This document shows, piece after piece, positions 1 through 64,000 of a DNA stretch of 64,000 nucleotides. Numbering within the stretch: the first letter of the stretch is position 1; every line of letters starts with the position of its first letter. The position numbers were made by a program, and so were the translations under genes. Below the pieces are notes generated by a model. The model had not been told where the DNA came from. It was given only the letters and a program-made list of their open reading frames with translations, and made no database searches. Origin of the DNA: Myxococcota bacterium (GTDB lineage: Bacteria; Myxococcota_A; UBA9160; PR03); contig JBFIML010000002.1 in NCBI GenBank assembly GCA_041611735.1, forward strand, positions 1 to 64,000. The letters are read 5' to 3'.

Positions 1-576
1 CCTTCCGCGCAGCGTGAATCGGGGTGGCCCCTCGGCGGGCCGCGTGAAGATCTGGATCACGCCGCCCACGGCGTTGTCGCCCCACACGGCGCTGGCGGGG
101 CCGCGCACGATCTCGATGCGCTCGACGCGGTCGAGCTGCACAAGCGACCAGTCGACGACACTGCTGTCGGTCTCGTTGACGCGGCGACCGTCCACCAGCA
201 CCAGGAGGCTCGAGCCGTTTCCGCCGCCGTTGTTGAAGCCGCGGGCCTCGACCGTGTAGCCCTCCGGGTTGGAGCGGTCGTTGGTCACGAACAGCCCGGC
301 CTCGCGCCGCAGCAGCTCGGGCACGTCGCGCGCGCCGCTGCGTTCGATCGCCTCGCGATCGATCACGGTGACGTTGCCGGGGACCTCGAGCACGTCGCGC
401 TCGCCGCGCGTCGCCGTGACCGTCACCTCCTGGAGGCGGCGGGTGGGCGCGGCGGGCAGGGCCTGCGGGGATGCCGGGGCCGGCTCCGGACCGTTCGTCC
501 CGGCGGACGCTGGGCCGGCGGCGGCCAGGGCGATCAGCAGGCCGGGCCAGCGGGCAAAGCGACGTCGCGCGGGCAT
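1..576 (-). CDS. TonB-dependent receptor, N-terminal part (signal peptide, TonB box, plug), probably BtuB-like; runs off the window start
   Basis: Not in ORF track; manual translation MPARRRFARWPGLLIALAAAGPASA...LQEVTVTATRGERDVLEVPGNVTVIDREAIE...LVLVDGRRVN...VERIEIVRGPASAVWGDNAVGGVIQIFTR; AAGGAG RBS upstream; cobalamin riboswitch in leader. Confidence 0.93.
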   Translation of the reverse strand, partial: MPARRRFARWPGLLIALAAAGPASAGTNGPEPAPASPQALPAAPTRRLQEVTVTATRGERDVLEVPGNVTVIDREAIERSGARDVPELLRREAGLFVTNDRSNPEGYTVEARGFNNGGGNGSSLLVLVDGRRVNETDSSVVDWSLVQLDRVERIEIVRGPASAVWGDNAVGGVIQIFTRPAEGPPRFTLRGR

Positions 577-711
577 CCGGGTGTCTCCTTCCCCCTCGCC
601 CTGGGCGCCGGTGAAGGAGCGTCCGTCGGATCGGCCCGCAGACCGGAATGGATCCCGCCGGGACGTAGGCGCACCGCTCCCTCCACGAAGAGCCGTCAGG
701 CGTCTGCGGCC

Positions 712-887
712 CAGGCAGGTCTCCTGGCTTTCGGGGCTCCGCGGCTTGCGTGCCGCGGGCGCCCCGCCCGCGCCTTCCCGAGCCCGAGCGCTCAGTGGCG
801 TCGATGCGGGCGGGGCCCCCCGATCACAGTGGCGGGACCGCGGCCGATTCTCACGGCCTTCCCTTTTCACCCGATCGGGACCTGTGC
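712..887 (-). ncRNA. Cobalamin (B12) riboswitch
   Basis: Minus strand reads AGGT..AAAAGGGAA..GTGAGAATC..CGGTCCCGCCACTGT...GCCACTG...GGGAAGG...AGCCAGGAGACCTGCC, the conserved B12-element motifs, upstream of a TonB receptor; boundaries approximate. Confidence 0.93.
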
Positions 888-898
888 CGCCTCGTCGC

Positions 899-927
899 GC
901 TATAGCTCCGCGCGGCGGCGCGGTCAA
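899..927 (-). promoter_or_regulatory. sigma-70-like promoter for riboswitch/TonB receptor transcript
   Basis: TTGACC-N17-TATAGC on minus strand just upstream of the riboswitch. Confidence 0.6.
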
Positions 928-968
928 TCGGGTTCGAGGCCCTCCCACCGACGGGCTACGCTGGCGGG

Positions 969-3035
969 GTGGCCCGAGAAGTCCGGGAAGGCTCCACGAA
1001 CCGGCTGGCTCGAGAGACGAGCGCCTACCTCCGCCAGCACATGCACAACCCGGTGGACTGGCACCCCTGGGGCCCGGAGGCCCTGGCGCGCGCCCGGAGC
1101 GAGGACCGGCCGCTGCTGGTCTCCATCGGCTACAGCGCCTGCCACTGGTGCCACGTGATGGAGCGCGAGTCCTTCGAGGATCCGGACACGGGCGCGCTCA
1201 TGAACCGTCTCTTCGTCAACGTGAAGGTGGACCGCGAGGAGCGGCCGGACGTGGACCGCATCTACATGGACTTCGTGGTGCGCTCCCTGGGGCACGGGGG
1301 CTGGCCGCTCACGGTGTTCTGCACCCCCGACGGCCGTCCCTTCTACGGAGGCACCTACTTCCCCCCGGAGCCGCGCCACGGGATGCCGGCCTTCCGCCAG
1401 CTCCTGGAGTCGGTGGCCGACGCCTGGCGCACGCGACGCGAGGAGGTGGAGGCGAGCGCCTCCCGCGTGGTCCAGGCCCTGGTCGAGGCGCCGCGGGGGG
1501 TGGCGAGCCGGCCGCCGGGGAGCCCGACCCTCGCCGAGGCGGCCACCCGCCTGCTGGCCAACGCGGATCGCACCCACGGCGGGTTCGGAAGCGCCCCGAA
1601 GTTCCCGACGCCGACCAGCCTCGAGGCGCTGCTGGCCGCCGTCGACGTGCTGCCGGCGGAGAGCGCCCGGGATGCCCTGGACCACGTGGTGACGACCTGC
1701 CGGGAGATGGCGCGCCGGGGGCTCTACGACCAGCTCGGGGGCGGCTTCCACCGCTACTGCGTGGATGCCGGCTGGGCCGTGCCCCACTTCGAGAAGATGC
1801 TCTACGACCAGGGCCAGCTCCTGAGCGTCTACGCCGAGGCGTGGCGCCGCGCGGAGGGCAGAGACGAGGATCTCGTCTGGCCCATCCAGGAGACGGCCGC
1901 CTGGCTGCGCCGGGAGATGGCCGCGCCCGATGGCGGCTTCTTCGCCAGCCAGGACGCCGACAGCGAGGGCGAGGAGGGCAGGTACTACGTCTGGACGCCG
2001 GACGAGATCCGCGCTGTCCTGGGGCCGGAGCGGGCCGAGGCCCTGTGCCGGGCCTACGGGGTCACCGCGGCGGGCAATTTCGAGGGCGCGCGCACGGTGC
2101 TCGGGGACCTGGCGCGCCGTCCGCGGGCGGAGTTCCGGAAGGAGCGGGAAGCGCTGCTCCAGCAGCGGAGCCGGCGCGTCCCGCCGGGCACGGACCGCAA
2201 GCGCGTGGCCTCCTGGAACGCGTACCTCGTCTCGGGGCTCGCGCGGGCCGGAAGCCTGCTGGGCGACGCGGCGCTGCTGCGCGACGCCGTCGCCACCGCG
2301 GACTTCCTGCTCGAGCGCATGACCGATCCGAAGGGGCGCCTCTGGCGGGTCTACGACGAGGGGCGCGCCCACGTGACGGGCTTCCTGGAGGACGTGGCCG
2401 CCACCCTGGAAGCCCTCCTCGATCTGCATCGCGCCGTGGGCGACGTGCGCTACTGGACGGCGGCCTTGCGACTCGCGGAGGACCTGGTGGCGCGCTTCTG
2501 GGACGAGGCGGAGGGCGATCTCTTCCTGACTCCGACGGACGGGGAGCCGCTCGTGGCGCGGCCGCGCTCGGACCCCGATGGGGCGACGCCCCACTCCACG
2601 GGGCTCGCGGCGCTGGGTCTTCTGCGTGCGGGCGCTCTGGCCGGCCGCATGGAGTGGCAGCGTCTCGTGGAAAGGCTGCTCCGGCGCCACGCCTGGATGC
2701 TGGAGCGCGCACCGGAGGGCTTCCCGACCCTGGCCCGGGCCGCGGCGCTCGCCGAGCGCGGCCTCGCCGTGGCCGTCGTGGTGGGAGCACCCGACGACGC
2801 GCCCACCACGGCCCTGGCCGCCCGCGCCCGGCGCATCCTCGCGCCCGAGGACGCGGTGCTGGTGGTGGCGCCCGACGCCCCCACGCCGCCGGGTGTGGAC
2901 CCGTCCTGGCTCGAAGGACGCGTCCCCGACTTGGGTCGCTCCACGGCCTGGCTGTGCCGGGGCGTGACCTGCTCCCTGCCCGTCACCGCCCCCGACGAGC
3001 TCCGGCCCCTGGAGAGCGCGTCCCCTTCCCCTTGA
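969..3035 (+). CDS. Thioredoxin-domain protein, YyaL/SPATA20 family
   Basis: [52 protein letters not shown] motifs. Confidence 0.92.
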
Positions 3036-3100
3036 GCGACCGTCACCCGCGCCGCCTTTGCTAGCTTCGGCCCGCCTCGACGGTCCGTGCGGAGGACGGC

Positions 3101-4168
3101 ATGAGCAAGGCGCGCGACGAGGGTCGCTACGGCACCGGCCACGACGACGGGCTGGAGCCGCTCACGCCCCTCGATCTGGCCGCGACCGGGCGCATCGACG
3201 ACCTGGTGCGGGCCATGGCGGGAACGGCCTTCGGCGGGCGCCGCCTGGGCGAGGCCGCCGACGTGCTGGAGGCCATGGTACGCGACCCGGACTGCTTCCG
3301 CGTGGTCACCATCTCCGGGGCGATGACCATCGCGAAGCAGGGTCTCGTCTTGTGCGAGATGGTCGATCGGGGCTGGGTGCAGGCAATCGTCACGACCGGC
3401 GCCCTGATGACCCACGGCTTCGTGGAGGGTGCCGGCATGCTCCACTTCAAGCACCGCCCCTCCATGCGCGACGAGGAGCTCTACCGCCGGGGCTACAACC
3501 GCGTCTACGACACCATCGAGCTGGAGCGCAACCTGGACGACACGGAAACGATCCTGCGCGCCGCGCTGCGCGAGCTCCCGGACGACGCGGTGCTCTCGAG
3601 CGTGCGCGTGACGGAGCTCCTGGGCCGTCACCTGGAGAAGCACGTCCCGGGCCGGGCCATCCTGAAGAGCGCCGTGGCCCGCGACGTGCCCGTCTACGTC
3701 CCCGCCTTCACCGACTCGGAGCTCGGGCTCGACCTGGCCATCCACAACCACCTGCGGAGGACCCAGGGCAAGGCGCCGCGCCCCTTCGATCCCTTCCTGG
3801 ATCTCGACCATTTCGCCGAACTGGTCCGCCGCCACGAGACGCTCGGCATCTTCACCATCGGAGGCGGCGTGCCGCGCAACTGGGCCCAGCAGGTGGGCCC
3901 CTACCTGGAGATCATGAGCCACCGCCTCGACCGCGAGGAGCCGGTGCGCCGCTACCGCTACGCCGTGCGCATCTGCCCGGAGCCCGACCACTGGGGCGGT
4001 CTGTCGGGCTGCAGCTACGAGGAAGGCGTGTCCTGGGGCAAGTTCGTGCCCCGCAGCGAAGGCGGCCGCCACGCCGAGGTCTTCGCCGACGCGACGATCG
4101 CCTGGCCCCTGGTGGTGCGGGCCGTGATGGAGCGGCTCGACGCGAAGGCGAGCGCGGCCCAGGACTAG
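3101..4168 (+). CDS. Deoxyhypusine synthase-like protein
   Basis: PAFTDSELG, IGGGVPRNW, GGLSGCSYEEGVSWGK (catalytic Lys), VFADATIAWP. Confidence 0.88.
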   Translation: MSKARDEGRYGTGHDDGLEPLTPLDLAATGRIDDLVRAMAGTAFGGRRLGEAADVLEAMVRDPDCFRVVTISGAMTIAKQGLVLCEMVDRGWVQAIVTTGALMTHGFVEGAGMLHFKHRPSMRDEELYRRGYNRVYDTIELERNLDDTETILRAALRELPDDAVLSSVRVTELLGRHLEKHVPGRAILKSAVARDVPVYVPAFTDSELGLDLAIHNHLRRTQGKAPRPFDPFLDLDHFAELVRRHETLGIFTIGGGVPRNWAQQVGPYLEIMSHRLDREEPVRRYRYAVRICPEPDHWGGLSGCSYEEGVSWGKFVPRSEGGRHAEVFADATIAWPLVVRAVMERLDAKASAAQD

Positions 4169-4386
4169 GAGCCTGACCCAGGACCGGGCGCCACGTCCGG
4201 ACGCCGATCCATCGCCGCTGCCCGCGTTGCGCTCCCTGCCCCGTAGCGCCGCCAGGGCTCGGTGGCGCGCCAACCAGCGGGAGCCCGCCTGCGCTCGGCT
4301 ACGCCTCGCTGCACGGCGGCATGCCGCCTTGCCAGCGGCGCGTCTCGGCGCCCGGCCCTTCCCACGCCGGTCTTGGGCCAGGCTCC
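4168..4386. mobile_element. MITE-like non-coding element with 20-bp terminal inverted repeats
   Basis: Left GGAGCCTGACCCAGGACCGG (4168-4187) vs reverse complement of 4367-4386 GGAGCCTGGCCCAAGACCGG, 18/20 identical; flanked by CTA and TTA; fills the whole gap between convergent genes. Confidence 0.65.
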
Positions 4387-4977
4387 TTAGGCGTCGTCGA
4401 GCTCGAAGGGGCCGAGCCACTCCGGGCCGCGGCGCTGGAGGACGTAGCCCTGGGCGTTGGCGGAAACCACCGGTGTGCCTTGGAACCCTCCGGCCACCCA
4501 GGCGCGCAGGGCCGCCATCACGCCGCCGTGGCTCACCACGATCACCTGCTGAGCGAGGTGTCGCGCGGCGATCGCCTCCAGGGCCGGCCCCGCGCGCCGC
4601 GCCACCTCCTCCAGGGTCTCGCCCTGCGGCGGGCGCATCCGCCACCAGTCGACAGCCGCTAGGGCCACGTCACCGAGGCCGGCGCGGGCGGACCCGTAGG
4701 GCTCACCGTGCAACGCGCCGTACGATTGCTCACGCAGATCCTGCACCACGACCGGCTCGAGGCCGAAGCTCGCGCCGATCAAGCGAGCGGTTTCCAGGGC
4801 ACGCACGAAGGGGCTCGCATAGAGCGCGACGGGATCGCAGAGCGCCGCCAGTCGCCGGCCGGCGGCCAACGCCTCCTCGCGCCCGCGCCGGGAGAGCGGC
4901 TCCTCGGGACCGTGTGTGAAGCGGCGCGCTGCATTCGCGACGCTCTCGCCGTGCCGGATCAGGATGAGTCGCGCCAT
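4387..4977 (-). CDS. Histidine phosphatase (phosphoglycerate mutase family)
   Basis: C-terminal part of ORF 4387..6261; MARLILIRHGES, YASPFVRALETA, VVSHGG. Confidence 0.88.
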   Translation of the reverse strand: MARLILIRHGESVANAARRFTHGPEEPLSRRGREEALAAGRRLAALCDPVALYASPFVRALETARLIGASFGLEPVVVQDLREQSYGALHGEPYGSARAGLGDVALAAVDWWRMRPPQGETLEEVARRAGPALEAIAARHLAQQVIVVSHGGVMAALRAWVAGGFQGTPVVSANAQGYVLQRRGPEWLGPFELDDA

Positions 4978-5052
4978 GCGCGGAGGATCGCCGCAAGACG
5001 ACGAGCCGGCAAGCGAGGGGACACCCGGATCGGCGCGTGGTAGCTTGGCCGC

Positions 5053-6096
5053 ATGCCTCCCACCGACGCGCGGGCGGTCGTCTTCCGCGGCGAACACCGC
5101 CTCGCGGTGGAACGCCGGCCGCGTCCCGATCCCGGGCCCCACGAGGTGCGGCTGCGGGTCGAAGCCTGCGGCATCTGCGGAAGCGACCTGCATCTGTTCC
5201 AGAACGGGCTGTACGCGCCGGGCCTGGTGCCCGGCCACGAGTTCGCGGGGTCGGTCGACGCCCTGGGTCCCGAGGTGGAGGGCATCTCCGTGGGCCAACG
5301 CATGGCCGTCGAACCGTTCCGAAGCTGTGGCCGCTGCGACTGCTGCCGGCGCGGGCGGGATCCCCTGTGCCGGGCGGCGCGGGTGCTGGGGCTCAACGAC
5401 CCGGGCGGCCTGGCCGAGTTCGTCATCGTTCCCGCACGCCGCCTGTTTCGCGTGCCGCCGGATCTGGACGCGTCGCTCGCCGCCCTGGCCGAGCCGATGG
5501 CCGTGGCCGTGCACGCCCTGCGCCGAGGGGGCCTGGCGCCGGGCCAACGGGTCCTGGTCCTGGGCGCGGGAAGCATCGGGCTCCTGACGCTGGTGGCAGC
5601 GCGGACGCTCGGTGCCGGCGAGGTGTGGTTGACGGCGCGCCATCCCCATCAGGCCGAGCTGGCGCACGCCCTGGGAGCCCACCAGGTGCTCGGCGAAGAC
5701 GCGGCCGCCCCGGCGGCGCTGAGCGGGCTCGGCGGGGAGGTCCCCTTCGATCTGGTGGTGGAGAGCGTGGGCGGCCAGGCCACCACGCTGGAAGCCGCCG
5801 GCGCAGCGGTGCGGCCCGGGGGCGTCGTGAGCGTGGTGGGCCTGTTCCTGGGCCGGGTCGAGATCGATTCCCTGCCACTCCTGTTGAAGGAGGCCACCCT
5901 CGCCTGGTCCTACTGCTACGCCCGCGGCGAGGGCGATGCGGACTTCGCGGCGGCGGTCCGCATCCTCGATGGGGAGCGCGCCGGTCTCGACGCTCTCGTG
6001 ACCCACCGCGTGCCGCTCGATCAGGTCGCCCGCGCCTACGTCACCGCCGCCGAGCGCCGGGCGGGCGCCCTCAAGGTGAGCGTGCTTCCCTGCTGA
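5053..6096 (+). CDS. Zinc-dependent alcohol dehydrogenase (MDR family)
   Basis: CGICGSDLH, GHEFAG, CGRCDCCRRGRDPLC structural Zn site, GAGSIG. Confidence 0.92.
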   Translation: MPPTDARAVVFRGEHRLAVERRPRPDPGPHEVRLRVEACGICGSDLHLFQNGLYAPGLVPGHEFAGSVDALGPEVEGISVGQRMAVEPFRSCGRCDCCRRGRDPLCRAARVLGLNDPGGLAEFVIVPARRLFRVPPDLDASLAALAEPMAVAVHALRRGGLAPGQRVLVLGAGSIGLLTLVAARTLGAGEVWLTARHPHQAELAHALGAHQVLGEDAAAPAALSGLGGEVPFDLVVESVGGQATTLEAAGAAVRPGGVVSVVGLFLGRVEIDSLPLLLKEATLAWSYCYARGEGDADFAAAVRILDGERAGLDALVTHRVPLDQVARAYVTAAERRAGALKVSVLPC

Positions 6097-6132
6097 CCGA
6101 GGCCCCGGGCACCGCCCGGGCCGGGAGGAGCC

Positions 6133-7329
6133 ATGGACTTCGAGCCGTCGGACAAGGTCAAGCAGATCCAGGAGCAGCTGCTGCGCTTCATGGACGAGCA
6201 CGTGTACCCGAACGAACGGACCTACCTCGAGCAGCTCGAGGCCTCGGGCGATCCGCACCACGAGCCCGCGATTCTCCGCGAGCTCGCGGAGAAGGCCCGC
6301 AGCCTCGGGCTCTGGAACCTCTTCCTGCCCGACTCCGAGTTCGGGGCGGACCTCAACAACACGGAGTACGCGCCGTTGTGCGAGATCATGGGCCGCAGCG
6401 GCATCGCCCCGCGTGTCTTCAACTGCGCGGCACCCGACACGGGCAACATGGAGATCCTGGCCGAGTTCGGGACCTCAGAGCAGAAGAAGGAATGGCTCGA
6501 GCCCCTGCTGGCCGGCGAGATCCGCTCCTGCTTCTCCATGACCGAGCCCGAGGTGTCGGGCGCCGATCCCACCACCCTCCAGACCCGTGCCGTGCGCGAC
6601 GGCGCTCACTACGTGATCGACGGCCACAAGTGGTACACGTCCGGCGCCTGGGGCGCGCGCTTCGCCATCGTGATGGCGGTGACCGACCCCAAAGCGGCTC
6701 CCCACAACCGCGCCAGCATGATCATCGTCCCCACGGACACGCCGGGCTTCAAGCTGATCCGCGCCGTCTCGGTGATGGGCCACGCCGGGGGCGGCGGGCA
6801 CTGCGAGATCCTCTACGAGAACTGCCGCGTGCCGGTGTCGAACCGCCTGGGCGAGGAGGGCTCCGGCTTCCGCATCGCCCAGGCGCGGCTCGGGCCAGGA
6901 CGCATCCACCACTGCATGCGGGCCATCGGCGCCGCCGAGCGCGCCTTCGAGATCATGTGCCGCTGGGCGAACAACCGGCGTGCCTTCGGCTCGACGCTGG
7001 GCGAGAAGCAGTTCGTGCAGGAGTGGATCGCCACCTCGCGCATGGAGCTCGACCAGGCGCGGCTCCTGACCCTGTACGCCGCCTGGAAGATGGACACCTA
7101 CGGGAAGGAGCGAGCGCGCCAGGAGATCTCCATGATCAAGGTGGTGGCACCCAACGTGATGATGAACGTGCTCGATCGCGCCATCCAGTGCCTGGGCGCC
7201 CTCGGCATGTCCGACGACACGCCGGTCGCCCGCATGTGGCGCGACGGCCGCTCGCTCCGGATCGCCGACGGTCCCGACGAGGTCCACAAAATGGTGATCG
7301 CCCGCCGGGAGCTCAGGCGCTTCGCCTGA
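6133..7329 (+). CDS. Acyl-CoA dehydrogenase (ACAD10/11-like)
   Basis: FNCAAPDTGNME, FSMTEP, AQARLGPGRIHHCMR, LRIADGPDEVH; GGAGGAG RBS. Confidence 0.93.
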   Translation: MDFEPSDKVKQIQEQLLRFMDEHVYPNERTYLEQLEASGDPHHEPAILRELAEKARSLGLWNLFLPDSEFGADLNNTEYAPLCEIMGRSGIAPRVFNCAAPDTGNMEILAEFGTSEQKKEWLEPLLAGEIRSCFSMTEPEVSGADPTTLQTRAVRDGAHYVIDGHKWYTSGAWGARFAIVMAVTDPKAAPHNRASMIIVPTDTPGFKLIRAVSVMGHAGGGGHCEILYENCRVPVSNRLGEEGSGFRIAQARLGPGRIHHCMRAIGAAERAFEIMCRWANNRRAFGSTLGEKQFVQEWIATSRMELDQARLLTLYAAWKMDTYGKERARQEISMIKVVAPNVMMNVLDRAIQCLGALGMSDDTPVARMWRDGRSLRIADGPDEVHKMVIARRELRRFA

Positions 7330-7337
7330 GGCAATCG

Positions 7338-8603
7338 ATGCTGGGTGGCGGAGCCCGTCTGGTGGCATGCGTCCTGGCGCTCTGCGTCGCGGGAGCCGCC
7401 GCGGCGGAACGCACCGTGGTGCTGCTGGTCTTCGATGGCGTGGGGCCCGTCCTCTTCCAGCATCACCCGGCCCCCAGCTTCGCACGGCTGCGCGTGGAGG
7501 GTGCCTTCAGCGAGGCTCTGGAGCCCGTCTTTCCCACCGTTTCGCTCATCAACGGCTTCACGCTCTCCACCGGCTGCTGGCCCGCGCACCATGGCATCGT
7601 CACCAACAAGTTTCTCGATCCGGAGCGCGGCCTCTACGACCACAGCCGGGACGCCGACTGGCTCACGGGCTGCGAGGGACTGCACGAGGCGGCGGAAGGC
7701 CAGGGCGTGCGGGCGGCGGCGCTCGGCTGGTACGGAGGCCGGTCGAGCACCCGCGGCCCGCTGGCGAGCAGCGTCTCGGACGAGCGCAGCTTCGACGAGT
7801 TCCCGGACGACGCCGGACGCGCCGCGCAGGTGGTCGAGCAGCTGCGTCGCACCGACGCGCAGCGGCCCCGCCTCGTGCTGGCCTACTTCCGCGGACCCGA
7901 CCATGCGGAACACGACACGGGGATCGAGTCCGAGGAGACGCGGCGCGCCGTGCAGGCCATGGATGCGGCGCTGGCGCGGGTGATCGAGACGATCGAGGCG
8001 AGCGGCCGCCCGACGACGTTGCTGGTCACCACCGACCACGGCATGCGCGCGGTCTCGCATCTGGTCAACGTGAAGCGCCTGCTCCACTGGCACGGCCTGC
8101 GGGCTACCGCCGTCTCCACCGGAACGACGGCCTTCCTCTACTTCGACGGCCCCGCGGAGGTGGAGCGGGCCTCCGCGGCCCTGGCCGGCTACGACGCCTT
8201 CGAGATCCTCCGCAAGGGAGACTTGCCGGAGTACGCACGCCTGGGAGATGGCGCCCGCGTCCCGGAGCTGATCCTGTCGGCCCGAGCCCCCTACTTCATG
8301 GAGGACACGGACCTCTGGCCGGCCTGGCTGCGCTGGCTCGGGCGCTGGGGGCCGCGACTGGTCTGGGCCCGTCCCTTCCTCGCGGCGACCCACGGCTATC
8401 CGCCGGACGTGGAAGGGATGCACGGCGTCCTGTATGCCTGGGGCGACGGCATCGCCCGCGGGCGCCACCTCGGCCGCGTACGCGCCGTCGATGTGCATCC
8501 GACGGCGGCGGCCCTGCTGGGGATCCGACCGGGACGCCCCATGGACGGGCGCGTCGTGCCGGGTCTGCTGTACGACGAGGCCTCGGCGGACTCCGGCTCC
8601 TAG
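7338..8603 (+). CDS. Secreted alkaline-phosphatase-family nucleotide pyrophosphatase/phosphodiesterase
   Basis: C-terminal part of ORF 5037..8603; signal peptide, VLLVFDG, PVFPTVS, PDHAEH, TTDHGM, ATHGYPP. Confidence 0.87.
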   Translation: MLGGGARLVACVLALCVAGAAAAERTVVLLVFDGVGPVLFQHHPAPSFARLRVEGAFSEALEPVFPTVSLINGFTLSTGCWPAHHGIVTNKFLDPERGLYDHSRDADWLTGCEGLHEAAEGQGVRAAALGWYGGRSSTRGPLASSVSDERSFDEFPDDAGRAAQVVEQLRRTDAQRPRLVLAYFRGPDHAEHDTGIESEETRRAVQAMDAALARVIETIEASGRPTTLLVTTDHGMRAVSHLVNVKRLLHWHGLRATAVSTGTTAFLYFDGPAEVERASAALAGYDAFEILRKGDLPEYARLGDGARVPELILSARAPYFMEDTDLWPAWLRWLGRWGPRLVWARPFLAATHGYPPDVEGMHGVLYAWGDGIARGRHLGRVRAVDVHPTAAALLGIRPGRPMDGRVVPGLLYDEASADSGS

Positions 8604-9295
8604 CCGGCCGGGTTCGAGAGGTCCTCCCGATAGGCGACGATCTCCCGCTGCACCTGGTCCACGCCTTCGAGTCCGTTCCGGTAGGCCCGCGCGCCCTCGC
8701 TCTGTCCGAGCGCCTTGAGCAGCAGGTCCCGGCCGATGGACTGCTTGTCCAGGTCCGACAGACGGTCCAGGGGGCGCACCAGCCAGTAGCCGAGCATGTC
8801 CCCGGTGACCGCCTGGAAGGTGGCGATGCGCGCCGACTCACCCGCCTTGGGGATCGCCTCGGCGACGTTCCGGAACAGCTCCTCGACGGTCTCCTGGTGA
8901 CCGGGACGCGCCCGTACCAGGACCAGCGACGTGATCCGGGCGACCCGCTCGGCGGGCTCCTTCGGGTAGCTCAGCTCGGGACGGTGCAGGCCGAGGCTCC
9001 GCTCGGTCGACACGAGGCACTCGTTGGCTTCCTCCAGGACCTTCTGGCCCCTCTTCTCGCCCAGCACCCGCTCGAAGAGCCCCCGCGCGTCGCCGTGCTT
9101 CTCCAGGTCCGCCCAGTCCTCGTGCTGGGACACGTGGTAGATGCGGGCCAACGGGCCGAACCCGACCTGGTGCGAGACCCAATGCCAGGCCTCCTTCTTC
9201 TTGCGCGCCTCGGCGGCGAGCTCCGTGACGAGCTCCTCGTAGCGGCGGATCCGGTCCGCACGGACGTGATCGGTGAACACGCTGACGAAGGACAT
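8600..9295 (-). CDS. Hypothetical protein, possibly two-repeat NIPSNAP/dimeric alpha-beta barrel
   Basis: Strong codon bias, AAAGGAG RBS, two internally similar halves; fold call is tentative. Confidence 0.6.
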   Translation of the reverse strand: MSFVSVFTDHVRADRIRRYEELVTELAAEARKKKEAWHWVSHQVGFGPLARIYHVSQHEDWADLEKHGDARGLFERVLGEKRGQKVLEEANECLVSTERSLGLHRPELSYPKEPAERVARITSLVLVRARPGHQETVEELFRNVAEAIPKAGESARIATFQAVTGDMLGYWLVRPLDRLSDLDKQSIGRDLLLKALGQSEGARAYRNGLEGVDQVQREIVAYREDLSNPAG

Positions 9296-9519
9296 GAATG
9301 GCTCCTTTCTCGGACAGGAGGGTGAGAAGAGGCATCTCGGCGGAGTCCGGCAGGCGGAGAGAAGGAGCGCACCGGAGGAGAACGACCTGCAGCCGCGCTG
9401 GAGGGTCGCGACGGCCTCCCCTTTCCGCTTACCACGTGGGCGGTGAGCCGATCAATCGATTTCGGGCCGAGCCGCCGTTTTCCTTGGACCCTCGGGGACC
9501 GTCGCGCCGCGGATCCCCG

Positions 9520-10233
9520 CTAGGATCCCGGGGGATCTCCCAGGTGGCTCGCGATCGCCGCCTCCCACTCCTTGGGGCGGAAGAACATCGGGCCGATGCC
9601 GCCCTTGTACGCCACCCGCCCGTCGCGGCCGATCAGGTAGAGCCGTTCCGGCATGGCCGCGTAGGCCCGGGCGACGCCATCGTCCATCTCGTCCACCGCG
9701 GCGGGCATCTCGAGCGCCATCTTCAGCATGCAGGACTGACCGGCTTCGACCCGCTCCGACATGGAGCGATGCTGGCGGAGCAGAACCCCCTCCTGCTCGT
9801 TCTCCCTGACCTGCCAGCCGTCGGTGGGGTGGATCTCCTTGATGTACACCACGTAGAAGTCCACGCGGTCGCGGAAGCGGGCGTGGATGCGATTCAGGGT
9901 CCCAGCCTGGGCCCGGAAGGGCGGTCAGGTATAGCTGCCGAAGACGAGCGCCACCGGCCGCTTCCCGAGATGCCTGGAGAGCGTGAGCTCGGGGCTCCCG
10001 CTACGGCCGGAGCCCGGCAGCCACGGCAGCGAGAAGTCCGGGGCAGGCTCTCCCACCGCCACCGAACTCGTCTCGGCCGCCATGATCTCGGCGATCATCG
10101 CCGGCGCCTTCGGGTGGGAAATCGCCTCGGCCAGGGCCTTCACGGTGAGGCCGGCGAGCCGCCCGGCCGCCTCGTCGCGCTCCAGACCCTCCCGCATGCC
10201 CTCCCACATCTTGTCGAGATCGATCTTGCTCAT
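9520..10233 (-). CDS. Iodothyronine deiodinase-like selenoprotein (237 aa, Sec at codon 103, TGA 9925-9927)
   Basis: ORFs 9925..10233 and 9520..9864 are in frame; read-through gives RPVALVFGSYT-U-PPFR...VYIKEIHPTDGW...AYAAMPERLYLI...YKGGIGP, colinear with deiodinase motifs. Confidence 0.88.
9893..9918 (-). promoter_or_regulatory. Candidate bacterial SECIS hairpin
   Basis: 6 nt after UGA: UUC-C-GGG-CCCA-(GGC)-UGGG-A-CCC-U-GAA forms a bulged stem with a G-containing apical loop. Confidence 0.65.
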
Positions 10234-11036
10234 GGTCTGGCTCCCGCCGTCTTGAGCTCCACCAGCACGACCTCCAGGGGCTCGTCACTCCGGTTCTCGG
10301 GCAGGTGGGTCACGGCATCCGCCCAGGCGACCTCCCCCGCCTTCCCGGTCACGTCGGACTTGGTGCCGTCCGGGAAGGCGAAGCGCCCGTTCTGGTCGGT
10401 GACGTACACGACAACCCCGGCCGGGTGGTCGTGCATCACGGACTTCTCCTTCGGACCGTACCGGATGCGCAACACGCGAACCCGATCGTTCTCGAACTCG
10501 ACCTGGTAGTGCTTCGGATCGACCGAGACGGAGTCCCGGGCCAGGTCGAGCGACGGGCTCGGGGCCGGCGGCGGCTGGTTCTCGCTGGGCGCATCCACCA
10601 CGACCTTCCACGAACCGTCGGCCTGCTTCTTCCACAGGGTCACGTACTTGCCGGGGCGCGTCTGCGGATTCCCCGCTGCGTCGTTCGTGGTGATCTCGTA
10701 GCGGCCGAGCGTGTAGGCGAGGTCGCCACAGGCGGAGACTTCCGCCCGGGAAGCGCTCCAGGAGAGGGCGAACCCCGGCGCCCCGAACAGCTGCGCGATC
10801 GATTTCCGGATCGCTTCCGGGCCCTCGGCGGGGGGCGCCCCGCCCATCAACGTGATGCCCTCCGGCGTGAAGGCCGCGACGAAGGCATCGGCGTCTGGCG
10901 GGGTCGCGGACCACGCGCGGTCCGCTGCGAGCACGACGTTGCGCTCCGCCTCGACGTCCACCTGCGGGCCTGGGGGAGCGCACGCGGCCAGCACTGCGAT
11001 CGCGAGCCCCGGCAACAGGATGTCTCGGATCGTCAT
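10230..11036 (-). CDS. Lipoprotein fusing SnoaL/DUF4440 (NTF2-like) and cupin domains
   Basis: Lipobox LAAC; GDLAYTLGRY...GKYVTLWKKQADGSWKVVVD; Pro-rich linker; FENDRVRVLR..SVMHDHP..VTHLPEN; ATGA overlap with the selenoprotein gene. Confidence 0.82.
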   Translation of the reverse strand: MTIRDILLPGLAIAVLAACAPPGPQVDVEAERNVVLAADRAWSATPPDADAFVAAFTPEGITLMGGAPPAEGPEAIRKSIAQLFGAPGFALSWSASRAEVSACGDLAYTLGRYEITTNDAAGNPQTRPGKYVTLWKKQADGSWKVVVDAPSENQPPPAPSPSLDLARDSVSVDPKHYQVEFENDRVRVLRIRYGPKEKSVMHDHPAGVVVYVTDQNGRFAFPDGTKSDVTGKAGEVAWADAVTHLPENRSDEPLEVVLVELKTAGARP

Positions 11037-11100
11037 GGATTTCCCTCCCTCCCGGACGGTCTCGGCCCGAGCAGCCCGACCCCGGCCTGGGCGCCCCGTT

Positions 11101-11125
11101 CCACGCCGGTCTCGAATCCGGCTCC
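11101..11125. repeat. Degenerate copy of the MITE-like element end
   Basis: CCACGCCGGTCTCGAATCCGGCTCC matches 4362-4386 at 20/25 positions and likewise abuts a stop codon. Confidence 0.45.
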
Positions 11126-12642
11126 TAGCCGCCCAGGTTCACGATCACGTTCTTCACCTGCGTGTAGAGCTCGAGGGCGTGGCGGCCCATCTCACGCCCG
11201 TATCCGCTCTTCTTGTAGCCGCCGAACGGCGCGGCGGCGTCGAAGACGTTGTGGCAGTTGATCCAGACCGTCCCGGCGCGCAGACCTGCGGCGACCCGGT
11301 GGGCCTTGGCCACATCCCGCGTCCACACGCTCGCGGCGAGACCGTACTCCGTGTCGTTGGCCTGGCGCACCACCTCCTCCACGTCGTCGAAGGGTTGGAC
11401 GCAGAGCACCGGCCCGAAGATCTCCTCGCGCACCATCCGCATCTCCGAGCGCACGTCCTGGAAGACGGTCGGCTTCACGAAGTAGCCCTGCCGGAGGTCG
11501 GCGGGGCGCTCCTGGCCGCCGGTCAGCACCCGGGCCCCGTCCTCCACGCCCGAGGCGATGTAGTCACATACCCGCTGGTACTGCTCGCGAGACACGAGGG
11601 GCCCCATCGTGGTCTGCGGATTCATGCCGTCGCCGAGCCGCACACTCTCCGCGATCTTCGTGACCCGCTCCATCAGCTCGTCGCGCACCCGCGGCGCCGC
11701 GAACAGTCGGGAGCCCGCACAGCAGCACTGCCCATGGTTGAAGAAGATCGCGTCGGCCACGCCCTGGGCGGTGGTGTCCAGGTCCGCGTCGTCGAAGACG
11801 ATGGTGGGCGACTTTCCGCCGAGCTCGAGGGAAACGCGCTTCAGGTTGCCGGCCGAGGCCTCGACGATCTTATGGCCGACCTCGGTGCTGCCGGTGAAGG
11901 CCACCTTGTCGATTCCCGGGTGGCGCGCGATGGCCTCGCCCGCCTCACCGAAGCCGGTCACGACGTTGACTACCCCGTCCGGGAAGCCCGCCTCGCCCAC
12001 CAGCCTGGCCAGCAGCAGGGCCGTCAAGGGGGTCTGCTCGGCGGGCTTGAGCACGACGCAGTTGCCGCAGGCCAGTGCCGCGCCGAGCTTCCAGGCCGCC
12101 ATCAGGAGCGGAAAGTTCCACGGGATGATCTGGCCCACCACGCCCACCGGCTCGCGCAACGTGTAGTCGAGGAAGCGGGCGCCCGCCGCGACCGGCACCG
12201 AGATCGGGATCGTCTCACCCTCGATCTTCGTGGCCCAGCCCGCGTAGTAGCGGAGGTGATCCACGGTGAGCGGCACGTCCGCGGCGCGCGCCACCGCCAG
12301 GGGCTTGCCGTTGTCCAGCGTCTCGAGTTGGGCGAACTGCTCGGTGTGCGCCTCGACGAGATCCGCCAGCTTCCAGAGCCGCTTTCCGCGCTCGCTCGGG
12401 GTCGTCCGCCGCCAGGGCCCTTCCTCGAAGGCACGGCGCGCTGCGCGCACGGCCGCATCCACGTCCGTGGCGTCTCCCTTCTGGACGTGCGCGATGACGT
12501 CCTCGCGGGCGGGATTCTCGACGGCGAAGGTCTCGCCGCTCCGGCTCGGCACCCAGCGGCCGCCGATCAGGTGCCGGTGCTCCCCGCGCAGGAATGCGCT
12601 CACCTCGGGGTGGGTCGGGATGGGGGCGGTGGTGGCGCTCAT
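11125..12642 (-). CDS. NAD-dependent aldehyde dehydrogenase
   Basis: [39 protein letters not shown]; start re-called at MSATTAP with GGAGG RBS. Confidence 0.94.
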
Positions 12643-12796
12643 GGGGGACCTCCGATCGTCCTCCAGGAGTATGCCGCCGTTTCGGAGGCTTCGGAAGCTC
12701 GGAGTTGCGACCGGCGGGCGGGGTTCCCGGGGAGTAGAATGACACCGATAGCCCGGTTCGGCGCCGGGCCGAGCGCACCGACGGCCTCGCCCGGGC

Positions 12797-13333
12797 TTCG
12801 TCCGGAAGCTGGCCGACTCCGCGGGCAGCGCTTCGGAGCTGAGCGCCTCGACCCCAGTCCTCTCCCTTCTCGGCACGCATGGCGACGAGCAGGCGTGGAA
12901 CGACCGCCGCCAATCGAAGGGGCACGTGGGCATTCCGTTGATGTCCTCGGCGCTCGTCGGCGGCATCCCGATGATCTCCCGGCTGCTGAAGGAGCTCGGC
13001 GTCCCGATCGAGTGGGTCGACCGGCAGGATGCACGGGTGATCCAGGAGATCCTCGGCACGTCCGAGAGCCTGTTCTGCGTCGAGGAAGCGGACCAGGCGA
13101 CGGACGACCAGGGCCGCAAGATCATCGTCGCCCAGGACGACTTTGTATCGCGCCGCAAGATCCGAAGCGTATTCGGAATCGGCGGCGCATACGCGGGCGG
13201 GGAGATCGTCGTCGTGATCGTCTTCGGCCACGATCGTTTCGCTCGCGAGCAGGCGGAGCAGTTCCTGCCGCTGGTGGGGCTGTTCAAGGCCAGCACGGCC
13301 CCGTTGGTGGCGAGCCGGAGGATCTTCCACTGA
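12797..13333 (+). pseudogene. Probable 5'-truncated hypothetical gene fragment
   Basis: Protein-like sequence ([10 protein letters not shown]...[23 protein letters not shown]) continues upstream of GTG 12926 back towards stop TAG 12749-12751 with no ATG/GTG/TTG start or RBS. Confidence 0.45.
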
Positions 13334-13452
13334 GCCCCCAGGGAGCGCGGAGCCCGTCGCGGCAGCCGCGCCTGTGATGCCCATCATGTTCCGGCGGACC
13401 GGCGGCTCCGATCGGCTGGAGGACGCGCGACGGCGGGAGGGCCGACCCGCGC

Positions 13453-15483
13453 GTGCATCCCGGGGTCGAAGTGGCCGGAAAGCCCGACCTTACGCGCCGC
13501 GCCTTGCTCCTCGCCGCAGGGGCGGGGGCCCTCGCGACCGCCGCCTCGGCGGCGTTGCCGGCCCGCCGCCGCGCCCGCGCCGCCGCCCGGGAGGCCGCGG
13601 CGGAAGCGGCGCCGCAGGGCCGTCACCCCACGCGCCCCGGCCCGGGGCCGCTGGCCGGCCCAGCGACCGCGGCGGCGGCGCCCCCGCCGGCCGAACCACC
13701 GCCCCTTGCCGGGGCGCAGTTGCGCGGGCGTGTGCCGCCCCCGGGGCTGGCATCGGCCGCACCGGCGCCACGCGACGGCTTGCGGGACGTGGCCGGAGCC
13801 CCCGTCTATCGCGAGCGGCGCATCGCGCTGGCTTCGGATTGGGTCCGGACGGATCGGAGGGCTCCGCCCCCGGCCTTCCTCCGCAGGCAGCCGCAGCCCT
13901 TCTCCCCGCCGACCCCGGAGACGGAGGCCGTCGCGCCGCCCCTGGATCGGCCTTCGAGACGCCTCGCGCCGCGGCTCCCAGGAGGGTCGGCGGGAGATGC
14001 GACGGCATCGGGCGGCGAGGCCGGGGGCTCGCCCGCCCCCGCCGTGGCGGCTCCGCCCGGGGTCTCCAGCCTTCCGGCCGGCCCGGACCGGCAGCCCCTG
14101 GTGAGCCTGAGCCCGGAGGTGCGCCACGTCATCGCGCGGCTCACCTATGGCCCGACGCCCGCCCTCGTGGCGGAGGTGGAGGCCATCGGGCCCGCGGCCT
14201 TCGTCCAGCAGCAGCTCGACCCCGCCCGCCTCGACGACGCCGCCCTCGAAGGGGTGCTGGCCCGTTCGCCGGTCCTCGGACGCAGCGCTGCGGAGCTGCG
14301 CGACGGCAACTGGTCGCTCATCAAGCGCGAGCTCCGTCACGCGGTCCTGCTGCGCGCGCTCTGGAGCCGTCGTCAGCTCCACCAGCGCATGGTCGATTTC
14401 TGGAGCGACCACTTCAACGTCTGGATCGGGAAGGGCCTCACGCTTCCCTACCTGGTTCCCTACGTCCGCGACGTGATCCGGCCCCACGCCATGGGTCGCT
14501 TCGTGGATCTGCTGCGGGCCACGGCGCAGAGCCCGGCCATGCTCCACTACCTGGACAACGCCCGAAGCCGCGGCGACAACCCCAACGAGAACTACGGCCG
14601 CGAGCTGCTCGAGCTCCACAGCGTCGGAGTGGACGCAGGCTACACCAACGAGGACGTGCGGAATGCCTCCCTCCTGCTCTCGGGCTGGACGATCGGCGAG
14701 GACCACCGCTTCCGCTTCCGTCCGGAGTGGCACCACGAGGGCCCGTTGCGGGTGATGGACTTCGCGAGCGCCGGGACGGGTGGCCAGGCCGACGGCCTGG
14801 CCCTCCTGGACCACCTCGCCCGACACCCGGCCACGGCCCGCTTCCTCGCCTACAAGCTGTGTCGCCGCTTCGTGCAGGACGATCCCCCCGAGGCGCTGGT
14901 GGAGAGCGCCGCGGACATCTACCTGGCGAACGACACGGCGATCGTTCCCGTGCTGCGCCATCTGTTGGGCAGCGCGACCTTCTGGGAGAGCGCAGGGAAG
15001 AAGCTGCGGCGGCCCTTCGACTACCTGGTCGCGGTCCTGCGCGTGCTGGGAGCGTCGCCGGAGACCGCGGGAGGAAGCGACGCCGCACGCTGGCTCCAGG
15101 ACTGGATGGCGCGGCTCGGCCAGCCGCTCTTCGAATGGCTCGATCCCGACGGCTACCCGGACCGGGCGGCCGCGTGGCTGGGAAGCGAGGCGCTGCGCCA
15201 GCGCTGGGGCTTCGCGGGAACCCTGGCCCATGGCTGGACTCGCGGCGTGGCCGTGGACCTGTCGGGGCTACTGCCCGACCCGCTTCCCGCCACGGCGGGC
15301 GAGCTGGTGGGCGCGGCGGGGGCACGCCTCCATGCCGGTCCCCTCCCCCGCTGGCTGTGGTCCGCCCTGCTGGACTTCCTGGGCGTCCCGGCGGACGCGC
15401 CGCTTACGCCCCGGCTGCTGGAGAGCCACGGGCCGGCGCTGGCGGCCCTGCTCCTGGCCTCGCCCGACTGGCAGCGCTGCTGA
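13453..15483 (+). CDS. DUF1800 family protein with Tat-like signal and long Pro/Ala-rich linker
   Basis: LTRRALL; MVDFWSDHFNV, SPAMLHYLDN, NENYGRELLELHSVG, HPATARFLAYKLCRRFV. Confidence 0.85.
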   Translation: MHPGVEVAGKPDLTRRALLLAAGAGALATAASAALPARRRARAAAREAAAEAAPQGRHPTRPGPGPLAGPATAAAAPPPAEPPPLAGAQLRGRVPPPGLASAAPAPRDGLRDVAGAPVYRERRIALASDWVRTDRRAPPPAFLRRQPQPFSPPTPETEAVAPPLDRPSRRLAPRLPGGSAGDATASGGEAGGSPAPAVAAPPGVSSLPAGPDRQPLVSLSPEVRHVIARLTYGPTPALVAEVEAIGPAAFVQQQLDPARLDDAALEGVLARSPVLGRSAAELRDGNWSLIKRELRHAVLLRALWSRRQLHQRMVDFWSDHFNVWIGKGLTLPYLVPYVRDVIRPHAMGRFVDLLRATAQSPAMLHYLDNARSRGDNPNENYGRELLELHSVGVDAGYTNEDVRNASLLLSGWTIGEDHRFRFRPEWHHEGPLRVMDFASAGTGGQADGLALLDHLARHPATARFLAYKLCRRFVQDDPPEALVESAADIYLANDTAIVPVLRHLLGSATFWESAGKKLRRPFDYLVAVLRVLGASPETAGGSDAARWLQDWMARLGQPLFEWLDPDGYPDRAAAWLGSEALRQRWGFAGTLAHGWTRGVAVDLSGLLPDPLPATAGELVGAAGARLHAGPLPRWLWSALLDFLGVPADAPLTPRLLESHGPALAALLLASPDWQRC

Positions 15484-15501
15484 GTTCGCCCGGAGACTCC
15501 C

Positions 15502-16767
15502 ATGAGCCACCGTCCCGCCTTCACGCTCACGCGACGCCGCTTCCTCCAGGGAAGCGGAGCCCTCGGCTTCGGCGGAGCGCTGCTGGCCGCAGCCGGCCCG
15601 CTCCCCGCCCACGCTGCGCCGGGACGACCCGGGCGGGGCGACGCCCTCGTCGTGGTCTTCCTGCGCGGGGGCCTCGACGCGCTCTCCGCTTGTGTTCCCT
15701 ACCAGGAGCCCCTCTACTTCACGCGCCGCCCGACGCTCGCCGTTCCGGCGAGCCGCGTGCTCGACCTGGACGGGCGCTTCGGGCTCCACCCGGCGTTGGC
15801 GCCGCTGCACGAGATCTTCCAGGAGGGCGACCTCGCCGTGGTCCAGGCGGTGGGACATCCCGCCGTGAACCGCAGCCACTTCACGGCCCAGGAGCTGTGG
15901 GAGCGTGGCTTCGTGGTGGATCCGTTCGTGCCGGGGTGGGTGGCCCGTCATCTGGCCGGGACACCGGCGGACGGCGCACTGCGCGCGGTAGCGAGCCATC
16001 CCCGGCTCCCCCTGGCGCTGCGCGGAGCCTCCGGCGCCATCGCCGTGAATCACGTGGAGGGCTACGGCCTGGAGGGCTTTGCGAACTACGAGAAGCAAGC
16101 GGTGATGGCGACCCTGTCCGGCCTCTACCCGGGAGCGGACCTCCTCGCCGAGGAGCTGGCCACCAGCGCGGAGCTGGCCCGGGACGCGATCCAGGCCGTC
16201 GCCGCCGTGGACCGGCTCGACGACACGCCGGCCCACGGCGCCGTCTACCCGGACACGACCTTGGGCCGTCGCCTGAGGGACGTCGCGCGCATGCTGCGCG
16301 CACCCCAGGCGATCCCGCTCGACGCCGCGTGGATCGACGTTCCGGACTACGACACCCATGCGGACCAGGGGACCTGGAAGGAGGGTCACCTGCGAAACCT
16401 CCTCGACGAGCTCGCTCGCGCCCTGCATGCCTTCCACACCGATCTGCTGGACGTCCGGAACGAGGTCACCCTGGTCGTGGCCAGCGAGTTCGGCCGGCAG
16501 GTGCACGAGAACGGAAGCGGCGGCACCGATCATGGCGATGGTGGCTGCCTGTTCGTCATGGGGGGCGGTGTGCGTGGCGGCGTCTACGGCCGCTGGCCGG
16601 GACTCGCCGACGAAGTCCTGGTGCGCTTCTCGGGCCTCGCCGTCACCACGGACTTCCGGGACGTGCTGGCGGAGATCGTGGAGAAGCGTCTCGGCCACCC
16701 CGACGCTGGGGTCGTCTTCCCCGGGCATCTGGCGCAGCCGCTCGGCCTGGTGGACGGCGTCGCCTGA
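15502..16767 (+). CDS. DUF1501 family protein, Tat-exported
   Basis: TRRRFL; VFLRGGLDAL, RSHF, YDTHADQ, SEFGR..ENGSGGTDHG; usual partner of DUF1800. Confidence 0.88.
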   Translation: MSHRPAFTLTRRRFLQGSGALGFGGALLAAAGPLPAHAAPGRPGRGDALVVVFLRGGLDALSACVPYQEPLYFTRRPTLAVPASRVLDLDGRFGLHPALAPLHEIFQEGDLAVVQAVGHPAVNRSHFTAQELWERGFVVDPFVPGWVARHLAGTPADGALRAVASHPRLPLALRGASGAIAVNHVEGYGLEGFANYEKQAVMATLSGLYPGADLLAEELATSAELARDAIQAVAAVDRLDDTPAHGAVYPDTTLGRRLRDVARMLRAPQAIPLDAAWIDVPDYDTHADQGTWKEGHLRNLLDELARALHAFHTDLLDVRNEVTLVVASEFGRQVHENGSGGTDHGDGGCLFVMGGGVRGGVYGRWPGLADEVLVRFSGLAVTTDFRDVLAEIVEKRLGHPDAGVVFPGHLAQPLGLVDGVA

Positions 16768-16897
16768 CGCCGCCGGCCCGGGCGACGTTCACCCCGCGGG
16801 GCGAACGCGTCGAGGAGATCCGATTTCGCTTGCCGCGGGTCCTCCGCCCTCGGAGAATCGCCGTCCGCCAGGGGTGCATCGCTCGGGTAGACGCGAC

Positions 16898-17662
16898 ATG
16901 CTGCTTCGTGCGGCCGATGTGGGCGCCTGTCTCAGGCTGGTCGGGGAGGTCGGGGTGTCCGCTTCGGACGCCCCGACCCGAAGAGCGCGCGTTCTCTCCG
17001 GGCTCGCTTCCATCGTCGAGGCGGACGTCTGGACCTGGACCTTGCAGCGCCTCGACGGGGAGGCGCCCGCCCACCTTCCGGTGATCGAGGGCGGCTGGGT
17101 CGATGCGGCCCAGAAGGTCGCGTGGCTGCGGGGCGCCCACGCCCCGGAAAGCCGGCTCCTGCTGGGCCGGCTCGCCCCCCATCTGGACCGGCACTGCACC
17201 TTTGTGCGTCGCGATCTCCTGGACGACGCCGCCTGGTACGCCTCGGAGTACTACCGGAAGTACCGGGAGCCGGCAGGGCTGGACGACCTCCTGCTCTCGC
17301 TGTTCCCGGCGGGGCCCGGCGTGCAGAGCGCGCTGCGATTGCAGCGCTTCCAGGGACGGCCGTGCTTCGACGCCCGGGAGCGGGACCTGGTCCACCTGGT
17401 GACGGAGGCCGTCGAGTGGCTCCATCGCCCCGACCTCCCGGAGGGCGGCTTCCCGGCTCTGGACGGTCTGACGCCTCGCGCGCAGCAGGTGCTCTATCTG
17501 CTGCTCCAGGGCCAGGGCAAGCAGCAGATCGCGCAGCAGCTGTGCCTGAGCCGCCACACCGTGAGCGACTACCTGAAGGTCCTGCACCGGCACTTCGGCG
17601 TCCACACCCGCGCCGAGCTGCTCGCCCGCTTCATTCGCGACGCCGCGCCACCCCGGCCGTGA
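16898..17662 (+). CDS. LuxR-family helix-turn-helix regulator with GAF-like N-terminus
   Basis: LTPRAQQVLYLLLQG..KQQIAQQLCLSRHTVSDYLKVLHRHFGVHTRAEL; start uncertain (GTG 16874 possible). Confidence 0.82.
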   Translation: MLLRAADVGACLRLVGEVGVSASDAPTRRARVLSGLASIVEADVWTWTLQRLDGEAPAHLPVIEGGWVDAAQKVAWLRGAHAPESRLLLGRLAPHLDRHCTFVRRDLLDDAAWYASEYYRKYREPAGLDDLLLSLFPAGPGVQSALRLQRFQGRPCFDARERDLVHLVTEAVEWLHRPDLPEGGFPALDGLTPRAQQVLYLLLQGQGKQQIAQQLCLSRHTVSDYLKVLHRHFGVHTRAELLARFIRDAAPPRP

Positions 17663-17995
17663 GCCCGAAGTCCAGCCGGGGGAGCGCGCCCCGCCCGCCA
17701 GCCGCACGCGCACCGGTCACCGGGCCGGAGCTCGAACCGATGGAGAGGGGCTTCCCCCCCACCGGCGTTCCGGGTATGCTGCAGTCCGTGCGGTCCCGTC
17801 CCCTGGAGCTCGCTTCGCTGGCGTCCGCCAGCCTGGTGCGCTGGTGTCTGCGACGCAGCACCAGCACCGAAGCCGTCTAGCTCGCAACTCCCCGCCTCCT
17901 CCAGCACCCGACCCCTGCCCGGGCAGTGCCCCGGGCAGGCGAAGACGACACGTGTCGACGGGCCCCGGCTCGGGACGCCCGTCCGGGAAGAACGA

Positions 17996-18709
17996 ATGTC
18001 GGTCCAGAACCGCTCGCGAACTCCGCGCTGGGGATGGCGACTCGTTTTCGCCGCCTGGGCCTGCCTCGCCATGGGGGCGGCGCCCGCCGGCGCGCTCACC
18101 ATCCCCCTCGACGTGGAGCTCGACACCGGAGGCGCCGGCCGCTTCGGCAGCGTCACCGTCGCCCCGAACGGCCCGAGCCTCGACTTCGGGGTGGTCGTCG
18201 GAGCGGACCTCGGACCCCGAGCCGACCTCCACGCCTTCTACCTGAATCTCGTGCCGGACGGGGCCCAGGTGTTCACCAACCTCCGCATCACCGCCAGCAA
18301 CGCCCCCTGGACGCCGTACACCCTCGCCTTCCCCGCCGGTCCCGTCTTCGGCGGCGCCGGTGCCGCCTTCGACGTGCGGGTGGGCTTCGGATCGGGAGCC
18401 GGCCGCAAGGGCAATGGCGTGCTCCAGTTCGCCCTCTTCACGCTCTCCGCGGACCAGCCCCTGGGGCTCGACAACCTCTGGCAGCTCTCCTTCCCGAACA
18501 AGGCGGGTCCCGTGCACGTCGCCGCCCACGTGCAGGGCACCTCCTGGCCGCGGGGAGCGAATTCGATCCTGGTGGGCGGAGCGGCCCTCCCGGTGGTTGC
18601 GGTCCCGGAGCCGACCCCCGCGGTGCTGGTCGCCGTGGGCCTGGTCGCCCTGGCCGGGGGAAGGCGCTGGCGAGTCGCACGGCGCTACTTCCGGGGCCGG
18701 CTGCCGTAG
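17996..18709 (+). CDS. PEP-CTERM sorting domain protein
   Basis: Signal peptide; C-terminal VPEP + hydrophobic helix + RRWR basic tail. Confidence 0.85.
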   Translation: MSVQNRSRTPRWGWRLVFAAWACLAMGAAPAGALTIPLDVELDTGGAGRFGSVTVAPNGPSLDFGVVVGADLGPRADLHAFYLNLVPDGAQVFTNLRITASNAPWTPYTLAFPAGPVFGGAGAAFDVRVGFGSGAGRKGNGVLQFALFTLSADQPLGLDNLWQLSFPNKAGPVHVAAHVQGTSWPRGANSILVGGAALPVVAVPEPTPAVLVAVGLVALAGGRRWRVARRYFRGRLP

Positions 18710-19566
18710 TCCTGGAAGGGGTCGTCGCGCTCGCGCACCGCCTCGCGAAAGCCCACCTCCCCGGCGCGCCGGACGAAGTCGAGCCCCTCCTGGGTGTGGC
18801 GCGCCACGCCGTCGAAGAGGGTGCCGAGCAGGCGGCTCGACGCGAAGCCCATGTTCTCCACGGTCTGGTTCACCAGCAGCTTCATCATGACGAGCTGATT
18901 GGTGGGAAGCCGCGCCATGCGGCGCGCCAGGTCCGTGGCTCGGGCCTCGAGCTCCGCGTCGGGCACCGCCTCCAGGATGAGTCCGATGCGCGCCGCTTCC
19001 GGCGCGGGGATCTCGTCGCCGGTCAGGAGATAGCGCTTGGCCCGCTCGAGCCCCATGCGGTAGACCCACATGGCGGTGGTGGGCGTGCCCCAGACCCGCG
19101 CGGGCGGGTAGCCGAAGACGGCGCTCTCGCCGGCCACGATCAGGTCCGCGCACAGCACCAGGTCCGTTCCGCCGCCGAGGCACCAGCCCTGGACCGCGGC
19201 GAGCACGGGCTTCTTCGCGTACCAGAGCTTCAGGTAGGTCTCCACGAAGCGTCCCATCATGCGCAGGTCCGCCACCGAATCCCAGCTGCGCGGCCTGCGC
19301 CCGGCGTCCGGCTGCTCGTGCGGCCGCGCCGCGCCGGCGGCCTCCCGGGCCTGGGCGGCCGTGGCCCAGTCCAGGCCGTAGCCGGCGCAGAAGGCGGGCC
19401 CCTCGGCACGCAGCAGGACCACGCGCACGTCCGGGTCGGCGTCGGCCTGCTCCACCGCCGCCGCCAGCTCGTCCCGGAGCGTCGGCGTGAGGGTGTTGTA
19501 TGCGCGGGGCCGGCAGAGCACGAGGTGCCGCACGCCGTCCGCGGTCTCGCTGCGAAGCGTCTCCAA
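18685..19566 (-). CDS. Crotonase/enoyl-CoA hydratase family protein
   Basis: AFCAGYGL, AVQGWCLGGGTDLVLCAD, FGYPPARVWG; TTG start with GGGAGG RBS. Confidence 0.88.
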   Translation of the reverse strand: METLRSETADGVRHLVLCRPRAYNTLTPTLRDELAAAVEQADADPDVRVVLLRAEGPAFCAGYGLDWATAAQAREAAGAARPHEQPDAGRRPRSWDSVADLRMMGRFVETYLKLWYAKKPVLAAVQGWCLGGGTDLVLCADLIVAGESAVFGYPPARVWGTPTTAMWVYRMGLERAKRYLLTGDEIPAPEAARIGLILEAVPDAELEARATDLARRMARLPTNQLVMMKLLVNQTVENMGFASSRLLGTLFDGVARHTQEGLDFVRRAGEVGFREAVRERDDPFQDYGSRPRK

Positions 19567-19659
19567 GCACCCTCCCGACCTGCCGTCGCAGGGTATCGCA
19601 AGAAGGGTCTCAAACCGGGCGGCCCGTCGGCCGATCGGTGGGGCTGGAGGGTTCGCCGG

Positions 19660-20145
19660 ATGTCCGCCTGGGGGAGGCTCCCGATCACCGCCGGCCTGGC
19701 CGCCGCCCTGGCCTGCGCCGCCGTCCCGGCGCCCGAGCGCCCGGCGCCGGCAGCGGCCAGCGTCCCGCTGGTGGAGGCGATCCGGGACGCCGAGATCGCC
19801 GTGCGCATGCACCCGGAGGATCCGGCCAGGCGCCTGGAGGCGGCGCGCCTTCGCGTGGAGGCCGGGTCCCTCCAGCGGGCGGCGGCCCACCTCCAGGTCG
19901 CCAGCCGTCTCGCCCCCCAAGACGCGGCGATCTGGCTCGCCCTGGCGGAGGTGGAGACCGGGAGGGGCAACCTCGACGGCGCCTACGTGGCGGCGCGCCG
20001 GGCGCAGGCCCTGGCGCCGGACGACCCCCGCGCGCTCACCGTCTTCGCGGCGGCCGCGGCGGCCGCAGGTCTCCACGACGAGGCGCGGGCGGCCCGCTGG
20101 CGCCTCCAGGAGCTCGCCCCGCCCGCGGCCCGGGCACCGCAGTGA
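19660..20145 (+). CDS. Tetratricopeptide-repeat protein, probable lipoprotein
   Basis: C-terminal part of ORF 17926..20145; ALAC lipobox-like; TPR-like repeats (LAPQDAAIWLALA, LAPDDPRAL); GGAGG RBS. Confidence 0.68.
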   Translation: MSAWGRLPITAGLAAALACAAVPAPERPAPAAASVPLVEAIRDAEIAVRMHPEDPARRLEAARLRVEAGSLQRAAAHLQVASRLAPQDAAIWLALAEVETGRGNLDGAYVAARRAQALAPDDPRALTVFAAAAAAAGLHDEARAARWRLQELAPPAARAPQ

Positions 20146-20153
20146 GCGCCGCA

Positions 20154-21350
20154 TCAGCCGCGCAGGCGCGCGGGATCGCGGCAGAGCTCCTTCACCAGGT
20201 TCTTGTGGTGGGCCTCGAGGGTTCCACCCCCGATCTCGAGCAGCTTGGCGTCGCGCCACAGGCGCTCCACCACGTACTCGCCCATGTAGCCGGCGCCACC
20301 CAGCACCTGGATGGCGGCGTCCGCGGCCCGTTTGCCCATCTGGGCCGCGAAGAGCTTGGTGGCGTCGGCGTCCGCCCGCTGCCCGGTGCCGTGCAGGTCG
20401 AGGCGGCGCGCCACGTCGTAGACGAAGGTGCGCGCCGCGCGATACTCGGCGAAGGTCTCGGCCACGTAGCGCTGGATCTGCCCGAAATCCCGCAGCGGTC
20501 TTCCGAAGGCCTTGCGCTGGTTGGCGTATTCGATCATCACGGCGAGGCTGCGCTGGGCGATCCCGAGCGACATGGCGGCCAGGGTGAGCCGCTCGATCTC
20601 CAGGTTGCGCATCATGTGGAGGGTTCCGTCCCCCTCCTCGCCGAGGCGGTTCGCCTCGGGCACCGGCACGTTCTCGAACACGAGTTCTGCCGTGAAGGAG
20701 GCTCGCATGCCGAGCTTGTCGGTCCATTTCTGCCCGAGCGTGAAGCCGGGCATGCCCTTCTCCACCAGGAAGGAGCTGATGCGGTCGGTACCGGTGCGCG
20801 CGTAGACCACGAAGGCGTCGCCCAGCGTCTGCTCGTCGATGCCGCCGTTGGTGATGAAGGTCTTCCGGCCGGTGATCCGGTAGCCGTCGGTCTCCCGCCG
20901 CGCCGCGGTGCGCATGGAGAGCACGTCGGTGCCCACCTCCGGCTCGGTCATGCACAGCCCGCCGACGATCTCGCCGGTCACGGCACGCGGCAGAAGGCGA
21001 CGCTTCTGGGCCTCGTCCGCGTTCACCGCCACGTTGTGGGCGAAGAGGATCGCGTGGGCCAGCACGGCCAGGGCGAAGCCCGGGTCCGAGGTGGAGAGCG
21101 CCTCGCACACCTGGACGGCCGCCGTCGCGTCCAGGCCGGCGCCGCCGTACTCCTCCGGGATCGTGACGCCGAGGAGCCCGAGCTCGCCGACCCGCCGAAA
21201 GAGCGCCAGGTTGAAGCGCTCGCTGCGGTCGTGCTCCGCGGCCTGGGGCTCCACCTCCCGGGCCACGAACTCGCGCAGCGTCTCCGCCAGCAGTGCGTGC
21301 TCGGGGGTCGGCGCGCACAGATCGATGCGGCGCCAGTCCTTCGCCTGCAT
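20154..21350 (-). CDS. Acyl-CoA dehydrogenase, isovaleryl-CoA dehydrogenase-like
   Basis: GLCMTEPEVGTD, KTFITNG, DKLGMRAS, LEIERL, WRDAKLLEIGGGT. Confidence 0.9.
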   Translation of the reverse strand: MQAKDWRRIDLCAPTPEHALLAETLREFVAREVEPQAAEHDRSERFNLALFRRVGELGLLGVTIPEEYGGAGLDATAAVQVCEALSTSDPGFALAVLAHAILFAHNVAVNADEAQKRRLLPRAVTGEIVGGLCMTEPEVGTDVLSMRTAARRETDGYRITGRKTFITNGGIDEQTLGDAFVVYARTGTDRISSFLVEKGMPGFTLGQKWTDKLGMRASFTAELVFENVPVPEANRLGEEGDGTLHMMRNLEIERLTLAAMSLGIAQRSLAVMIEYANQRKAFGRPLRDFGQIQRYVAETFAEYRAARTFVYDVARRLDLHGTGQRADADATKLFAAQMGKRAADAAIQVLGGAGYMGEYVVERLWRDAKLLEIGGGTLEAHHKNLVKELCRDPARLRG

Positions 21351-21397
21351 GGGTCGGCCTCCCGCACCCTTCGCATCGAAGGCTACCGGGTCGCCGG

Positions 21398-22618
21398 ATG
21401 AGCCGCCCGCGCGTGCTGGTCCTGACCAAGACGACGGCCCTGGGCGGAGCCGAGCGCCTGCTGGCCAACGCGCTGGCTCACCTGGATCGCGACGCCTTCG
21501 ACTACCGGCTCGCCGCTTGCGACGAAGAGGGTCCCCTCGCCGCCGCCTGGCGGGCCAGCGGGCTGGCCTTCCGGCGCCTGCCGGCTGCCGGCCCCCTGGA
21601 TCCCCGCAACCTGCTCGCCCTGCGCGGGCTCCTGCGCGGGGAGCGCATCGACCTGCTGCACGCCCACCTGCCGCTCCCCGGCGTGGCGGCCCGCGTCGCC
21701 GCCCGCGGCCTGCCCACCCGCGTGGTCTACAGCGAGCACAACACCCAGGACGCCTATCATCCGGCCTCCCGGCGCCTGAACGGAGCCACCTACGCCTGGC
21801 AGGACGCGGTGATTGCCGTCTCCGCCGGCGTCGGCGCCAGCGCCGCCGCGGCCTGGGGGGCCTGGGTGGCGTCACGCACGACGGTGATCCCGAACGGCCT
21901 CGACCTGGGCTCCCTGGACCGCGGGGCGGCCGGCCCGGTGGCGCCGCCGCTGCCCGCGCCGGCGCCCGGAACCCTGGCCGTGCTGGTTCCGGCCACCCTG
22001 GCCCGTCGCAAGGGACAGGACATCCTGCTCGAAGCCCTGGCCCTCTCGGAGCGCCGCGGGGGTCCCGGGCTCGTCCTCTGGCTGGCCGGAGACGGCCCGG
22101 ACCGCAAGGCCCTGGCCGTCCGGGCCCGACGCCTGGGCATCGCACCGCGCGTCCACTTCCTGGGACGACGCGCCGACGTCTTTCCGCTCATGGCCCGGGC
22201 CGACGCGGTCGCCCTGGCCTCGCGTTGCGAGGGGCACCCGCTGGCCCTGCTGGAGGCGCTGGCCCTGGGCCGTCCGGTGGTAGCGACCGCCGTAGGGGGC
22301 GTTGCCGAGATCGTGGACCCCGGCCACACGGGGCTGCTGGTCCCGCCCGAGAGCCCGCCGGCCCTGGCCGAGGCCTTGGCGCGCCTGGCCCGGGACCCGC
22401 ACCTGCGCGCGCGCCTCGGGCAGACGGCAGCACGGGACGTGCGGGTCCGCTTCGACGTGCGCGCCACGGTGGCCGCGACCGAGGCCGTCTACCGGGACAC
22501 CCTGGGCCGGGGCGTCTACGCGGGAGCGAGGCGTCGCGCCACGTACTCGCCGATCGCCCGGCGCGTGGCAGCGGGGGTGGCGTGGAAGACGAGCCCCAGG
22601 TCGGAGACGAGCTGGTAG
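21398..22618 (+). CDS. Glycosyltransferase family 4
   Basis: GGAERLL, VIPNGLD, RKGQDILLEA, EGHPLALLEA, TAVGGVAEIV. Confidence 0.88.
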   Translation: MSRPRVLVLTKTTALGGAERLLANALAHLDRDAFDYRLAACDEEGPLAAAWRASGLAFRRLPAAGPLDPRNLLALRGLLRGERIDLLHAHLPLPGVAARVAARGLPTRVVYSEHNTQDAYHPASRRLNGATYAWQDAVIAVSAGVGASAAAAWGAWVASRTTVIPNGLDLGSLDRGAAGPVAPPLPAPAPGTLAVLVPATLARRKGQDILLEALALSERRGGPGLVLWLAGDGPDRKALAVRARRLGIAPRVHFLGRRADVFPLMARADAVALASRCEGHPLALLEALALGRPVVATAVGGVAEIVDPGHTGLLVPPESPPALAEALARLARDPHLRARLGQTAARDVRVRFDVRATVAATEAVYRDTLGRGVYAGARRRATYSPIARRVAAGVAWKTSPRSETSW

Positions 22619-23181
22619 GCGACCTCGGCCTCGGTCTGGACGTGCGTCCCCCCCGGCAGGTCGAAGACGAGCACGACCTGGGCCCCGAGCTCCACCGGCT
22701 CCTCGCAGTGCATGAGACAGCCGTTCTCGGACAGCGAGAGGATCGCCACTGGCCAGAAGCGCTCCCCGGCCCGGCAGTGGGCGTTGAGCTCGGTGGCGAC
22801 GCGGGGCGTCGCACGCGGATGGTCCTCCAGGAGCTGCTGGATCACCCGGTAGAGCTCGTGCATGCCGGCGGGCTTGCGCACGGCGGCCACGATGCGTGGG
22901 TCGCGGCTCGGGCTGCGCCGGCCAGCGGTGAGCAGGACGATCGGCACCGGGGGCGCCGAGGGAGGCTCGTCCTTCGGGATCGACTCGAGCAGCGTCTCGT
23001 CCACGAAGCGCAGGTCGGGCCGCTGCTCGTCGAGCCCGCCGGGCAGCAGGAACAAGTCCTCGGCCGGCACGATCGTGTACTGCATGCGGGCCAGGATGGC
23101 GCGCGCCATGGGCGCGAAGGCTCGCTCCGGGGCATGAGCCACCAGCAGGCGGCGGCGGAGCGGCGGCGCGGGCGGCGGCAT
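22516..23181 (-). CDS. PilZ-domain protein with degenerate receiver-like N-terminus
   Basis: PIVLLTA..VRKP receiver remnants; RATPR (RxxxR) and LSENG PilZ motifs. Confidence 0.72.
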   Translation of the reverse strand: MPPPAPPLRRRLLVAHAPERAFAPMARAILARMQYTIVPAEDLFLLPGGLDEQRPDLRFVDETLLESIPKDEPPSAPPVPIVLLTAGRRSPSRDPRIVAAVRKPAGMHELYRVIQQLLEDHPRATPRVATELNAHCRAGERFWPVAILSLSENGCLMHCEEPVELGAQVVLVFDLPGGTHVQTEAEVAYQLVSDLGLVFHATPAATRRAIGEYVARRLAPA

Positions 23182-23255
23182 GCAGGGTGTATCGGCGTCC
23201 GGTCCGGGCCGATTGAGGAGCCGCGAACGGGCCTCGGAGCGTTACACTGAGGCCG

Positions 23256-23987
23256 ATGCGGGGGGGCTTCGAGTGGGCGGCGTGGCTCGTCGCGCGGCGC
23301 GCCGAGATCGAGCGCGGCCTGCGCGCGCGCCTGGGCACGCCGCTCGATGCCGGATCGGTGGAGAGCGAGGCCCTGCGCCGCTTCCGCTCCTTCGCCGGGT
23401 CGGCGCTGGGTCGCGGCGGGGCCGCGGCCCCCGCCCTGGACGGCCTGCGCCTGGAGGGAGCCCGCTTCGGGAGGCTGCTGGATGCCTGGCTGGCGGCCGC
23501 CGAGGCAGCGGCCGGGGCCGGGGGGGTGGAGCTGCGCGCGCAGCTGGCTCCCCTGGCGGAGCGCTTCCGCGAAGCGCTCCGTGACCAGCGCGCCGCCCGG
23601 CGCGCGCGCGCCGCCCCGCGAGTCTCGCGGCGCGTCGTGCTGGCGGCGATCGATCGCATCGGCGATGCCTACCTGGCGGTGGACGTGGACAGCGGACGCA
23701 TCGTGGACGCCAACCCGGCGGCGAGCGCGCTGCTGGGAGTGCAGCGCGAAGTCCTGCTCGGCTGCGACGTGCCGCGCTTCCTGGACGATTCCGCCCGCGA
23801 GCCCTGGGAGAGCCACCTGGAGGCGCTGGCAGAGAGCCCGGAGCCCCGGCGCTTCCGGGCCCTGCTGCGCGACGTCCACGGGCTGCCGGTGCCGGTGGAC
23901 GTGAACGCCACCCGCTACGCCCGGCGCGAGTCCACGCTGGCCCTTGTGGTGGCGCGCCCGAGCGCCGGCGGCGCCTGGCCGGCGTAG
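23256..23987 (+). CDS. PAS-domain protein
   Basis: DAYLAVDVDSGRIVDANPAASALLGVQREVLLG; no output domain. Confidence 0.75.
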   Translation: MRGGFEWAAWLVARRAEIERGLRARLGTPLDAGSVESEALRRFRSFAGSALGRGGAAAPALDGLRLEGARFGRLLDAWLAAAEAAAGAGGVELRAQLAPLAERFREALRDQRAARRARAAPRVSRRVVLAAIDRIGDAYLAVDVDSGRIVDANPAASALLGVQREVLLGCDVPRFLDDSAREPWESHLEALAESPEPRRFRALLRDVHGLPVPVDVNATRYARRESTLALVVARPSAGGAWPA

Positions 23988-24707
23988 TCAGGGAGCCAGG
24001 TGCTCCCGGAAGAAGGCGAGCATGCGGTCCCAGGCCGCGCGCGCGGTCGCCGGCCGGTACATGTCCGGGCGGGTGTCGTTCATGAAGGCGTGGCCGGCCC
24101 CCGGATAGACCCGGATCTCGTGGGGCTGTGCGCTCCTGGCGAGACGGCGCTCGAGCTCGCGCACGTCCGCCAGGGGCACGAAGGCATCGTCCGCCCCGAA
24201 CAGGCCGAGTAGCGGACAGCGCAGCTTGCCGATGGCGTCGAGGGGCGAGGTGGGCTTGCGGGCGGGATCGAGAAGCTCTCCCGGTGGGGGCGCCAGCAGG
24301 CCGTGCTGGTCGGAGAGCATGCCGTAGAAGACGACCGCGGCCGCCAGGCCGCGCACGGCGCAGGCCGCCAGCAAAGCGTACTGGCCGCCCATGCAGAACC
24401 CCGTGACCCCCACCCGCCCGGTGCACGCCGCGTGGGCGGCCAGGGCATCCAGGCCACCCTGGACCTCCTCGAGCATCTGGGGGTCCGAGAGCCCGCGAAT
24501 GAAGCGCCCGGGATCCTCGATGCGCACCGGGTCCAGCCTCCGGTAGAGGTCCACGGCGAGCACGCAGAATCCGACTTCGGCCAGCCGCTGCGCCAGATCG
24601 CGCGTGTGATCGGACAGCCCCCACACGTCGTGGATCATCACCACGCCCGGGTGCCGGCCCGTGTCGGGATGGACCAGATGGCCTCGCTCGAGATCGGCGC
24701 TCTGCAC
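23988..24707 (-). CDS. Dienelactone hydrolase family protein
   Basis: HDVWGL, GFCMGG nucleophile, YPGAGHAF. Confidence 0.9.
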   Translation of the reverse strand: MQSADLERGHLVHPDTGRHPGVVMIHDVWGLSDHTRDLAQRLAEVGFCVLAVDLYRRLDPVRIEDPGRFIRGLSDPQMLEEVQGGLDALAAHAACTGRVGVTGFCMGGQYALLAACAVRGLAAAVVFYGMLSDQHGLLAPPPGELLDPARKPTSPLDAIGKLRCPLLGLFGADDAFVPLADVRELERRLARSAQPHEIRVYPGAGHAFMNDTRPDMYRPATARAAWDRMLAFFREHLAP

Positions 24708-24712
24708 GCGAA

Positions 24713-24724
24713 CGAGTATACTCG
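24713..24724. promoter_or_regulatory. Palindromic bidirectional -10 element between divergent genes
   Basis: CGAGTATACTCG gives TATACT on both strands, 7 nt and 8 nt upstream of GTG starts at 24707 and 24731. Confidence 0.55.
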
Positions 24725-24730
24725 CGCGCC

Positions 24731-25531
24731 GTGGCGTACGAACGCGAACTCGAGATCGCCCTCGCGGCCGCCCGCGAGGCCGGCGCCATCCTGCAGCGTC
24801 ACTACGACGAGGGCACCGAGCAGTGGGAGAAGGGGCGCGACGACCCGGTCACCCGGGCGGACTTGGAATCCGATCGCGCCATCGCGGCGCGCCTGCGCGA
24901 CGCCTTCCCGGACGACGGCCTGCTCTCGGAGGAGAGCGTCCAGGATCCCGCGCGCGGCCGGAAGCGGCGCGTCTGGATCGTGGACCCCATGGACGGCACC
25001 AAGGAATTCACGCAGCGGATCCGGGAGTTCGCGGTTTCGATCGCCCTCGTCGACCAGGGGGAGCCCGTGGCGGGCGTGATCCTGAACCCGGCGGCACGCA
25101 TCGCGGTCTGGGCCCGGCGCGGCGGCGGGACCTGGCGCGACGGGGAACGGGTGGGCGTCAGCGCCTGCCGGCGGCTCGCAGACGCGCGCGTCATCGCGAG
25201 CCGCAGCGAGATCTCCCAGGGGCGCTTCTCGCCCTACGAAGGCTGGTTCAAGGAGCTGCGGCCGGTGGGCTCTATCGCGTGGAAGCTGGCCTGCATCGCC
25301 GCCGGGGAGGCGGACCTGAACGTGTCCGTGGCCCCCAAGAACGAATGGGACGTCTGCGCCGGCGACCTGCTGGTGCGGGAGGCGGGCGGCGTGTACGTGG
25401 ACTTCGACGGAGCGCCGCGCCGCTACAACCAGTCATGCACCTTGATCGACGCAGGCATGGCGGCGGGCCCGCCCGGCCTGGTGGAGGCCTTCCTGGCCCG
25501 GGAGCGCGGGCGCGCCGGGACGGCGGCCTGA
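24731..25531 (+). CDS. cysQ: 3'(2'),5'-bisphosphate nucleotidase / inositol monophosphatase family
   Basis: PVTRAD, LSEE, WIVDPMDGTKEF, EWDVCAG. Confidence 0.82.
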   Translation: MAYERELEIALAAAREAGAILQRHYDEGTEQWEKGRDDPVTRADLESDRAIAARLRDAFPDDGLLSEESVQDPARGRKRRVWIVDPMDGTKEFTQRIREFAVSIALVDQGEPVAGVILNPAARIAVWARRGGGTWRDGERVGVSACRRLADARVIASRSEISQGRFSPYEGWFKELRPVGSIAWKLACIAAGEADLNVSVAPKNEWDVCAGDLLVREAGGVYVDFDGAPRRYNQSCTLIDAGMAAGPPGLVEAFLARERGRAGTAA

Positions 25532-25548
25532 AGGCGGGAGGAACGACG

Positions 25549-26355
25549 ATGGCAGAACGTGTGACGGTGACGACCCGGGATGGGATCGCCCAGGTCCGGC
25601 TCAACCGCCCCGAAAAGCTCAACGCCCTGGACCTGGCCATGTTCGAGGCGCTGATCGGCGCCGGGCGGCGGCTCGCCGAGGATCGCGGGCTGCGGGCGGT
25701 GGTTCTGGCCGGCGAAGGGCGTGCCTTCTGTGCGGGCCTGGATTTCCAGGCCTTTCAGGGCATGGCCGGCAACGACGGGCGCACCGGACCGCGCCTGGTG
25801 CAACGCGACAGCGGCGGCCCCGCCAACTTCGCCCAGGCAGCGGCCTGGGTGTGGCGGGATCTCCCGGTGCCGGTGGTGGCCGCCGTGCACGGGGTGGCCT
25901 ACGGCGGAGGGCTGCAGATCGCCCTGGGAGCCGACCTGCGCATCGTCGCCCCCGACGCACGCCTCTCGGTGCGCGAGGTGCACTGGGGACTCATCCCCGA
26001 CATGAGCGGAACCCAGACGCTGCGTCACCTGACCCGCCTGGACGTGGCCAAGCTCCTGGCCTTCACGGGACGCATCGTGTCCGGCGAGGAGGCCGTGCGT
26101 CTGGGCCTGGCCACGGAGGCGAGCCCGCAGCCCCTGGAGGCGGCCCTGGAGCTGGCGCGCGAGATCGCCGGGCGTTCCCCGGATGCTGTGCGCGCCGCCA
26201 AGCGCCTGTTCGACGCCGCCTGCTTCGACTCGCTGGCCGAAGGGCTCGCTCGCGAGGAAGAGACCCAACGCGGGCTGATGGGCCGCCCGAACCAGGTGGA
26301 GGCGGTGCGCGCCAACCTGGAGAAGCGCGAGCCGCGCTTCGCGGACCCGGAGTGA
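25549..26355 (+). CDS. Crotonase/enoyl-CoA hydratase family protein
   Basis: LNRPEKLNAL, AFCAGLD, YGGGLQIALGAD, WGLIPDM; GGAGG RBS. Confidence 0.9.
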   Translation: MAERVTVTTRDGIAQVRLNRPEKLNALDLAMFEALIGAGRRLAEDRGLRAVVLAGEGRAFCAGLDFQAFQGMAGNDGRTGPRLVQRDSGGPANFAQAAAWVWRDLPVPVVAAVHGVAYGGGLQIALGADLRIVAPDARLSVREVHWGLIPDMSGTQTLRHLTRLDVAKLLAFTGRIVSGEEAVRLGLATEASPQPLEAALELAREIAGRSPDAVRAAKRLFDAACFDSLAEGLAREEETQRGLMGRPNQVEAVRANLEKREPRFADPE

Positions 26356-26359
26356 GGCG

Positions 26360-27745
26360 CTAGAGCGTCTTCAGGGCCTCGATGATCTTGAGGACCGTCT
26401 CCTTGGCGTCGCCGAACACCATCATGGTGTTGTCCAGATAGAAGAGCGGGTTGTCGATCCCGGCGAAGCCGGGGTTCAGGCTGCGCTTGATCACCATTAC
26501 CTGCCGGGCCCGGTCCACGTCGAGGATGGGCATGCCGTAGATGGGGCTGCCCGGATCGCTGCGGGCGGCGGGGTTCACCACGTCGTTGGCCCCGAGCACC
26601 AGCACCACGTCCGTCTCGGGGAACTGCGGGTTGATCTGCTCCATCTCCACGAGCTTGTCGTAGGAGACGTCCGCTTCGGCGAGGAGCACGTTCATGTGGC
26701 CCGGCATGCGTCCGGCCACCGGGTGGATCGCGTACTGGACCTTGCAGCCCCGCTTCTCGAGCAGGTCGCCGAGCTGTCGGGTGGCGTGCTGGGCCTGGGC
26801 CACGGCGAGCCCATAGCCCGGCACCACGATCGCCGAGCGCGCCGAGGAGAGGATCACCCCCGCGTCCTCGGCGGTGTAGGCCTTGACGGCGCGCCCTTCG
26901 ACCGCCGCCCCCACCCCTGCCGTCACCTTGCCGAAGGCGCCGAAGAGCACGTTGGTGAGCGGGCGGTTCATGGCGTCGCACATGAGCTTGGTGAGGATGA
27001 TGCCCGCCGCGCCCACCAGGGAGCCGCTGATCACGAGGCCGCTGTTTCCGAGCACGAACCCCGTGGCGCAGGCCGCGAGCCCGGAGTACGAGTTCAGCAG
27101 CGAGATCACCACCGGCATGTCGGCGCCACCGATCGGGATCACGAGCAGGACGCCGAGCGCCAGCGAGAGCGCCACGAGACCCGCGTAGGCATCCAGGGCG
27201 GTCGGATCCACCGCCACCGCCACCCCGAGCCCGAGGGACGCCAGCCCGAACACCGCATTGCTGGTGCGCTGGAGCGGGTAGGTGATCGGCGCCCCGCGCA
27301 TCATTTCCTGGAGCTTGGCAAAGGCCACCAGGCTGCCCGTGAAGGTCAGGCCGCCGATCAGGGCGCCGAGCACGATGGCCACCGAGACCAGCTCGGTGGG
27401 CGACTCGCCTTCCCGCACGTAGCGCAGCAGCTCCGCCGAGGCGACCAGCGCCGAGGCGCCTCCGCCGAAGCCGTTGAGCAGCGCCACCATCTGCGGCATG
27501 GCGGTCATCTGGATGCGCAGGGCGAGCACGGTGCCGATCGCCGCCCCCACCACGATGCCGGCCAGCACGACGGTGTAGCTCACCACGTCGCGAGCGAGCA
27601 GGGTGGCCACCACGGCAATGGCCATGCCGACCGCCGCCATCCCGTTGCCGAGCGGGGCGGTGCGCGGCGACGCCAGGTTGCGGATTCCCAGGATGAAGAG
27701 GACCGCGGCGAACAGGTACGCGATCGGCAGCCAGGAGTCGCTCAC
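26360..27745 (-). CDS. pntB: NAD(P) transhydrogenase subunit beta
   Basis: IGGADMPVVISLLNSYSG, PGYGLAVAQAQH, HPVAGRMPGHMNV, GANDVVNP. Confidence 0.96.
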   Translation of the reverse strand: MSDSWLPIAYLFAAVLFILGIRNLASPRTAPLGNGMAAVGMAIAVVATLLARDVVSYTVVLAGIVVGAAIGTVLALRIQMTAMPQMVALLNGFGGGASALVASAELLRYVREGESPTELVSVAIVLGALIGGLTFTGSLVAFAKLQEMMRGAPITYPLQRTSNAVFGLASLGLGVAVAVDPTALDAYAGLVALSLALGVLLVIPIGGADMPVVISLLNSYSGLAACATGFVLGNSGLVISGSLVGAAGIILTKLMCDAMNRPLTNVLFGAFGKVTAGVGAAVEGRAVKAYTAEDAGVILSSARSAIVVPGYGLAVAQAQHATRQLGDLLEKRGCKVQYAIHPVAGRMPGHMNVLLAEADVSYDKLVEMEQINPQFPETDVVLVLGANDVVNPAARSDPGSPIYGMPILDVDRARQVMVIKRSLNPGFAGIDNPLFYLDNTMMVFGDAKETVLKIIEALKTL

Positions 27746-28032
27746 GGGTCGCGCCTGCGCCTGAACATGCCGAGCATGCGATCCGTCACCAGGAAGCCGC
27801 CCACCACGTTGATGGTGGCGAAGACGATGGCCACGAAGCCGAGCCAGCTGCTCCAGGTCCGGTCGGCGTGGCCCGCCGCCAGGATGGCTCCCACGATGGT
27901 GATGCCGGAGATGGCGTTGGCCCCGGACATGAGCGGCGTGTGCAGGAGCGGCGGCACCTTCGCGATCACCTCGAAGCCCACGAACAGCGCCAGCACGAAG
28001 ATGGTGAGGGCGACGGTGGGATCCTCGAGCAT
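27742..28032 (-). CDS. pntA: NAD(P) transhydrogenase subunit alpha part 2
   Basis: LHTPLMSGANAISG, INVVGGFLVTDRML. Confidence 0.94.
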   Translation of the reverse strand: MLEDPTVALTIFVLALFVGFEVIAKVPPLLHTPLMSGANAISGITIVGAILAAGHADRTWSSWLGFVAIVFATINVVGGFLVTDRMLGMFRRRRDP

Positions 28033-29198
28033 CAGGCCGCTCCCCGGGCGTCGCCGTCCAGGCGGGCGCGTACCGCCTCGGCCACCACCTTGCCCTCGTG
28101 GCAGAGGAGCGTCCCGCGGGTGATCTCGTCCTCGAGATCCAGGTTCAGGAGCCCTTCCTTGAGCAGGTGCAGCAGGAGATTGGTCACGTTGCGCGCGTAG
28201 GTCTGGCTGGCGTGGAACGGAGCCTGGCTGGGCAGGTTGGTGGGGCCCAGGACCAGGACGCCGTCCTGGTGAACCGGCTGGTCGGCCACGGTCAGCGCAC
28301 AGTTGCCGCCCTGCTCCGCCGCCAGATCGACGATCACCGACCCCCGCCGCATGCCTCGCACCGCCTCCTCGTCGAACAGCAGCGGGGCCCGCCGCCCGGG
28401 CACCAGGGCGGTCGTGATCACCACGTCCGATGCGGCCGCCCGCTCGCGCATGAGCTCCCGCTGGCGCGCGTAGAACTCCTCGCTCTGGGCCCGGGCGTAG
28501 CCGCCGCGGTCCTCCGCATCGGCCGTCTCGAGGCTGAGCTCCACGAAGCGCGCCCCGAGGCTCTCCACCTGCTCGCGGACCACCGGGCGCAGGTCGTAGG
28601 CCTCGACCACCGCGCCGAGCCGTCGGGCGGTGGCGATGGCCTGGAGGCCCGCGACCCCCGCGCCCACCACGAAGACGCGGGACGGCGAGATGGTGCCGGC
28701 CGCCGTCACGAGCATGGGGAACAGACGCGGCAGCGCGACGGCCGCCAGCAGCACCGCCCGGTAGCCGGCGATGGTGCTCTGGGAGGAGAGCGCGTCCATG
28801 GACTGGGCGCGCGTGATGCGGGGCAGAAGCTCGAGGGCCAGCACCGAGAGGCCCGCCCCCGCCAGACGCGTCGCGAGCTCGGGACGGTCCAGGGGCCGGA
28901 ACAGGCCGATCACCGCGGTCCCCCGACGCATGCCCGACGCGGCCGGATCCTGCGCCTCGAGCTCCCGGGGTGGCTGTACCGTGAGCAGGACGTCCGCCCC
29001 CGCGAACAGGGCAGCGCGGTCCGGCTCGATGCGGGCGCCCTCGCGCGCATAGGCGTCGTCGTCGAAACCCGCCGCGACGCCGGCTCCGGCCTCGACCGCG
29101 AACCCGACCTGGGTGCGCGTGAGGGCGCGCAGCGACTCGGGTACGAGCGCCACACGCCGCTCGCCGGATGCGCTCTCCTTCGGAACCCCCAGGATCAT
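28032..29198 (-). CDS. pntA: NAD(P) transhydrogenase subunit alpha part 1
   Basis: GVPKES..GERRVALVP, RITRAQSMDALSSQ, GAGVAGLQA, DLAAEQGGNC; start re-called. Confidence 0.94.
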   Translation of the reverse strand: MILGVPKESASGERRVALVPESLRALTRTQVGFAVEAGAGVAAGFDDDAYAREGARIEPDRAALFAGADVLLTVQPPRELEAQDPAASGMRRGTAVIGLFRPLDRPELATRLAGAGLSVLALELLPRITRAQSMDALSSQSTIAGYRAVLLAAVALPRLFPMLVTAAGTISPSRVFVVGAGVAGLQAIATARRLGAVVEAYDLRPVVREQVESLGARFVELSLETADAEDRGGYARAQSEEFYARQRELMRERAAASDVVITTALVPGRRAPLLFDEEAVRGMRRGSVIVDLAAEQGGNCALTVADQPVHQDGVLVLGPTNLPSQAPFHASQTYARNVTNLLLHLLKEGLLNLDLEDEITRGTLLCHEGKVVAEAVRARLDGDARGAA

Positions 29199-29310
29199 CA
29201 CCCCTCCCGGATCGTCACCCGGACCCTCACGTGGGCACCTCTGCCACGCTGAGCATAGGGCATGCACGGGAGCGCTTGCTAGACTGCGCTCGGCTTCGAG
29301 GAGGCCGACC

Positions 29311-30420
29311 GTGAGCAAGACCTCCCGCGTGATCCGCAAGACCAGCGGCCACTTCCTGGAGGACTTTCGTCCCGGGCAGACGCTGCGCCACAAGGGCGGC
29401 AAGACGGTGACCCCGGGGCTGTTCACCACCTTCACCGAGTTCTCCATGACCACCAATCCCCTGGCCAAGAATGCGCGCTACGCCCGCGCCCACGGCTTCC
29501 GGGGCCTGGTGTGCCCGCCGGGACTCGTCATGCTCGTGGCCTTCAGCCAGACCGTGGAGGACGTCTCCGAGAACGCGCGCGCAAACCTCGAGTACATCGA
29601 CATGCGCTTCGGCGCCCCGCTGTACGTGGACGACACGATCGAGGTGGAGACCAGGGTGCTGGGCGTGCGCGCCTCGAGCAGCCGCCCCAATCTCGGCATC
29701 GTCCACGTGCAGTCCACGGCCCGCAAGAACGTGGGCGCTCCGGACGAGGCGGTGGTGCTCACCTGGCAGCGCAAGGTCCAGGTCTGGAAGAAGGACGAAT
29801 CCGCCGCCCTGCACGAGGGCCAGCTGGAGCCGGACCCGGTGGACTGCCCGCTCTGGCTGCCCGACTACGACCCCGGGCGGGACTACAAGGCCCTGGCCCA
29901 CCTCTCCAGCCGCGACAGCTACTTCGAGGACCTCGAACCGGGCACCCGCATCGAGCACTCGCGGGGCCGGACCGTGACCGACGAGCACATCCACCTGACC
30001 GCGGTGCTCGACAACACGAGCCAGGTGCACTGCAACCAGTTCATGATCGATCTCGACCCGAATCAGTACGTGGGCGGCAAGCTGATCGTCTTCGGGGGCA
30101 TCCCTTTCGTGCTGTGTCTCGGCCTCTCCTGCCCCGACGTGGGAGACAATGCGCTGGTGGACCGCATCTACACCACGGGGCGGCACACCGCCCCGCTCTT
30201 CGCGGGCGACACGGTCTTTGCCGCCACGGAGATCCGTGGCAGGCGCGATTACCCGGGCCGGCCGGACCTCGGCATCGTCGAGACGCAGCTCTTCGGCCAC
30301 AAGTTCGACCGGGCCGAGGCCAGCGAGGTCTTCGAGGACGCCCCGCCGGGCTGGAAGAAGGTCGGGATCTTCGAGCTGGACCGCGAGCTCGTGGTGAAGC
30401 GCCGCAGCCACTACGCCTAG
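29311..30420 (+). CDS. mch: Double-MaoC dehydratase, probable mesaconyl-CoA hydratase
   Basis: Two hot-dog repeats (GHFLEDF..TVEDVSENARANL; YFEDL..IEH..NTSQVH..IVFGG); near ccr and mcl; GAGGAGG RBS before GTG. Confidence 0.75.
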   Translation: MSKTSRVIRKTSGHFLEDFRPGQTLRHKGGKTVTPGLFTTFTEFSMTTNPLAKNARYARAHGFRGLVCPPGLVMLVAFSQTVEDVSENARANLEYIDMRFGAPLYVDDTIEVETRVLGVRASSSRPNLGIVHVQSTARKNVGAPDEAVVLTWQRKVQVWKKDESAALHEGQLEPDPVDCPLWLPDYDPGRDYKALAHLSSRDSYFEDLEPGTRIEHSRGRTVTDEHIHLTAVLDNTSQVHCNQFMIDLDPNQYVGGKLIVFGGIPFVLCLGLSCPDVGDNALVDRIYTTGRHTAPLFAGDTVFAATEIRGRRDYPGRPDLGIVETQLFGHKFDRAEASEVFEDAPPGWKKVGIFELDRELVVKRRSHYA

Positions 30421-31850
30421 GAACCGGGGGCGGGCGCCACGCCTTCCCGGGCATCCAGCTGGGCGCGGATGGCCGCATGGCGCTCCCGGGTCAGCTCGTA
30501 GCGACGGGCCAGGCCGACCCCGAGTGCCCCGAGCAGGAAGACACCCGGACCGGCCACGAGGGCGAGCCCGAGCACCGTCCCGGCCGGGACGTCCGCAGGC
30601 TCCGCCTGCACCGGGAACCGGATCCAGGTGAGCGCCATCCCGGCCAGCCAGCCGCCCACCCCCGCCGCCGCCTTGCCGGAGAAGGAGATGGCGCCGAAGA
30701 AGACGCCCTCCTGGCGGCGGCCGGTGGCGAGTTCGTGCTCGTCGGCCACGTCGGCCAGCATCGACCCGGCCGACACCATCGCCCCGGCCGCCCCCACGGA
30801 GGCCAGAAAGCTGAAGCCATACAGGATCGGGAGATAGAGCGGACTCGCAAGCGGGGGAAACAGCCCGACGAGCTTGAGCACCGGCCCCGTTCCCATGATG
30901 CCCACGTAGAGGGAGCAGCCCGTGAGGAAGGCCGTGCGCTTGTCCAGGCGGCGGCCGGGGCCGGACCAGAGCGGCGCGCCCACCAGGATGCCCAGCAGCG
31001 ACACGACCGTGAGGCGGAAGATGTGCGCCGTCTCCAGCTCCCAGAAGTAGGTGCCCATGTAGACGCCGGTGCCGTCCGCCAGACCGCGCGCCACCAGGAA
31101 GGCGAGCACCGCCACGAAGAAGGTGCGGAACGAGCGGTTGGCCAGGGCCGCGCGCATCTCGCCCACGACCCGTGACGAGGAGAAGGCCTCGGACCCGGTG
31201 GGCCGCGGGAGAAAGGGGATGCGCGAATGGGTGCCCACCGCCGAGACCAGGATCAGCAGCGTCATCATGGCGCCGAAGCAGAGCCCCAGGGCCGGATAGG
31301 CGGCGGGATTCAGCTGGCCGTTCGGGAACTCCGGCGTCGGCCGGAAGAAGACCTCACCCGCGGAGGCGAAGAAGACGGCGGCGCCGAGGAAGCCGAAGAA
31401 GATCCGGTAGGCCACCACCACGGTGCGCTCGGCATAGCCGCGGCTGAGCTCCGCCCCGAGCGCCAGGTGCGGCACGTGGTAGAGCGTCATGGCCGCCCGC
31501 GCCAGGACGGTCCCGACCAAGAGCCAGGCGAACAAGGCCGTCGGGCCCAGGTCGCGGGGCGGATGGAAGACCAGGGCGAAGCTGGCTCCCACGGGCAACG
31601 CGGCCGCGTACAGGAGCGGATGGCGCCGGCCCCAACGCGTGCGGAGCGAGTCCGAGATGGAGCCGATCACGGGGTCCGTCACCGCATCGAACAGCAGGGC
31701 CAGCAAGAGCGCGACGCCTGCCCAGGCGGCCGAGAGCCCCAGGACCTGGCTGTAGAAGAAGAGCAGGAAGACGGCGAACGCGGAGTTCTTGATGCCTTCG
31801 GCGGCCTGCCCCACCCCGTACGAGAGGCGCGTGGCGAGCCCCAGCTCCAT
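30417..31850 (-). CDS. MFS transporter, GPH (glycoside-pentoside-hexuronide) family
   Basis: DAVTDPVIGSISD..RTRWGRRHP, MLADVADEHE..GRRQEGVFFG; many hydrophobic helices. Confidence 0.88.
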   Translation of the reverse strand: MELGLATRLSYGVGQAAEGIKNSAFAVFLLFFYSQVLGLSAAWAGVALLLALLFDAVTDPVIGSISDSLRTRWGRRHPLLYAAALPVGASFALVFHPPRDLGPTALFAWLLVGTVLARAAMTLYHVPHLALGAELSRGYAERTVVVAYRIFFGFLGAAVFFASAGEVFFRPTPEFPNGQLNPAAYPALGLCFGAMMTLLILVSAVGTHSRIPFLPRPTGSEAFSSSRVVGEMRAALANRSFRTFFVAVLAFLVARGLADGTGVYMGTYFWELETAHIFRLTVVSLLGILVGAPLWSGPGRRLDKRTAFLTGCSLYVGIMGTGPVLKLVGLFPPLASPLYLPILYGFSFLASVGAAGAMVSAGSMLADVADEHELATGRRQEGVFFGAISFSGKAAAGVGGWLAGMALTWIRFPVQAEPADVPAGTVLGLALVAGPGVFLLGALGVGLARRYELTRERHAAIRAQLDAREGVAPAPGS

Positions 31851-31871
31851 GGCGCCCTGCGGGGCCTCGGC

Positions 31872-33212
31872 TCAGCTGCGGTAGAGCTGGATCTCGTCCA
31901 GGTGCCGCTCGCGCATCTCGGTGTCGAGGACGCCGAGCCCTTCGCGCTCCGCCAGACACAGGATCCCGATCTTTCCCTCGTGCTCGTTTCGGTGCACGGA
32001 GAGGGCCGCCCGTCCCGAGCCCTCCAGCGGGAAGGTCCGCGACAGGGTCGGATGGATCGAGCCCTTGCAGATCAGGCGGTTCGCCTCCCAGGCCTCCCGG
32101 TAGTTGGCGAAGTGCGAGCCCACGATCCGCTTGAGGCTCATCCACAGGTAGCGGTTGTCGTAGACGTGCTCGTAGCCCGTGGTGGAGGCGCAGGTCACGA
32201 CGAGGCCCCCCTTGCGCGCGACGAAGACGCTCGTCGCGAAGGTCTGGCGCCCCGGGTGCTCGTAGACGATGTCCGGGTCCTCGCCGCCGGTCAGCTCGCG
32301 GATGCGGGCCCCGAAGCGGCGCATCTCCTTCATGTTCATCCTGTCGCCGTCCCAGAACCGGTAGTCGTCGGCCTTGCGGTCGATCACCCGTTCGCAGCCG
32401 AGACGCCGGACGATGTCCACACGCTTCGGGCTCGAGACCACGCCCACCGGGAAGGCTCCCCCGTTGAGGGCGTACTGGGTGGCGTAGCCGCCGAGGCCCC
32501 CCGACGCGCCCCAGATCAGCACCACGTCGCCCTGCTTCATGGCGGCGCCGTTCCGGGAGACGAGCTGCCGGTAGGCGGTCGAGTTCACCAGGCCGTTGCA
32601 GGCCGACTCCTCCCAGGTCAGGTGCTCGGGCTTCGGCATGAGCTGGTTGGCCTTGACCAGCGCGATGTCCGCCATGCCGCCGAAGTTGGTCTCGAAGCCC
32701 CAGATCAGCTGGTAGGGATCGAGCATGGCGTCGCCGTAGCCGTCGGGCTCCTGCATCTCCACGTCGGCGCAATGGATCACCACCCGGTCGCCGGGCTTCC
32801 ACTTGGTGACGCCGGGACCCGTGCGCAGCACGACCCCGGAGGCGTCGCTCCCCTGGATGTGGTAGGGCAGGTCGTGGCGCTCCCAGAGCTCGCCGCGCCG
32901 GGCGTTGCGCTCCAGAAAGACGAACGTGGGCAGCGGCTCGAAGATCGACGTCCACACCGTGTTGAAGTTGATGGCGGAGGCCATGACGGCCACCAGCGCC
33001 TCGTTGGGCCCGAGCTCCGGGACCGGGACCTCGTCCACGTGCAGGGACTTGGTCGGGTCCTTCTCGGCGGAGGGCATGCCCTCGAACATGGCCGCCTCGT
33101 CCTTGTGGGTCGTGACGGCCCGCATGGTCTTCGGGAGCGGGATTCCCAGGATCTCGTCGGCGCCGGCGCGGGCCTCGATGGCCTGGACGATGGGCTTCAT
33201 GCGAGCAGACAT
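31872..33212 (-). CDS. ccr: Crotonyl-CoA carboxylase/reductase
   Basis: ASAINFNTVW, IWGFETNFGG, WGASGGLG, DNRYLWMSLKRIVGSHFAN; the Asn/Phe/Glu/His CO2-binding set is present. Confidence 0.95.
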   Translation of the reverse strand: MSARMKPIVQAIEARAGADEILGIPLPKTMRAVTTHKDEAAMFEGMPSAEKDPTKSLHVDEVPVPELGPNEALVAVMASAINFNTVWTSIFEPLPTFVFLERNARRGELWERHDLPYHIQGSDASGVVLRTGPGVTKWKPGDRVVIHCADVEMQEPDGYGDAMLDPYQLIWGFETNFGGMADIALVKANQLMPKPEHLTWEESACNGLVNSTAYRQLVSRNGAAMKQGDVVLIWGASGGLGGYATQYALNGGAFPVGVVSSPKRVDIVRRLGCERVIDRKADDYRFWDGDRMNMKEMRRFGARIRELTGGEDPDIVYEHPGRQTFATSVFVARKGGLVVTCASTTGYEHVYDNRYLWMSLKRIVGSHFANYREAWEANRLICKGSIHPTLSRTFPLEGSGRAALSVHRNEHEGKIGILCLAEREGLGVLDTEMRERHLDEIQLYRS

Positions 33213-33301
33213 GCGGGGACCTCCCTGACGCGGCCGGGACGGACGTTGGGCCGCTAGGGTACCCGCGTCCCCCGGCGCTCGCGAGAGGCTACGCTCCGCT
33301 C

Positions 33302-34099
33302 GTGCACCGACCTCTGGAGCTGCACCGCAGCGCCTTCCCGGGACGGCCGGCCTTCGACACGGCGGTCTCGCGGGCGCTGTTGTGGCGGGTGGCCGACGGC
33401 TCGCTGGCCGAGAGTCTGCGCCTGTATCGCCCGGACGACGTCCTGGCGTTCTCCGTGCAGGACCGCACGCGTCCCGGCTTCGCCCGGGCGGTGGAGGCCG
33501 CCCGCGCCCGGGGCTTCGCGCCGGTCCTGCGCCTGGCGGGCGGGCGGGCGGCCGTCTTTCACTCCGGGACCCTGGCCTTCGCCTGGAGCGCTCCGATCCG
33601 GGACGCCCGCCTCGGCATCCGGGAGCGCTTCGAGAGCATGGCGACCCTCGCCGCCGACGCGCTCCGGCGTCTCGGCGTGGACGCCCGGGTGGGGGAGGTG
33701 GCGGGCGAGTACTGCCCGGGCGCCTGGAGCGTGAATGCGCGGGGGCTCACGAAGCTTGTCGGTGTGGGCCAACGGCTGGTGCGCGGTGCGGCCCACGTCG
33801 GGGGCGTGGTGGTGGTGCGCGGGCACGAGCGGGTGCGCGCGGTGCTCGAGCCGGTCTACCGGGAGCTCGGCTTCGAGTTCGATCCCCGCACGGTCGGCAG
33901 CGTGGAGGCCGAGGTCGGCGACGTCACCCCCGAACACGTGACCGAGGCGCTGTTGGCGGAGTTCCGGCGCCGGACGACGGGCATCGTCGAAGCCGAGCTC
34001 GACGCCGAGACCCTCGCCCTCGCCGCGCGCCTCGAGGCGCAGCATCGGGCCACCGCTGCGCCGCCCGGCGTGCTTGCCCGCCTGCCGGAAACCGGTTAG
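33302..34099 (+). CDS. Lipoate-protein ligase/octanoyltransferase family (catalytic domain only)
   Basis: LRLAGGRAAVFH, GEYCPGAWSV, KLVGVGQR. Confidence 0.82.
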   Translation: MHRPLELHRSAFPGRPAFDTAVSRALLWRVADGSLAESLRLYRPDDVLAFSVQDRTRPGFARAVEAARARGFAPVLRLAGGRAAVFHSGTLAFAWSAPIRDARLGIRERFESMATLAADALRRLGVDARVGEVAGEYCPGAWSVNARGLTKLVGVGQRLVRGAAHVGGVVVVRGHERVRAVLEPVYRELGFEFDPRTVGSVEAEVGDVTPEHVTEALLAEFRRRTTGIVEAELDAETLALAARLEAQHRATAAPPGVLARLPETG

Positions 34100-34155
34100 C
34101 GTTCGCGGGTCTTCGCGCCGCCGCCCGCGCGCGCGGCCGCCCTGGGAAAGGGTCC

Positions 34156-35355
34156 ATGCGTTTCTACGAGTACGAATCGAAGGCGCTCTTCGACCGCCAC
34201 GGGCTTCCGCTCGGAAAGCGTGGCGTGGCCCGCACGCCGGAAGAGGCGCGCCGCATCGCCGCCAACCTCGGCGGCCCCGTGGTGCTCAAGAGTCAGGTGC
34301 TCTCCGGCGGGCGCATGAAGGCCGGCGCCGTGAAGTTCGCCGACACGCCCGACCAGGCCGCCCGTTGCTTCGACCAGATCCTGCCCATCCTCGTGAACGG
34401 GCAGAAGGCGCGCGCGGTGCTGGTCGAGCAGAAGAGCCCGGTGGCCCAGGAGTACTATGCGGGAGTCACGTGGGACGCGCGCGCCAAGCGCCCCGTCATC
34501 GTGTTCAGCGACATGGGCGGCATCGACGTGGAGGAGGTGGCCGAGAAGCACCCCCAACACGTTTCCAAGACCCACCTGTCCACGATCCTGCCCTTCACGC
34601 CGCGCGTGGCCAAGGAGGCCGTCGCGGCCACGGGGGTGACCGGCAACGAACTCAACCGGCTGACGCCGATCGTCGCCACGCTCGTCGAGATCTTCCTGCG
34701 CTACGACCTGACCCTCGCCGAGATCAACCCGCTTGCGCGTCTCGAGGACGGGCGCTTCGTGGTTCTCGACGGCCACGTGGACATGGAGGCGGAGGCGCGC
34801 GACAAGCACGCGAAGCTGCTCGAGGAGCTCGGCATCCGTCCCGAGGAGACCCGCCAGGCCCGGCCGCCCACGGAGTTCGAGATCCGCGGCGCGCAGGTGG
34901 ACCGCGTAGACCCCCGCGGCGTGGCGGGCAACGTGGTGGAGTTCGACGGGAACCTCGGCCTCGTGATCGGGGCCGGGGGGGGCTCCCTGACCCTCTTCGA
35001 TGCGGTGCGCAAGCACGGCGGGAAGCCTGCCAACTACTGCGAGATCGGCGGGAACCCGAGCGTCAAGAAGGCCTGTGAGCTCACCAAGCTGATCCTCTCC
35101 AAGCCGGGCGTGGAGAAGATCGCGGTGATGATGAACGTCGTGTCCAACACCCGCGTCGACATCGTGGCCCGCGGAGTGATCAAGGGCTGCGTGGAGTCCG
35201 GAAGGCACCCGAAGGACGTGATCGCCATCTTCCGCATCCCCGGCTCCTGGGAGGAGGAGGGCTCCAAGATCCTGCGCAAGTACGGCGTCGAGTATTGCGA
35301 CCGCAGCGTCTCCATGTACGACGCAGCGGGCCGCGCCGTCGCGAAGATGGGCTGA
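34156..35355 (+). CDS. Divergent succinate/malate-CoA ligase beta subunit (ATP-grasp)
   Basis: MRFYEYESK, VLKSQVLSGGRMKAGAV, GGIDVEEVA, AEINPL, ANYCEIGG; GAGGGSLTLFD replaces the canonical SucC GAGLAMATMD. Confidence 0.85.
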   Translation: MRFYEYESKALFDRHGLPLGKRGVARTPEEARRIAANLGGPVVLKSQVLSGGRMKAGAVKFADTPDQAARCFDQILPILVNGQKARAVLVEQKSPVAQEYYAGVTWDARAKRPVIVFSDMGGIDVEEVAEKHPQHVSKTHLSTILPFTPRVAKEAVAATGVTGNELNRLTPIVATLVEIFLRYDLTLAEINPLARLEDGRFVVLDGHVDMEAEARDKHAKLLEELGIRPEETRQARPPTEFEIRGAQVDRVDPRGVAGNVVEFDGNLGLVIGAGGGSLTLFDAVRKHGGKPANYCEIGGNPSVKKACELTKLILSKPGVEKIAVMMNVVSNTRVDIVARGVIKGCVESGRHPKDVIAIFRIPGSWEEEGSKILRKYGVEYCDRSVSMYDAAGRAVAKMG

Positions 35356-35380
35356 GGCGAGCCGGGGCACGAAGCAAGCC

Positions 35381-36286
35381 ATGTCGATCCTCATTCACAA
35401 GGACACGACCTTCATCGTCCAGGGCATCACCGGCCGCGAGGCCGTGAACCTGACCCGCGAGAATCTGGCCTACGGCGCCAGGATCGTGGGTGGCGTCACC
35501 CCGGGGCGGGCCGGTCGCGAGGTCTACGGCGTGCCGGTCCACGATTGCGTGCGCGACATCACGTCGCAGCGGAAGGTGGATGGCGCGGTGGTGAGCGTCC
35601 CGCCGAAATTCACGCGCGACGCGGTGTTCGAAGCGCTCGAGAACGGGATCCAGCTGATCGTGATCGTGACCGAGCGCATCCCGCGCCAGGAAGTGGCTCA
35701 GATGGTGGAGCTCGCGAAGCTGCGTGGCGCCCGCATCATCGGGCCGAACTGCCTCGGCATCATCTCCCCGGGCGAGGCGAAGATGGGCGGGATCGGTGGG
35801 CCGGCCGAGGACACCCGCAAGGCGTACAGCCAGGGCCCGGTGGGCGTCATGTCGCGCTCCGGCGGCATGACCACGGAGATCGCCAACACGTTGACCGCCG
35901 CCGGCCTCGGGCAATCCACTGCGGTGTCGATCGGCGGCGACGCCGTCATCGGCTCCACCTATGCGGAGCTCATGCCGCTCTTCGAGGCGGACAGCGAAAC
36001 CCAGGCGATCGCAATCTACTCCGAGCCAGGGGGGCGCATGGAGGCGGAGCTGGCCGAGTGGGTGCAGGAGAACCGGTCGCGGCTCCCGATCGTGGCCTTC
36101 ATGGCCGGCCGCTTCATGGACGAGATGCCGGGGATGCGCTTCGGACACGCCGGCACCATCGTAGAAGGCAAGGCGGATACCACCGCCGAGAAGATCGCCC
36201 GGCTGCACAAGGCTGGCATCGCCGTCGCGGAGCGCATCGAGGAGATCCCGGCGCTCATCCGCGAGCGGCTCGGAGAGGCGCACTAG
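35381..36286 (+). CDS. Succinate/malate-CoA ligase alpha subunit
   Basis: VQGITG, IIGPNCLGIISPG, SRSGGMTTE, SIGGD, RFGHAG (phospho-His). Confidence 0.9.
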   Translation: MSILIHKDTTFIVQGITGREAVNLTRENLAYGARIVGGVTPGRAGREVYGVPVHDCVRDITSQRKVDGAVVSVPPKFTRDAVFEALENGIQLIVIVTERIPRQEVAQMVELAKLRGARIIGPNCLGIISPGEAKMGGIGGPAEDTRKAYSQGPVGVMSRSGGMTTEIANTLTAAGLGQSTAVSIGGDAVIGSTYAELMPLFEADSETQAIAIYSEPGGRMEAELAEWVQENRSRLPIVAFMAGRFMDEMPGMRFGHAGTIVEGKADTTAEKIARLHKAGIAVAERIEEIPALIRERLGEAH

Positions 36287-36290
36287 TCCC

Positions 36291-36515
36291 ATGCCCGGCA
36301 TGTTCATCGACGTCCGCGTGGATCCCCGGGTCGCCAAGGACCCGGCCGTGGCCCGGAAGCTCACGGAGGTGTGCCCGGTGGCCATCTTCGCCCAGCGCGA
36401 GGATGGCTCGCTGCGCGTCGTCGAGGAGAACCTCGACGAATGCGTGTTGTGCGACCTCTGCACCGAGGCCGCCCCCTCCGGCAGCGTCCGGATCGTCAGA
36501 CTGTACGAGGAGTAG
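36291..36515 (+). CDS. Small 4Fe-4S ferredoxin
   Basis: EVCP plus CVLCDLC; fills the gap between ligase alpha and lyase. Confidence 0.82.
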
Positions 36516-36520
36516 ACGCC

Positions 36521-37597
36521 ATGCGTCCCGCCAAGGATTTCTTCCGGCCCCTGGCCATCGGCGCGCCCGAGCCGGTCCGCGAGATTCCCGTCCGGCCCTC
36601 GCGGATGATCCACTTCTTCGACCCGAGCAACCCGAAGATGGCGGCCAAGGTCCCGGAGCTGGCGCCCCGCTGCGACGTGCTGCTCGGGAACCTGGAAGAC
36701 GCCATCCAGGCCGACCGCAAGGTGGAGGCCCGCGAAGGGCTGATCAAGATCGCCCGCAACACCGAGTTCGGCGATTGCCAGCTCTGGACGCGGGTGAACA
36801 GCCTGGACAGCCCCTGGGCCCACGACGACCTGGTCCGGCTCGTCACCGAGATCGGGGACAAGCTCGAGGTGATCATGATCCCCAAGGTGGAGGGTCCCTG
36901 GGACATCCACTACGTGGACCGGATCGTGGCCCAGCTCGAAGCCAAGGCGGGGCTGCGTCGGCCGCTGCTGCTGCACGCCATCCTCGAGACGCACCTGGGC
37001 GTGGTCAACGTGGAAGCCATCTGCGGGGCGAGCCCCCGCATGCAGGGCCTCTCCTTCGGACCGGCGGACCTGGCCGCTTCGCGGCGCATGAAGACCACGC
37101 GCGTGGGGGGCGGGCATCCCGGCTATCTGGTGCGCACGGATCCGGACCCCGAGAACCCCGACGCAGCGCGCATCACCGCCCAGCAGGATCCCTGGCACTA
37201 CACGCTGGCCCGCATGGTGGACGCCTGCACCGCCCACGGCTGCCTGCCCTACTACGGGCCCTTCGGCGACATCCGGGACACCCTCGCCTGCCAGGACCAG
37301 TTCCGCGCCGCCTTCCTGCTCGGCTGCGTGGGAGCCTGGTCGCTGCACCCGGCCCAGATCGAGATCGCCCGCAAGGTGTTCAGCCCGCCGGTGGAGGAGG
37401 TGCTGTGGGCGAAGCGCGTGATCGCGGAGATGGGCGAGGGCAGCGGCGTCGTGATGATCGACGGGAAGATGCAGGACGACGCCACCTACAAGCAGTGCAA
37501 GGTGATGGTGAACTACGCCAAGCTCATCGCCCGCAAGGACCCGGAGCTGGCCGAGCAGTACGGCTTCTCCGCCCAGGACCTGGCGGACCGAAGCTAG
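36521..37597 (+). CDS. mcl: Malyl-CoA/beta-methylmalyl-CoA lyase, Chloroflexus type
   Basis: [60 protein letters not shown] match remembered C. aurantiacus Mcl motifs. Confidence 0.9.
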
Positions 37598-37648
37598 GCG
37601 GCCGCGCCGCGTGCCCTGGGGACGCGGGGTCTCGGCCTCCTCCTCGCA

Positions 37649-38605
37649 CTAGGAGGAGAGCTCGAGCATGCGCTCGAGGGGCCGCAGCGCCCGCACCCGG
37701 ATCGCCTCGGGCACGGTGACCTCGGGCGCCAGGTCCCGCAGGCAGAGGTAGAGCTTCTCGAGGGTGTTGAGCCGCATGTAGGGACAACGGTTGCAGGCGC
37801 AGCTCTCGTCCAACCCTGGCGCCTGGATCAGCGTCTTCTTCGGCACGCGCTTCTGGATCTGGTGGAAGACGCCGTCCTCGGTGGCGATGATGAGCGTCTG
37901 GGCCGGCGAGGCCACGGCCCGCTCGATGATCCCCTTGGTGGAGCCGATGAAATCGGCCTGGTCCAGCACCGCCTCGTCGCATTCGGGGTGGGCGAGCACC
38001 TCCGCGTCCGGGTGCTTGACGCGAAGCTGGGTCAGGGCCTTCGCGTTGAACTGCTCGTGCACGATGCAGGTCCCGGGCCAGATGATGAGGTCCGGACGCT
38101 TGGCCTGCTTCGCCACCCAGCGCCCGAGATGACGATCCGGCGCGAAGATCACCGGTCGGTCGGCGAAGTGGGACACGATCTCCGCCGCGTTCGACGAGGT
38201 GCAGATCACGTCGGAGAGCGCCTTCACCTCGGCGGAGGTGTTGATGTAGCTCACCACCACGGCACCCGGGTGCTCGTCGATGAACTTCTGGAAATCCCCG
38301 GCCGGACACCCGTCGGCCAGGGAGCAGCCCGCCTCCAGGTCCGGCACCACCACCGTCCGCTCCGGGTTCAGGATCTTCGCGGTCTCGGCCATGAAGTGGA
38401 CCCCGCAGAAGGCGATCACGTCGCGCTCCACCTTCTGGGCCGTGCGCGCGAGCGCGAGCGAGTCGCCCACCACGTCCGCCAGGTCCTGGACCTCGGACTC
38501 CTGGTAGTAGTGGGCCAGCAGGATCGCGTTGCGCTCCTCCTTCAGCTGGAGGATCGCCTCCTCGAGATCCGCCGGGAACGTCTGGCGGAGCGGTGCGGCC
38601 GTCAT
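37649..38605 (-). CDS. nadA: Quinolinate synthase
   Basis: LAHYYQ, FCGVHFMAETAKIL, AGCSLA, ICTSSNA, AHPEC, CPYMRLNTL. Confidence 0.96.
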   Translation of the reverse strand: MTAAPLRQTFPADLEEAILQLKEERNAILLAHYYQESEVQDLADVVGDSLALARTAQKVERDVIAFCGVHFMAETAKILNPERTVVVPDLEAGCSLADGCPAGDFQKFIDEHPGAVVVSYINTSAEVKALSDVICTSSNAAEIVSHFADRPVIFAPDRHLGRWVAKQAKRPDLIIWPGTCIVHEQFNAKALTQLRVKHPDAEVLAHPECDEAVLDQADFIGSTKGIIERAVASPAQTLIIATEDGVFHQIQKRVPKKTLIQAPGLDESCACNRCPYMRLNTLEKLYLCLRDLAPEVTVPEAIRVRALRPLERMLELSS

Positions 38606-38723
38606 CGCCTGGCCGGTGCAACCTCCTGCGCTTGGAGAAAAAAGAATAAGCATGAGGACTTGGAAGACAAGGGCAGGCTCGGGCCCCGGACCCCGGCGCT
38701 GTAGAGCCGCTCCCGGCCCGGAG

Positions 38724-38739
38724 GGGAAAACCCTTTCCC
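38724..38739. promoter_or_regulatory. Inverted repeat, candidate enhancer (UAS) for a sigma-54 activator
   Basis: GGGAAA-ACCC-TTTCCC about 120 bp upstream of the -24 element. Confidence 0.35.
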
Positions 38740-38805
38740 AATCGGCGGAATGGCCGTTCCGAGACGTCGCGTTTCCCAGGCCGCCGGGAGGCGACCGCGA
38801 GGAGC

Positions 38806-38818
38806 CAAGCTGCTGATT
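38806..38818 (-). promoter_or_regulatory. Candidate IHF binding site
   Basis: AATCAG-CAGC-TTG fits WATCAR-N4-TTR and lies between candidate UAS and sigma-54 site. Confidence 0.55.
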
Positions 38819-38856
38819 TCCAAGGGCTTCAGGAAATCGAGGCGCACTGAGCAGGC

Positions 38857-38872
38857 TGGAACGGGAGTTGCA
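38857..38872 (+). promoter_or_regulatory. sigma-54 (-24/-12) promoter
   Basis: TGGAAC-GGGAG-TTGCA upstream of PEP-CTERM genes; a weaker GG-N10-GC at 38891-38904. Confidence 0.68.
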
Positions 38873-38994
38873 TCGGGTTTGCCACGGGAAGGGATGCGCC
38901 TTGCATCTCGAGGGCCGGTCCGCCCCTTCCCAGGGTGAACCGGCGCCTTGTTCGGATGGCGGCCAGAGGAAGCAGCGGCCGGAGGAAGCAGCCG

Positions 38995-39927
38995 ATGGCG
39001 GGCGGAGTCGGAATCGGGATGGCCAGTCTCGCGCCGGGAGCGCGGATCGCGGCGGCCCTCGGCCTGGTGGGCGCTCTCGTGCTGCTGGGCGCCCCCGCCC
39101 AGGCGGTCTTCCTGGGCCTCCAGCCGGGCGACACCATCGACAGCATCGGCTACACGATCGATCCGGGTGCAGGCGCCTTCGCGGATGCCGCGGATACCCT
39201 CGACATCGACGCCCAGGCCGACAACATCGACGTGGGCACGGGCGTCCGCACCGAGATCAGTGGCGGCGCCATCGCGGTCAACCTGAACCTGGCTTCCGAG
39301 TCCCTGCTCTTCCTGGGCGACGGGGGCACGGGCGGCCTGACCTTCATCTACGAGTACACCGCCAGCTTCGCCGGGCGCGCCGGCGTCGATGACGTCGCCC
39401 TCTACGCCCCGACGGGCGGTCCGGCCCCGGAGCAGGACGGCCGCCTGCTGATCCGCGGCGAGTTCGTGTCCGACCCGACGGCCGAGGTGAGCGTGTTCTT
39501 CGACACGGCGGGACTGCTGGGCCCGCCGAGCCTGACCATCACCGGCACCTTCGACGTGCAGGCGGGCGGCGACCCGATCTTCGAGAGCGCGTTCGGAAGC
39601 CAGGGTGACCTGGCCGACATCATCGGGATCAGCTCCTCGAGCAGCCCGTCGCTCGTCGCGCTGCTGGCCGACGGCTACCTCTTCTCGGTGCGCGACACGG
39701 ACCTCGGAGCCTCGGGCTGTGGCTCGCAGGCGGCGGGAACGCCGTGCGTCGGAAACGTCGTGAACCAGACCGGCGGCTTCACCTTCTCCGGCAACGGGGA
39801 GATCGTGCCCCAGAATCCGTCGGCGTTCGTGCCGGAGCCGAGCACTGCCGCCCTGCTCGCACTCGGATTGGCGGGCCTCGCCCGGGGAGGCCGCGCGCGG
39901 CATCGGCGCTCAGGGGCGCGGGGATGA
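38995..39927 (+). CDS. PEP-CTERM sorting domain protein
   Basis: Signal peptide ending AQA; acidic Gly/Thr-rich body; VPEPSTAALLALGLAGLA + basic tail; alternative ATG 39019. Confidence 0.9.
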   Translation: MAGGVGIGMASLAPGARIAAALGLVGALVLLGAPAQAVFLGLQPGDTIDSIGYTIDPGAGAFADAADTLDIDAQADNIDVGTGVRTEISGGAIAVNLNLASESLLFLGDGGTGGLTFIYEYTASFAGRAGVDDVALYAPTGGPAPEQDGRLLIRGEFVSDPTAEVSVFFDTAGLLGPPSLTITGTFDVQAGGDPIFESAFGSQGDLADIIGISSSSSPSLVALLADGYLFSVRDTDLGASGCGSQAAGTPCVGNVVNQTGGFTFSGNGEIVPQNPSAFVPEPSTAALLALGLAGLARGGRARHRRSGARG

Positions 39928-39957
39928 ATCAACTGGATTCCGGAGGGGGGTCCTAGC

Positions 39958-40656
39958 ATGGCATGCGCGAAGCGATTGCTGATGGCGACGTTGTTGTTGA
40001 CGTTGCCGGTGACGGCCGGCGCCACTTCGTTCGAGCTGATCACGGCGACGGATCCGAAGGCCCGCTTCACCGTGAGCAACGGCGTCGTCACCTCGCTCGA
40101 GGCGGGCGGCAGCGACGCGGTGGTCCTGCCGGGGACCTCGCTGGGCGGCAACGCCCGGCTCCACATCGAGCTCCAGAAGTCGGGAGCGGAGACCCAGTTC
40201 GTCGTGGGGACTCCGTTTGCGGGCACCCCGGACGGCGTTCCGGACCTCTGGATCGTGGATTCGGTGACCTCCCAGGTGCTGATCACCGCGCAGCTGAACT
40301 CGATCAAGGTGAGCGGCTACACGGGCGGCGCCGCCGGCTCGGCCCTCACGTCGGTGACGTTCGGCGGCCTCGACCCCTTGCAGAGCGACCTGACCCTGAC
40401 CGGCGGGTCCCGGGCCGGCAGCTTCGGCGGCGTCGGGGCCAAGGCGGAGCTCTCGATCCTGCTCAACAAGCCGACCGTCGCCTTCCCCACCACCTTGCAG
40501 CTGTTCTCGGGCGCGGATCTCTTCGACGAGAACTTCGACGCCCAGATGAATGTGCAGCTCCAGTTCCACACCCCGGAGCCGGGCTCCCTGGCCCTGGTCG
40601 GGCTGCCCCTGATCGGTCTCGCGGCCTGGAGAGGCGCGCGTCGGCGTCGCGCCTAG
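39958..40656 (+). CDS. PEP-CTERM sorting domain protein
   Basis: Signal peptide; TPEPGSLALVGLPLIGLAAW + RRRRA. Confidence 0.9.
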   Translation: MACAKRLLMATLLLTLPVTAGATSFELITATDPKARFTVSNGVVTSLEAGGSDAVVLPGTSLGGNARLHIELQKSGAETQFVVGTPFAGTPDGVPDLWIVDSVTSQVLITAQLNSIKVSGYTGGAAGSALTSVTFGGLDPLQSDLTLTGGSRAGSFGGVGAKAELSILLNKPTVAFPTTLQLFSGADLFDENFDAQMNVQLQFHTPEPGSLALVGLPLIGLAAWRGARRRRA

Positions 40657-40738
40657 CCGCCTGCGCTCCGGCCCCTCGCCCCCGCGTTCGCCCGGCTCGG
40701 GGTATGCTGAGCCCACGACGCCGCCGTCCGGAATCCGT

Positions 40739-42520
40739 GTGTGCATCCTCCTCCTGGTGGCCGGGCTCCTCGTCCCGGCTTCCGGCGCGGCCCAGCTCCT
40801 GACGGGCGATCTCAACGGCGACGGGGAGGTGGACGCAGCCGACGCCGCGCTGCTCCCGGCCTGGTACGGCGCCGCTCCGGGAGACCCGACCTTCGAGCCG
40901 GCCGCGGACCTGAACGGCGACGGGCGCATCGACTTTCTGGACCTCGGTCTGTTCGGGGCTGGCTTCGGGGCCACCGGCGGGCCCGTGGACACGACGCCCC
41001 CGACCCTGTTCGTGACGCTGAACGACGTCCCCGACGACATGAACGACCTGCTCGTGGTGCCCCCGGAGCGCTTCCAGGTCACCCTGGCACTCGACAGCGC
41101 CGGGGGAAGTGCCCTCGACACGGCCTCCCTCTCGGTGACGAGCGACCAGGCCGCGGGGATCCACCCGGCCGGCGCCGAGCTGGCCGGAGAGTTCACGGTG
41201 ACCCCCACCCGGGCGGCGTGGGAGCTGCCCGCCGGGAGCAACCTGCCCCGCACGTCGCACTTCCTCACGGTGTCGGTACGGGACCTGGCAGGCAACCTGG
41301 CCTCCCGGGTGTACGGCTTCGCGGTGCGCGACTTCGCGGCGGGAGCGCCGCTCGAAAACCTCCAGACCGTCTTCCTGGACTTCGACCAGAACCGCAGCCT
41401 GACCACCGCGGTGGACTTCCTGGAGGACCTGCGCGAGTACGGCCTCTCCGCCGCGGCGGCGCCGACCATCGAGACGCAGATGCGCGACCGGCTCGTCGCC
41501 GAGATCGTCTCCCGCGCGCATCCCTTCTTCGGAGTCAACCCGGACGGGACGCCCGGTCCGGACGCGGCGAACCTGGTGTTCCAGGCCACCCTGCCCGGCG
41601 TCCCGCACTCGCGCCTCTGCGTGGGCGGGCAGTCCTCCCTGGGCGGCTCCTTCCTGGGCTCCTCGACCCTGGACGTGAACAACCTGAACGAGACCTCCGA
41701 CGAGTGCGCGCTCGGTTCCGTGTTCGGGGTGTTCCCCCAGGCGATCGACAACCTGTGGGGCGCCAACGCCGGCTTCCAGGCGACCTTCGGCCCCCTGGAT
41801 CCCGACGCAGGCGGCACGCCGGTGGGCCTCCACCCGCTCGACGCGACGGTCCTGGCCCCCGGCTTCGATCCGGCCGGCGCCCCGTCCGCCCAGCTCGCCC
41901 GCTGGAGCGCGATCGAGAGCGCCGTGGACACCTTCGCCCAGATCGTGGCCACCGCGGTCGCCCACGAGACCGGCCATCTGCTGGGGCTGGTGGCCCACGG
42001 CCCCGCTCCCGGCGGCCTGTGGGGTGGGTCGACCGGCGGCAACAAGGATCACAACGTGACCCCGGGCGGAACGACCCCGGCCCCCAACTGGCTGATGAAC
42101 AGCGGGGGAAGCTTCACCTTCGAGGAGATCACGGCACGCGGGGGGGTCCCCCTCCCGGTGTTCCGCCCCCTCAACTGGGCCTATCTGCGCGATCGGGTCG
42201 TGCTCGACGCCTCGGTGACGGGGCTCTTCCCGGCCCCGACCCTGACCAGCGTGCAGCCCGCCTCGTTCTCCTTCGCGGGCGCGGGCTCCCAGCTCGTGAC
42301 CTTCCAGGGCACGAACTTCCTCGCCACCCCCGGCATCGAGCTGCTGACCGAGGGCGACCCCACGCCCAATCCCGTCCTGAGCGTGGCCTTCGTGAACTCG
42401 CAGACCGTCACCGGAATCGTCTTCTCGTTCCTGGCGCCGCCCGCCCTCTACGACGTCCGGCTGCGCAACCCGGACGGCCAGGAGGTGATCCTGGTGGGCG
42501 GACTCGAGATCCTGCCGTGA
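40739..42520 (+). CDS. Secreted dockerin-like + Ig-like + zinc metallopeptidase + IPT/TIG-like protein
   Basis: GDLNGDGEVDAAD...ADLNGDGRIDFLD duplicated Ca loops; HETGHLLGLVAH and downstream WLMN Met-turn-like; PTLTSVQP..VTFQGTNF..YDVRLRNPDG; start uncertain. Confidence 0.78.
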   Translation: MCILLLVAGLLVPASGAAQLLTGDLNGDGEVDAADAALLPAWYGAAPGDPTFEPAADLNGDGRIDFLDLGLFGAGFGATGGPVDTTPPTLFVTLNDVPDDMNDLLVVPPERFQVTLALDSAGGSALDTASLSVTSDQAAGIHPAGAELAGEFTVTPTRAAWELPAGSNLPRTSHFLTVSVRDLAGNLASRVYGFAVRDFAAGAPLENLQTVFLDFDQNRSLTTAVDFLEDLREYGLSAAAAPTIETQMRDRLVAEIVSRAHPFFGVNPDGTPGPDAANLVFQATLPGVPHSRLCVGGQSSLGGSFLGSSTLDVNNLNETSDECALGSVFGVFPQAIDNLWGANAGFQATFGPLDPDAGGTPVGLHPLDATVLAPGFDPAGAPSAQLARWSAIESAVDTFAQIVATAVAHETGHLLGLVAHGPAPGGLWGGSTGGNKDHNVTPGGTTPAPNWLMNSGGSFTFEEITARGGVPLPVFRPLNWAYLRDRVVLDASVTGLFPAPTLTSVQPASFSFAGAGSQLVTFQGTNFLATPGIELLTEGDPTPNPVLSVAFVNSQTVTGIVFSFLAPPALYDVRLRNPDGQEVILVGGLEILP

Positions 42521-43014
42521 GGGGGAAGACCCTGGCGCTGGCCCTCGGGGCGCTCGCGCTGCTGGGAAGCCCGTGCGGTGGAGGGCCGGCCGGGCCGAGT
42601 GCCGCCGTGAGCCTGGATCCCTTGTTCGTGACGGTGCAACCGGGCGGCTTCGTGGACCTGGCCGTGCTGATCACCGGTGCGACCCAGCCGGTCCAGGCCT
42701 TCGAGTTCACCGTGGAGGGCGATCCGGGCATCCTGATCCCCTGGCAGGCCCTGCCCCATGCCCAGTACGACGACGACGGGAAGCTTTTCGTGGCGCCGCA
42801 GGTCGATCTCGGGACGGGGCGCATCGAGCGGGTGGTGGACCTCCGTCACGGTGCCGGGGCACCCACCGGCTCGTTCCGGGTGGCGACGCTGCGCTTCTTC
42901 GCCTGGGAGAAGGGGACGACGACGGTGCGCGTGGTGGGAGGCGGGCTCGCCACGGCAAGCGGCCAGCCCTTCGACACGACCCTCTTCTCGGCCACGGTGA
43001 ACGTCGTGCCGTGA
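42517..43014 (+). CDS. Cohesin-like domain protein, probable lipoprotein
   Basis: C-terminal part of ORF 40741..43014; GTGA overlap; hydrophobic leader ending GSPC; TVQPGGFVDLAVLI..VQAFEFTV..DPGIL..TGSFRVATLRF...SATVNV. Confidence 0.68.
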   Translation: MRGKTLALALGALALLGSPCGGGPAGPSAAVSLDPLFVTVQPGGFVDLAVLITGATQPVQAFEFTVEGDPGILIPWQALPHAQYDDDGKLFVAPQVDLGTGRIERVVDLRHGAGAPTGSFRVATLRFFAWEKGTTTVRVVGGGLATASGQPFDTTLFSATVNVVP

Positions 43015-43029
43015 GCGCGACGGCAGGCG

Positions 43030-44064
43030 TCAGAGATCCCAGAAGAAGTCCTGGTTGGTGAGCTCCCGAGCCTCGGCAAGGGTCTCTCCGCCCGGCGCGC
43101 CCGGGACCGCGGCGCGCAGGCGCGCCACCTGCTGCTCCAGGTCGAGCGTCTCGCGCTCCCAGTAGTCGTCGGTGCCGAAGTGCGGAAAGGTCGATCGGAA
43201 CGGCGCCTCCTCCCAGCGGCTCGCGATCCAGCCTGCGATGCGCAGGAAGCGCAGGGCCCGCAGCGGCTCCACCAGCTCGAGCCAGCGCGCGTCGAAGTCG
43301 TGGAACTGCCGGTACGCGGCCACGAGCCGCTCGCGCTGCCGCGCCCCTTCCGCGTCGCGCCCGGGCACCAGCATCCAGACATCGTGCACCGCCGGCCCCA
43401 CCACGAAGTCGTCGAAGTCCAGGAAGAACCAGCCTTCGCGGCCCCGCAGCAGGTTGCCCGGATGGCAGTCGCCGTGGATGCGGTGGAAGGGGACGCCGCC
43501 GCTGCGATCGGCGTACACCCGGGCGGCCTCCTCCACGGCCGCCCGGTAGGGGCGGGCCCGGGCGGCGGGAAGGAAGCCACCCGCCTCGAGCCGCTCGAGC
43601 GGCTGCAGGAAGAAGCCTTCGGCGCTGAGACGCGGGCGGTTCGGCGCCGCTCGCGTGGCGCCTACCGCATGGACCCGCGCCAGCAGCCGCCCCAGGATTT
43701 CCAGGTCCTGGTCCGAGAACTCTTCCGGCTCCCGCCCGCCCGTGCGCGGCCAGACGCCGAAGAAGACGCCCGCGAGGGCGCCCAGGGTGCCTCCGTCCGG
43801 CAGCCGGAGCGGCGCGCAGACGGGGATCTCGGCATCGCGCAGGTCGAGCAGGAAGCGGTGCTCGTCGAGAAGGGCCTCCCGGCTCCAACGCCCGGGCCGG
43901 TAGAACTTGACCACCACGTGGCGCTCGTCCTCGAGGCGCACGTCGTAGACGCGGTTCTCCAGGAAGCGCAGCGGCGCGCACTGGCCCGTGGGCCGCAGGC
44001 CCGCCGCCTCGACGGCGTCGAGGGCCGCCGCGGGCCCCAGGCGATGGAAGAATCCTTCCCGCAC
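43030..44064 (-). CDS. srkA: Ser/Thr protein kinase, SrkA/RdoA (YihE) family
   Basis: ENRVY, VVKFYRPGRWS, RIHGDCHPGN, LDFDD, FPHFGTDDYW. Confidence 0.9.
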   Translation of the reverse strand: MREGFFHRLGPAAALDAVEAAGLRPTGQCAPLRFLENRVYDVRLEDERHVVVKFYRPGRWSREALLDEHRFLLDLRDAEIPVCAPLRLPDGGTLGALAGVFFGVWPRTGGREPEEFSDQDLEILGRLLARVHAVGATRAAPNRPRLSAEGFFLQPLERLEAGGFLPAARARPYRAAVEEAARVYADRSGGVPFHRIHGDCHPGNLLRGREGWFFLDFDDFVVGPAVHDVWMLVPGRDAEGARQRERLVAAYRQFHDFDARWLELVEPLRALRFLRIAGWIASRWEEAPFRSTFPHFGTDDYWERETLDLEQQVARLRAAVPGAPGGETLAEARELTNQDFFWDL

Positions 44065-44157
44065 GGACGCCGAGCGTAGCGGAGCCGCATCGGCGGGCCC
44101 GGTTTGCTCCGGGAGAACGGTTTGTGTAGGATTCGCGGGGACTTACGGAGGGACCTC

Positions 44158-46137
44158 ATGTCCCCGGCGCAGCGCCATCGCCCCTGGGTGTTCCGCACCT
44201 ACTCCGGGCACACCTCCGCCCGCGCCAGCAACGCGCTCTACTGCAGCAACCTGGCCAAGGGGCAGACGGGCCTGTCCGTGGCCTTCGATCTTCCCACCCA
44301 GACCGGCTACGACTCGGACCATGCCCTCGCCCGAGGCGAGGTGGGCAAGGTGGGCGTCCCCATCTGCCACGTGGAGGACATGCAGACGCTCTTCGAGGGC
44401 ATCCCCCTCGAGCGCATGAACACCTCCATGACCATCAACGCCACGGCGGCCTGGCTGCTGGCGCTCTACGTGGCGGTGGCCGAACGCCAGGGTGCGAAGA
44501 CCAGCGACCTGCAGGGCACCACCCAGAACGACATCATCAAGGAATACCTCTCCCGGGGCACCTACGTGTTCCCCCCCGAGCCCTCCCTGCGGCTGATCAG
44601 CGACATGGTGGCCTACAGCGTGGATGCGATCCCGAACTGGAACCCCATCAACGTCTGCTCCTACCACCTGCAGGAGGCCGGAGCGACACCGGTGCAGGAG
44701 ATCGCCTACGCCATGGCCAATGCGATCGCCGTCCTCGACGCGGTGCGGGCGCGAGGCGACGTGCCCCGGGACGCGATCCCGCGGGTGGTGGGCCGCATCT
44801 CCTTCTTCCTGAATGCCGGGATCCGCTTCGTCGAGGAGACGTGCAAGGTGCGCGCCATGACGGAGCTGTGGGACGAGATCACCCGGGAGCGCTACGGGGT
44901 GGCGGACGCCAAGCTGCGCCGTTTCCGCTACGGCGTGCAGGTGAACAGTCTCGGGCTCACGGAGGCGCAGCCCGAGAACAACGTGATCCGCATCGTGCTC
45001 GAGGCCCTGGGGGTCACCCTCTCCGAGCGCGCGCGCTGCCGCGCCCTCCAGCTGCCGGCCTGGAACGAGGCCCTGGGGCTTCCACGCCCCTGGGACCAGC
45101 AGTGGTCGCTTCGCATCCAGCAGATCCTGGCCTACGAGACGGACCTGCTCGAGTACCCCGACCTCTTCGACGGATCTCCGGTCGTGGAGGCCCGGACCGC
45201 GGAGCTCAAGGAGGCCGCGCGCGAGGAGCTCGAGCGGGTGCTCGCCCTGGGCGGGGCCGTGGCGGCCGTCGAGAACGCCTACATGAAGCAGCGGCTGGTG
45301 GAGTCGCACACGGCTCGGCTGCGGGCGGTGGAGTCCGGCGAGATCCAGGTCGTCGGCGTCAACTGCTGGACCGAGACCGAGCCGTCGCCGCTGCTGGAGG
45401 GCGCGCGCTCGGTCCTCCAGGTGGACGAGTCCGCCGAGCGGGAGCAGGTGGAGCGCCTGCGCGCCTTCCGCAGCCGCCGCAACCCCGGGGAGGTGCGGGC
45501 GGCGTTGCGCAACCTGAGGGACGCGGTGGCGGCCGGCGGCAGCGTGATGCCGCCCTCCATCCGCGCCGCCCACGCTTGTGTCACCACCGGGGAGTGGACC
45601 GACGCGCTGCGGGAGCTGTTCGGGGAATACCGGGCGCCCACGGGGGTGGTGGCCCGGCCGGCCGAGGAGGCGGACGCGCGCATCGCGGCGCTGCGCGCCC
45701 GCACCCGCGAGCTCGGTCGGCGCCTGGGGCGGCCCCCCAAGATGCTGGTGGGAAAGCCGGGCCTCGACGGCCACAGCAATGGCGCCGAGCAGATCGCTGT
45801 GCGCGCGCGGGACGTGGGCATCGAAGTGGTCTACGAGGGGATTCGGCTCACCCCGGACGAAATCGTGCAATCCGCACGCGACGAGGGCGTGCACGTGATC
45901 GGGCTCTCGATCCTGTCCGGCTCCCACGGCGTGCTGGTCCTGGACGTCCTCGATGGCCTGCGCAAGGCGGGCCTGCAGGACGTCCCGGTGGTGGTGGGCG
46001 GCATCATCCCCGAGGACGACGCGGAGCGACTGCGCGCCGCCGGGGTGTGCCGCGTCTACACGCCGAAGGACTTCGACCTGACCCGGATCCTGGAGGAGAT
46101 CGTGGATCTCGTGGGAGGGTCGGCCGCTGAGGCCTGA
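44158..46137 (+). CDS. ecm: Ethylmalonyl-CoA mutase (protein MeaA), B12-dependent
   Basis: PWVFRTYSGH, KGQTGLSVAFDLPTQTGYD, NVCSYHLQEAG, VQVNSLG, GLDGHSNG (DxHxxG). Confidence 0.94.
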   Translation: MSPAQRHRPWVFRTYSGHTSARASNALYCSNLAKGQTGLSVAFDLPTQTGYDSDHALARGEVGKVGVPICHVEDMQTLFEGIPLERMNTSMTINATAAWLLALYVAVAERQGAKTSDLQGTTQNDIIKEYLSRGTYVFPPEPSLRLISDMVAYSVDAIPNWNPINVCSYHLQEAGATPVQEIAYAMANAIAVLDAVRARGDVPRDAIPRVVGRISFFLNAGIRFVEETCKVRAMTELWDEITRERYGVADAKLRRFRYGVQVNSLGLTEAQPENNVIRIVLEALGVTLSERARCRALQLPAWNEALGLPRPWDQQWSLRIQQILAYETDLLEYPDLFDGSPVVEARTAELKEAAREELERVLALGGAVAAVENAYMKQRLVESHTARLRAVESGEIQVVGVNCWTETEPSPLLEGARSVLQVDESAEREQVERLRAFRSRRNPGEVRAALRNLRDAVAAGGSVMPPSIRAAHACVTTGEWTDALRELFGEYRAPTGVVARPAEEADARIAALRARTRELGRRLGRPPKMLVGKPGLDGHSNGAEQIAVRARDVGIEVVYEGIRLTPDEIVQSARDEGVHVIGLSILSGSHGVLVLDVLDGLRKAGLQDVPVVVGGIIPEDDAERLRAAGVCRVYTPKDFDLTRILEEIVDLVGGSAAEA

Positions 46138-47104
46138 CCTGGCCCGGCGCCTCCTGGCCCGGGAACGAGAGGCGGTGGCCGAGGCGCTGAACCTGGTCGA
46201 CGACCGGCGCCCGGAGCGCCGCGAAGCCGCCCTGGTGCTGCTCGACACCGTCGACCGCGAGGGTCCGCGTCCGGGCGCCCACCGCGTGGGTTTGACCGGC
46301 GCGCCCGGGGCGGGCAAGTCGACGCTCCTCGATGCGCTGGTGCGCCTGCTGCGCCGGCGCGGCGAGACGGTGGGGATCGTGGCGGTGGACCCGTCGAGCC
46401 GGGTCTCGGGCGGGGCGCTGCTCGGGGACCGCGTGCGCATGCGCTCCGGCGCGCGCGACCCCGGCGTGTTCGTGCGCTCCATGGCCGCTCGCGAGCGCCT
46501 GGGCGGGATCGCCGACGCCACCCGCGCCGGGGTGACCGTCCTGGCCGCGGTCTTCGACTGGGTCTTCGTGGAGACGGTTGGGGTAGGCCAGTCGGAGACC
46601 GACGTGACCGCGCTGGTGGATACGCTCGTCTTCGTGGCACAGCCCAACTCCGGCGACACGCTCCAGTTCATGAAGGCCGGGGTGCTGGAGCACCCGGACG
46701 TGTTCGTCGTGAACAAGGCGGACGCGGGGCCGGCGGCGGAGCGCACGGCCCACGAGCTCGAGGCGGGGCTCGGCCTGGGGCGGCGCACCACGGGAGGATG
46801 GAACGCCCCGGTGCTGCGCGCCTCGGCCCGGGACGGCCGCGGCATCGATGCCCTGCTGGAGGCCCTCGAGGCGCACCGGCGCCACCTCGAACAGGCGGGC
46901 CGGCTGGAGGAGCGGCGCCGCCGCGGGCGGGACGCCGGGGTGCGCGAGACCCTCGAGCGCCGTTACGGCAGCTACGGGATCGAGCGGGTCGGCGGCCCCG
47001 AGGGCCTGGCGGCGCGAATCGCTGCGGCGCCGCACGCCTCCCCCTACGCCCTGGTGCTCGGCCTCGGTCGGGAGATCGAGGACGCCCTGCGCAAGCCCCA
47101 CTGA
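46127..47104 (+). CDS. meaB: MeaB/ArgK GTPase metallochaperone
   Basis: GAPGAGKST, AVDPSS..GGALLGDRVRM, ETVGVGQSE, VNKAD; start CTG 46127 inferred (ORF track: GTG 46175). Confidence 0.9.
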   Translation: MRPDLARRLLAREREAVAEALNLVDDRRPERREAALVLLDTVDREGPRPGAHRVGLTGAPGAGKSTLLDALVRLLRRRGETVGIVAVDPSSRVSGGALLGDRVRMRSGARDPGVFVRSMAARERLGGIADATRAGVTVLAAVFDWVFVETVGVGQSETDVTALVDTLVFVAQPNSGDTLQFMKAGVLEHPDVFVVNKADAGPAAERTAHELEAGLGLGRRTTGGWNAPVLRASARDGRGIDALLEALEAHRRHLEQAGRLEERRRRGRDAGVRETLERRYGSYGIERVGGPEGLAARIAAAPHASPYALVLGLGREIEDALRKPH

Positions 47105-48255
47105 TGGCCTCGGTCGTGCGCCGGGCGCGGGTGCTCCACATCGCGCGGGAGACCCTCTCCCGTCCGACCGCGCCCTACCGGGAGGGTGCGGTCATCGAGT
47201 GGGTGCGCCGCTTCGTGGCGGGGAGGCGGCATCTGGTGCTGCACGAGGATCCCGACGGGAACCTGTTCGTGCGGCGACGCGGGGTAGCGCGCAGCCGCAC
47301 CCCGCTCGTCCTGGCGGCCCACCTGGACCACCCCGGCTTCCGGGTGCTGCGCTCCCGCCGCGGGCGGAGCGGGGTGCAGATCGAGGCGCTCTTCCTGGGC
47401 GGCGTGCGGCCGGAGTTCTTCCCGGGGGCCGGGGCGCGTTTCTTCGCCGGCCAGCGCCAGATCCGCGCCCGGGTGCTGCGCACGCAGCCCGACCGCCGGA
47501 GCGGCGAGCAGCGCGTCACGCTGCGGGCCCGGGAGCCGGTGCCGGCGGGAGCCTTCGGGATGTGGGACCTGCCTGCCTTCCGGCATGCGCGGCGCCAGCC
47601 GGACCGACTGGAGACGCGCGCCGCCGACGACCTGGCGGGCGTCGCCGCGTGCCTCGCGCTGCTCGACGCAGTGGAGCGGATCGACCCGGCGCGCCGGGTC
47701 GACGGGGTCGGCCTGTTCACCCGGGCCGAGGAGGTGGGCTTCGTGGGCGCCCTGGCCGTGGCGCGGGGTCGGCGGCTTCCACCCGGGGCACGCATCGTCG
47801 CCATCGAGGCCAGCAAGGCCCTGCCCGACGCGCCCCAGGGAGCGGGCCCGATCCTGCGCGTCGGCGACCGCACCAGCATCTTCGACGACGCGCTGACGCG
47901 CTGGATCGCCCGGGTGGGAGCCCGGCTGGCGGGACCGCGCGGGCGCGGCTTCCGCTGGCAGCGGCGCCTGATGGACGGGGGAACCTGCGAGTCGACCGCC
48001 TACCAGCTCTACGGCTACCGTTGCGCCGCCATGTGCCTGCCCCTGGGCAACTACCACAACATGGCACCGAACGGTCGCATCGCGCTGGAGTCGATCCGTC
48101 TCTCGGACCTGGTGGGCCTGGTGCGGTTCTTCGAGGGGCTCGTGCGCGACCTGGCCCGGGCGCCTGGCACGGCCCGGGAGGATCCGCTGCGTGCCCGGCT
48201 CGAGCGACGCTTCCGCCGCGCGCGCCGGGAGCTGGCCCGTGACCCCTTCGCCTGA
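47104..48255 (+). CDS. M20/M28/M42-clan metallopeptidase-like protein
   Basis: AAHLDHPGF, RAADDLAG, RAEEVG, GGTCE, LGNYHN; TGATG coupling to meaB. Confidence 0.8.
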   Translation: MASVVRRARVLHIARETLSRPTAPYREGAVIEWVRRFVAGRRHLVLHEDPDGNLFVRRRGVARSRTPLVLAAHLDHPGFRVLRSRRGRSGVQIEALFLGGVRPEFFPGAGARFFAGQRQIRARVLRTQPDRRSGEQRVTLRAREPVPAGAFGMWDLPAFRHARRQPDRLETRAADDLAGVAACLALLDAVERIDPARRVDGVGLFTRAEEVGFVGALAVARGRRLPPGARIVAIEASKALPDAPQGAGPILRVGDRTSIFDDALTRWIARVGARLAGPRGRGFRWQRRLMDGGTCESTAYQLYGYRCAAMCLPLGNYHNMAPNGRIALESIRLSDLVGLVRFFEGLVRDLARAPGTAREDPLRARLERRFRRARRELARDPFA

Positions 48256-48412
48256 GCGGCGCCGCCCGTTGGCCCGGCTGTTGCGGGCCCTGGGCCTCGG
48301 GCTGCTCGGCGCCTTCGTGGTGGGCTTCGCGATCGGCACCTGGCTGCGCTGCGAGCTGGAGACGCCCGTGCGCTACCTGGGCTCGGCGGAGGCCCCGGGG
48401 CCCCGGGGCTAG
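48239..48412 (+). CDS. Small membrane protein
   Basis: Single hydrophobic helix (ALGLGLLGAFVVGFAIGTWL); fills the gap; overlaps both neighbours. Confidence 0.45.
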   Translation: MTPSPERRRPLARLLRALGLGLLGAFVVGFAIGTWLRCELETPVRYLGSAEAPGPRG

Positions 48413-48963
48413 CCGCGCTGGCCCTCCCACTCCACATCCGGGACGCCGGCGCGCCGGTTCTCGATGCGCGCCATCACGAAGAGCAGATCCGAGAGGCGGT
48501 TCAGATAGCGCAGCGCGGCCGGCTCGAGCGGCTCCACGCGGTGCAGGGCCACGGCGCGCCGCTCCGCCCGCCGGCACACGGTGCGGGCCACGTGGAAGGT
48601 GGCGGCCGCGGGCGTCCCGCCGGGCAGGACGAAGCGACGTAGCGCCGGAAGCTCCTGCTCGAGGACGTCGATGCGCCCCTCGAGGCTCGCCACGTCCGCG
48701 TCGGCCGGTCCGGTCCTGCCGCGCGCAGCGCGGGCGGTGGCGGGAGTGGCCAGGCGCGCGCCGAGGTCGAAGAGCGTGTGCTGGATCGCGTGCGCGAGCT
48801 TGCGCAGATCCTCCTGGGCGGTGGCTGCCGCGCAGACACCGAGTGCCGCGTTGAGCTCGTCGACGCTGCCGTAGGCGTCCACCCGCAGGTGGTCCTTGGA
48901 GACGCGACCGCCCCCGAAGAGGTCCGTCTCGCCGGCGTCGCCCCGCCGCGTGTAGATCTTCAC
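48409..48963 (-). CDS. ATP:cob(I)alamin adenosyltransferase, PduO type
   Basis: KIYTRRGDAGET, AYGSVDELNA, RTVCRRAER, YLNRLSDLLF. Confidence 0.94.
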   Translation of the reverse strand: MKIYTRRGDAGETDLFGGGRVSKDHLRVDAYGSVDELNAALGVCAAATAQEDLRKLAHAIQHTLFDLGARLATPATARAARGRTGPADADVASLEGRIDVLEQELPALRRFVLPGGTPAAATFHVARTVCRRAERRAVALHRVEPLEPAALRYLNRLSDLLFVMARIENRRAGVPDVEWEGQRG

Positions 48964-48988
48964 GGCGGCGAGTATACCGGCCGGGCGA

Positions 48989-49453
48989 TCAGCGTCCCTC
49001 GAGCTCGCGGTCCACCAGGCGCTCGAGCTCCGGGTCCATGGGCTCGGCCCGGGCCACCGAGGGTGGCGGCGCGGCGCGGGTCTGCCGACGCAGGAACCAG
49101 ACCACGAGGGCACCGCCCGCCACGAGCACCCCGGCCGGGATCACGTAGGCCGCGAGACCGAAGCCACGCGGGTCGGGCGTCTGGCGGACCACTTCGCCGA
49201 AGCGGGCCAGCAGCTGCGCCTCCACCTCCGCGCGGCTCTGGCCGAGTTCCTCCTGGCGCCGGATCCAGTCGCGCAGCTCCGTGGCCTGCGTACTCGGACA
49301 GTCCACCAGGGTGCGTCCGGGACAGAAGGGGCTCATGAGCTCCCGGGAGAGCTCATAGGACCAGCCCGGCTCCTCGGCCCGCAAGCCGTCCGCCGCTCCC
49401 AACAGGAGGCCGAGGGCCAGGGCGGCACCGAGAACGAAACGGGATCGTTTCAC
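48989..49453 (-). CDS. Cytochrome c-type biogenesis protein CcmH-like
   Basis: Signal peptide, ELMSPFCPGRTLVDCPS, LLARFGEVV, C-terminal TM helix; GTGA overlap with upstream gene. Confidence 0.75.
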   Translation of the reverse strand: MKRSRFVLGAALALGLLLGAADGLRAEEPGWSYELSRELMSPFCPGRTLVDCPSTQATELRDWIRRQEELGQSRAEVEAQLLARFGEVVRQTPDPRGFGLAAYVIPAGVLVAGGALVVWFLRRQTRAAPPPSVARAEPMDPELERLVDRELEGR

Positions 49454-50334
49454 CAGGACTCGCCCTCCGGCGGCACGGGCTCGAAGGCGGCCACCACCCG
49501 GGCCAGCTCCCGGAAGCCCCTGGCGGCCGGCGCATCCCACTCGGCGGCTTCGCCATAGGGGCGACCGGCGTCCCCTGCGCCGGCCAGGGCCGGGTCGAAG
49601 GGGATGCGGGCAAGCAGGGGCAGGTCCAGCTCCGGGGCCCGCGTCGTCACGTCCACCTCCTGGAAGAGCGGACCCTCGGCCCCACAGCGCGCGCAGAGCG
49701 TGCGTCCCAGGTTCTCCACCAGGCCGATCAGGGGCACGCGGGCCTCGCGCGCGCGCCGCACCGAGCGCTCCACCGCCAGCAAGGAGACCTGCGTCGGGAT
49801 CGTGACGGCGACCGCCCCCGTCAGTGCGGGCAGCAGGCGCACCAGCGCCGGCAGGCGGTCCGCGCCCGGGGGCAGGTCGATCACCAGCACGTCCAAAGTC
49901 CCCCACTCCGTCTCGGCCAGGAGATCCGCCAGGGCCGCGTCCTCGAGCGCACTGCGCCAGGGCGCCCCCTCCCCGGCCGGCCCGTCCCAGGCCAGGGGCT
50001 GGGTGCCCTGGAGGAAGAAGTCCATGCTCTGCACCACCAGCCCTTGCGGCCCTGGGGTGGGGCGCAGCCCCGACGCCGCCACGCGCAGCGGCTGACCTCT
50101 CAAGCCGAGCATGCGGGCCACGGTGGGGCTGTTCAGATCCCCGTCGAGCAGGCCGGCGCGCTCCCCCTGGCGGGCCAGGGCCAGGGCCAGGTTCACAGCC
50201 ACGGCGGTCTTGCCGACCCCACCCTTGCCGCTCATGACCGCGACCGTGCGCCGCACGTCGGCGAGCTGCGCCGCCACCCGAGCCCGGACCTGCGCGAGAT
50301 CGCGGAGCGGCTCCGCTTCCGCAGCCTCTCCCAC
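49450..50334 (-). CDS. Mrp/ApbC/NBP35 P-loop Fe-S carrier ATPase
   Basis: SGKGGVGKT, IDLPPG, GLVEN..CARCG. Confidence 0.88.
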   Translation of the reverse strand: MGEAAEAEPLRDLAQVRARVAAQLADVRRTVAVMSGKGGVGKTAVAVNLALALARQGERAGLLDGDLNSPTVARMLGLRGQPLRVAASGLRPTPGPQGLVVQSMDFFLQGTQPLAWDGPAGEGAPWRSALEDAALADLLAETEWGTLDVLVIDLPPGADRLPALVRLLPALTGAVAVTIPTQVSLLAVERSVRRAREARVPLIGLVENLGRTLCARCGAEGPLFQEVDVTTRAPELDLPLLARIPFDPALAGAGDAGRPYGEAAEWDAPAARGFRELARVVAAFEPVPPEGESW

Positions 50335-50337
50335 CGC

Positions 50338-51213
50338 TCAGATGTCCCAGTGGAGCTGCTCGGACTGCTCCTCGCACCCGGAGTCGCGCTGCATCTGCAG
50401 GCGGGGCGGCTCGATCTGGACCTTCGAGCACGGCGGCACGGAGTGCGTGAGCCAGACGTTGCCGCCGATCACGCTGCCGCGCCCGATCACCGTCCTGCCG
50501 CCCAGGATGGTGGCACCGGCGTAGATGGTGACGTCGTCCTCCAGGGTGGGGTGGCGCTTGCGCCCGCGCAGCGACTCCACCTGATGGGTGGAGAGGGCGC
50601 CGAGCGTCACCCCCTGGTAGAGGACGACCCGGTCGCCGATCTCGCAGGTCTCCCCGATCACGACGCCGGTGCCGTGGTCGATGAAGAAGCGTCTTCCGAT
50701 GCGGGCACCCGGGTGGATGTCGATGCCGGTGCGCGCGTGGGCATGCTCGGTCACGATGCGCGGCACGAGCGGCACGCCGAGCACGTGCAGCTCGTGGGCC
50801 AGCCGGTAGGTGCCGATCGCCCAGATGGCCGGGTAGGCGGACACGATCTCCGCGAAGCCCTCGGCGGCGGGATCGCGCTCGAAGGCCGCCTCCACGTCCT
50901 CGGCGAGGAGCGCCCGCACGGCGGGCAGGCGGCGCAGGAAACGCGCCACCACGCCCTCGGGATCCAAGCCGTTGGGCAGGGACAGGCTGCCCAGGATCCC
51001 GCGCAGGCGGCCGGCCAGCTGCGGGAGATCCGCCCGCAGGGCGCGAGGATCCCGCTGGTGGAGGATCAGGGCGAGCAGGCGATCCGCCCAGTCGACGACG
51101 TCGTGCCGATCGGGAAAGCCCTGGTCGGCGGCCTTGGACAAGGAGTCGTCGCCCGGCGCGGAGAGGGCGGCCAGCGCGTCCCTCAGGCTCTCGTCCACAC
51201 GGTCGGAAGACAT
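50338..51213 (-). CDS. cysE: Serine O-acetyltransferase
   Basis: RDPAA, TGIDIHPGARIG, FIDHGTGVVIGET, KRHPTLED. Confidence 0.92.
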   Translation of the reverse strand: MSSDRVDESLRDALAALSAPGDDSLSKAADQGFPDRHDVVDWADRLLALILHQRDPRALRADLPQLAGRLRGILGSLSLPNGLDPEGVVARFLRRLPAVRALLAEDVEAAFERDPAAEGFAEIVSAYPAIWAIGTYRLAHELHVLGVPLVPRIVTEHAHARTGIDIHPGARIGRRFFIDHGTGVVIGETCEIGDRVVLYQGVTLGALSTHQVESLRGRKRHPTLEDDVTIYAGATILGGRTVIGRGSVIGGNVWLTHSVPPCSKVQIEPPRLQMQRDSGCEEQSEQLHWDI

Positions 51214-51404
51214 GGCTTCGACCTCCCCGACCCCCCGGCAAAGCTTCAGTGTAGCGCCGCAAGCCGCGTCCGGCCGGACTGCCGGCGGGTGTGGCCGGGA
51301 CCCGCGAACGGTGCCTATACTGGCGTCGGCGTTCCCGCTGCGCTCACCCCTGGCATCGGGCCCTGCCTTCCTCCGCGAGCCGGCGCGTCCGGCGGAGGAG
51401 ATGC

Positions 51405-52259
51405 TTGGCCCGCGTCTACAGCCACTCGCGCCTGTCCTGTTTCGAGAACTGCCCCAAGCAGTTCCAGTTCCGATACGTGCTGCGGCTGCCGATGGAAACG
51501 GAGTCGATCGAGGCGTTCCTGGGCAAGCGCGTGCACGCGGTGCTCGAGCGGCTGCACCGCTTCGTACGCCGGGGGCGCGTGCCCGGGCTGCCCAGCGTGC
51601 TGCAGCGCTTCCAGTCCGACTGGGTGCAGCGCTTCGACGCGGCGCGCATCCGCATCGTCCGGTCGGGCGAGCCCGCCGACTCCTACCGCGAGCGCGGCGA
51701 GCGTTGCCTCGGTCACTACTATCGGCGTCACTATCCGTTCGACCGCGAGGAGACGCTCGGGGTGGAGGAGGAGGTTTCCTTCGCCCTCGATCCCCGCGGC
51801 CGCTATCGCGTACGGGGCGTGATCGACCGCGTCGCGCGGGCCCCGGACGGAGCGGTCGAGATCCAGGACTACAAGACCGGCCAGCGCATCCCGTCCCAGC
51901 GGGTGCTGGACGAGGACCGCCAGCTGGCCCTGTACCAGATGGGGCTGAACGGCCGCCTGGGCGGCCCGGGGACTTCGGTGCGGCTCGTATGGCACTACCT
52001 GCTGCACGATCGGGTGCGGACTTCGACGCGCACGCCGGAGCAGCTCGAGGAGCTCGGCGCCCGGACCGTCGAGCTGATCGACCGCATCGAGGCCGAGGCG
52101 GACTTCGAGCCGCGTCCCGGCCCCCTGTGCCGGTGGTGCGAGTACAACGATCGCTGTCCGGCGCAGGCGGACGCGACGCAGGCCGCGCCGCCGCCGCCGG
52201 CCCTCGGGGCCGACGCGTTCGCGCCCCCGGTCACCGATCAGCTCGATCTCTTCGGGTAG
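51405..52259 (+). CDS. PD-(D/E)XK RecB-family nuclease with Cas4/AddB-like 4-Cys staple
   Basis: YSHSRLSCFENCP, VIDRV...IQDYKTG, QLALY, CRWCEYNDRCP; TTG start after GGAGGAG. Confidence 0.86.
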   Translation: MARVYSHSRLSCFENCPKQFQFRYVLRLPMETESIEAFLGKRVHAVLERLHRFVRRGRVPGLPSVLQRFQSDWVQRFDAARIRIVRSGEPADSYRERGERCLGHYYRRHYPFDREETLGVEEEVSFALDPRGRYRVRGVIDRVARAPDGAVEIQDYKTGQRIPSQRVLDEDRQLALYQMGLNGRLGGPGTSVRLVWHYLLHDRVRTSTRTPEQLEELGARTVELIDRIEAEADFEPRPGPLCRWCEYNDRCPAQADATQAAPPPPALGADAFAPPVTDQLDLFG

Positions 52260-52319
52260 CAGTCCGACCGCTTCGCCGCCGCGGTGAAGCTCCCCGGTGG
52301 AGCTGCTAGCGTCGAGGGC

Positions 52320-53078
52320 ATGGGGCTTCGCATCGAACGCATTCCGACTCTCCAGGACAATTACACCTACCTGCTCGTGTGCGAGGCGACGGGGAACGCC
52401 ACGGTGGTGGACGCGCCGGAGGCGGGTCCCGTGCTGGCGCGCGTCGAGGCGCTCGGCGTCCGCGTCGAGAAGATCCTGTCCACCCACCACCACCCGGACC
52501 ACTCCATGGCGAACCCCGCCCTGGCGAAGCGCTGGGGCGTGCCCGTCTTCGGCCACGCCTCCGACTCGGGGCGGCTGCCGGGCATGACCGACGGGCTCGA
52601 GGAAGGCGATGGCGTGCGGGTGGGCGACTGCCGGGCCCGTGTGCTGCACATCCCCGCCCATACGCGAGGGCACGTCGCCTACGTGTTCGACGAGGACCGC
52701 GCGGTCTTCTGCGGCGACACGCTCTTCGCCGCGGGCTGTGGCCGCCTCTTCGAAGGCACACCCGAGATGATGTTCGAGGCCCTGCACGAGAAGCTCGGAC
52801 GCCTCCCGGACGCGACCCGGATCTTCTGCGGACACGAGTACACCGAGAGCAACCTGCGCTTCGCGGCGCACGTGGAGCCCGACCACGCCGCGGTGCGGGA
52901 GAAGCTCGCCCGGGTGGAGAAGATCCGCGCCGCCCGCGCCCCGGACTGGCACGACGCCGGGCCCGGCGAGATGACCATTCCCTCCACGATGGCCGACGAG
53001 CGGGCCACCAACCCGTTCGTGCGCGCCCGCGACGCCGCCGAGCTCGGCCGCCTCCGCAGCCTCAAGGACCGCTTCTGA
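52320..53078 (+). CDS. gloB: Hydroxyacylglutathione hydrolase (glyoxalase II)
   Basis: DNYTY, THHHPDH, GDTLFAAGCGRLFEG, CGHEYTESNLRFA, TNPFVR. Confidence 0.92.
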   Translation: MGLRIERIPTLQDNYTYLLVCEATGNATVVDAPEAGPVLARVEALGVRVEKILSTHHHPDHSMANPALAKRWGVPVFGHASDSGRLPGMTDGLEEGDGVRVGDCRARVLHIPAHTRGHVAYVFDEDRAVFCGDTLFAAGCGRLFEGTPEMMFEALHEKLGRLPDATRIFCGHEYTESNLRFAAHVEPDHAAVREKLARVEKIRAARAPDWHDAGPGEMTIPSTMADERATNPFVRARDAAELGRLRSLKDRF

Positions 53079-53132
53079 GGAAGGGCCGGGGTTGAGCCAT
53101 GGACTGTTCCCGGGTCGTGAGGCCCCAAGAAG

Positions 53133-53579
53133 TCAATGGGTCAACAGCGCCCCCCGGACGCGCTCGGCGGCCCAGGCGCTGACACGCTGGATGGCCTCCA
53201 GGGCGTCCCCGCGCCCGGGCCAGTGGGCGCGCACCAGGTCCGGGTGGGTGGCGTTCACCAGCCGGGAGAGGACGAACCCCACCACCAGCAGGTCGTCGAT
53301 CAGGGCCACCGGGCCGAACAGCAGGTCCGGGATCAGATCGAAAGGCGAGAGCAGGTAGCCGAAGCCGAGCGCCGCCACGACCTTCGACCTCCAGGGGACG
53401 CGCGGCTCGCGCAGCAGACGCGCCAGCAGCACGGTGAGATCCGGCAGCAGCAGCAGCAGGTCCCGCAGGCTCGAGCCCGCTCCGGGGCGGGGCGTCACCA
53501 CCTGGGCGCGAAGCCGGTCGTAGAGGCGTCGCTCGCGCGGGTTCAGCTCGATCACGAACGGCGTGTCGGCGTCAGCCAT
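53133..53579 (-). CDS. DUF1232 (YkvA-like) membrane protein
   Basis: YLLSPFDLIPD...IDDL. Confidence 0.8.
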   Translation of the reverse strand: MADADTPFVIELNPRERRLYDRLRAQVVTPRPGAGSSLRDLLLLLPDLTVLLARLLREPRVPWRSKVVAALGFGYLLSPFDLIPDLLFGPVALIDDLLVVGFVLSRLVNATHPDLVRAHWPGRGDALEAIQRVSAWAAERVRGALLTH

Positions 53580-54082
53580 GACGTTCCTCCGGCCCCGGCC
53601 GTCTCTGCGATGCGAAGCTCGAGGCACCGATCGCCTCCATCATAGATCTCCGTGGCGAAGAGCGGGCGCCGCGCCGCCAGGAGCCGGGGCAGCAGCTCGG
53701 CCACGTCACCCACGAGCGGGAGCTCGCGGAGCCCCGCCAGGGGCTGCCAGGCCAGCTCGACGCCCCTCCCGGGCTGCAGCCCCCGCGTCGCGCTCTCGCC
53801 CACGAACAGGAAGACCACGTAGTCGTGGCCGAGCAGGCCCTGCTCGTGGATCACCCCGCGCAGCTCGAGCGGCGCGTCGAGACCGGTCTCCTCGCGCAGC
53901 TCCCGACGCGCAGCCGCCAGGATGTCCTCTCCGGCCTCCACGTGACCCCCGACCCCGTTCCAGCGCCCGGCGAAGCGGTCGCTCCCGGCGCCGTGCCGGA
54001 GCAGCAGGACCTCGTCCCCGTGGCGTACGAAGGCCACCGTGGCGAGGCGCACGCAGTGACGCGCCGAGGCGCCCCCGCTCAT
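53552..54082 (-). CDS. NUDIX hydrolase
   Basis: GGHVEAGEDILAAARRELREETG Nudix box; ATGA overlap with SDR. Confidence 0.88.
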   Translation of the reverse strand: MSGGASARHCVRLATVAFVRHGDEVLLLRHGAGSDRFAGRWNGVGGHVEAGEDILAAARRELREETGLDAPLELRGVIHEQGLLGHDYVVFLFVGESATRGLQPGRGVELAWQPLAGLRELPLVGDVAELLPRLLAARRPLFATEIYDGGDRCLELRIAETAGAGGTSWLTPTRRS

Positions 54083-54882
54083 CCGCAGATGCCCTCGCCG
54101 CCGTCCACCCGGATCACGTTGCCGGTCATCCAGCCGCAGGCCGGGGACGCCAGCGCCACCAGCGCGCGGGCCACGTCGTCGGGGGTGGTCAGACGACCCC
54201 TTGGATTGCGGGCCCGGGCGTCGCTCACGAGCCGCTCGTGGCCCGGGACCTTGCGCAGGGCCGGCGTGTCGGTCACCCCGGCGCAGATCGCGTTCACGGT
54301 GACCTCGCAGGGGGCGAGCTCGAGGGCGAGCTGGCGCACGCCCGCCTCGAGGGCCGCCTTGGCCAGGGCGACCGGCCCGTAGGCGGGCCACGCGACGCCC
54401 CCGCCCGCGCTGGTCATGGCGAACAGCCGCGCCCTCCGTTCGAGCAGGCCTGCCGCGACGAGAGCCTGGGTCCAGTCCACGCAGCTCGTGGCCATCACCT
54501 GGAGGGTCATGGCCAGCTGCGCCGGGGAGACTGCGTCGGCGGCGCACTCGGCCACCAGGGGCTTGAGCGTGCCGAAGGCGAGCGAGTGCAGGAGCACCCG
54601 CACGCCGGGGCCGTCGCCCGCCTCGGCCCGCAGCGCCTCCACCACCTCCGTGCGCCGCTCCGGATCGTTGGCGTTCACGTTGAAGAAGCGCGCGCGGCGG
54701 CCCGCCGCCTCCACCTCCTTCCGCACGCCCTCGGCGGCCGCCAGCGTCCCGCGCCGGTCCAGGTGGACGCCGCACACGTCGAGCCCCGCCGCGGCAAAGC
54801 GCCGCACGGCAGCGGCTCCGAAGCCGCTGGAGGCACCCAGCACCAGACACCAGCCCGGCTCGAGGACGAGGTCAGCCTCCAT
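54079..54882 (-). CDS. SDR oxidoreductase, enoyl-ACP reductase (FabL-like)
   Basis: LGASSGFG, YGPVALAKAALE (Yx6K), GNVIRVDGG. Confidence 0.82.
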   Translation of the reverse strand: MEADLVLEPGWCLVLGASSGFGAAAVRRFAAAGLDVCGVHLDRRGTLAAAEGVRKEVEAAGRRARFFNVNANDPERRTEVVEALRAEAGDGPGVRVLLHSLAFGTLKPLVAECAADAVSPAQLAMTLQVMATSCVDWTQALVAAGLLERRARLFAMTSAGGGVAWPAYGPVALAKAALEAGVRQLALELAPCEVTVNAICAGVTDTPALRKVPGHERLVSDARARNPRGRLTTPDDVARALVALASPACGWMTGNVIRVDGGEGICG

Positions 54883-56452
54883 CGCCTCCCGCTCCCCGGC
54901 GCGGCGCCGCACCCCGACGCCGGCTCGGGCCGAGCAGTCCCACCAGGGGACGCCCGTCCACCGGGCCCAGACGCAGACCGAGCATCCGCGCCAGGGTCGG
55001 CGCCACGTCGGCCTGGTGGATCTCGGGCACCCGGATGCGCGCCCGGAAGCCGGCCCCCCAGGCCACGAATCCCGCCTGCATCCCGGGCCGCTCGGGCAGA
55101 TAGCCACCGGCCGCCCGCAGCGACGAGACGCCCACGGCGGGCCCGCGTGCCGCGTCCTCGAAGCGGTAACCGGGCTCCGCCTCGAGTCCGAACCAGGCCT
55201 CCGGATCGGCGCCCAGGCGCAGCATCTCCTGGGCCGAGACGATCCGGAAGGCCCGGGTCTCGGCGGCAGCCGCGGCCAGGGCGCGACGCGCGAGCACCGC
55301 GGCGTCCTCGTCCCGGGCGTAGAGGAAGGCGGAGCCGCCGTTCGAGCGCACCACGGCGTTCCAGCGGGTCAGGACGCCGTGCTTGTCCACGCTGACGAGG
55401 CCCGCCTCGGCGAGCAGCGCGTTCGGCCGCACGGCGGTGTGTACCGCCAGCGTGCCGTGGTCGCCTGCGACCACCACGGCGGCGCGCTCCAGCCGCCCGG
55501 CCCGGTCGAGGCAAGCGAGGATGCGTGCGAGCTCCGCGTCGGCCCCGGCGAAAGCACGACGTGCCTCCTCGGACTGCGGCCCGTGGGATTCGAGGGCTGC
55601 GGCGGTCTGCGACAGGCGGAGCAGCAGCAGGCCGGGCGGTGCGTTCGATTCGAGCACCGCACAGGCGACGCTGGCCAGCACCGCGTCCCGCTCCGGGCCC
55701 GGCCGCGCCGCGGCAGGAGCCTCCGCCCCGGCCCCCCGGGCGAGCTCCGCCAGCCAGGGGGTCGCCCATTGGTCCAGGAGCCCGGCCCAGGTCTCGCCGC
55801 TGCGGCGCGGCAGGACGTCCGGCAGCAGGCCGGCAACCGCCGCTCCACCGGTGGCGGGCCAGTCGAGGGCCGCCGCCGGCAGGCCGGCCTCGCTGGCCAG
55901 CTGCCAGAGCGTCGGGGCCCGCACGTGACTGGCGTGGGCATGGAACTCCGCTCGCACGCCGCGGTCGCCGAGCAGCCGGTCCGCAGGCACCCCGTGCCGG
56001 GCAGGTTGCTGACCGGTGACGAGGGTGGTCAAGGCAGGGTACGGGGCCGGCGGAAAGGCCGGCACCAGGGCGTCGGCAGCCAGTCCCTGGGCGGCCAGGC
56101 CCGCCAGGGTGGGCATGGCGGGCACCGGATCGAGATAGCGCTCCGGCGACAGACCGTGCACCGCCACGAGGAGCAGGCGCTCGGGAGGCACCTCCGAGGC
56201 CGGCGTCCGCAGGACGAGGGCGGGCGCGGTCCCAGCGGGAGCGACTGCCCGCGGCGTCGTCCCCGGCGCGCAGGCCAGGACGAGCGTCGCCACGCTCGCT
56301 GCCACCCCCGCCGCACCCCGCCCCCTGCCACCTCGTGCCGGAAGGCCGGCTCCGCCTCGGGGAGCTGCGGCCCGGCCACGGAACGCGGACGCCGCGCGCG
56401 GACCCGGCGCGTGAACTCGCGCCGCAACGACGCGCTGGGGACGCGCGATCAC
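54872..56452 (-). CDS. Alkaline-phosphatase-family nucleotide pyrophosphatase-like protein, probable lipoprotein
   Basis: VLAC lipobox; TLVTG..PARHGV, VAGDHG, DVAPTLA; start uncertain (GTG 56452 or 56305). Confidence 0.7.
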   Translation of the reverse strand: MIARPQRVVAARVHAPGPRAASAFRGRAAAPRGGAGLPARGGRGRGAAGVAASVATLVLACAPGTTPRAVAPAGTAPALVLRTPASEVPPERLLLVAVHGLSPERYLDPVPAMPTLAGLAAQGLAADALVPAFPPAPYPALTTLVTGQQPARHGVPADRLLGDRGVRAEFHAHASHVRAPTLWQLASEAGLPAAALDWPATGGAAVAGLLPDVLPRRSGETWAGLLDQWATPWLAELARGAGAEAPAAARPGPERDAVLASVACAVLESNAPPGLLLLRLSQTAAALESHGPQSEEARRAFAGADAELARILACLDRAGRLERAAVVVAGDHGTLAVHTAVRPNALLAEAGLVSVDKHGVLTRWNAVVRSNGGSAFLYARDEDAAVLARRALAAAAAETRAFRIVSAQEMLRLGADPEAWFGLEAEPGYRFEDAARGPAVGVSSLRAAGGYLPERPGMQAGFVAWGAGFRARIRVPEIHQADVAPTLARMLGLRLGPVDGRPLVGLLGPSRRRGAAPRRGAGGDGG

Positions 56453-57354
56453 TAGCTGAAGATTCCGCGCCGCTCGCGGCGCCCCCGCTGCAGCAGCGCG
56501 CCGATGCGGCTGCGCACCTGCTGGACCTTGACCTGGATCTCGGCGTCGTCCTCCTCCGGCGAGCCCTCCACGTGGAGCGGCTCGCCGAAGTAGATCCGGT
56601 ACTTGGTGGGCAGGGGAAGCAGACCCAGCGGCCCGAGCCACGGGAAGGTGGGAGTCAGCGGGAAGGCCGGCATGCCGAGCAGCCGCCCGAGCCGCGGCAG
56701 GTTCGTCAGGGCCGGCTGCTGCTCCTCGGATCCCACCACGCCGACGGGAACGATGGGCGTCTCCGTCTCCAGGGCGAGCCGCATGAAGCCGAGGCCGAAG
56801 CGCTGGAGTCGATAGCGCTCGCGCCAGGTCTTGTTCATGCCGCGCACGCCCTCGGGGAAGACGAGCACGCACTCGCCAGCCTGGAGCATCTGGGCGCACG
56901 TCTCCGGAGTGCCCACCACGAGGCCACCCCGCGTCATCACCACGCCCACCCACGGCAGGCGGGCGAGCCAGTACTCCCCCATGGCGCGCACCAGGCGGGG
57001 CGGCTCGGCCTGGAGCAGCATGGAGACGGCGATCATCATGCCGTCGAAGGGAAGCTGACCCGCGTGGTTCGCGACGAGCAGGGCCCGTCCGGCAGGGACC
57101 TGCTCGATGCCGTGGACCGAGACCCGGAAGTAGTGGCGATGGAGCAGCGTGGTCAGGAGCGCCACCTGACGGATGCTATCGGGATGGAAGCCGAACGGAT
57201 CGTAGCCGTACTCGTTGAGCCGGGTCGGCACCTTCCGGATGCGATCCTCGATCTCGCGCTCCAGCTCGCGCACCGAGAGGGGAACGAAGGCCCCGGCGAG
57301 ATCGCGCGCCGCACTCGCGAAGCCGCTGCGACGGACCAACGCGGACTTCCTCAC
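56452..57354 (-). CDS. Lysophospholipid acyltransferase (PlsC family)
   Basis: VANHAGQLPFDG (HxxxxxD), LVFPEGVRG, FMRLALET; GTGA overlap with upstream gene. Confidence 0.88.
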   Translation of the reverse strand: MRKSALVRRSGFASAARDLAGAFVPLSVRELEREIEDRIRKVPTRLNEYGYDPFGFHPDSIRQVALLTTLLHRHYFRVSVHGIEQVPAGRALLVANHAGQLPFDGMMIAVSMLLQAEPPRLVRAMGEYWLARLPWVGVVMTRGGLVVGTPETCAQMLQAGECVLVFPEGVRGMNKTWRERYRLQRFGLGFMRLALETETPIVPVGVVGSEEQQPALTNLPRLGRLLGMPAFPLTPTFPWLGPLGLLPLPTKYRIYFGEPLHVEGSPEEDDAEIQVKVQQVRSRIGALLQRGRRERRGIFS

Positions 57355-58268
57355 TTCGCCACGCTGTGGAAGATCTCTTCGAGACCGAACAAGGGACGGA
57401 AGTTGGTGGCCTCGACGAAGCGCTTCCCGGAGAGCGTCACCGGGTACTTGAGGTAGTCGATCGCGCCGGTCGGATAGGGCCAGATACCCCAACGGAACAT
57501 GCGCTCGAACAACGGCCGCACCAGGGGCTCCGGCAGCGCCAGCGCCGTGCCCCCCGACTCGCGGATCGCCGTGGAGAGCGGGACCGCACCGGGCCCGGCC
57601 ACGTTGAAGACGCCCTGGAGGCCGTGCTCGAGGGCGAGGGCGATGGCCTCGGAGACATCCTCCTCGTGGAGGAACTGCATCATCGGGTCGAACCCGAGGA
57701 TGGTCGGCACCCGCCTCTGGCGCAGATAGGAACCGATCATGGAGTGCACGTAGTAGCCGAGCACGTTCACGGGGCGCAGCACGCAGGTGCGGATGTGGGG
57801 ATACTTCCACAGGAAGGCGCTCGCGAGGGTGTCGACCTCCACCAGGTCACGGATCTCGGGGTAGGACCGGCTCGCCGAGAGGGGTTGATCCTCGTCCATG
57901 TAGTAGGGGTTCTCCGGGAAGGCCCCGTAGACGTAGCCGCTGGAGAGCACCACGAGCTTCTGGACGCCGTAGTTGACGCAGTGGTCGAGCACCTGCTTGG
58001 TGCCCCTCACGTTCACCTCGTGGCGGATCCGGTCGGAGACGCGGAAGTGGCGCACGAAGGCCATGTGGACCAGGGCGGTGGGCATCTCCGTGCGGACCAC
58101 GTCCTCGAACTTCTTCTTGCGCAGGTCCACCACGTGGACCTTCACGTCGCGGGGACGCCCCTCCCAGCGCGCGCGGTCCACGCCGCACACCTCGTAGCTC
58201 TCCAGGAGCCGGCGGGCGAGCAGCCGCCCCTGGCCCCCCGAGATCCCGGTGATCAGGACCTTTTCCAT
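57351..58268 (-). CDS. NAD-dependent epimerase/dehydratase family (extended SDR)
   Basis: VLITGISGGQG, NVRGT, LSSGYVYGA, QFLHEED. Confidence 0.86.
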   Translation of the reverse strand: MEKVLITGISGGQGRLLARRLLESYEVCGVDRARWEGRPRDVKVHVVDLRKKKFEDVVRTEMPTALVHMAFVRHFRVSDRIRHEVNVRGTKQVLDHCVNYGVQKLVVLSSGYVYGAFPENPYYMDEDQPLSASRSYPEIRDLVEVDTLASAFLWKYPHIRTCVLRPVNVLGYYVHSMIGSYLRQRRVPTILGFDPMMQFLHEEDVSEAIALALEHGLQGVFNVAGPGAVPLSTAIRESGGTALALPEPLVRPLFERMFRWGIWPYPTGAIDYLKYPVTLSGKRFVEATNFRPLFGLEEIFHSVAK

Positions 58269-58376
58269 CGGGTCTCCGGGTAGTTGCGGTGGGAGGGTAC
58301 CCGCTTCGGGTAGCCCGTTCTACTCTGCCGCCCCGCGCTTCCGTGGTATATAGAGGCGCCCCCCGGAGGGAAGGCC

Positions 58377-59096
58377 GTGGTCGAGCCGGCGCCCCGCTTC
58401 GAGGCCGTGAAGATCCCGCTGGACGAGCCCGTGAACGAGCTCGACAGCGTCAGCGGCGTGCTCGGCATCCCGGAGTGGTGGCCCACCGGATCCCGGGTGG
58501 GCATCGTGATCTCCCACGGGGCGGCCCGGAACCTGTCGGATCCGCTCCTGGAGGCGCTCCAGCGCGGGCTCACCGAGCGCAAGTACCTGTCCCTGCGTTT
58601 CAACTTTCCGTTCGGGGAGTCCGGCAAGCGGCGCCCGGATCCCGAGCCGGTCCTGCAGCGCACCTTCCGCGCGGCGACGGCCCTGCTCGGCCGCGACCCC
58701 ACCGCCGCACCGGCGCACCTGTTCGTGGGCGGAGCGGGCATCGGCGGTCAGGTGGCGGCCCAGATCGCCGCCGGTCGCGCGCGCGTGGACGGTGTCTTCC
58801 TGCTCGGCTACCCGCTCCACTCCCGCGACGACCCGACCCGGAACGTGCAGACAGACGCCCTGTTCCGCATCGTTTCGCCGCTCCTGTTCATCCAGGGCAC
58901 GCGCGATCGCCACTGCGACCTGGAGGCCCTGCGCCAGACCCTGGCCCGCGTGGGCGCCCCCACCACCATGCACGTCGTGGAGGAGGCGGACCAGTACTTC
59001 GGGGTGCCCAAGCGCTCGGGCCGCGGCCTCGACGACGTGGTGCAGGAGATGCTCGACGCGCTGGACAGCTGGTGCCAGCGGGTGCTCGGCGCGTAG
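58377..59096 (+). CDS. Alpha/beta hydrolase fold protein (KANL3/Tex30-like), apparently lacking catalytic Ser and His
   Basis: SHGA, LRFNFPF, GYPLH, QGTRD, VPKRSG family motifs; GGAGIGG and ADQYF at the Ser and His positions. Confidence 0.8.
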   Translation: MVEPAPRFEAVKIPLDEPVNELDSVSGVLGIPEWWPTGSRVGIVISHGAARNLSDPLLEALQRGLTERKYLSLRFNFPFGESGKRRPDPEPVLQRTFRAATALLGRDPTAAPAHLFVGGAGIGGQVAAQIAAGRARVDGVFLLGYPLHSRDDPTRNVQTDALFRIVSPLLFIQGTRDRHCDLEALRQTLARVGAPTTMHVVEEADQYFGVPKRSGRGLDDVVQEMLDALDSWCQRVLGA

Positions 59097-59101
59097 CGCC
59101 C

Positions 59102-59605
59102 GTGTGGCACGCTTTCGGGGACCGGCTGCGCCGCGCCGTCCTCCTGGACGGCGCCGTCTACCGGGAAGTGGCGGCCGACGTCCACGCCACGGGGCCAGCG
59201 GTCGCCGTGGTGATCGGCTCGGCCCTGGCGGAGGGGCTCGGTCGCCTGCCGGGCGAGGGACTGGCGGGTCTGCTGGCGAGCGTGGCCGAGGGCTGTCTCG
59301 CCTGGTCGTTCTGGCTGCTGGGCGTCGCCGTCAGCATGCGGCTGCTCGAAGACACGCCCTTCCCGCCGCTCTTCCGGGCGCTCGGCTTCGCGGCGGCGCC
59401 CTTCGCCCTGGGCGCCCTGGAGCCGCTTCCGTGGATCGGAAGCCTCGTTCTGCTGGCCAAGTGGGCGCTCGGTCTGGCCGCCGCGGTGACCGCGCTGCGA
59501 GAGGGGCTGGGGGTGGAAACACCCGGGGCCCTGCTCGGCTGCGGCTGCGGTCTGCTGGCGGCCGTCCTGCTCTCGCTCCCGTTGGCGTGGCTGGTGGGCC
59601 CCTAG
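59102..59605 (+). CDS. YIP1-like membrane protein
   Basis: C-terminal part of ORF 58289..59605; RAVLLDGAVYREVAAD, LFRALGFAAAP, several TM helices. Confidence 0.68.
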   Translation: MWHAFGDRLRRAVLLDGAVYREVAADVHATGPAVAVVIGSALAEGLGRLPGEGLAGLLASVAEGCLAWSFWLLGVAVSMRLLEDTPFPPLFRALGFAAAPFALGALEPLPWIGSLVLLAKWALGLAAAVTALREGLGVETPGALLGCGCGLLAAVLLSLPLAWLVGP

Positions 59606-59618
59606 AGCCAAACCCGGT

Positions 59619-59647
59619 TTCAATCTCACTGTTTGCGGTGGTAAGAT
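59619..59647 (+). promoter_or_regulatory. sigma-70-like promoter
   Basis: TTCAAT-N17-TAAGAT with extended TG, in an AT-richer intergenic patch. Confidence 0.5.
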
Positions 59648-59682
59648 GCCGTTTGTCGGGGGGTGGGATCGGGAGAGCCGTC

Positions 59683-60393
59683 TTGCCCCGACCCGATCCG
59701 TCACGTCTGCTTCCGGCGGGCAACCAGCCGACCCGGGGCCCGCTCACGGTACTGCTGCTGGGCATCCTGCTCGTCGCTCCGGGCGCCTTGGCGGAGCCGC
59801 CCGCTCCCGAACCCACCACCCACATCGTTCAGGCCGGAGAGACGGTCTGGCGCATCGCTCGCCGCTACGACGCCACGGTGGAGGAGCTGGTCCGCGCCAA
59901 TCGGATCACGGACGTGACCCGCGTGTTCGCGGGCGCGGAGCTGGTCATCCCGGGCAAGCGCACGCCCCAGCGCGTCCCCCGAGCGGCGGCCCCGCCAGCC
60001 GCCAGCGTCTTCGAGGCGCTGCTGGCCCGGGCCGAGTCCGAGGTGGCCGAGGCGCGCTTCGAGCAGGCGCTGGCCACGGTGGCGGAGGCGCGCGCCCGGC
60101 TCGCCGCCGACCCGGGGAGCCCGGTGCCCGGGGCGAAGACCGCGCGCCTGGAGGTGCTGGCGGCCACCGCAGAGGCGGCCTTCGGGCGCCAGGGAGCCGC
60201 CCTGGAGAGCTTCGTGCGGGCCCTCACCGCCGATCCCCGCCTGGAGCTGGACCGGGGCGCCACCTCGCCCAAGCTCCTGCGCAGCTACGATGCGGCGCGC
60301 GACCTCATGCGTCCGGTGGGCCGGCCGGCGTCCCCAGGGCGTTCTGCAACCGGTTCACGAGACGCCCCACGCCACCCCCCGCCCAGCTCTTGA
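59683..60393 (+). CDS. LysM-domain secreted protein with TPR-like C-terminus
   Basis: HIVQAGETVWRIARRYDATVEELVRANRI..GAELVIP; TTG start with GGGAG. Confidence 0.78.
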   Translation: MPRPDPSRLLPAGNQPTRGPLTVLLLGILLVAPGALAEPPAPEPTTHIVQAGETVWRIARRYDATVEELVRANRITDVTRVFAGAELVIPGKRTPQRVPRAAAPPAASVFEALLARAESEVAEARFEQALATVAEARARLAADPGSPVPGAKTARLEVLAATAEAAFGRQGAALESFVRALTADPRLELDRGATSPKLLRSYDAARDLMRPVGRPASPGRSATGSRDAPRHPPPSS

Positions 60394-60670
60394 CCCGCTT
60401 CCCGTCCACGTAGAGCACGTTGAAGGGCAGCGAGTCGACCGTGGCGATCCACGGGTTGGCACGCTTGAACTCCACGAGGCCGCGCTGGTCCAGCAACAGC
60501 TTGCCGAAACGCACCTCGCCGAAGCGCTCGTCCTCGGCCAGGAAGGCCTCCAGCTCCGCCGCCCATTGCCGGCACGCCTCGCAGTCGCTCTTGCCGAGCA
60601 CCAGCACGGCCCCCGGCGCGTCCAGGAAGGCCTTCCAGTTGCCGGCGTCCACGGCCTCGAAGCGACTCAC
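60305..60670 (-). CDS. Thioredoxin-like protein
   Basis: CEAC motif, cis-Pro loop SLPF, directly downstream of peroxiredoxin. Confidence 0.78.
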   Translation of the reverse strand: MSRFEAVDAGNWKAFLDAPGAVLVLGKSDCEACRQWAAELEAFLAEDERFGEVRFGKLLLDQRGLVEFKRANPWIATVDSLPFNVLYVDGKRVKSWAGGGVGRLVNRLQNALGTPAGPPDA

Positions 60671-60710
60671 CCTCGTCCCTCGCGACGCGGCCGCCGGCCG
60701 CGTCGCATTC

Positions 60711-61235
60711 TCAGCCCACGAACTTCTCGCCCTTGTGCCAGTCGGCCCCGCACAGGCCGCCGCTCTGGAGCGCCTGCACCGTGCGCAGCGTCTCGGCGGG
60801 GCTGCGCCCCACCGGCAGATCGTTGATCACCACCGAGCGGATCGTGCCCTTGTCGTCCACGATCACCGTGGCGCGGAAGGCGACGCCCTCTTCCTCCTTG
60901 AGCACCCCGAAGGCCTTGCTCACCTCGTGGTTCGTGTCGGCGAGGATCGGGTGGGTGATCTCCTGGGGAAAGGTCTTGCGATCCGCGAACCACGCCTTGT
61001 GGCTGAAGAAGGAGTCCGTGCTGACCCCGATCAGGGCGACGCCGTCGTCTTCGAACTCGCCGCTCAGGGATTGGAAGCCCTTGATCTCCGTCGGACAAAC
61101 GAAGGTGAAGTCCAGGGGATACCAATACAGGACGTACCACTTGCCCTTGTAGTCCTCGCTCTTGATCGTCTTCTGCTGGCCCTTCGCGTAGGCCGTGCCG
61201 CGCCAGGCGGGCGCCTTCTGACCGACCATGGACAT
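60711..61235 (-). CDS. ahpC: 2-Cys peroxiredoxin (AhpC/Tsa)
   Basis: YPLDFTFVCPTEI, VSTDS..SHKAW, GRS..E.LR..QALQ..GLC; AAGGAG RBS. Confidence 0.92.
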   Translation of the reverse strand: MSMVGQKAPAWRGTAYAKGQQKTIKSEDYKGKWYVLYWYPLDFTFVCPTEIKGFQSLSGEFEDDGVALIGVSTDSFFSHKAWFADRKTFPQEITHPILADTNHEVSKAFGVLKEEEGVAFRATVIVDDKGTIRSVVINDLPVGRSPAETLRTVQALQSGGLCGADWHKGEKFVG

Positions 61236-61396
61236 GGACGAACCACTCCTTGCCTTGTGGGGGGCGGGACGGCGCGGGCCGACCGCCGGCCGCGCATCCA
61301 CCCGTACCCGGTTGATCGCAAACCGTGCGGGGGTCGTCGAGAGCGGGCAGCATACAGGGGTTCGGGGAGGAAGCGCTCTTTCCCCTGGGGAACGCC

Positions 61397-62098
61397 ATGA
61401 CGGAACCGAGCGACCTCTACTTCCAACAGCTCCCGGTCGGGCGCATGGCCAACCTCGCCTACCTGATCGGGAGCCGCTCTGCCCGTCGGGCGTGGGTGGT
61501 GGACCCGGCCTGGGACGTGGACGCGTTGCTCGACCGGGCCGAGCGCGACGACGTGGAGGTCGTCGGGGCCCTCGTGACCCACTACCACCCGGACCACGTG
61601 GGAGGCGAGATCTTCGGGCACTCGATCGAGGGGCTGCCGCGTCTGCTGGCCCGCCGCCCGGTCCCGGTCCATGCCCACGCCGACGAGGCGGACGGGGTGC
61701 GGCGGGTGACGGGGATCTCGACCTCGGACCTGGTGGCCCACGAGGCCGGCGACGTGCTGGCCCTCGGGGAGGTGCGCGTGCGGCTGCTGCACACGCCGGG
61801 GCACACGCCTGGCTCCCAATGCTTCCTGGTGGAGGAGCGGGGGCACCCGGGACGGCTGGTCTCGGGCGACACGCTCTTCCTGGGCGGGTGCGGCCGGGTG
61901 GACCTGCCGGGGGGGGATCCGGAGGCCATGTACCGCAGCCTGACGGGGGTGCTGCGGGCCCTCCCGGACGCGACGCAGATCTTCCCGGGTCACCTCTACG
62001 CGCCCGAGGCCTCGTCCACCCTGGGCAGCGAGAAGCAGCGGAATCCCACCCTGCGCGTGACCAGCCTCGATCAGTTCCTGCGCTTCGTGGGGGCCTGA
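61397..62098 (+). CDS. MBL-fold metallo-hydrolase (glyoxalase II-like)
   Basis: THYHPDH, HTPGHTPGS, GDTLFLGGCGR, PGH. Confidence 0.9.
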   Translation: MTEPSDLYFQQLPVGRMANLAYLIGSRSARRAWVVDPAWDVDALLDRAERDDVEVVGALVTHYHPDHVGGEIFGHSIEGLPRLLARRPVPVHAHADEADGVRRVTGISTSDLVAHEAGDVLALGEVRVRLLHTPGHTPGSQCFLVEERGHPGRLVSGDTLFLGGCGRVDLPGGDPEAMYRSLTGVLRALPDATQIFPGHLYAPEASSTLGSEKQRNPTLRVTSLDQFLRFVGA

Positions 62099-62171
62099 GC
62101 GGGCGTCGGCCGCGGCCCTGCACATCGCCCCAAGTCCGCGAACTGGAGTCACTTTTCGGCGCCTGGCCCGG

Positions 62172-62200
62172 TTGAAATCGCTTCGCCCGTCGGTTAGGGT
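62172..62200 (+). promoter_or_regulatory. sigma-70-like promoter for etfBA
   Basis: TTGAAA-N17-TAGGGT. Confidence 0.5.
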
Positions 62201-62272
62201 TCTGCCGCCCAAGACGACCCCCCGGGACAGTCCGAGCCGGGGAGTGCTCTCTCCCACGGAGGCTCCCGCGCC

Positions 62273-63055
<783 letters not shown>

Positions 63056-63076
63056 GCCGGCGAGGGGAACGACGCC

Positions 63077-64000
63077 ATGGGCAGCATCCTCCTGGTCGCA
63101 GAGCTGCAGAAGGGCAAGATCCGTGAGGCCACCTACGAGCTGGTCTCCTTCGCGCGCAAGCTGGCGGAGGGCACGGGTCGCCAGGTGCACAGCCTCGTCC
63201 TCGGCGCGAGCGCGGGCGGGCCGGCGGAAGAACTGGCCAAGCGCGGCGGCGGGCAGGTGCACCTGGCGGAGGACGCATCGCTCGAGCACTACCAGCTCGA
63301 TCCGTTCCTGAAGGTAGTTCAGGCGGCCGTCGATGCCGCGTCCCCCGACGTGGTGCTCCTCTCGAACACGCCGACGGGCTGGGACCTGGCGCCGCGCCTG
63401 GCCGCCGCCCGGGACGCCGCCTTCGTGAGCGACTGCTTCGACCTGCAGGTGCAGGGCGAATCGCTCGTCTTCCTGCGCCGCCTCTTCAACGGCAAGCTCG
63501 ATGCGCGCATGGTCCCTACGCTGCCCGTCGTCGCCACCATGCAGCCGGGCGCGACGGCCGCCTTCGAGGGGTCGAGCCAGGGTCAGGTGTCGAAGCTCGA
63601 TGCCGGGCTGGCCGGCGTGGAGTCCCGCACGGAGTTCGTGGAAGTGCGCGAGGCCGAGAAGAAGGGGGTCGATCTCACCAAGGCCAGCATCATCGTATCG
63701 GGAGGGCGCTCCCTCGGCGGCCCGGAGAAGTTCCAGGAGGTGATCAAGCCGCTGGCGGACGCCCTCGGCGGCGCCATGGGCGCGTCGCGCCCGGTGGTGG
63801 ACGCGGGCTGGCTCCCACACGCCTACCAGGTGGGCTCGTCGGGGCAGGTCGTCTCGCCCAAGCTCTACATCGCCGCGGGGATCTCCGGAGCGATCCAGCA
63901 CCTAGTCGGCATGAAGAGCTCCAACTACATCATCGCCATCAACAAGGATCCGGATGCCCCGATCTTCGAGGTGGCCGATCTCGGCGTGGTCGCGGATCTC
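63077..64000 (+). CDS. etfA: Electron transfer flavoprotein alpha subunit (runs off window end)
   Basis: Not in ORF track; manual translation gives GASRPVVDAGW, QVGSSGQVVSPKLYIAAGISGAIQHLVGM, AINKDPDAPIF. Confidence 0.94.
   Translation, partial: MGSILLVAELQKGKIREATYELVSFARKLAEGTGRQVHSLVLGASAGGPAEELAKRGGGQVHLAEDASLEHYQLDPFLKVVQAAVDAASPDVVLLSNTPTGWDLAPRLAAARDAAFVSDCFDLQVQGESLVFLRRLFNGKLDARMVPTLPVVATMQPGATAAFEGSSQGQVSKLDAGLAGVESRTEFVEVREAEKKGVDLTKASIIVSGGRSLGGPEKFQEVIKPLADALGGAMGASRPVVDAGWLPHAYQVGSSGQVVSPKLYIAAGISGAIQHLVGMKSSNYIIAINKDPDAPIFEVADLGVVADL

Follow-up and report, generated by a model that had tools for sequence, protein, structure and literature searches.

Deiodinase-like selenoproteins of bacteria were described in 2005 by Zhang, Fomenko and Gladyshev in their work on the Sargasso Sea selenoproteome, and passages of that report describe both selenocysteine (Sec) and Cys forms of the family as well as bacterial SECIS elements (PMC1088965). 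As bacteria are not expected to have thyroid hormones, the authors proposed a redox function for the family (PMC1088965). The family is listed in reviews of 2022 (PMC9312934) and 2026 (PMC13188914), and where the latter discusses selenoproteins identified computationally it states that the functions of nearly all of them are largely unknown (PMC13188914). In our literature search, we found no paper that assigns a function to a bacterial deiodinase-like member. A first-pass annotation of the locus described below had stated that bacterial members were predicted earlier without an assigned function, and this agrees with the 2005 description and with the corresponding passage of the 2026 review (PMC1088965, PMC13188914).

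For the animal enzymes, the Dio2 structure paper describes a proton relay composed of Ser, Thr, Tyr, a Glu-x-His pair, a second His and a stacking Trp, together with the Dio3 Arg275 clamp (PMC11592359). Outside animals, knocking out the deiodinase homologue of Dictyostelium reportedly left DIF dechlorinase activity normal (PMC3205185). It would therefore be unsafe to take dehalogenation for granted in non-animal members of the family.

Here, we analyse a deiodinase-like gene from a Myxococcota genome. We conclude, with a probability of about 0.92, that it encodes a genuine Sec-decoded redox enzyme of the deiodinase family.

A single reading frame interrupted by one TGA

The window, by which we mean the whole stretch of 64,000 nucleotides analysed, carries on its minus strand two ORFs in a common frame, 10233..9925 (102 aa) and 9864..9520. 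The first-pass annotation had joined them across a single TGA with no other stop between, and translation confirms this. When the TGA is read as U, the frame yields 237 residues, the TGA at codon 103 is its sole internal stop, and a TAG at 9522..9520 closes it (Table 1). All of the read-through blocks quoted in that annotation are found in the translation, namely FGSYT-U-PPF (followed by R), YIKEIHPTDGW, AYAAMPERLYLI and YKGGIGP. The ATG start codon (10233..10231) overlaps the TGA stop of the upstream gene (ATGA), and an SD-like GGGAG is located at 10245..10241, 7 nt upstream of the ATG. The N-terminus, MSKIDL..., is matched by the homologues P0003, P0012 and P0045, which start at the same place. 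Conservation in frame extends to both sides of the UGA, with 39–70% identity in the N part and 67–86% in the C part across 14 orthologues.

Table 1. Coordinates of the deiodinase-like gene, its recoding signals and its upstream neighbour in the 64,000-nucleotide window.
Feature	Coordinates	Strand	Evidence or description
Deiodinase-like selenoprotein CDS, 237 codons	10233..9520	-	Translation, Pfam PF00837, PDB Dio3 match
UGA-Sec, residue 103, FGSYT-U-PPFR	9925..9927	-	TGA/Cys codons aligned at this column
Apical SECIS hairpin GGGCCCA-GGC-UGGG(A)CCC	9897..9914	-	7 pairs, 3-nt loop GGC, one bulged A
Extended lower stem (CG..UUC / GAA..CG)	9889..9922	-	MFE structure in this genome
Upstream neighbour, 268 aa, lipoprotein-like N-terminus, DUF4440/SnoaL-like domain	10230..11036	-	Pfam

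Related loci were compared at the codon aligned to residue 103 (tblastn), where homologues with Cys or TGA had been named beforehand as a check on the recoding, and both are found. The aligned codon is TGA in 21 of the 99 locus rows; leaving aside the window and two duplicates, these are 18 distinct loci. It is TGC or TGT in 75 rows, i.e. in 74 real distant homologues and one unrelated CxxC thioredoxin; related loci were sought with a single protein as query, and this set is biased towards Cys forms, since one scan pattern contained Cys. The remaining rows are one weak spurious match with GCG and two without an alignment over the column. Loci of the TGA group (Sec-type) come from metagenome-assembled genomes named as Myxococcota, Myxococcales or Deltaproteobacteria and span several families of the order. 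The Cys-type loci are mostly from Acidobacteriota and are 33–47% identical to the query.

Family membership, fold and active-site residues

The translation matches the Pfam family T4_deiodinase (PF00837) over residues 84–223 with 114.5 bits against a cut-off of 27 (E-value 6e–33). The NCBIfam profile NF038285 ('deiodinase family protein', deiodinase_rel) is matched with 200.7 bits, below its cut-off of 250 (E-value 4.2e–59); the alignment covers profile positions 133–341 of 347, and the first ~130 positions are missing. Among solved structures, the only sequence matches are mouse Dio3 (4TR3, E-value 6.6e–24) and Dio2 (9H48, E-value 9.9e–20). An AlphaFold model built from a 26-row alignment (pLDDT 88.1, pTM 0.87) returned the same two structures, 4TR3 and 9H48, at Foldseek ranks 1 and 2, with target TM-scores of 0.75 and 0.80, respectively. 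The PF00837 match and the sequence and fold matches to Dio3 and Dio2 uphold the earlier description of the product as a deiodinase-like enzyme with a thioredoxin fold.

All the residues of the relay are aligned and identical with those of the deiodinases (S100, T102, Y130, E133, H135, W140 and H155), as is the clamp arginine, R197. The relay residues are kept in 14 to 17 of the 17 Sec-type loci. At the position of His155, Ala is found in 64 of the 74 Cys-type (acidobacterial) loci. Cys168 is kept in both groups (16/17 Sec-type and 72/74 Cys-type loci), and all of the 17 other Sec-type loci (L008–L019, L026 and L028–L031) have F at position 106. The HMMER alignment runs through the deiodinase-specific insertion, located between E-x-H and the second His.

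The maximum 19-residue Kyte-Doolittle mean of the protein is 1.09, compared with the usual transmembrane threshold of 1.6, and the protein has no hydrophobic segment; it is therefore expected to be soluble, unlike animal deiodinases. Residues 6–55 are modelled by AlphaFold as three soluble helices, and residues 1–40 align only with the last helix-loop-helix of P0015, an EF-hand-bearing relative.

Proposed catalytic cycle and candidate substrates

Based on the conserved relay residues, Cys168 and the fold, we infer a cycle of the peroxiredoxin/deiodinase type. By analogy with established bacterial Sec biology, the UGA would be read by SelB with Sec-tRNA(Sec), and SelB would be recruited by the hairpin, which begins 10 nt further on and lies within the coding sequence. 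The selenolate of Sec103, predicted to lie at the start of helix 104–108 and to be flanked by the relay residues and R197, would attack an electrophilic atom of a small substrate to form a Se-X intermediate. Cys168, which from its sequence conservation may be the resolving cysteine, would then resolve this intermediate to a selenenylsulfide, and a thioredoxin- or glutaredoxin-type reductant would regenerate the enzyme.

As to the substrate, reductive removal of halogen from a halogenated phenolic compound has a serious chance, short of even, and the same weight goes to some other redox substrate; reduction of a hydroperoxide is possible and on the whole unlikely. The complete deiodinase-specific apparatus is a point for dehalogenation. 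More specifically, the clade has retained Sec and the specific insertion, the arginine that clamps the substrate, and the proton relay with His155 as one of its members. Together these features suggest, tentatively, that the enzyme is a true reductive dehalogenase dependent on selenium, acting in marine sediment on natural phenolics that carry iodine or bromine. If this doubtful but specific proposal were true, the enzyme would be a bacterial counterpart of thyroid-hormone deiodination, and possibly its ancestral activity. The Cys-type acidobacterial relatives, with Ala at the His155 position, would then do something else.

Another reading leaves the selenoprotein as it is and gives it a different chemistry, that of a peroxiredoxin-like hydroperoxide or thiol reductase devoid of dehalogenating activity. 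Here, Sec103 would react with peroxide to form a selenenic acid, which Cys168 and thioredoxin would recycle. We regard this chemistry as conceivable, with odds well below even. The redox function proposed by the authors of the 2005 report is in line with it (PMC1088965). It is also consistent with a marginal match to AhpC/TSA (PF00578, 29.3 bits versus a cut-off of 26), which is far weaker than the overlapping PF00837 match, and with the Foldseek matches that follow Dio3 and Dio2, which are thioredoxin-like proteins, ResA/DsbE and 1-Cys peroxiredoxins. A second conserved Cys, of the kind found in atypical 2-Cys peroxiredoxins, points in the same direction. However, the active site reads S-x-T-U, with Thr directly before Sec, whereas peroxiredoxins have the spacing P-x-x-x-T-x-x-C. 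Moreover, the deiodinase insertion and residues H135, W140, H155 and R197 are kept, and a plain peroxidase would not obviously need them.

Gene context is of no help in choosing a substrate, since the neighbours differ from locus to locus, apart from L008. The upstream neighbour (Table 1) matches DUF4440 with an E-value of 9.6e–9 and Cupin_2 with an E-value of 4.2e–4, the latter below cut-off. A tblastn search with four window neighbours against the 17 other loci found no conserved partner gene; the only match was a DUF4440-cupin homologue beside the gene in L008 (1/17 loci), on its other side. The DUF4440-cupin neighbour is thus context and not a conserved partner. All-against-all clustering of the flanking ORFs revealed only local synteny, among L026, L028 and L030 (bactofilin). 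A Pfam scan of the flanks, with 26 ORFs chosen from the 60 that passed a GC3 filter, showed no operon logic. The flanking genes are unrelated, including GST, DsbA-GFA, epoxide hydrolase, alpha/beta hydrolases, HxlR, a luciferase-like monooxygenase, a histidine kinase, PhoD and others. Between positions 8500 and 13500, a promoter scan returned 0 promoter-like sites, and a terminator scan returned 2 terminator-like sites, which lie on the opposite strand and do not exceed the number expected by chance.

A hairpin under synonymous constraint downstream of the UGA

Folding of the RNA between 9930 and 9860 gives –29.6 kcal/mol (z = –2.33), a value matched by 1 of 200 shuffles. Counted from the UGA, the outer pairs start at 2 nt and the UUC/GAA stem at 6 nt, where a bulged hairpin had been placed in the first-pass annotation; the apical part, an 18-nt hairpin GGGCCCA-GGC-UGGGACCC with the loop GGC, begins at 10 nt. 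For the minimal E. coli fdhF SECIS element the spacing is reportedly 11 nt, and the 10 nt seen here is close to it. Both the position of the hairpin and the G in its loop fit the description of bacterial SECIS elements given in the 2005 report (PMC1088965).

Within the folded hairpin, conservation is limited to the apical part. The lower stem is unconserved, and its letters vary without keeping pairs in L010, L012 and L014–L016. Across 15 orthologues, the 18 letters of the apical hairpin are nearly invariant; one orthologue has GGU as its loop, and the bulge may be either A or U. The proteins, by comparison, are 54–84% identical, and the synonymous sites that immediately flank the hairpin show free variation. 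Codons 107–112, which correspond to the hairpin, have a codon identity of 0.978 versus a gene mean of 0.597 and rank 1 of 145 six-codon windows (permutation test, 0 of 100,000 random six-column draws reach 0.978). The hairpin also needs the rare Ala codon GCT, which accounts for 30 of the 397 Ala codons in 15 genes, 14 of these 30 being at the hairpin position. Two more distant TGA relatives, L017 (47% identity) and L019 (34%), have hairpins of different sequence at the same place, with G-containing loops.

Covariation is weak: the hairpin is invariant among close orthologues, and what few compensatory changes there are stem from single sequences of distant relatives. In a control, partners slid by –1 scored as high (0.151 versus 0.116). 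Covariation being uninformative among close orthologues, the case for the hairpin rests on synonymous constraint. An Rfam scan of the whole window at gathering thresholds returned only a cobalamin riboswitch, with no match to any SECIS family.

In bacteria, Sec decoding competes with release factor 2, and a GTG-initiated ORF (9864..9520) lies downstream of the UGA. Both facts would suit a UGA that mostly terminates, with a functional N-terminal peptide of 102 residues or a separately initiated C-terminal protein and with read-through as an incidental event. However, the FGSYT-U-PPF motif and the thioredoxin fold span the UGA, and neither piece alone would fold as a domain. Conservation extends to the stretch from the UGA to the GTG at 9864, SECIS codons included, and the Cys-containing homologues are single full-length proteins. 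As the catalytic motif and the fold extend across the UGA, we reject two separate proteins as very improbable and retain a single Sec-containing one.

Recurrence of the TGA in related genomes and independent contigs

Among genomes of the same family and order, 17 of 61 have a match (the genome of the window included), and exactly one TGA is present in 14 of the 19 match rows. In a sample of the phylum, PF00837 is matched in 30 of 301 genomes, with one TGA in 21 of 34 matches. A search among 5.8 billion proteins gave 69 matches, 25 of which were aligned with the query. Sixteen of these span the residue-103 column, with C in 11, W in 4 and S in 1. The four Trp entries are metagenomic and are probably cases of TGA decoded under another code by the gene caller. 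P0003, a Cys-containing relative, is 58% identical to our protein. The closest database proteins (P0004, P0006, P0007, P0009 and P0046; 67–74% identical) are fragments of 131–212 aa, four of the five being 131–139 aa long. They begin immediately downstream of the TGA, which is what a gene caller halting at that codon would produce. It had been foreseen that gene callers would split this gene; standard ORF calling does split the frame, and these nearest entries are C-terminal fragments.

Contigs assembled from runs X1 and X5, of which X1 is possibly the source run and X5 belongs to a different study, cover positions 9925–9927 and contain no other letter there. For runs X6 and X7, most pieces are fragments from other organisms that match only about 9901–9944.

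The split frame and the many C-terminal fragments in databases could also be accounted for by a nonsense mutation or an assembly error, the gene then being a pseudogene. The presence of this TGA codon at 18 further loci, which span several families of the order, the conservation in frame of both halves at the protein level, the nearly invariant RNA hairpin downstream and the agreement of the independent-study contigs all contradict this, and we reject both the pseudogene and the sequencing error, whose chance we consider minimal. In particular, a TGA that recurs in related genomes and in contigs of an independent study is not an error of sequence.

Selenocysteine machinery of the host

The host genome (4.09 Mb, 118 contigs, 95% complete) has all of the Sec-decoding genes that the first-pass annotation expected of it, namely selA, selB, selD and tRNA-Sec. 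selA is present with 420.9 bits. selB is split over two contig ends, with the N-terminal GTPase part at the end of C95 and the C-terminal winged-helix part at the start of C47. The single tRNA-Sec, with anticodon TCA, is located on C24 and is one of 45 tRNAs. selD is present with 327.7 bits and has an in-frame TGA of its own, in AGG-U-ARK. A 9-pair hairpin with the loop GUC is found in this selD at +22..+42.

An alternative genetic code with UGA as a standard amino acid and no selenium involved would explain the W found at the residue-103 column in four metagenomic homologues, but we reject it, at a vanishingly small chance, because TGA acts as a normal stop in the same window (10232..10230 is the TGA stop of the overlapping upstream gene), each orthologue has only one TGA inside, and the Sec machinery with its tRNA-Sec (anticodon TCA) is complete.

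Taken together, the conserved TGA, the SECIS hairpin, the Sec machinery and the presence of the TGA in independent-study contigs argue for a real selenoprotein. The TGA at 9925–9927 is a genuine selenocysteine codon within one intact gene.

Comparison with known systems

The gene is a new member of an already known selenoprotein family; neither the recoding nor the family is new, and the finding adds no new principle. For annotation, it is one more gene split or dropped by standard callers. With C-terminal fragments as the nearest database entries, counts of selenoproteins in these marine Myxococcota come out too low. The clade is convenient for assaying the family, being small and soluble, with an active site near that of the animal enzymes, a well-defined SECIS and a Cys relative (P0003).

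With the bacterial deiodinase-like family, our protein has in common PF00837 and the Sec/Cys pair at the catalytic position, and the gene shares the SECIS directly after the UGA with its small G-containing apical loop. The tables of the two reviews give the family motif as UxxC (PMC9312934, PMC13188914), whereas the sequence here is U-P-P-F, as in animals. The candidate second cysteine here is instead Cys168, on a later helix. A further difference from the bacterial family is that we deal with a soluble form from metagenome-assembled Myxococcota genomes. Close relatives may already be among the family members that the 2005 and 2008 papers list. Compared with NF038285, our protein lacks the first ~130 profile positions, in which the longer relatives P0015, P0030 and P0032–P0034 carry EF-hand domains.

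With peroxiredoxins and ResA/DsbE, the protein shares the thioredoxin fold, a nucleophilic Cys/Sec at the N-terminal end of helix 1 and, probably, a second cysteine that serves in recycling. It differs from peroxiredoxins in its active-site spacing and in the presence of the deiodinase-specific insertion.

The deiodinase-like family is one of the few selenoprotein families common to bacteria and animals. With animal Dio1–3, our protein shares the fold of the catalytic core, the FGS-x-T-U-PPF active site, the relay of Ser, Thr, Tyr, Glu-x-His, Trp and His, the ERLY arginine and the specific insertion, and its identity to the catalytic cores is 29–32%. In contrast to Dio1–3, it has no N-terminal membrane anchor and carries a helical soluble N-terminal region instead, and the cysteines of Dio2 and Dio3 do not align with Cys168. 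To our knowledge, no thyroid hormone is to be expected in the host, unlike in animals. Finally, the signal for Sec insertion is an in-frame bacterial SECIS next to the UGA here and a 3′-UTR element in animals.

Sequence conservation and homologues of the selenoprotein

Several short contigs from the sediment-metagenome runs X6 and X7 match the window over nothing but a 44-nt segment (positions 9901-9944) spanning the active-site codons and the SECIS. The matching contigs differ from the window on either flank; hence the nucleotide sequence of this segment is strongly conserved across different organisms. Four metagenomic homologues (P0017, P0021, P0036 and P0042) have a recorded Trp in the Sec column (FGS-x-T-W-PPF), most likely because TGA was translated by the gene caller under another code. 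If so, these proteins are hidden Sec forms. The selD gene of the window's genome encodes a selenoprotein too: its in-frame TGA lies within an AGG-U-ARK motif and is followed by a 9-pair hairpin with a GUC loop at +22..+42.

The related genome G035 holds additional copies. On its contig C473, a TGA-containing orthologue is adjoined by a divergent, partial second deiodinase-like frame that carries no TGA, and another TGA-containing copy (L025) is found at a contig end. Longer relatives (335-414 aa) have EF-hand calcium-binding domains fused to the deiodinase-like domain (P0015, P0030, P0032-P0034 and P0038). Fusions to a CMD/AhpD-like domain (P0064) and to TPR repeats (P0040) were also found.

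Genomic neighbourhood

The TGA stop of the DUF4440-cupin gene overlaps the ATG of the selenoprotein gene, and the N-terminus of its product is lipoprotein-like (…LAAC…). This pairing was found again only in the locus of the closest relative (L008), in reversed order. For the downstream ORF, Pfam gave nothing at E <= 0.001, and none of the 17 related loci compared contains a counterpart. The aldehyde dehydrogenase gene lies upstream on the same strand as the selenoprotein gene; its ORF exceeds the PF00171 domain in length, and translation therefore probably begins at a start codon within the ORF. A scan of the whole window with Rfam gave a cobalamin riboswitch as the sole gathering-level match.

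Features of the window and of related loci
Feature	Location	Strand	Evidence
Cobalamin riboswitch aptamer, RF00174	window 712-884	-	Rfam, 82.7 bits, E 7.5e-19
Downstream ORF, 231 aa	window 8600-9295	-	
Upstream neighbour, DUF4440/SnoaL-like domain and weak cupin match	window 10230-11036	-	domain matches
Aldehyde dehydrogenase, PF00171	window 11125-13296	-	E 2.8e-187
selD, window's genome (G000)	contig C7:77003-77929 (locus L004, around position 1531)	+	in-frame TGA
Pair of deiodinase-like frames (loci L012/L024), one frame	G035 contig C473: 565-1221	-	
Pair of deiodinase-like frames (loci L012/L024), other frame	G035 contig C473: 144-530	+

What the first reader, a model, noticed from the sequence alone, without database searches (positions are those of the whole stretch)
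34156..37597. CoA-ligase + ferredoxin + malyl-CoA lyase operon: possible ATP-conserving exit of the ethylmalonyl-CoA pathway
Seen: a tight four-gene run (gaps 25, 4 and 5 bp) of a divergent SucC-like subunit (GAGGGSLTLFD in place of GAGLAMATMD), a SucD-like subunit with intact phospho-His, a one-cluster ferredoxin and Mcl. Established: in Rhodobacter the pathway ends with Mcl1 plus a thioesterase (Mcl2) that wastes the thioester energy; malate thiokinase MtkAB with Mcl works in the serine cycle. Inference: this ligase is a malate (or methylmalate/citramalate)-CoA ligase that either recovers ATP from malyl-CoA or cleaves malate to acetyl-CoA and glyoxylate. The ferredoxin has no role in the textbook pathway.
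Basis: partly seen in the sequence, partly recalled or inferred. Interest (0 to 1): 0.74.

Follow-up and report, generated by a model that had tools for sequence, protein, structure and literature searches.

The report
Malate-type CoA ligase with iron-sulfur subunit
This is a real, widely conserved operon in which an uncharacterised relative of succinyl- and citryl-CoA synthetase, a tiny iron-sulfur partner protein and a malyl-CoA lyase probably finish an acetate-assimilation pathway while saving ATP.

Summary

**What the genes are**
- The lyase is a Chloroflexus-type malyl-CoA lyase (494 bits to 4L7Z).
- The ligase is neither SucCD nor MtkAB by curated cut-offs. A canonical sucCD lies on another contig.
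- The ligase beta subunit is a mosaic. Its ATP-grasp half is SucC-like. Its acid-binding half is closest to citryl-CoA synthetase CcsA.
- The 74-residue four-cysteine protein follows ligA in 62 of 62 testable loci. It is predicted to bind the beta subunit (ipSAE 0.74, best control 0.00).

**Genome context**
- The genome has Ccr, Ecm/MeaB, Mcd, an Mch-type hydratase and one CitE-family gene.
- No malate synthase was found.
- In a 251-genome phylum sample, all 49 ligase-bearing genomes lack malate synthase and carry Ccr or a distant Ccr-like enzyme.
- Ligase-less relatives have a CoA-transferase or an Mcl2-type thioesterase at the same place.

**Reading**
Best reading: a three-subunit malate/malyl-CoA ligase. 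Direction and substrate are inferred, not shown. The scan has met this operon before on other DNA. I found no published characterisation.

The parts
34156..35355 (+). ligB: ATP-grasp beta subunit of an NDP-forming acid-CoA ligase. The N-terminal half is SucC-like and the C-terminal (acid-binding) half is CcsA-like.
   Evidence: PF08442 171 bits. NF001913 SucC 244.8 bits against a cut-off of 370, and NF010647 MtkA 160.2 against 604. Residues 1-224 match Thermus SucC best (149 bits, CcsA 72). Residues 225-399 match CcsA 6HXQ_B best (97 bits, SucC at most 59). K45, G51-G57 (GGRMKAG), E189, N191 and D205 are invariant in 62 of 62.
35381..36286 (+). ligA: CoA-binding alpha subunit with the phosphohistidine loop.
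   Evidence: PF02629 and PF00549 hits. NF004230 286.2 bits against a cut-off of 336. Best PDB hit is Thermus SucD at 244 bits; CcsB scores 182. GHAG is at 255-258. H256 and E215 are invariant in 62 of 62.
36291..36515 (+). Four-cysteine mini-ferredoxin, proposed third subunit of the ligase.
   Evidence: C28, C51, C54, C57 and P62 are invariant in 62 of 62. It is adjacent to ligA in 62 of 62 testable loci. It is also present after ligA in the genus-g50 operon, where ligB is only 51% identical. Predicted to bind the ligB C-domain: ipSAE 0.74/0.75/0.74, best of 3 controls 0.00, partner pLDDT 88, contacts agree in at least 96%.
36521..37597 (+). Mcl: Chloroflexus-type (S)-malyl-CoA / beta-methylmalyl-CoA / (S)-citramalyl-CoA lyase.
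   Evidence: PDB 6KIN 495 bits and 4L7Z 494 bits; Rhodobacter type 4L9Y 205 bits. N57, E59, D60, R91, E156 and D183 match the MCLC signature and catalytic residues named in PMC3832036. It is the only PF03328 hit in the genome.
29311..30420 (+). Mch-type double-hotdog hydratase (beta-methylmalyl-CoA dehydratase / mesaconyl-CoA hydratase type).
   Evidence: PF19315 62.5 bits. PDB 4E3E 146 bits; 8HGN 'beta-methylmalyl-CoA dehydratase' 138 bits. It is the only PF19315 hit in the genome. The start was placed at GTG 29311 by alignment with homologues and a GGAGG upstream. It lies directly upstream of ligB in 13 of 73 loci and elsewhere on the locus in 28 more.
31872..33212 (-). Ccr, crotonyl-CoA carboxylase/reductase, two genes upstream of ligB on the opposite strand.
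   Evidence: TIGR01751 575 bits against a cut-off of 378.55.
44104..46137 (+). Ecm-type fused B12 acyl-CoA mutase (ethylmalonyl-CoA mutase by context).
   Evidence: MM_CoA_mutase plus B12-binding domains. It scores below the methylmalonyl-CoA mutase equivalog (534 against 876) and lacks the first ~76 profile positions. Orthologues lie beside canonical Ccr in other families of the phylum.
46175..47104 (+). MeaB-type mutase chaperone GTPase.
   Evidence: TIGR00750 270.9 bits against a cut-off of 240.75.
33302..34099 (+). LplA/LipB-like catalytic-domain protein 56 bp upstream of ligB. It is not part of the conserved set.
   Evidence: PF21948 49 bits. NCBIfam hits are far below their cut-offs. A homologue in this position was found only in the closest locus, L004, among 80 loci.

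Best explanation
ligB, ligA and the four-cysteine protein form one three-subunit, ADP-forming acid-CoA ligase. It belongs to a distinct clade of the succinyl-/citryl-CoA synthetase superfamily. Its acid is (S)-malate, a beta-hydroxy acid like citrate but without the extra carboxymethyl arm.

The ligase works with the Chloroflexus-type malyl-CoA lyase encoded next to it. In this genome the pair closes an ethylmalonyl-CoA-type acetyl-CoA assimilation route:
1. Mch makes beta-methylmalyl-CoA.
2. Mcl splits it to glyoxylate and propionyl-CoA.
3. Mcl condenses glyoxylate with acetyl-CoA to malyl-CoA.
4. The ligase converts malyl-CoA + ADP + Pi to malate + CoA + ATP through the phosphohistidine of ligA.

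This keeps the thioester energy that Rhodobacter's Mcl2 thioesterase discards.

Shown here: gene identities, conservation, intact catalytic residues, co-occurrence, and a computational prediction that the Fe-S protein binds ligB.

Inferred: the substrate, the direction, and that the Fe-S protein is a structural or regulatory subunit rather than a free electron carrier.
For: 1. Catalytic apparatus intact. The ATP-grasp Lys, the GGRxKAG loop, E189, N191 and D205 in ligB, and H256 and E215 in ligA, are invariant in 62 of 62. Which residues count as catalytic is recalled from E. coli SCS.

2. Not the TCA enzyme. Both subunits fall below the SucCD cut-offs. The genome's other copy passes them (566 and 436 bits).

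3. The acid-binding half is closest to citryl-CoA synthetase (97 bits against at most 59 for SucC). It shares RPPTExEI, DR.D.RG.AG, GGGS, IGGNP and ILSKPG with CcsA. Citryl-, citramalyl- and malyl-CoA differ only in the group on the carbinol carbon (established chemistry).

4. Partner. Mcl is adjacent in 44 of 57 testable loci. It is a Chloroflexus-type malyl-CoA lyase.

5. This genome has Ccr, Ecm and MeaB and Mcd (G000:C10, 390 bits to 8CIW '(2S)-methylsuccinyl-CoA dehydrogenase'). It has one Mch-type hydratase and one CitE-family gene. No malate synthase was found.

6. In the 251-genome phylum sample, 49 genomes carry the ligase.
- 0 of 49 have malate synthase, against 92 of 251 overall.
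- 47 of 49 have the Ecm orthologue.
- 49 of 49 have canonical Ccr or the distant Ccr-like enzyme.
- 49 of 49 have a CitE-family gene.

7. Replacement at the same place in ligase-less relatives.
- G222 has a class III CoA-transferase directly upstream of Mcl.
- G051 has, between Ccr and NadA, a CitE-family gene carrying the Glu-for-Asp signature that PMC3832036 gives for malyl-CoA thioesterases.

8. The Fe-S protein follows ligA in 62 of 62 loci. The complex model supports binding: score 0.74 against a best control of 0.00. That mark was reached by 58 of 80 solved complexes and 2 of 110 mismatched pairs. Partner pLDDT is 88 and contacts agree in at least 96% of cases. My own alignments and a riding 4Fe-4S cluster were used, so these counts hold only roughly.
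Against: No assay exists, so substrate and direction are inferred.

In genus g50 the ligase operon also contains the Mcl2-type gene: Mcl, CitE2, ligB, ligA, Fe-S. Five sampled g50 genomes have Mcl and CitE2 without the ligase. There the ligase is an addition, not a replacement.

29 of the 49 ligase genomes have two or more CitE-family hits.

40 genomes in the sample have Ecm without the ligase, so the pathway does not need it.

The genomes are kin, so co-occurrence counts overstate independence.

The CoA-transferase of G222 is not assigned to any substrate. All its NCBIfam hits are below cut-off, and they include a mesaconate CoA-transferase model at 163 bits.

Other thioesterase families were not surveyed in G000.

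Nothing explains why an ATP-forming ligase would need an Fe-S cluster.
Confidence: 0.5

Rival explanations
1. Same enzyme and substrate, opposite physiological direction. Malate + ATP + CoA gives malyl-CoA, which Mcl cleaves to acetyl-CoA and glyoxylate. That is the job MtkAB does in the serine cycle, or it serves a malate-splitting route.
For: MtkAB with Mcl is the known precedent (recalled). The Binatota preprint assigns mtkAB plus mcl to a serine cycle in genomes of a phylum that carries this operon (passages read; Binatia loci). In five Binatia genomes no MtkA reaches its cut-off. Only canonical-SucC-level hits (470-542 bits) and this ligase (164-180 bits) were found. In genus g50 the ligase coexists with an Mcl2-type gene, which makes more sense if the two run in opposite directions.
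Against: G000 has no formaldehyde-activating enzyme Fae. In G000 the operon sits in an ethylmalonyl-CoA gene set that produces rather than needs malyl-CoA. No malate synthase or Mcl2-type gene was found to close that pathway otherwise. Serine-cycle genes themselves were not surveyed.
Confidence: 0.15
2. The ligase activates a C5 dicarboxylate (citramalate, mesaconate, itaconate or methylmalate). The Mch-type hydratase and the trifunctional lyase then convert it to acetyl-CoA plus pyruvate, or to propionyl-CoA plus glyoxylate.
For: Chloroflexus-type Mcl also cleaves (S)-citramalyl-CoA (PMC3832036, passages read). The hydratase shows similarity to itaconyl-CoA hydratase RipB (117.6 bits, below cut-off). 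Mcl shows similarity to RipC (113 bits). The hydratase is directly upstream of ligB in 13 of 73 loci. The CoA-transferase that replaces the ligase in G222 hits a succinyl-CoA:mesaconate CoA-transferase model at 163 bits.
Against: The only Mch-type and only CitE-type genes of G000 are needed for its Ccr/Ecm/Mcd pathway. No mesaconyl-CoA C1-C4 transferase reaches its cut-off (best 119 bits against 725). The gene set co-varies with Ecm and Ccr-type enzymes across 49 genomes, not with a catabolic island.
Confidence: 0.15
3. It is a true citryl-CoA synthetase. With the CitE-family lyase it forms a two-enzyme ATP-citrate cleavage system, for example for a reductive TCA cycle that uses ferredoxin.
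For: The acid-binding half is closest to CcsA. There is a weak PF16114 Citrate_bind hit at 22.1 bits, below the 26.8 cut-off. JGI names many homologues 'citryl-CoA synthetase large subunit'. The genome has three 2-oxoacid:ferredoxin oxidoreductase-type genes.
Against: The lyase carries the MCLC-specific Asn and scores 494 bits to Chloroflexus malyl-CoA lyase. It is not the citrate-synthase-like CCL that partners CCS (recalled). The N-domain and the alpha subunit are nearer SucCD than CcsAB. The context is acetyl-CoA assimilation genes.
Confidence: 0.05
4. It is a second, succinate-specific succinyl-CoA synthetase, for example handling the succinyl-CoA made from propionyl-CoA.
For: The best whole-protein NCBIfam and PDB hits are SucC and SucD.
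Against: Both subunits are below the SucCD cut-offs, while a full canonical pair exists. The succinate-site loop is replaced by a CCS-like one. Strict linkage to an Fe-S protein and to Mcl has no rationale for succinate.
Confidence: 0.05

Closest known systems
Citryl-CoA synthetase CcsAB of Hydrogenobacter thermophilus (PDB 6HXQ)
   Same: Two-subunit, phosphohistidine, NDP-forming ligase. The acid-binding C-domain of the large subunit is the closest solved relative (97 bits against at most 59 for SucC) and shares motifs. It is followed in its pathway by a lyase that releases acetyl-CoA.
   Different: The N-terminal ATP-grasp half and the alpha subunit are nearer SucCD. The partner lyase is CitE-family Mcl, not the citrate-synthase-like CCL (recalled). 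A dedicated Fe-S protein is present. The context is acetyl-CoA assimilation, not the reductive TCA cycle.
Malate-CoA ligase (malate thiokinase) MtkAB with Mcl, serine cycle of Methylobacterium
   Same: The proposed reaction (malate + ATP + CoA = malyl-CoA + ADP + Pi) and the operon partnership with a malyl-CoA lyase.
   Different: It fails the MtkA equivalog model badly (160 bits against 604). The genome's ordinary SucC scores 543 on that model. The origin is therefore independent. The lyase is Chloroflexus-type rather than Rhodobacter/Methylobacterium-type. MtkAB has no Fe-S subunit (recalled).
Succinyl-CoA synthetase SucCD
   Same: Architecture, catalytic residues and the best whole-length hits.
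   Different: Both subunits are below the curated cut-offs. The acid-site loop reads GAGGGSLTLFD instead of GAGLAMGTMD. A separate canonical pair exists on C40. There is a third subunit.
Mcl1 plus Mcl2 (malyl-CoA thioesterase) exit of the ethylmalonyl-CoA pathway in Rhodobacter sphaeroides
   Same: The same pathway position. Relatives without the ligase carry an Mcl2-signature gene at that place.
   Different: Here the thioester would be converted to ATP instead of hydrolysed. No Mcl2-type gene was found in G000.
[quoted passage not shown]
   Same: A Chloroflexus-type Mcl and Mch, served by an enzyme that interconverts malate and malyl-CoA. One relative (G222) has a class III CoA-transferase where the ligase sits.
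   Different: ATP-dependent ligase chemistry instead of CoA transfer. No mesaconyl-CoA transferase equivalog is present. Malonyl-CoA reductase was not searched for.

Membership tests
SucCD, ADP-forming succinate-CoA ligase | Beta subunit reaches the NCBIfam equivalog cut-off (NF001913, 370 bits) | tested here: not met
   244.8 bits. The genome's C40 copy scores 566.4.
SucCD, ADP-forming succinate-CoA ligase | Alpha subunit reaches the equivalog cut-off (NF004230, 336 bits) | tested here: not met
   286.2 bits. The C40 copy scores 436.2.
SucCD, ADP-forming succinate-CoA ligase | Phosphohistidine loop and ATP-grasp catalytic residues | tested here: met
   H256 (GHAG), E215, K45, GGRMKAG, E189, N191 and D205 are invariant in 62 of 62. 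The residue roles are recalled from E. coli SCS.
SucCD, ADP-forming succinate-CoA ligase | Succinate-site loop GAGLAM(G/A)TMD in the beta C-domain | tested here: not met
   GAGGGSLTLFD at 272-282, invariant in 62 of 62. E. coli reads GAGLAMGTMD at the aligned place.
MtkAB malate-CoA ligase | Beta subunit reaches the equivalog cut-off (NF010647, 604 bits) | tested here: not met
   160.2 bits. This is lower than the canonical SucC of the same genome, which scores 543.4.
MtkAB malate-CoA ligase | Catalyses malate + ATP + CoA = malyl-CoA + ADP + Pi | not testable with these tools
   Inferred only from the operon partner and genome context.
Citryl-CoA synthetase CcsAB | Large-subunit acid-binding domain of the CCS/ACL type | tested here: met
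   Residues 225-399: 6HXQ_B 97.3 bits, best SucC 59. Shared motifs.
Citryl-CoA synthetase CcsAB | Whole large and small subunits closest to CcsA and CcsB | tested here: not met
   N-domain: SucC 149 bits, CcsA 72. Alpha subunit: SucD 244 bits, CcsB 182.
Citryl-CoA synthetase CcsAB | Works with a citrate-synthase-like citryl-CoA lyase | tested here: not met
   The neighbour is a CitE-family malyl-CoA lyase. That CCL is citrate-synthase-like is recalled.
Chloroflexus-type malyl-CoA lyase (MCLC cluster) | Close similarity to the solved MCLC enzymes | tested here: met
   6KIN 495 bits and 4L7Z 494 bits over about 345 residues. Rhodobacter type 205 bits.
Chloroflexus-type malyl-CoA lyase (MCLC cluster) | Cluster-specific Asn58, plus Glu60, Asp61, Arg92, Glu157, Asp184 and the lid Asp318 (PMC3832036) | tested here: met
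   N57, E59, D60, R91, E156 and D183 are present. The lid reads DGKMQDD (D319, D320). Exact equivalence of the lid Asp is by alignment only.
Single-cluster [4Fe-4S] ferredoxin | Four cluster-binding cysteines (CP ... CxxCxxC) | tested here: met
   C28-P29, C51, C54 and C57 are invariant in 62 of 62.
Single-cluster [4Fe-4S] ferredoxin | Recognised by a curated ferredoxin model | tested here: not met
   No Pfam family at E<=0.001. NCBIfam gives only sub-threshold hits to ferredoxin domains. The nearest Atlas clusters are unnamed 73-78-residue '4Fe-4S ferredoxin-type' proteins with no common Pfam.
Single-cluster [4Fe-4S] ferredoxin | Binds an Fe-S cluster and transfers electrons | not testable with these tools
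   Needs reconstitution, UV-vis and EPR.
Ethylmalonyl-CoA pathway | Ccr, Ecm, Mcd, Mch and Mcl are present | tested here: met
   Ccr is over its cut-off. Ecm is assigned by orthology and neighbourhood. Mcd scores 390 bits to 8CIW. The Mch-type hydratase scores 138-146 bits to 8HGN and 4E3E. The epimerase was not searched for.
Ethylmalonyl-CoA pathway | Known exit enzyme (Mcl2 thioesterase or malate synthase) | tested here: not met
   One PF03328 hit only. No PF01274 hit. The genome is 95% complete.

The most novel reading that the evidence does not exclude
The ligase, its Fe-S subunit and Mcl form one redox-gated 'ATP-malate lyase/synthase' machine, an independently evolved counterpart of ATP-citrate lyase. 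The cluster sits against family-specific invariant cysteines of the beta subunit (C295, C345). It switches the enzyme between ATP-conserving malate formation and ATP-driven malate cleavage, or it docks the lyase so that reactive malyl-CoA is channelled. Together with a previously unrecognised Ccr-like reductase clade, this would define a distinct and widespread variant of the ethylmalonyl-CoA pathway in uncultured Myxococcota, Binatia and other phyla.
Probability: 0.25. Interest if true: 0.8.

Novelty: new variant of a known kind. Interest (0 to 1): 0.62.

Why it matters
If the ligase turns malyl-CoA into malate with ATP gain, the ethylmalonyl-CoA pathway has an energy-conserving ending that the textbook versions (thioesterase or malate synthase) lack. 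That ending would be used by a large, mostly uncultured group of marine, sediment and soil bacteria.

The enzyme would be a second, independently evolved malate thiokinase. That is of practical interest for synthetic carbon-conserving pathways that now rely on MtkAB.

An obligatory Fe-S partner on a succinyl-CoA-synthetase-type enzyme has, to my knowledge, no described precedent. It points to redox control or complex formation.

The family is currently auto-named succinyl-CoA or citryl-CoA synthetase. It can therefore inflate counts of reductive-TCA or serine-cycle markers in metagenome surveys.

Tried and rejected
**Reference phylogeny against MtkA and CcsA.** Not possible, because reference sequences are not held as stored proteins. 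I used curated cut-offs and PDB scores per domain instead. The 32 nearest full-length 50%-cluster representatives of the C-domain all fall below both the SucC and MtkA cut-offs. They gave no labelled outgroup, so no tree was built. P0184, 429 aa like CcsA, is not CcsA (150 bits).

**Citrate-contact residues of ACLY.** The one review found (passages read) gave only inhibitor-docking contacts at the residues searched, so no residue-level substrate argument is made.

**Promoter and terminator scan of 33000-38800.** None found. This is uninformative at 70% G+C.

**Expression.** No RNA holder was listed for the operon.

**Literature.** Searches for this ligase found no paper describing it. Supplementary tables of the Binatota preprint, which would show which genes were called mtkAB, could not be seen.

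**Loci with ligB but no adjacent ligA** (8 with none on the locus, 1 at 6.4 kb, of 78). The neighbourhoods of L041, L048, L056 and L080 held unrelated genes and gave no alternative partner.

**Formaldehyde-activating enzyme Fae.** Searched as a methylotrophy marker and not found.

**Ccr as a co-occurrence partner.** Canonical Ccr is in only 13 of the 49 ligase genomes. This looked like evidence against the pathway link until the distant Ccr-like enzyme was found in 39 of the other genomes.

**Earlier scan note e1-985215.** It says the family's ATP loop is lost. In this copy the loop reads GGRMKAG and is invariant.

Full report
**1.

The window (about 70-72% G+C) has four same-strand ORFs at 34156-35355, 35381-36286, 36291-36515 and 36521-37597. 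They are separated by 25, 4 and 5 bases. GAGGGSLTLFD is at ligB 272-282 and GHAG at ligA 255-258. The small protein has four cysteines.

**2. The lyase**

The fourth gene is a CitE/HpcH-family protein. Its best solved relatives are the Roseiflexus and Chloroflexus malyl-CoA lyases (6KIN 495 bits, 4L7Z 494 bits). The Rhodobacter type scores 205 bits.

Zarzycki and Kerfeld (PMC3832036, passages read) name an Asn that is specific to the Chloroflexus cluster. They also name the catalytic Glu, Asp and Arg and the Mg ligands. The window protein has N57, E59, D60, R91, E156, D183 and a DGKMQDD lid. It is a Chloroflexus-type, presumably trifunctional, malyl-CoA lyase.

**3. The ligase**

Both subunits belong to the succinyl-CoA-synthetase superfamily. 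Both miss the curated cut-offs:
- Beta subunit: 244.8 bits against 370 for SucC, and 160.2 against 604 for MtkA.
- Alpha subunit: 286.2 bits against 336.

A canonical pair lies on contig C40 and passes (566 and 436 bits). That ordinary SucC scores 543 on the MtkA model, far above the window protein.

Splitting the beta subunit shows a mosaic:
- Residues 1-224 are closest to Thermus SucC (149 bits; CcsA 72).
- Residues 225-399, the half that binds the acid in this superfamily, are closest to Hydrogenobacter CcsA (97 bits; best SucC 59).

The alignment shows shared RPPTExEI, DR.D.RG.AG, GGGS, IGGNP and ILSKPG stretches.

The catalytic set is invariant in 62 homologues. It comprises the ATP-grasp Lys, the GGRMKAG loop, E189, N191 and D205, plus H256 and E215 of the alpha subunit. 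The residue roles are recalled from E. coli SCS. An earlier scan note (e1-985215) says the family's ATP loop is lost. I do not see that in this copy.

The 32 nearest full-length cluster representatives in a 1.84-billion-protein library all fall below both cut-offs. The family therefore sits in a sizeable uncharacterised part of the superfamily.

**4. The Fe-S protein**

It has no Pfam family. Its nearest Atlas clusters are unnamed 73-78-residue '4Fe-4S ferredoxin-type' proteins of Actinomycetota and Myxococcota. C28-P, C51, C54 and C57 are invariant in 62 of 62.

It is the most tightly linked gene of the set. It follows ligA in 62 of 62 testable loci, against 44 of 57 for Mcl after it. It persists where ligB is only 51% identical.

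A complex prediction of ligB + ligA + this protein, with a 4Fe-4S cluster riding along, scored 0.74, 0.75 and 0.74. The best of 3 controls scored 0.00. Partner pLDDT was 88 and contact agreement at least 96%. The mark was reached by 58 of 80 solved complexes and 2 of 110 mismatched pairs. It holds only roughly here because my own alignments and a ligand were used. The model supports binding; it does not show it.

The predicted interface is on the CcsA-like half of ligB (302-304, 333-346, 368-376). It meets the cluster loop of the small protein (49-53). Two family-specific invariant cysteines of ligB (C295, C345) lie in or beside these stretches. I read the protein as a third subunit. Its role (structural, redox switch, or docking of Mcl) is open.

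**5. Context in this genome**

Nearby genes in the window:
- An Mch-type hydratase at 29311-30420 (8HGN 'beta-methylmalyl-CoA dehydratase' 138 bits).
- Ccr, over its cut-off.
- A fused B12 mutase of Ecm type with MeaB.
- PntAB transhydrogenase.

Elsewhere, G000:C10 encodes a 567-residue dehydrogenase that scores 390 bits over its full length to (2S)-methylsuccinyl-CoA dehydrogenase 8CIW.

The 95%-complete genome has:
- only one CitE-family hit;
- one Mch-type hit;
- no malate synthase;
- only a weak partial isocitrate-lyase-family hit;
- no Fae;
- no mesaconyl-CoA C1-C4 transferase over cut-off.

The core of the ethylmalonyl-CoA pathway is therefore present. Its usual last enzyme is not. The ligase sits in the lyase's operon.

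**6. Comparative evidence**

Relatives at 75-89% identity were found in 546 of the 599 matched stretches. The best 80 are MAGs labelled Myxococcota, Deltaproteobacteria and Binatia, plus a few others. The typical cluster is PntAB, a 387-residue reductase, Mch, ligB, ligA, Fe-S, Mcl, NadA, Ecm, MeaB.

The 387-residue reductase is a distant relative of Ccr (TIGR01751 66-81 bits; best PDB hits are crotonyl-CoA reductases).

In a sample of 251 genomes of the phylum (at least 80% complete):
- The C-domain query is bimodal. 49 genomes have a hit at 64% identity or more. All other hits are about 30% identical.
- 0 of these 49 have malate synthase, against 92 of 251 overall.
- 47 of the 49 have the Ecm orthologue.
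- 13 have canonical Ccr and 39 have the Ccr-like enzyme. All 49 have one or the other.
- All 49 have a CitE-family gene, and 20 have exactly one.

The genomes are kin, so these counts are descriptive.

Ligase-less relatives are informative:
- G222, a one-contig genome, has a class III CoA-transferase directly upstream of Mcl, where ligBA and the Fe-S gene sit in relatives.
- G051 has, between Ccr and NadA, a CitE-family gene with Glu in place of the lid Asp. PMC3832036 gives that signature for the malyl-CoA thioesterase cluster.

Three different ways of removing CoA from malyl-CoA thus appear at the same place.

Against a simple replacement story:
- Genus g50 has Mcl, that thioesterase-type gene and the ligase operon together, while five sampled g50 genomes have Mcl and the thioesterase-type gene but no ligase.
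- 40 sampled genomes have Ecm without the ligase.

**7. Mechanism**

The most economical reading is a malate/malyl-CoA ligase. Citryl-, citramalyl- and malyl-CoA share the 3-hydroxy-3-carboxy-propanoyl-CoA skeleton. A CCS-like acid site next to a malyl-CoA lyase therefore fits malate.

From recalled standard values, malate synthase releases about 44 kJ/mol and ATP formation costs about 30-32 kJ/mol. Condensation followed by ATP-forming thioester cleavage stays exergonic. The reverse direction needs glyoxylate to be pulled away.

In G000 the pathway produces malyl-CoA, and no other exit enzyme was found. I therefore favour the ATP-conserving direction. I hold that less firmly than the substrate.

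**8. Rivals**

The rivals are the activation direction (serine-cycle-like), a C5-acid ligase, a true citryl-CoA synthetase, and a second succinate enzyme. They are weighed in their own sections.

The genome has three 2-oxoacid:ferredoxin oxidoreductase-type genes, so ferredoxin-dependent metabolism exists. The Fe-S gene's strict linkage to ligA argues for a dedicated partner.

**9. What is known**

Four literature searches found no description of this enzyme.

The Binatota preprint (passages read) reports mtkAB and mcl in most genomes of that phylum. In five Binatia genomes I found no MtkA over its cut-off. I found only canonical-SucC-level hits and this ligase. Their supplementary tables could not be seen.

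JGI auto-names call many homologues 'succinyl-CoA synthetase beta subunit/citryl-CoA synthetase large subunit'.

The scan itself met the same operon in other genomes. This is a further instance, not a first sighting.

**10. Verdict**

The feature is real. It is a new variant of a known enzyme kind: a CCS-like malate-type CoA ligase with an Fe-S subunit. It is embedded in an ethylmalonyl-CoA-type pathway that in most relatives also uses an unrecognised Ccr-like reductase. Function is inferred from context only.

Noticed in passing
L055:3872-5032 (-), L034:4396-5559 (-), L017:5376-6542 (-); absent from the window: A ~387-residue MDR-family reductase sits beside the operon in most relatives. Its only recognisable kin is Ccr, and only distantly (TIGR01751 66-81 bits; best PDB hits are crotonyl-CoA reductases). 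It was found in 43 of 251 sampled genomes, all in the window's class. It is nearly complementary to canonical Ccr: G000, G242 and G051 have Ccr only, and G172, G082 and G232 have both. It may be a new enoyl-CoA carboxylase/reductase clade.
   Followed up: partly
L087:5135-6394 (+) (G222): In a one-contig relative without the ligase, a class III CoA-transferase lies directly upstream of Mcl, where ligBA and the Fe-S gene sit in relatives. All its NCBIfam hits are below cut-off: oxalate 201 bits, succinate-glutarate 199, mesaconate 163.
   Followed up: partly
L092:7670-8530 (+) (G051); L086:8823-9665 (+); L088:7343-8224 (+): These CitE-family genes are 26-30% identical to Mcl. They have Asp instead of the MCLC Asn, and Glu instead of the lid Asp, which is the published signature of malyl-CoA thioesterases. 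In G051 the gene lies between Ccr and NadA. In genus g50 it lies between Mcl and ligB.
   Followed up: partly
window 33302-34099 (+): An LplA/LipB-like catalytic-domain gene lies 56 bp upstream of ligB. A homologue in this position was found only in the closest related locus (L004). Its function is unknown.
   Followed up: no
window 26360-29468 (-): The PntAB NAD(P) transhydrogenase genes are conserved next to the cluster in several relatives (L016, L034, L043, L055). This fits an NADPH-consuming reductive carboxylation nearby.
   Followed up: no
L041, L048, L051, L056, L061, L069, L078, L080: In a minority of loci ligB stands without an adjacent ligA. In L041 ligA is 6.4 kb downstream, with unrelated genes in between.
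   Followed up: partly
L035:8212-10365: The ligA reading frame runs on without a stop into the Mcl frame, while the Fe-S gene lies in another frame. This is either an assembly frameshift or chance openness in GC-rich DNA. The locus was left out of the alignments.
   Followed up: no
G000:C40:38707-39336 (-), C29:34173-34847 (-), C25:36246-36890 (-): The genome has three 2-oxoacid:ferredoxin oxidoreductase-type genes. One lies about 2 kb from the canonical sucCD.
   Followed up: no
G000, whole genome: There are 44 acyl-CoA dehydrogenase domain matches in a 4.1-Mb genome, two of them in the window (about 6133-7329 + and 20154-21200 -). This suggests a fatty-acid or lipid-degrading lifestyle.
   Followed up: no
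window 38935-42520 (+): A PEP-CTERM-like protein, an unassigned ORF and a 593-residue protein with an N-terminal dockerin-type domain lie downstream of NadA. They appear unrelated to the operon.
   Followed up: no
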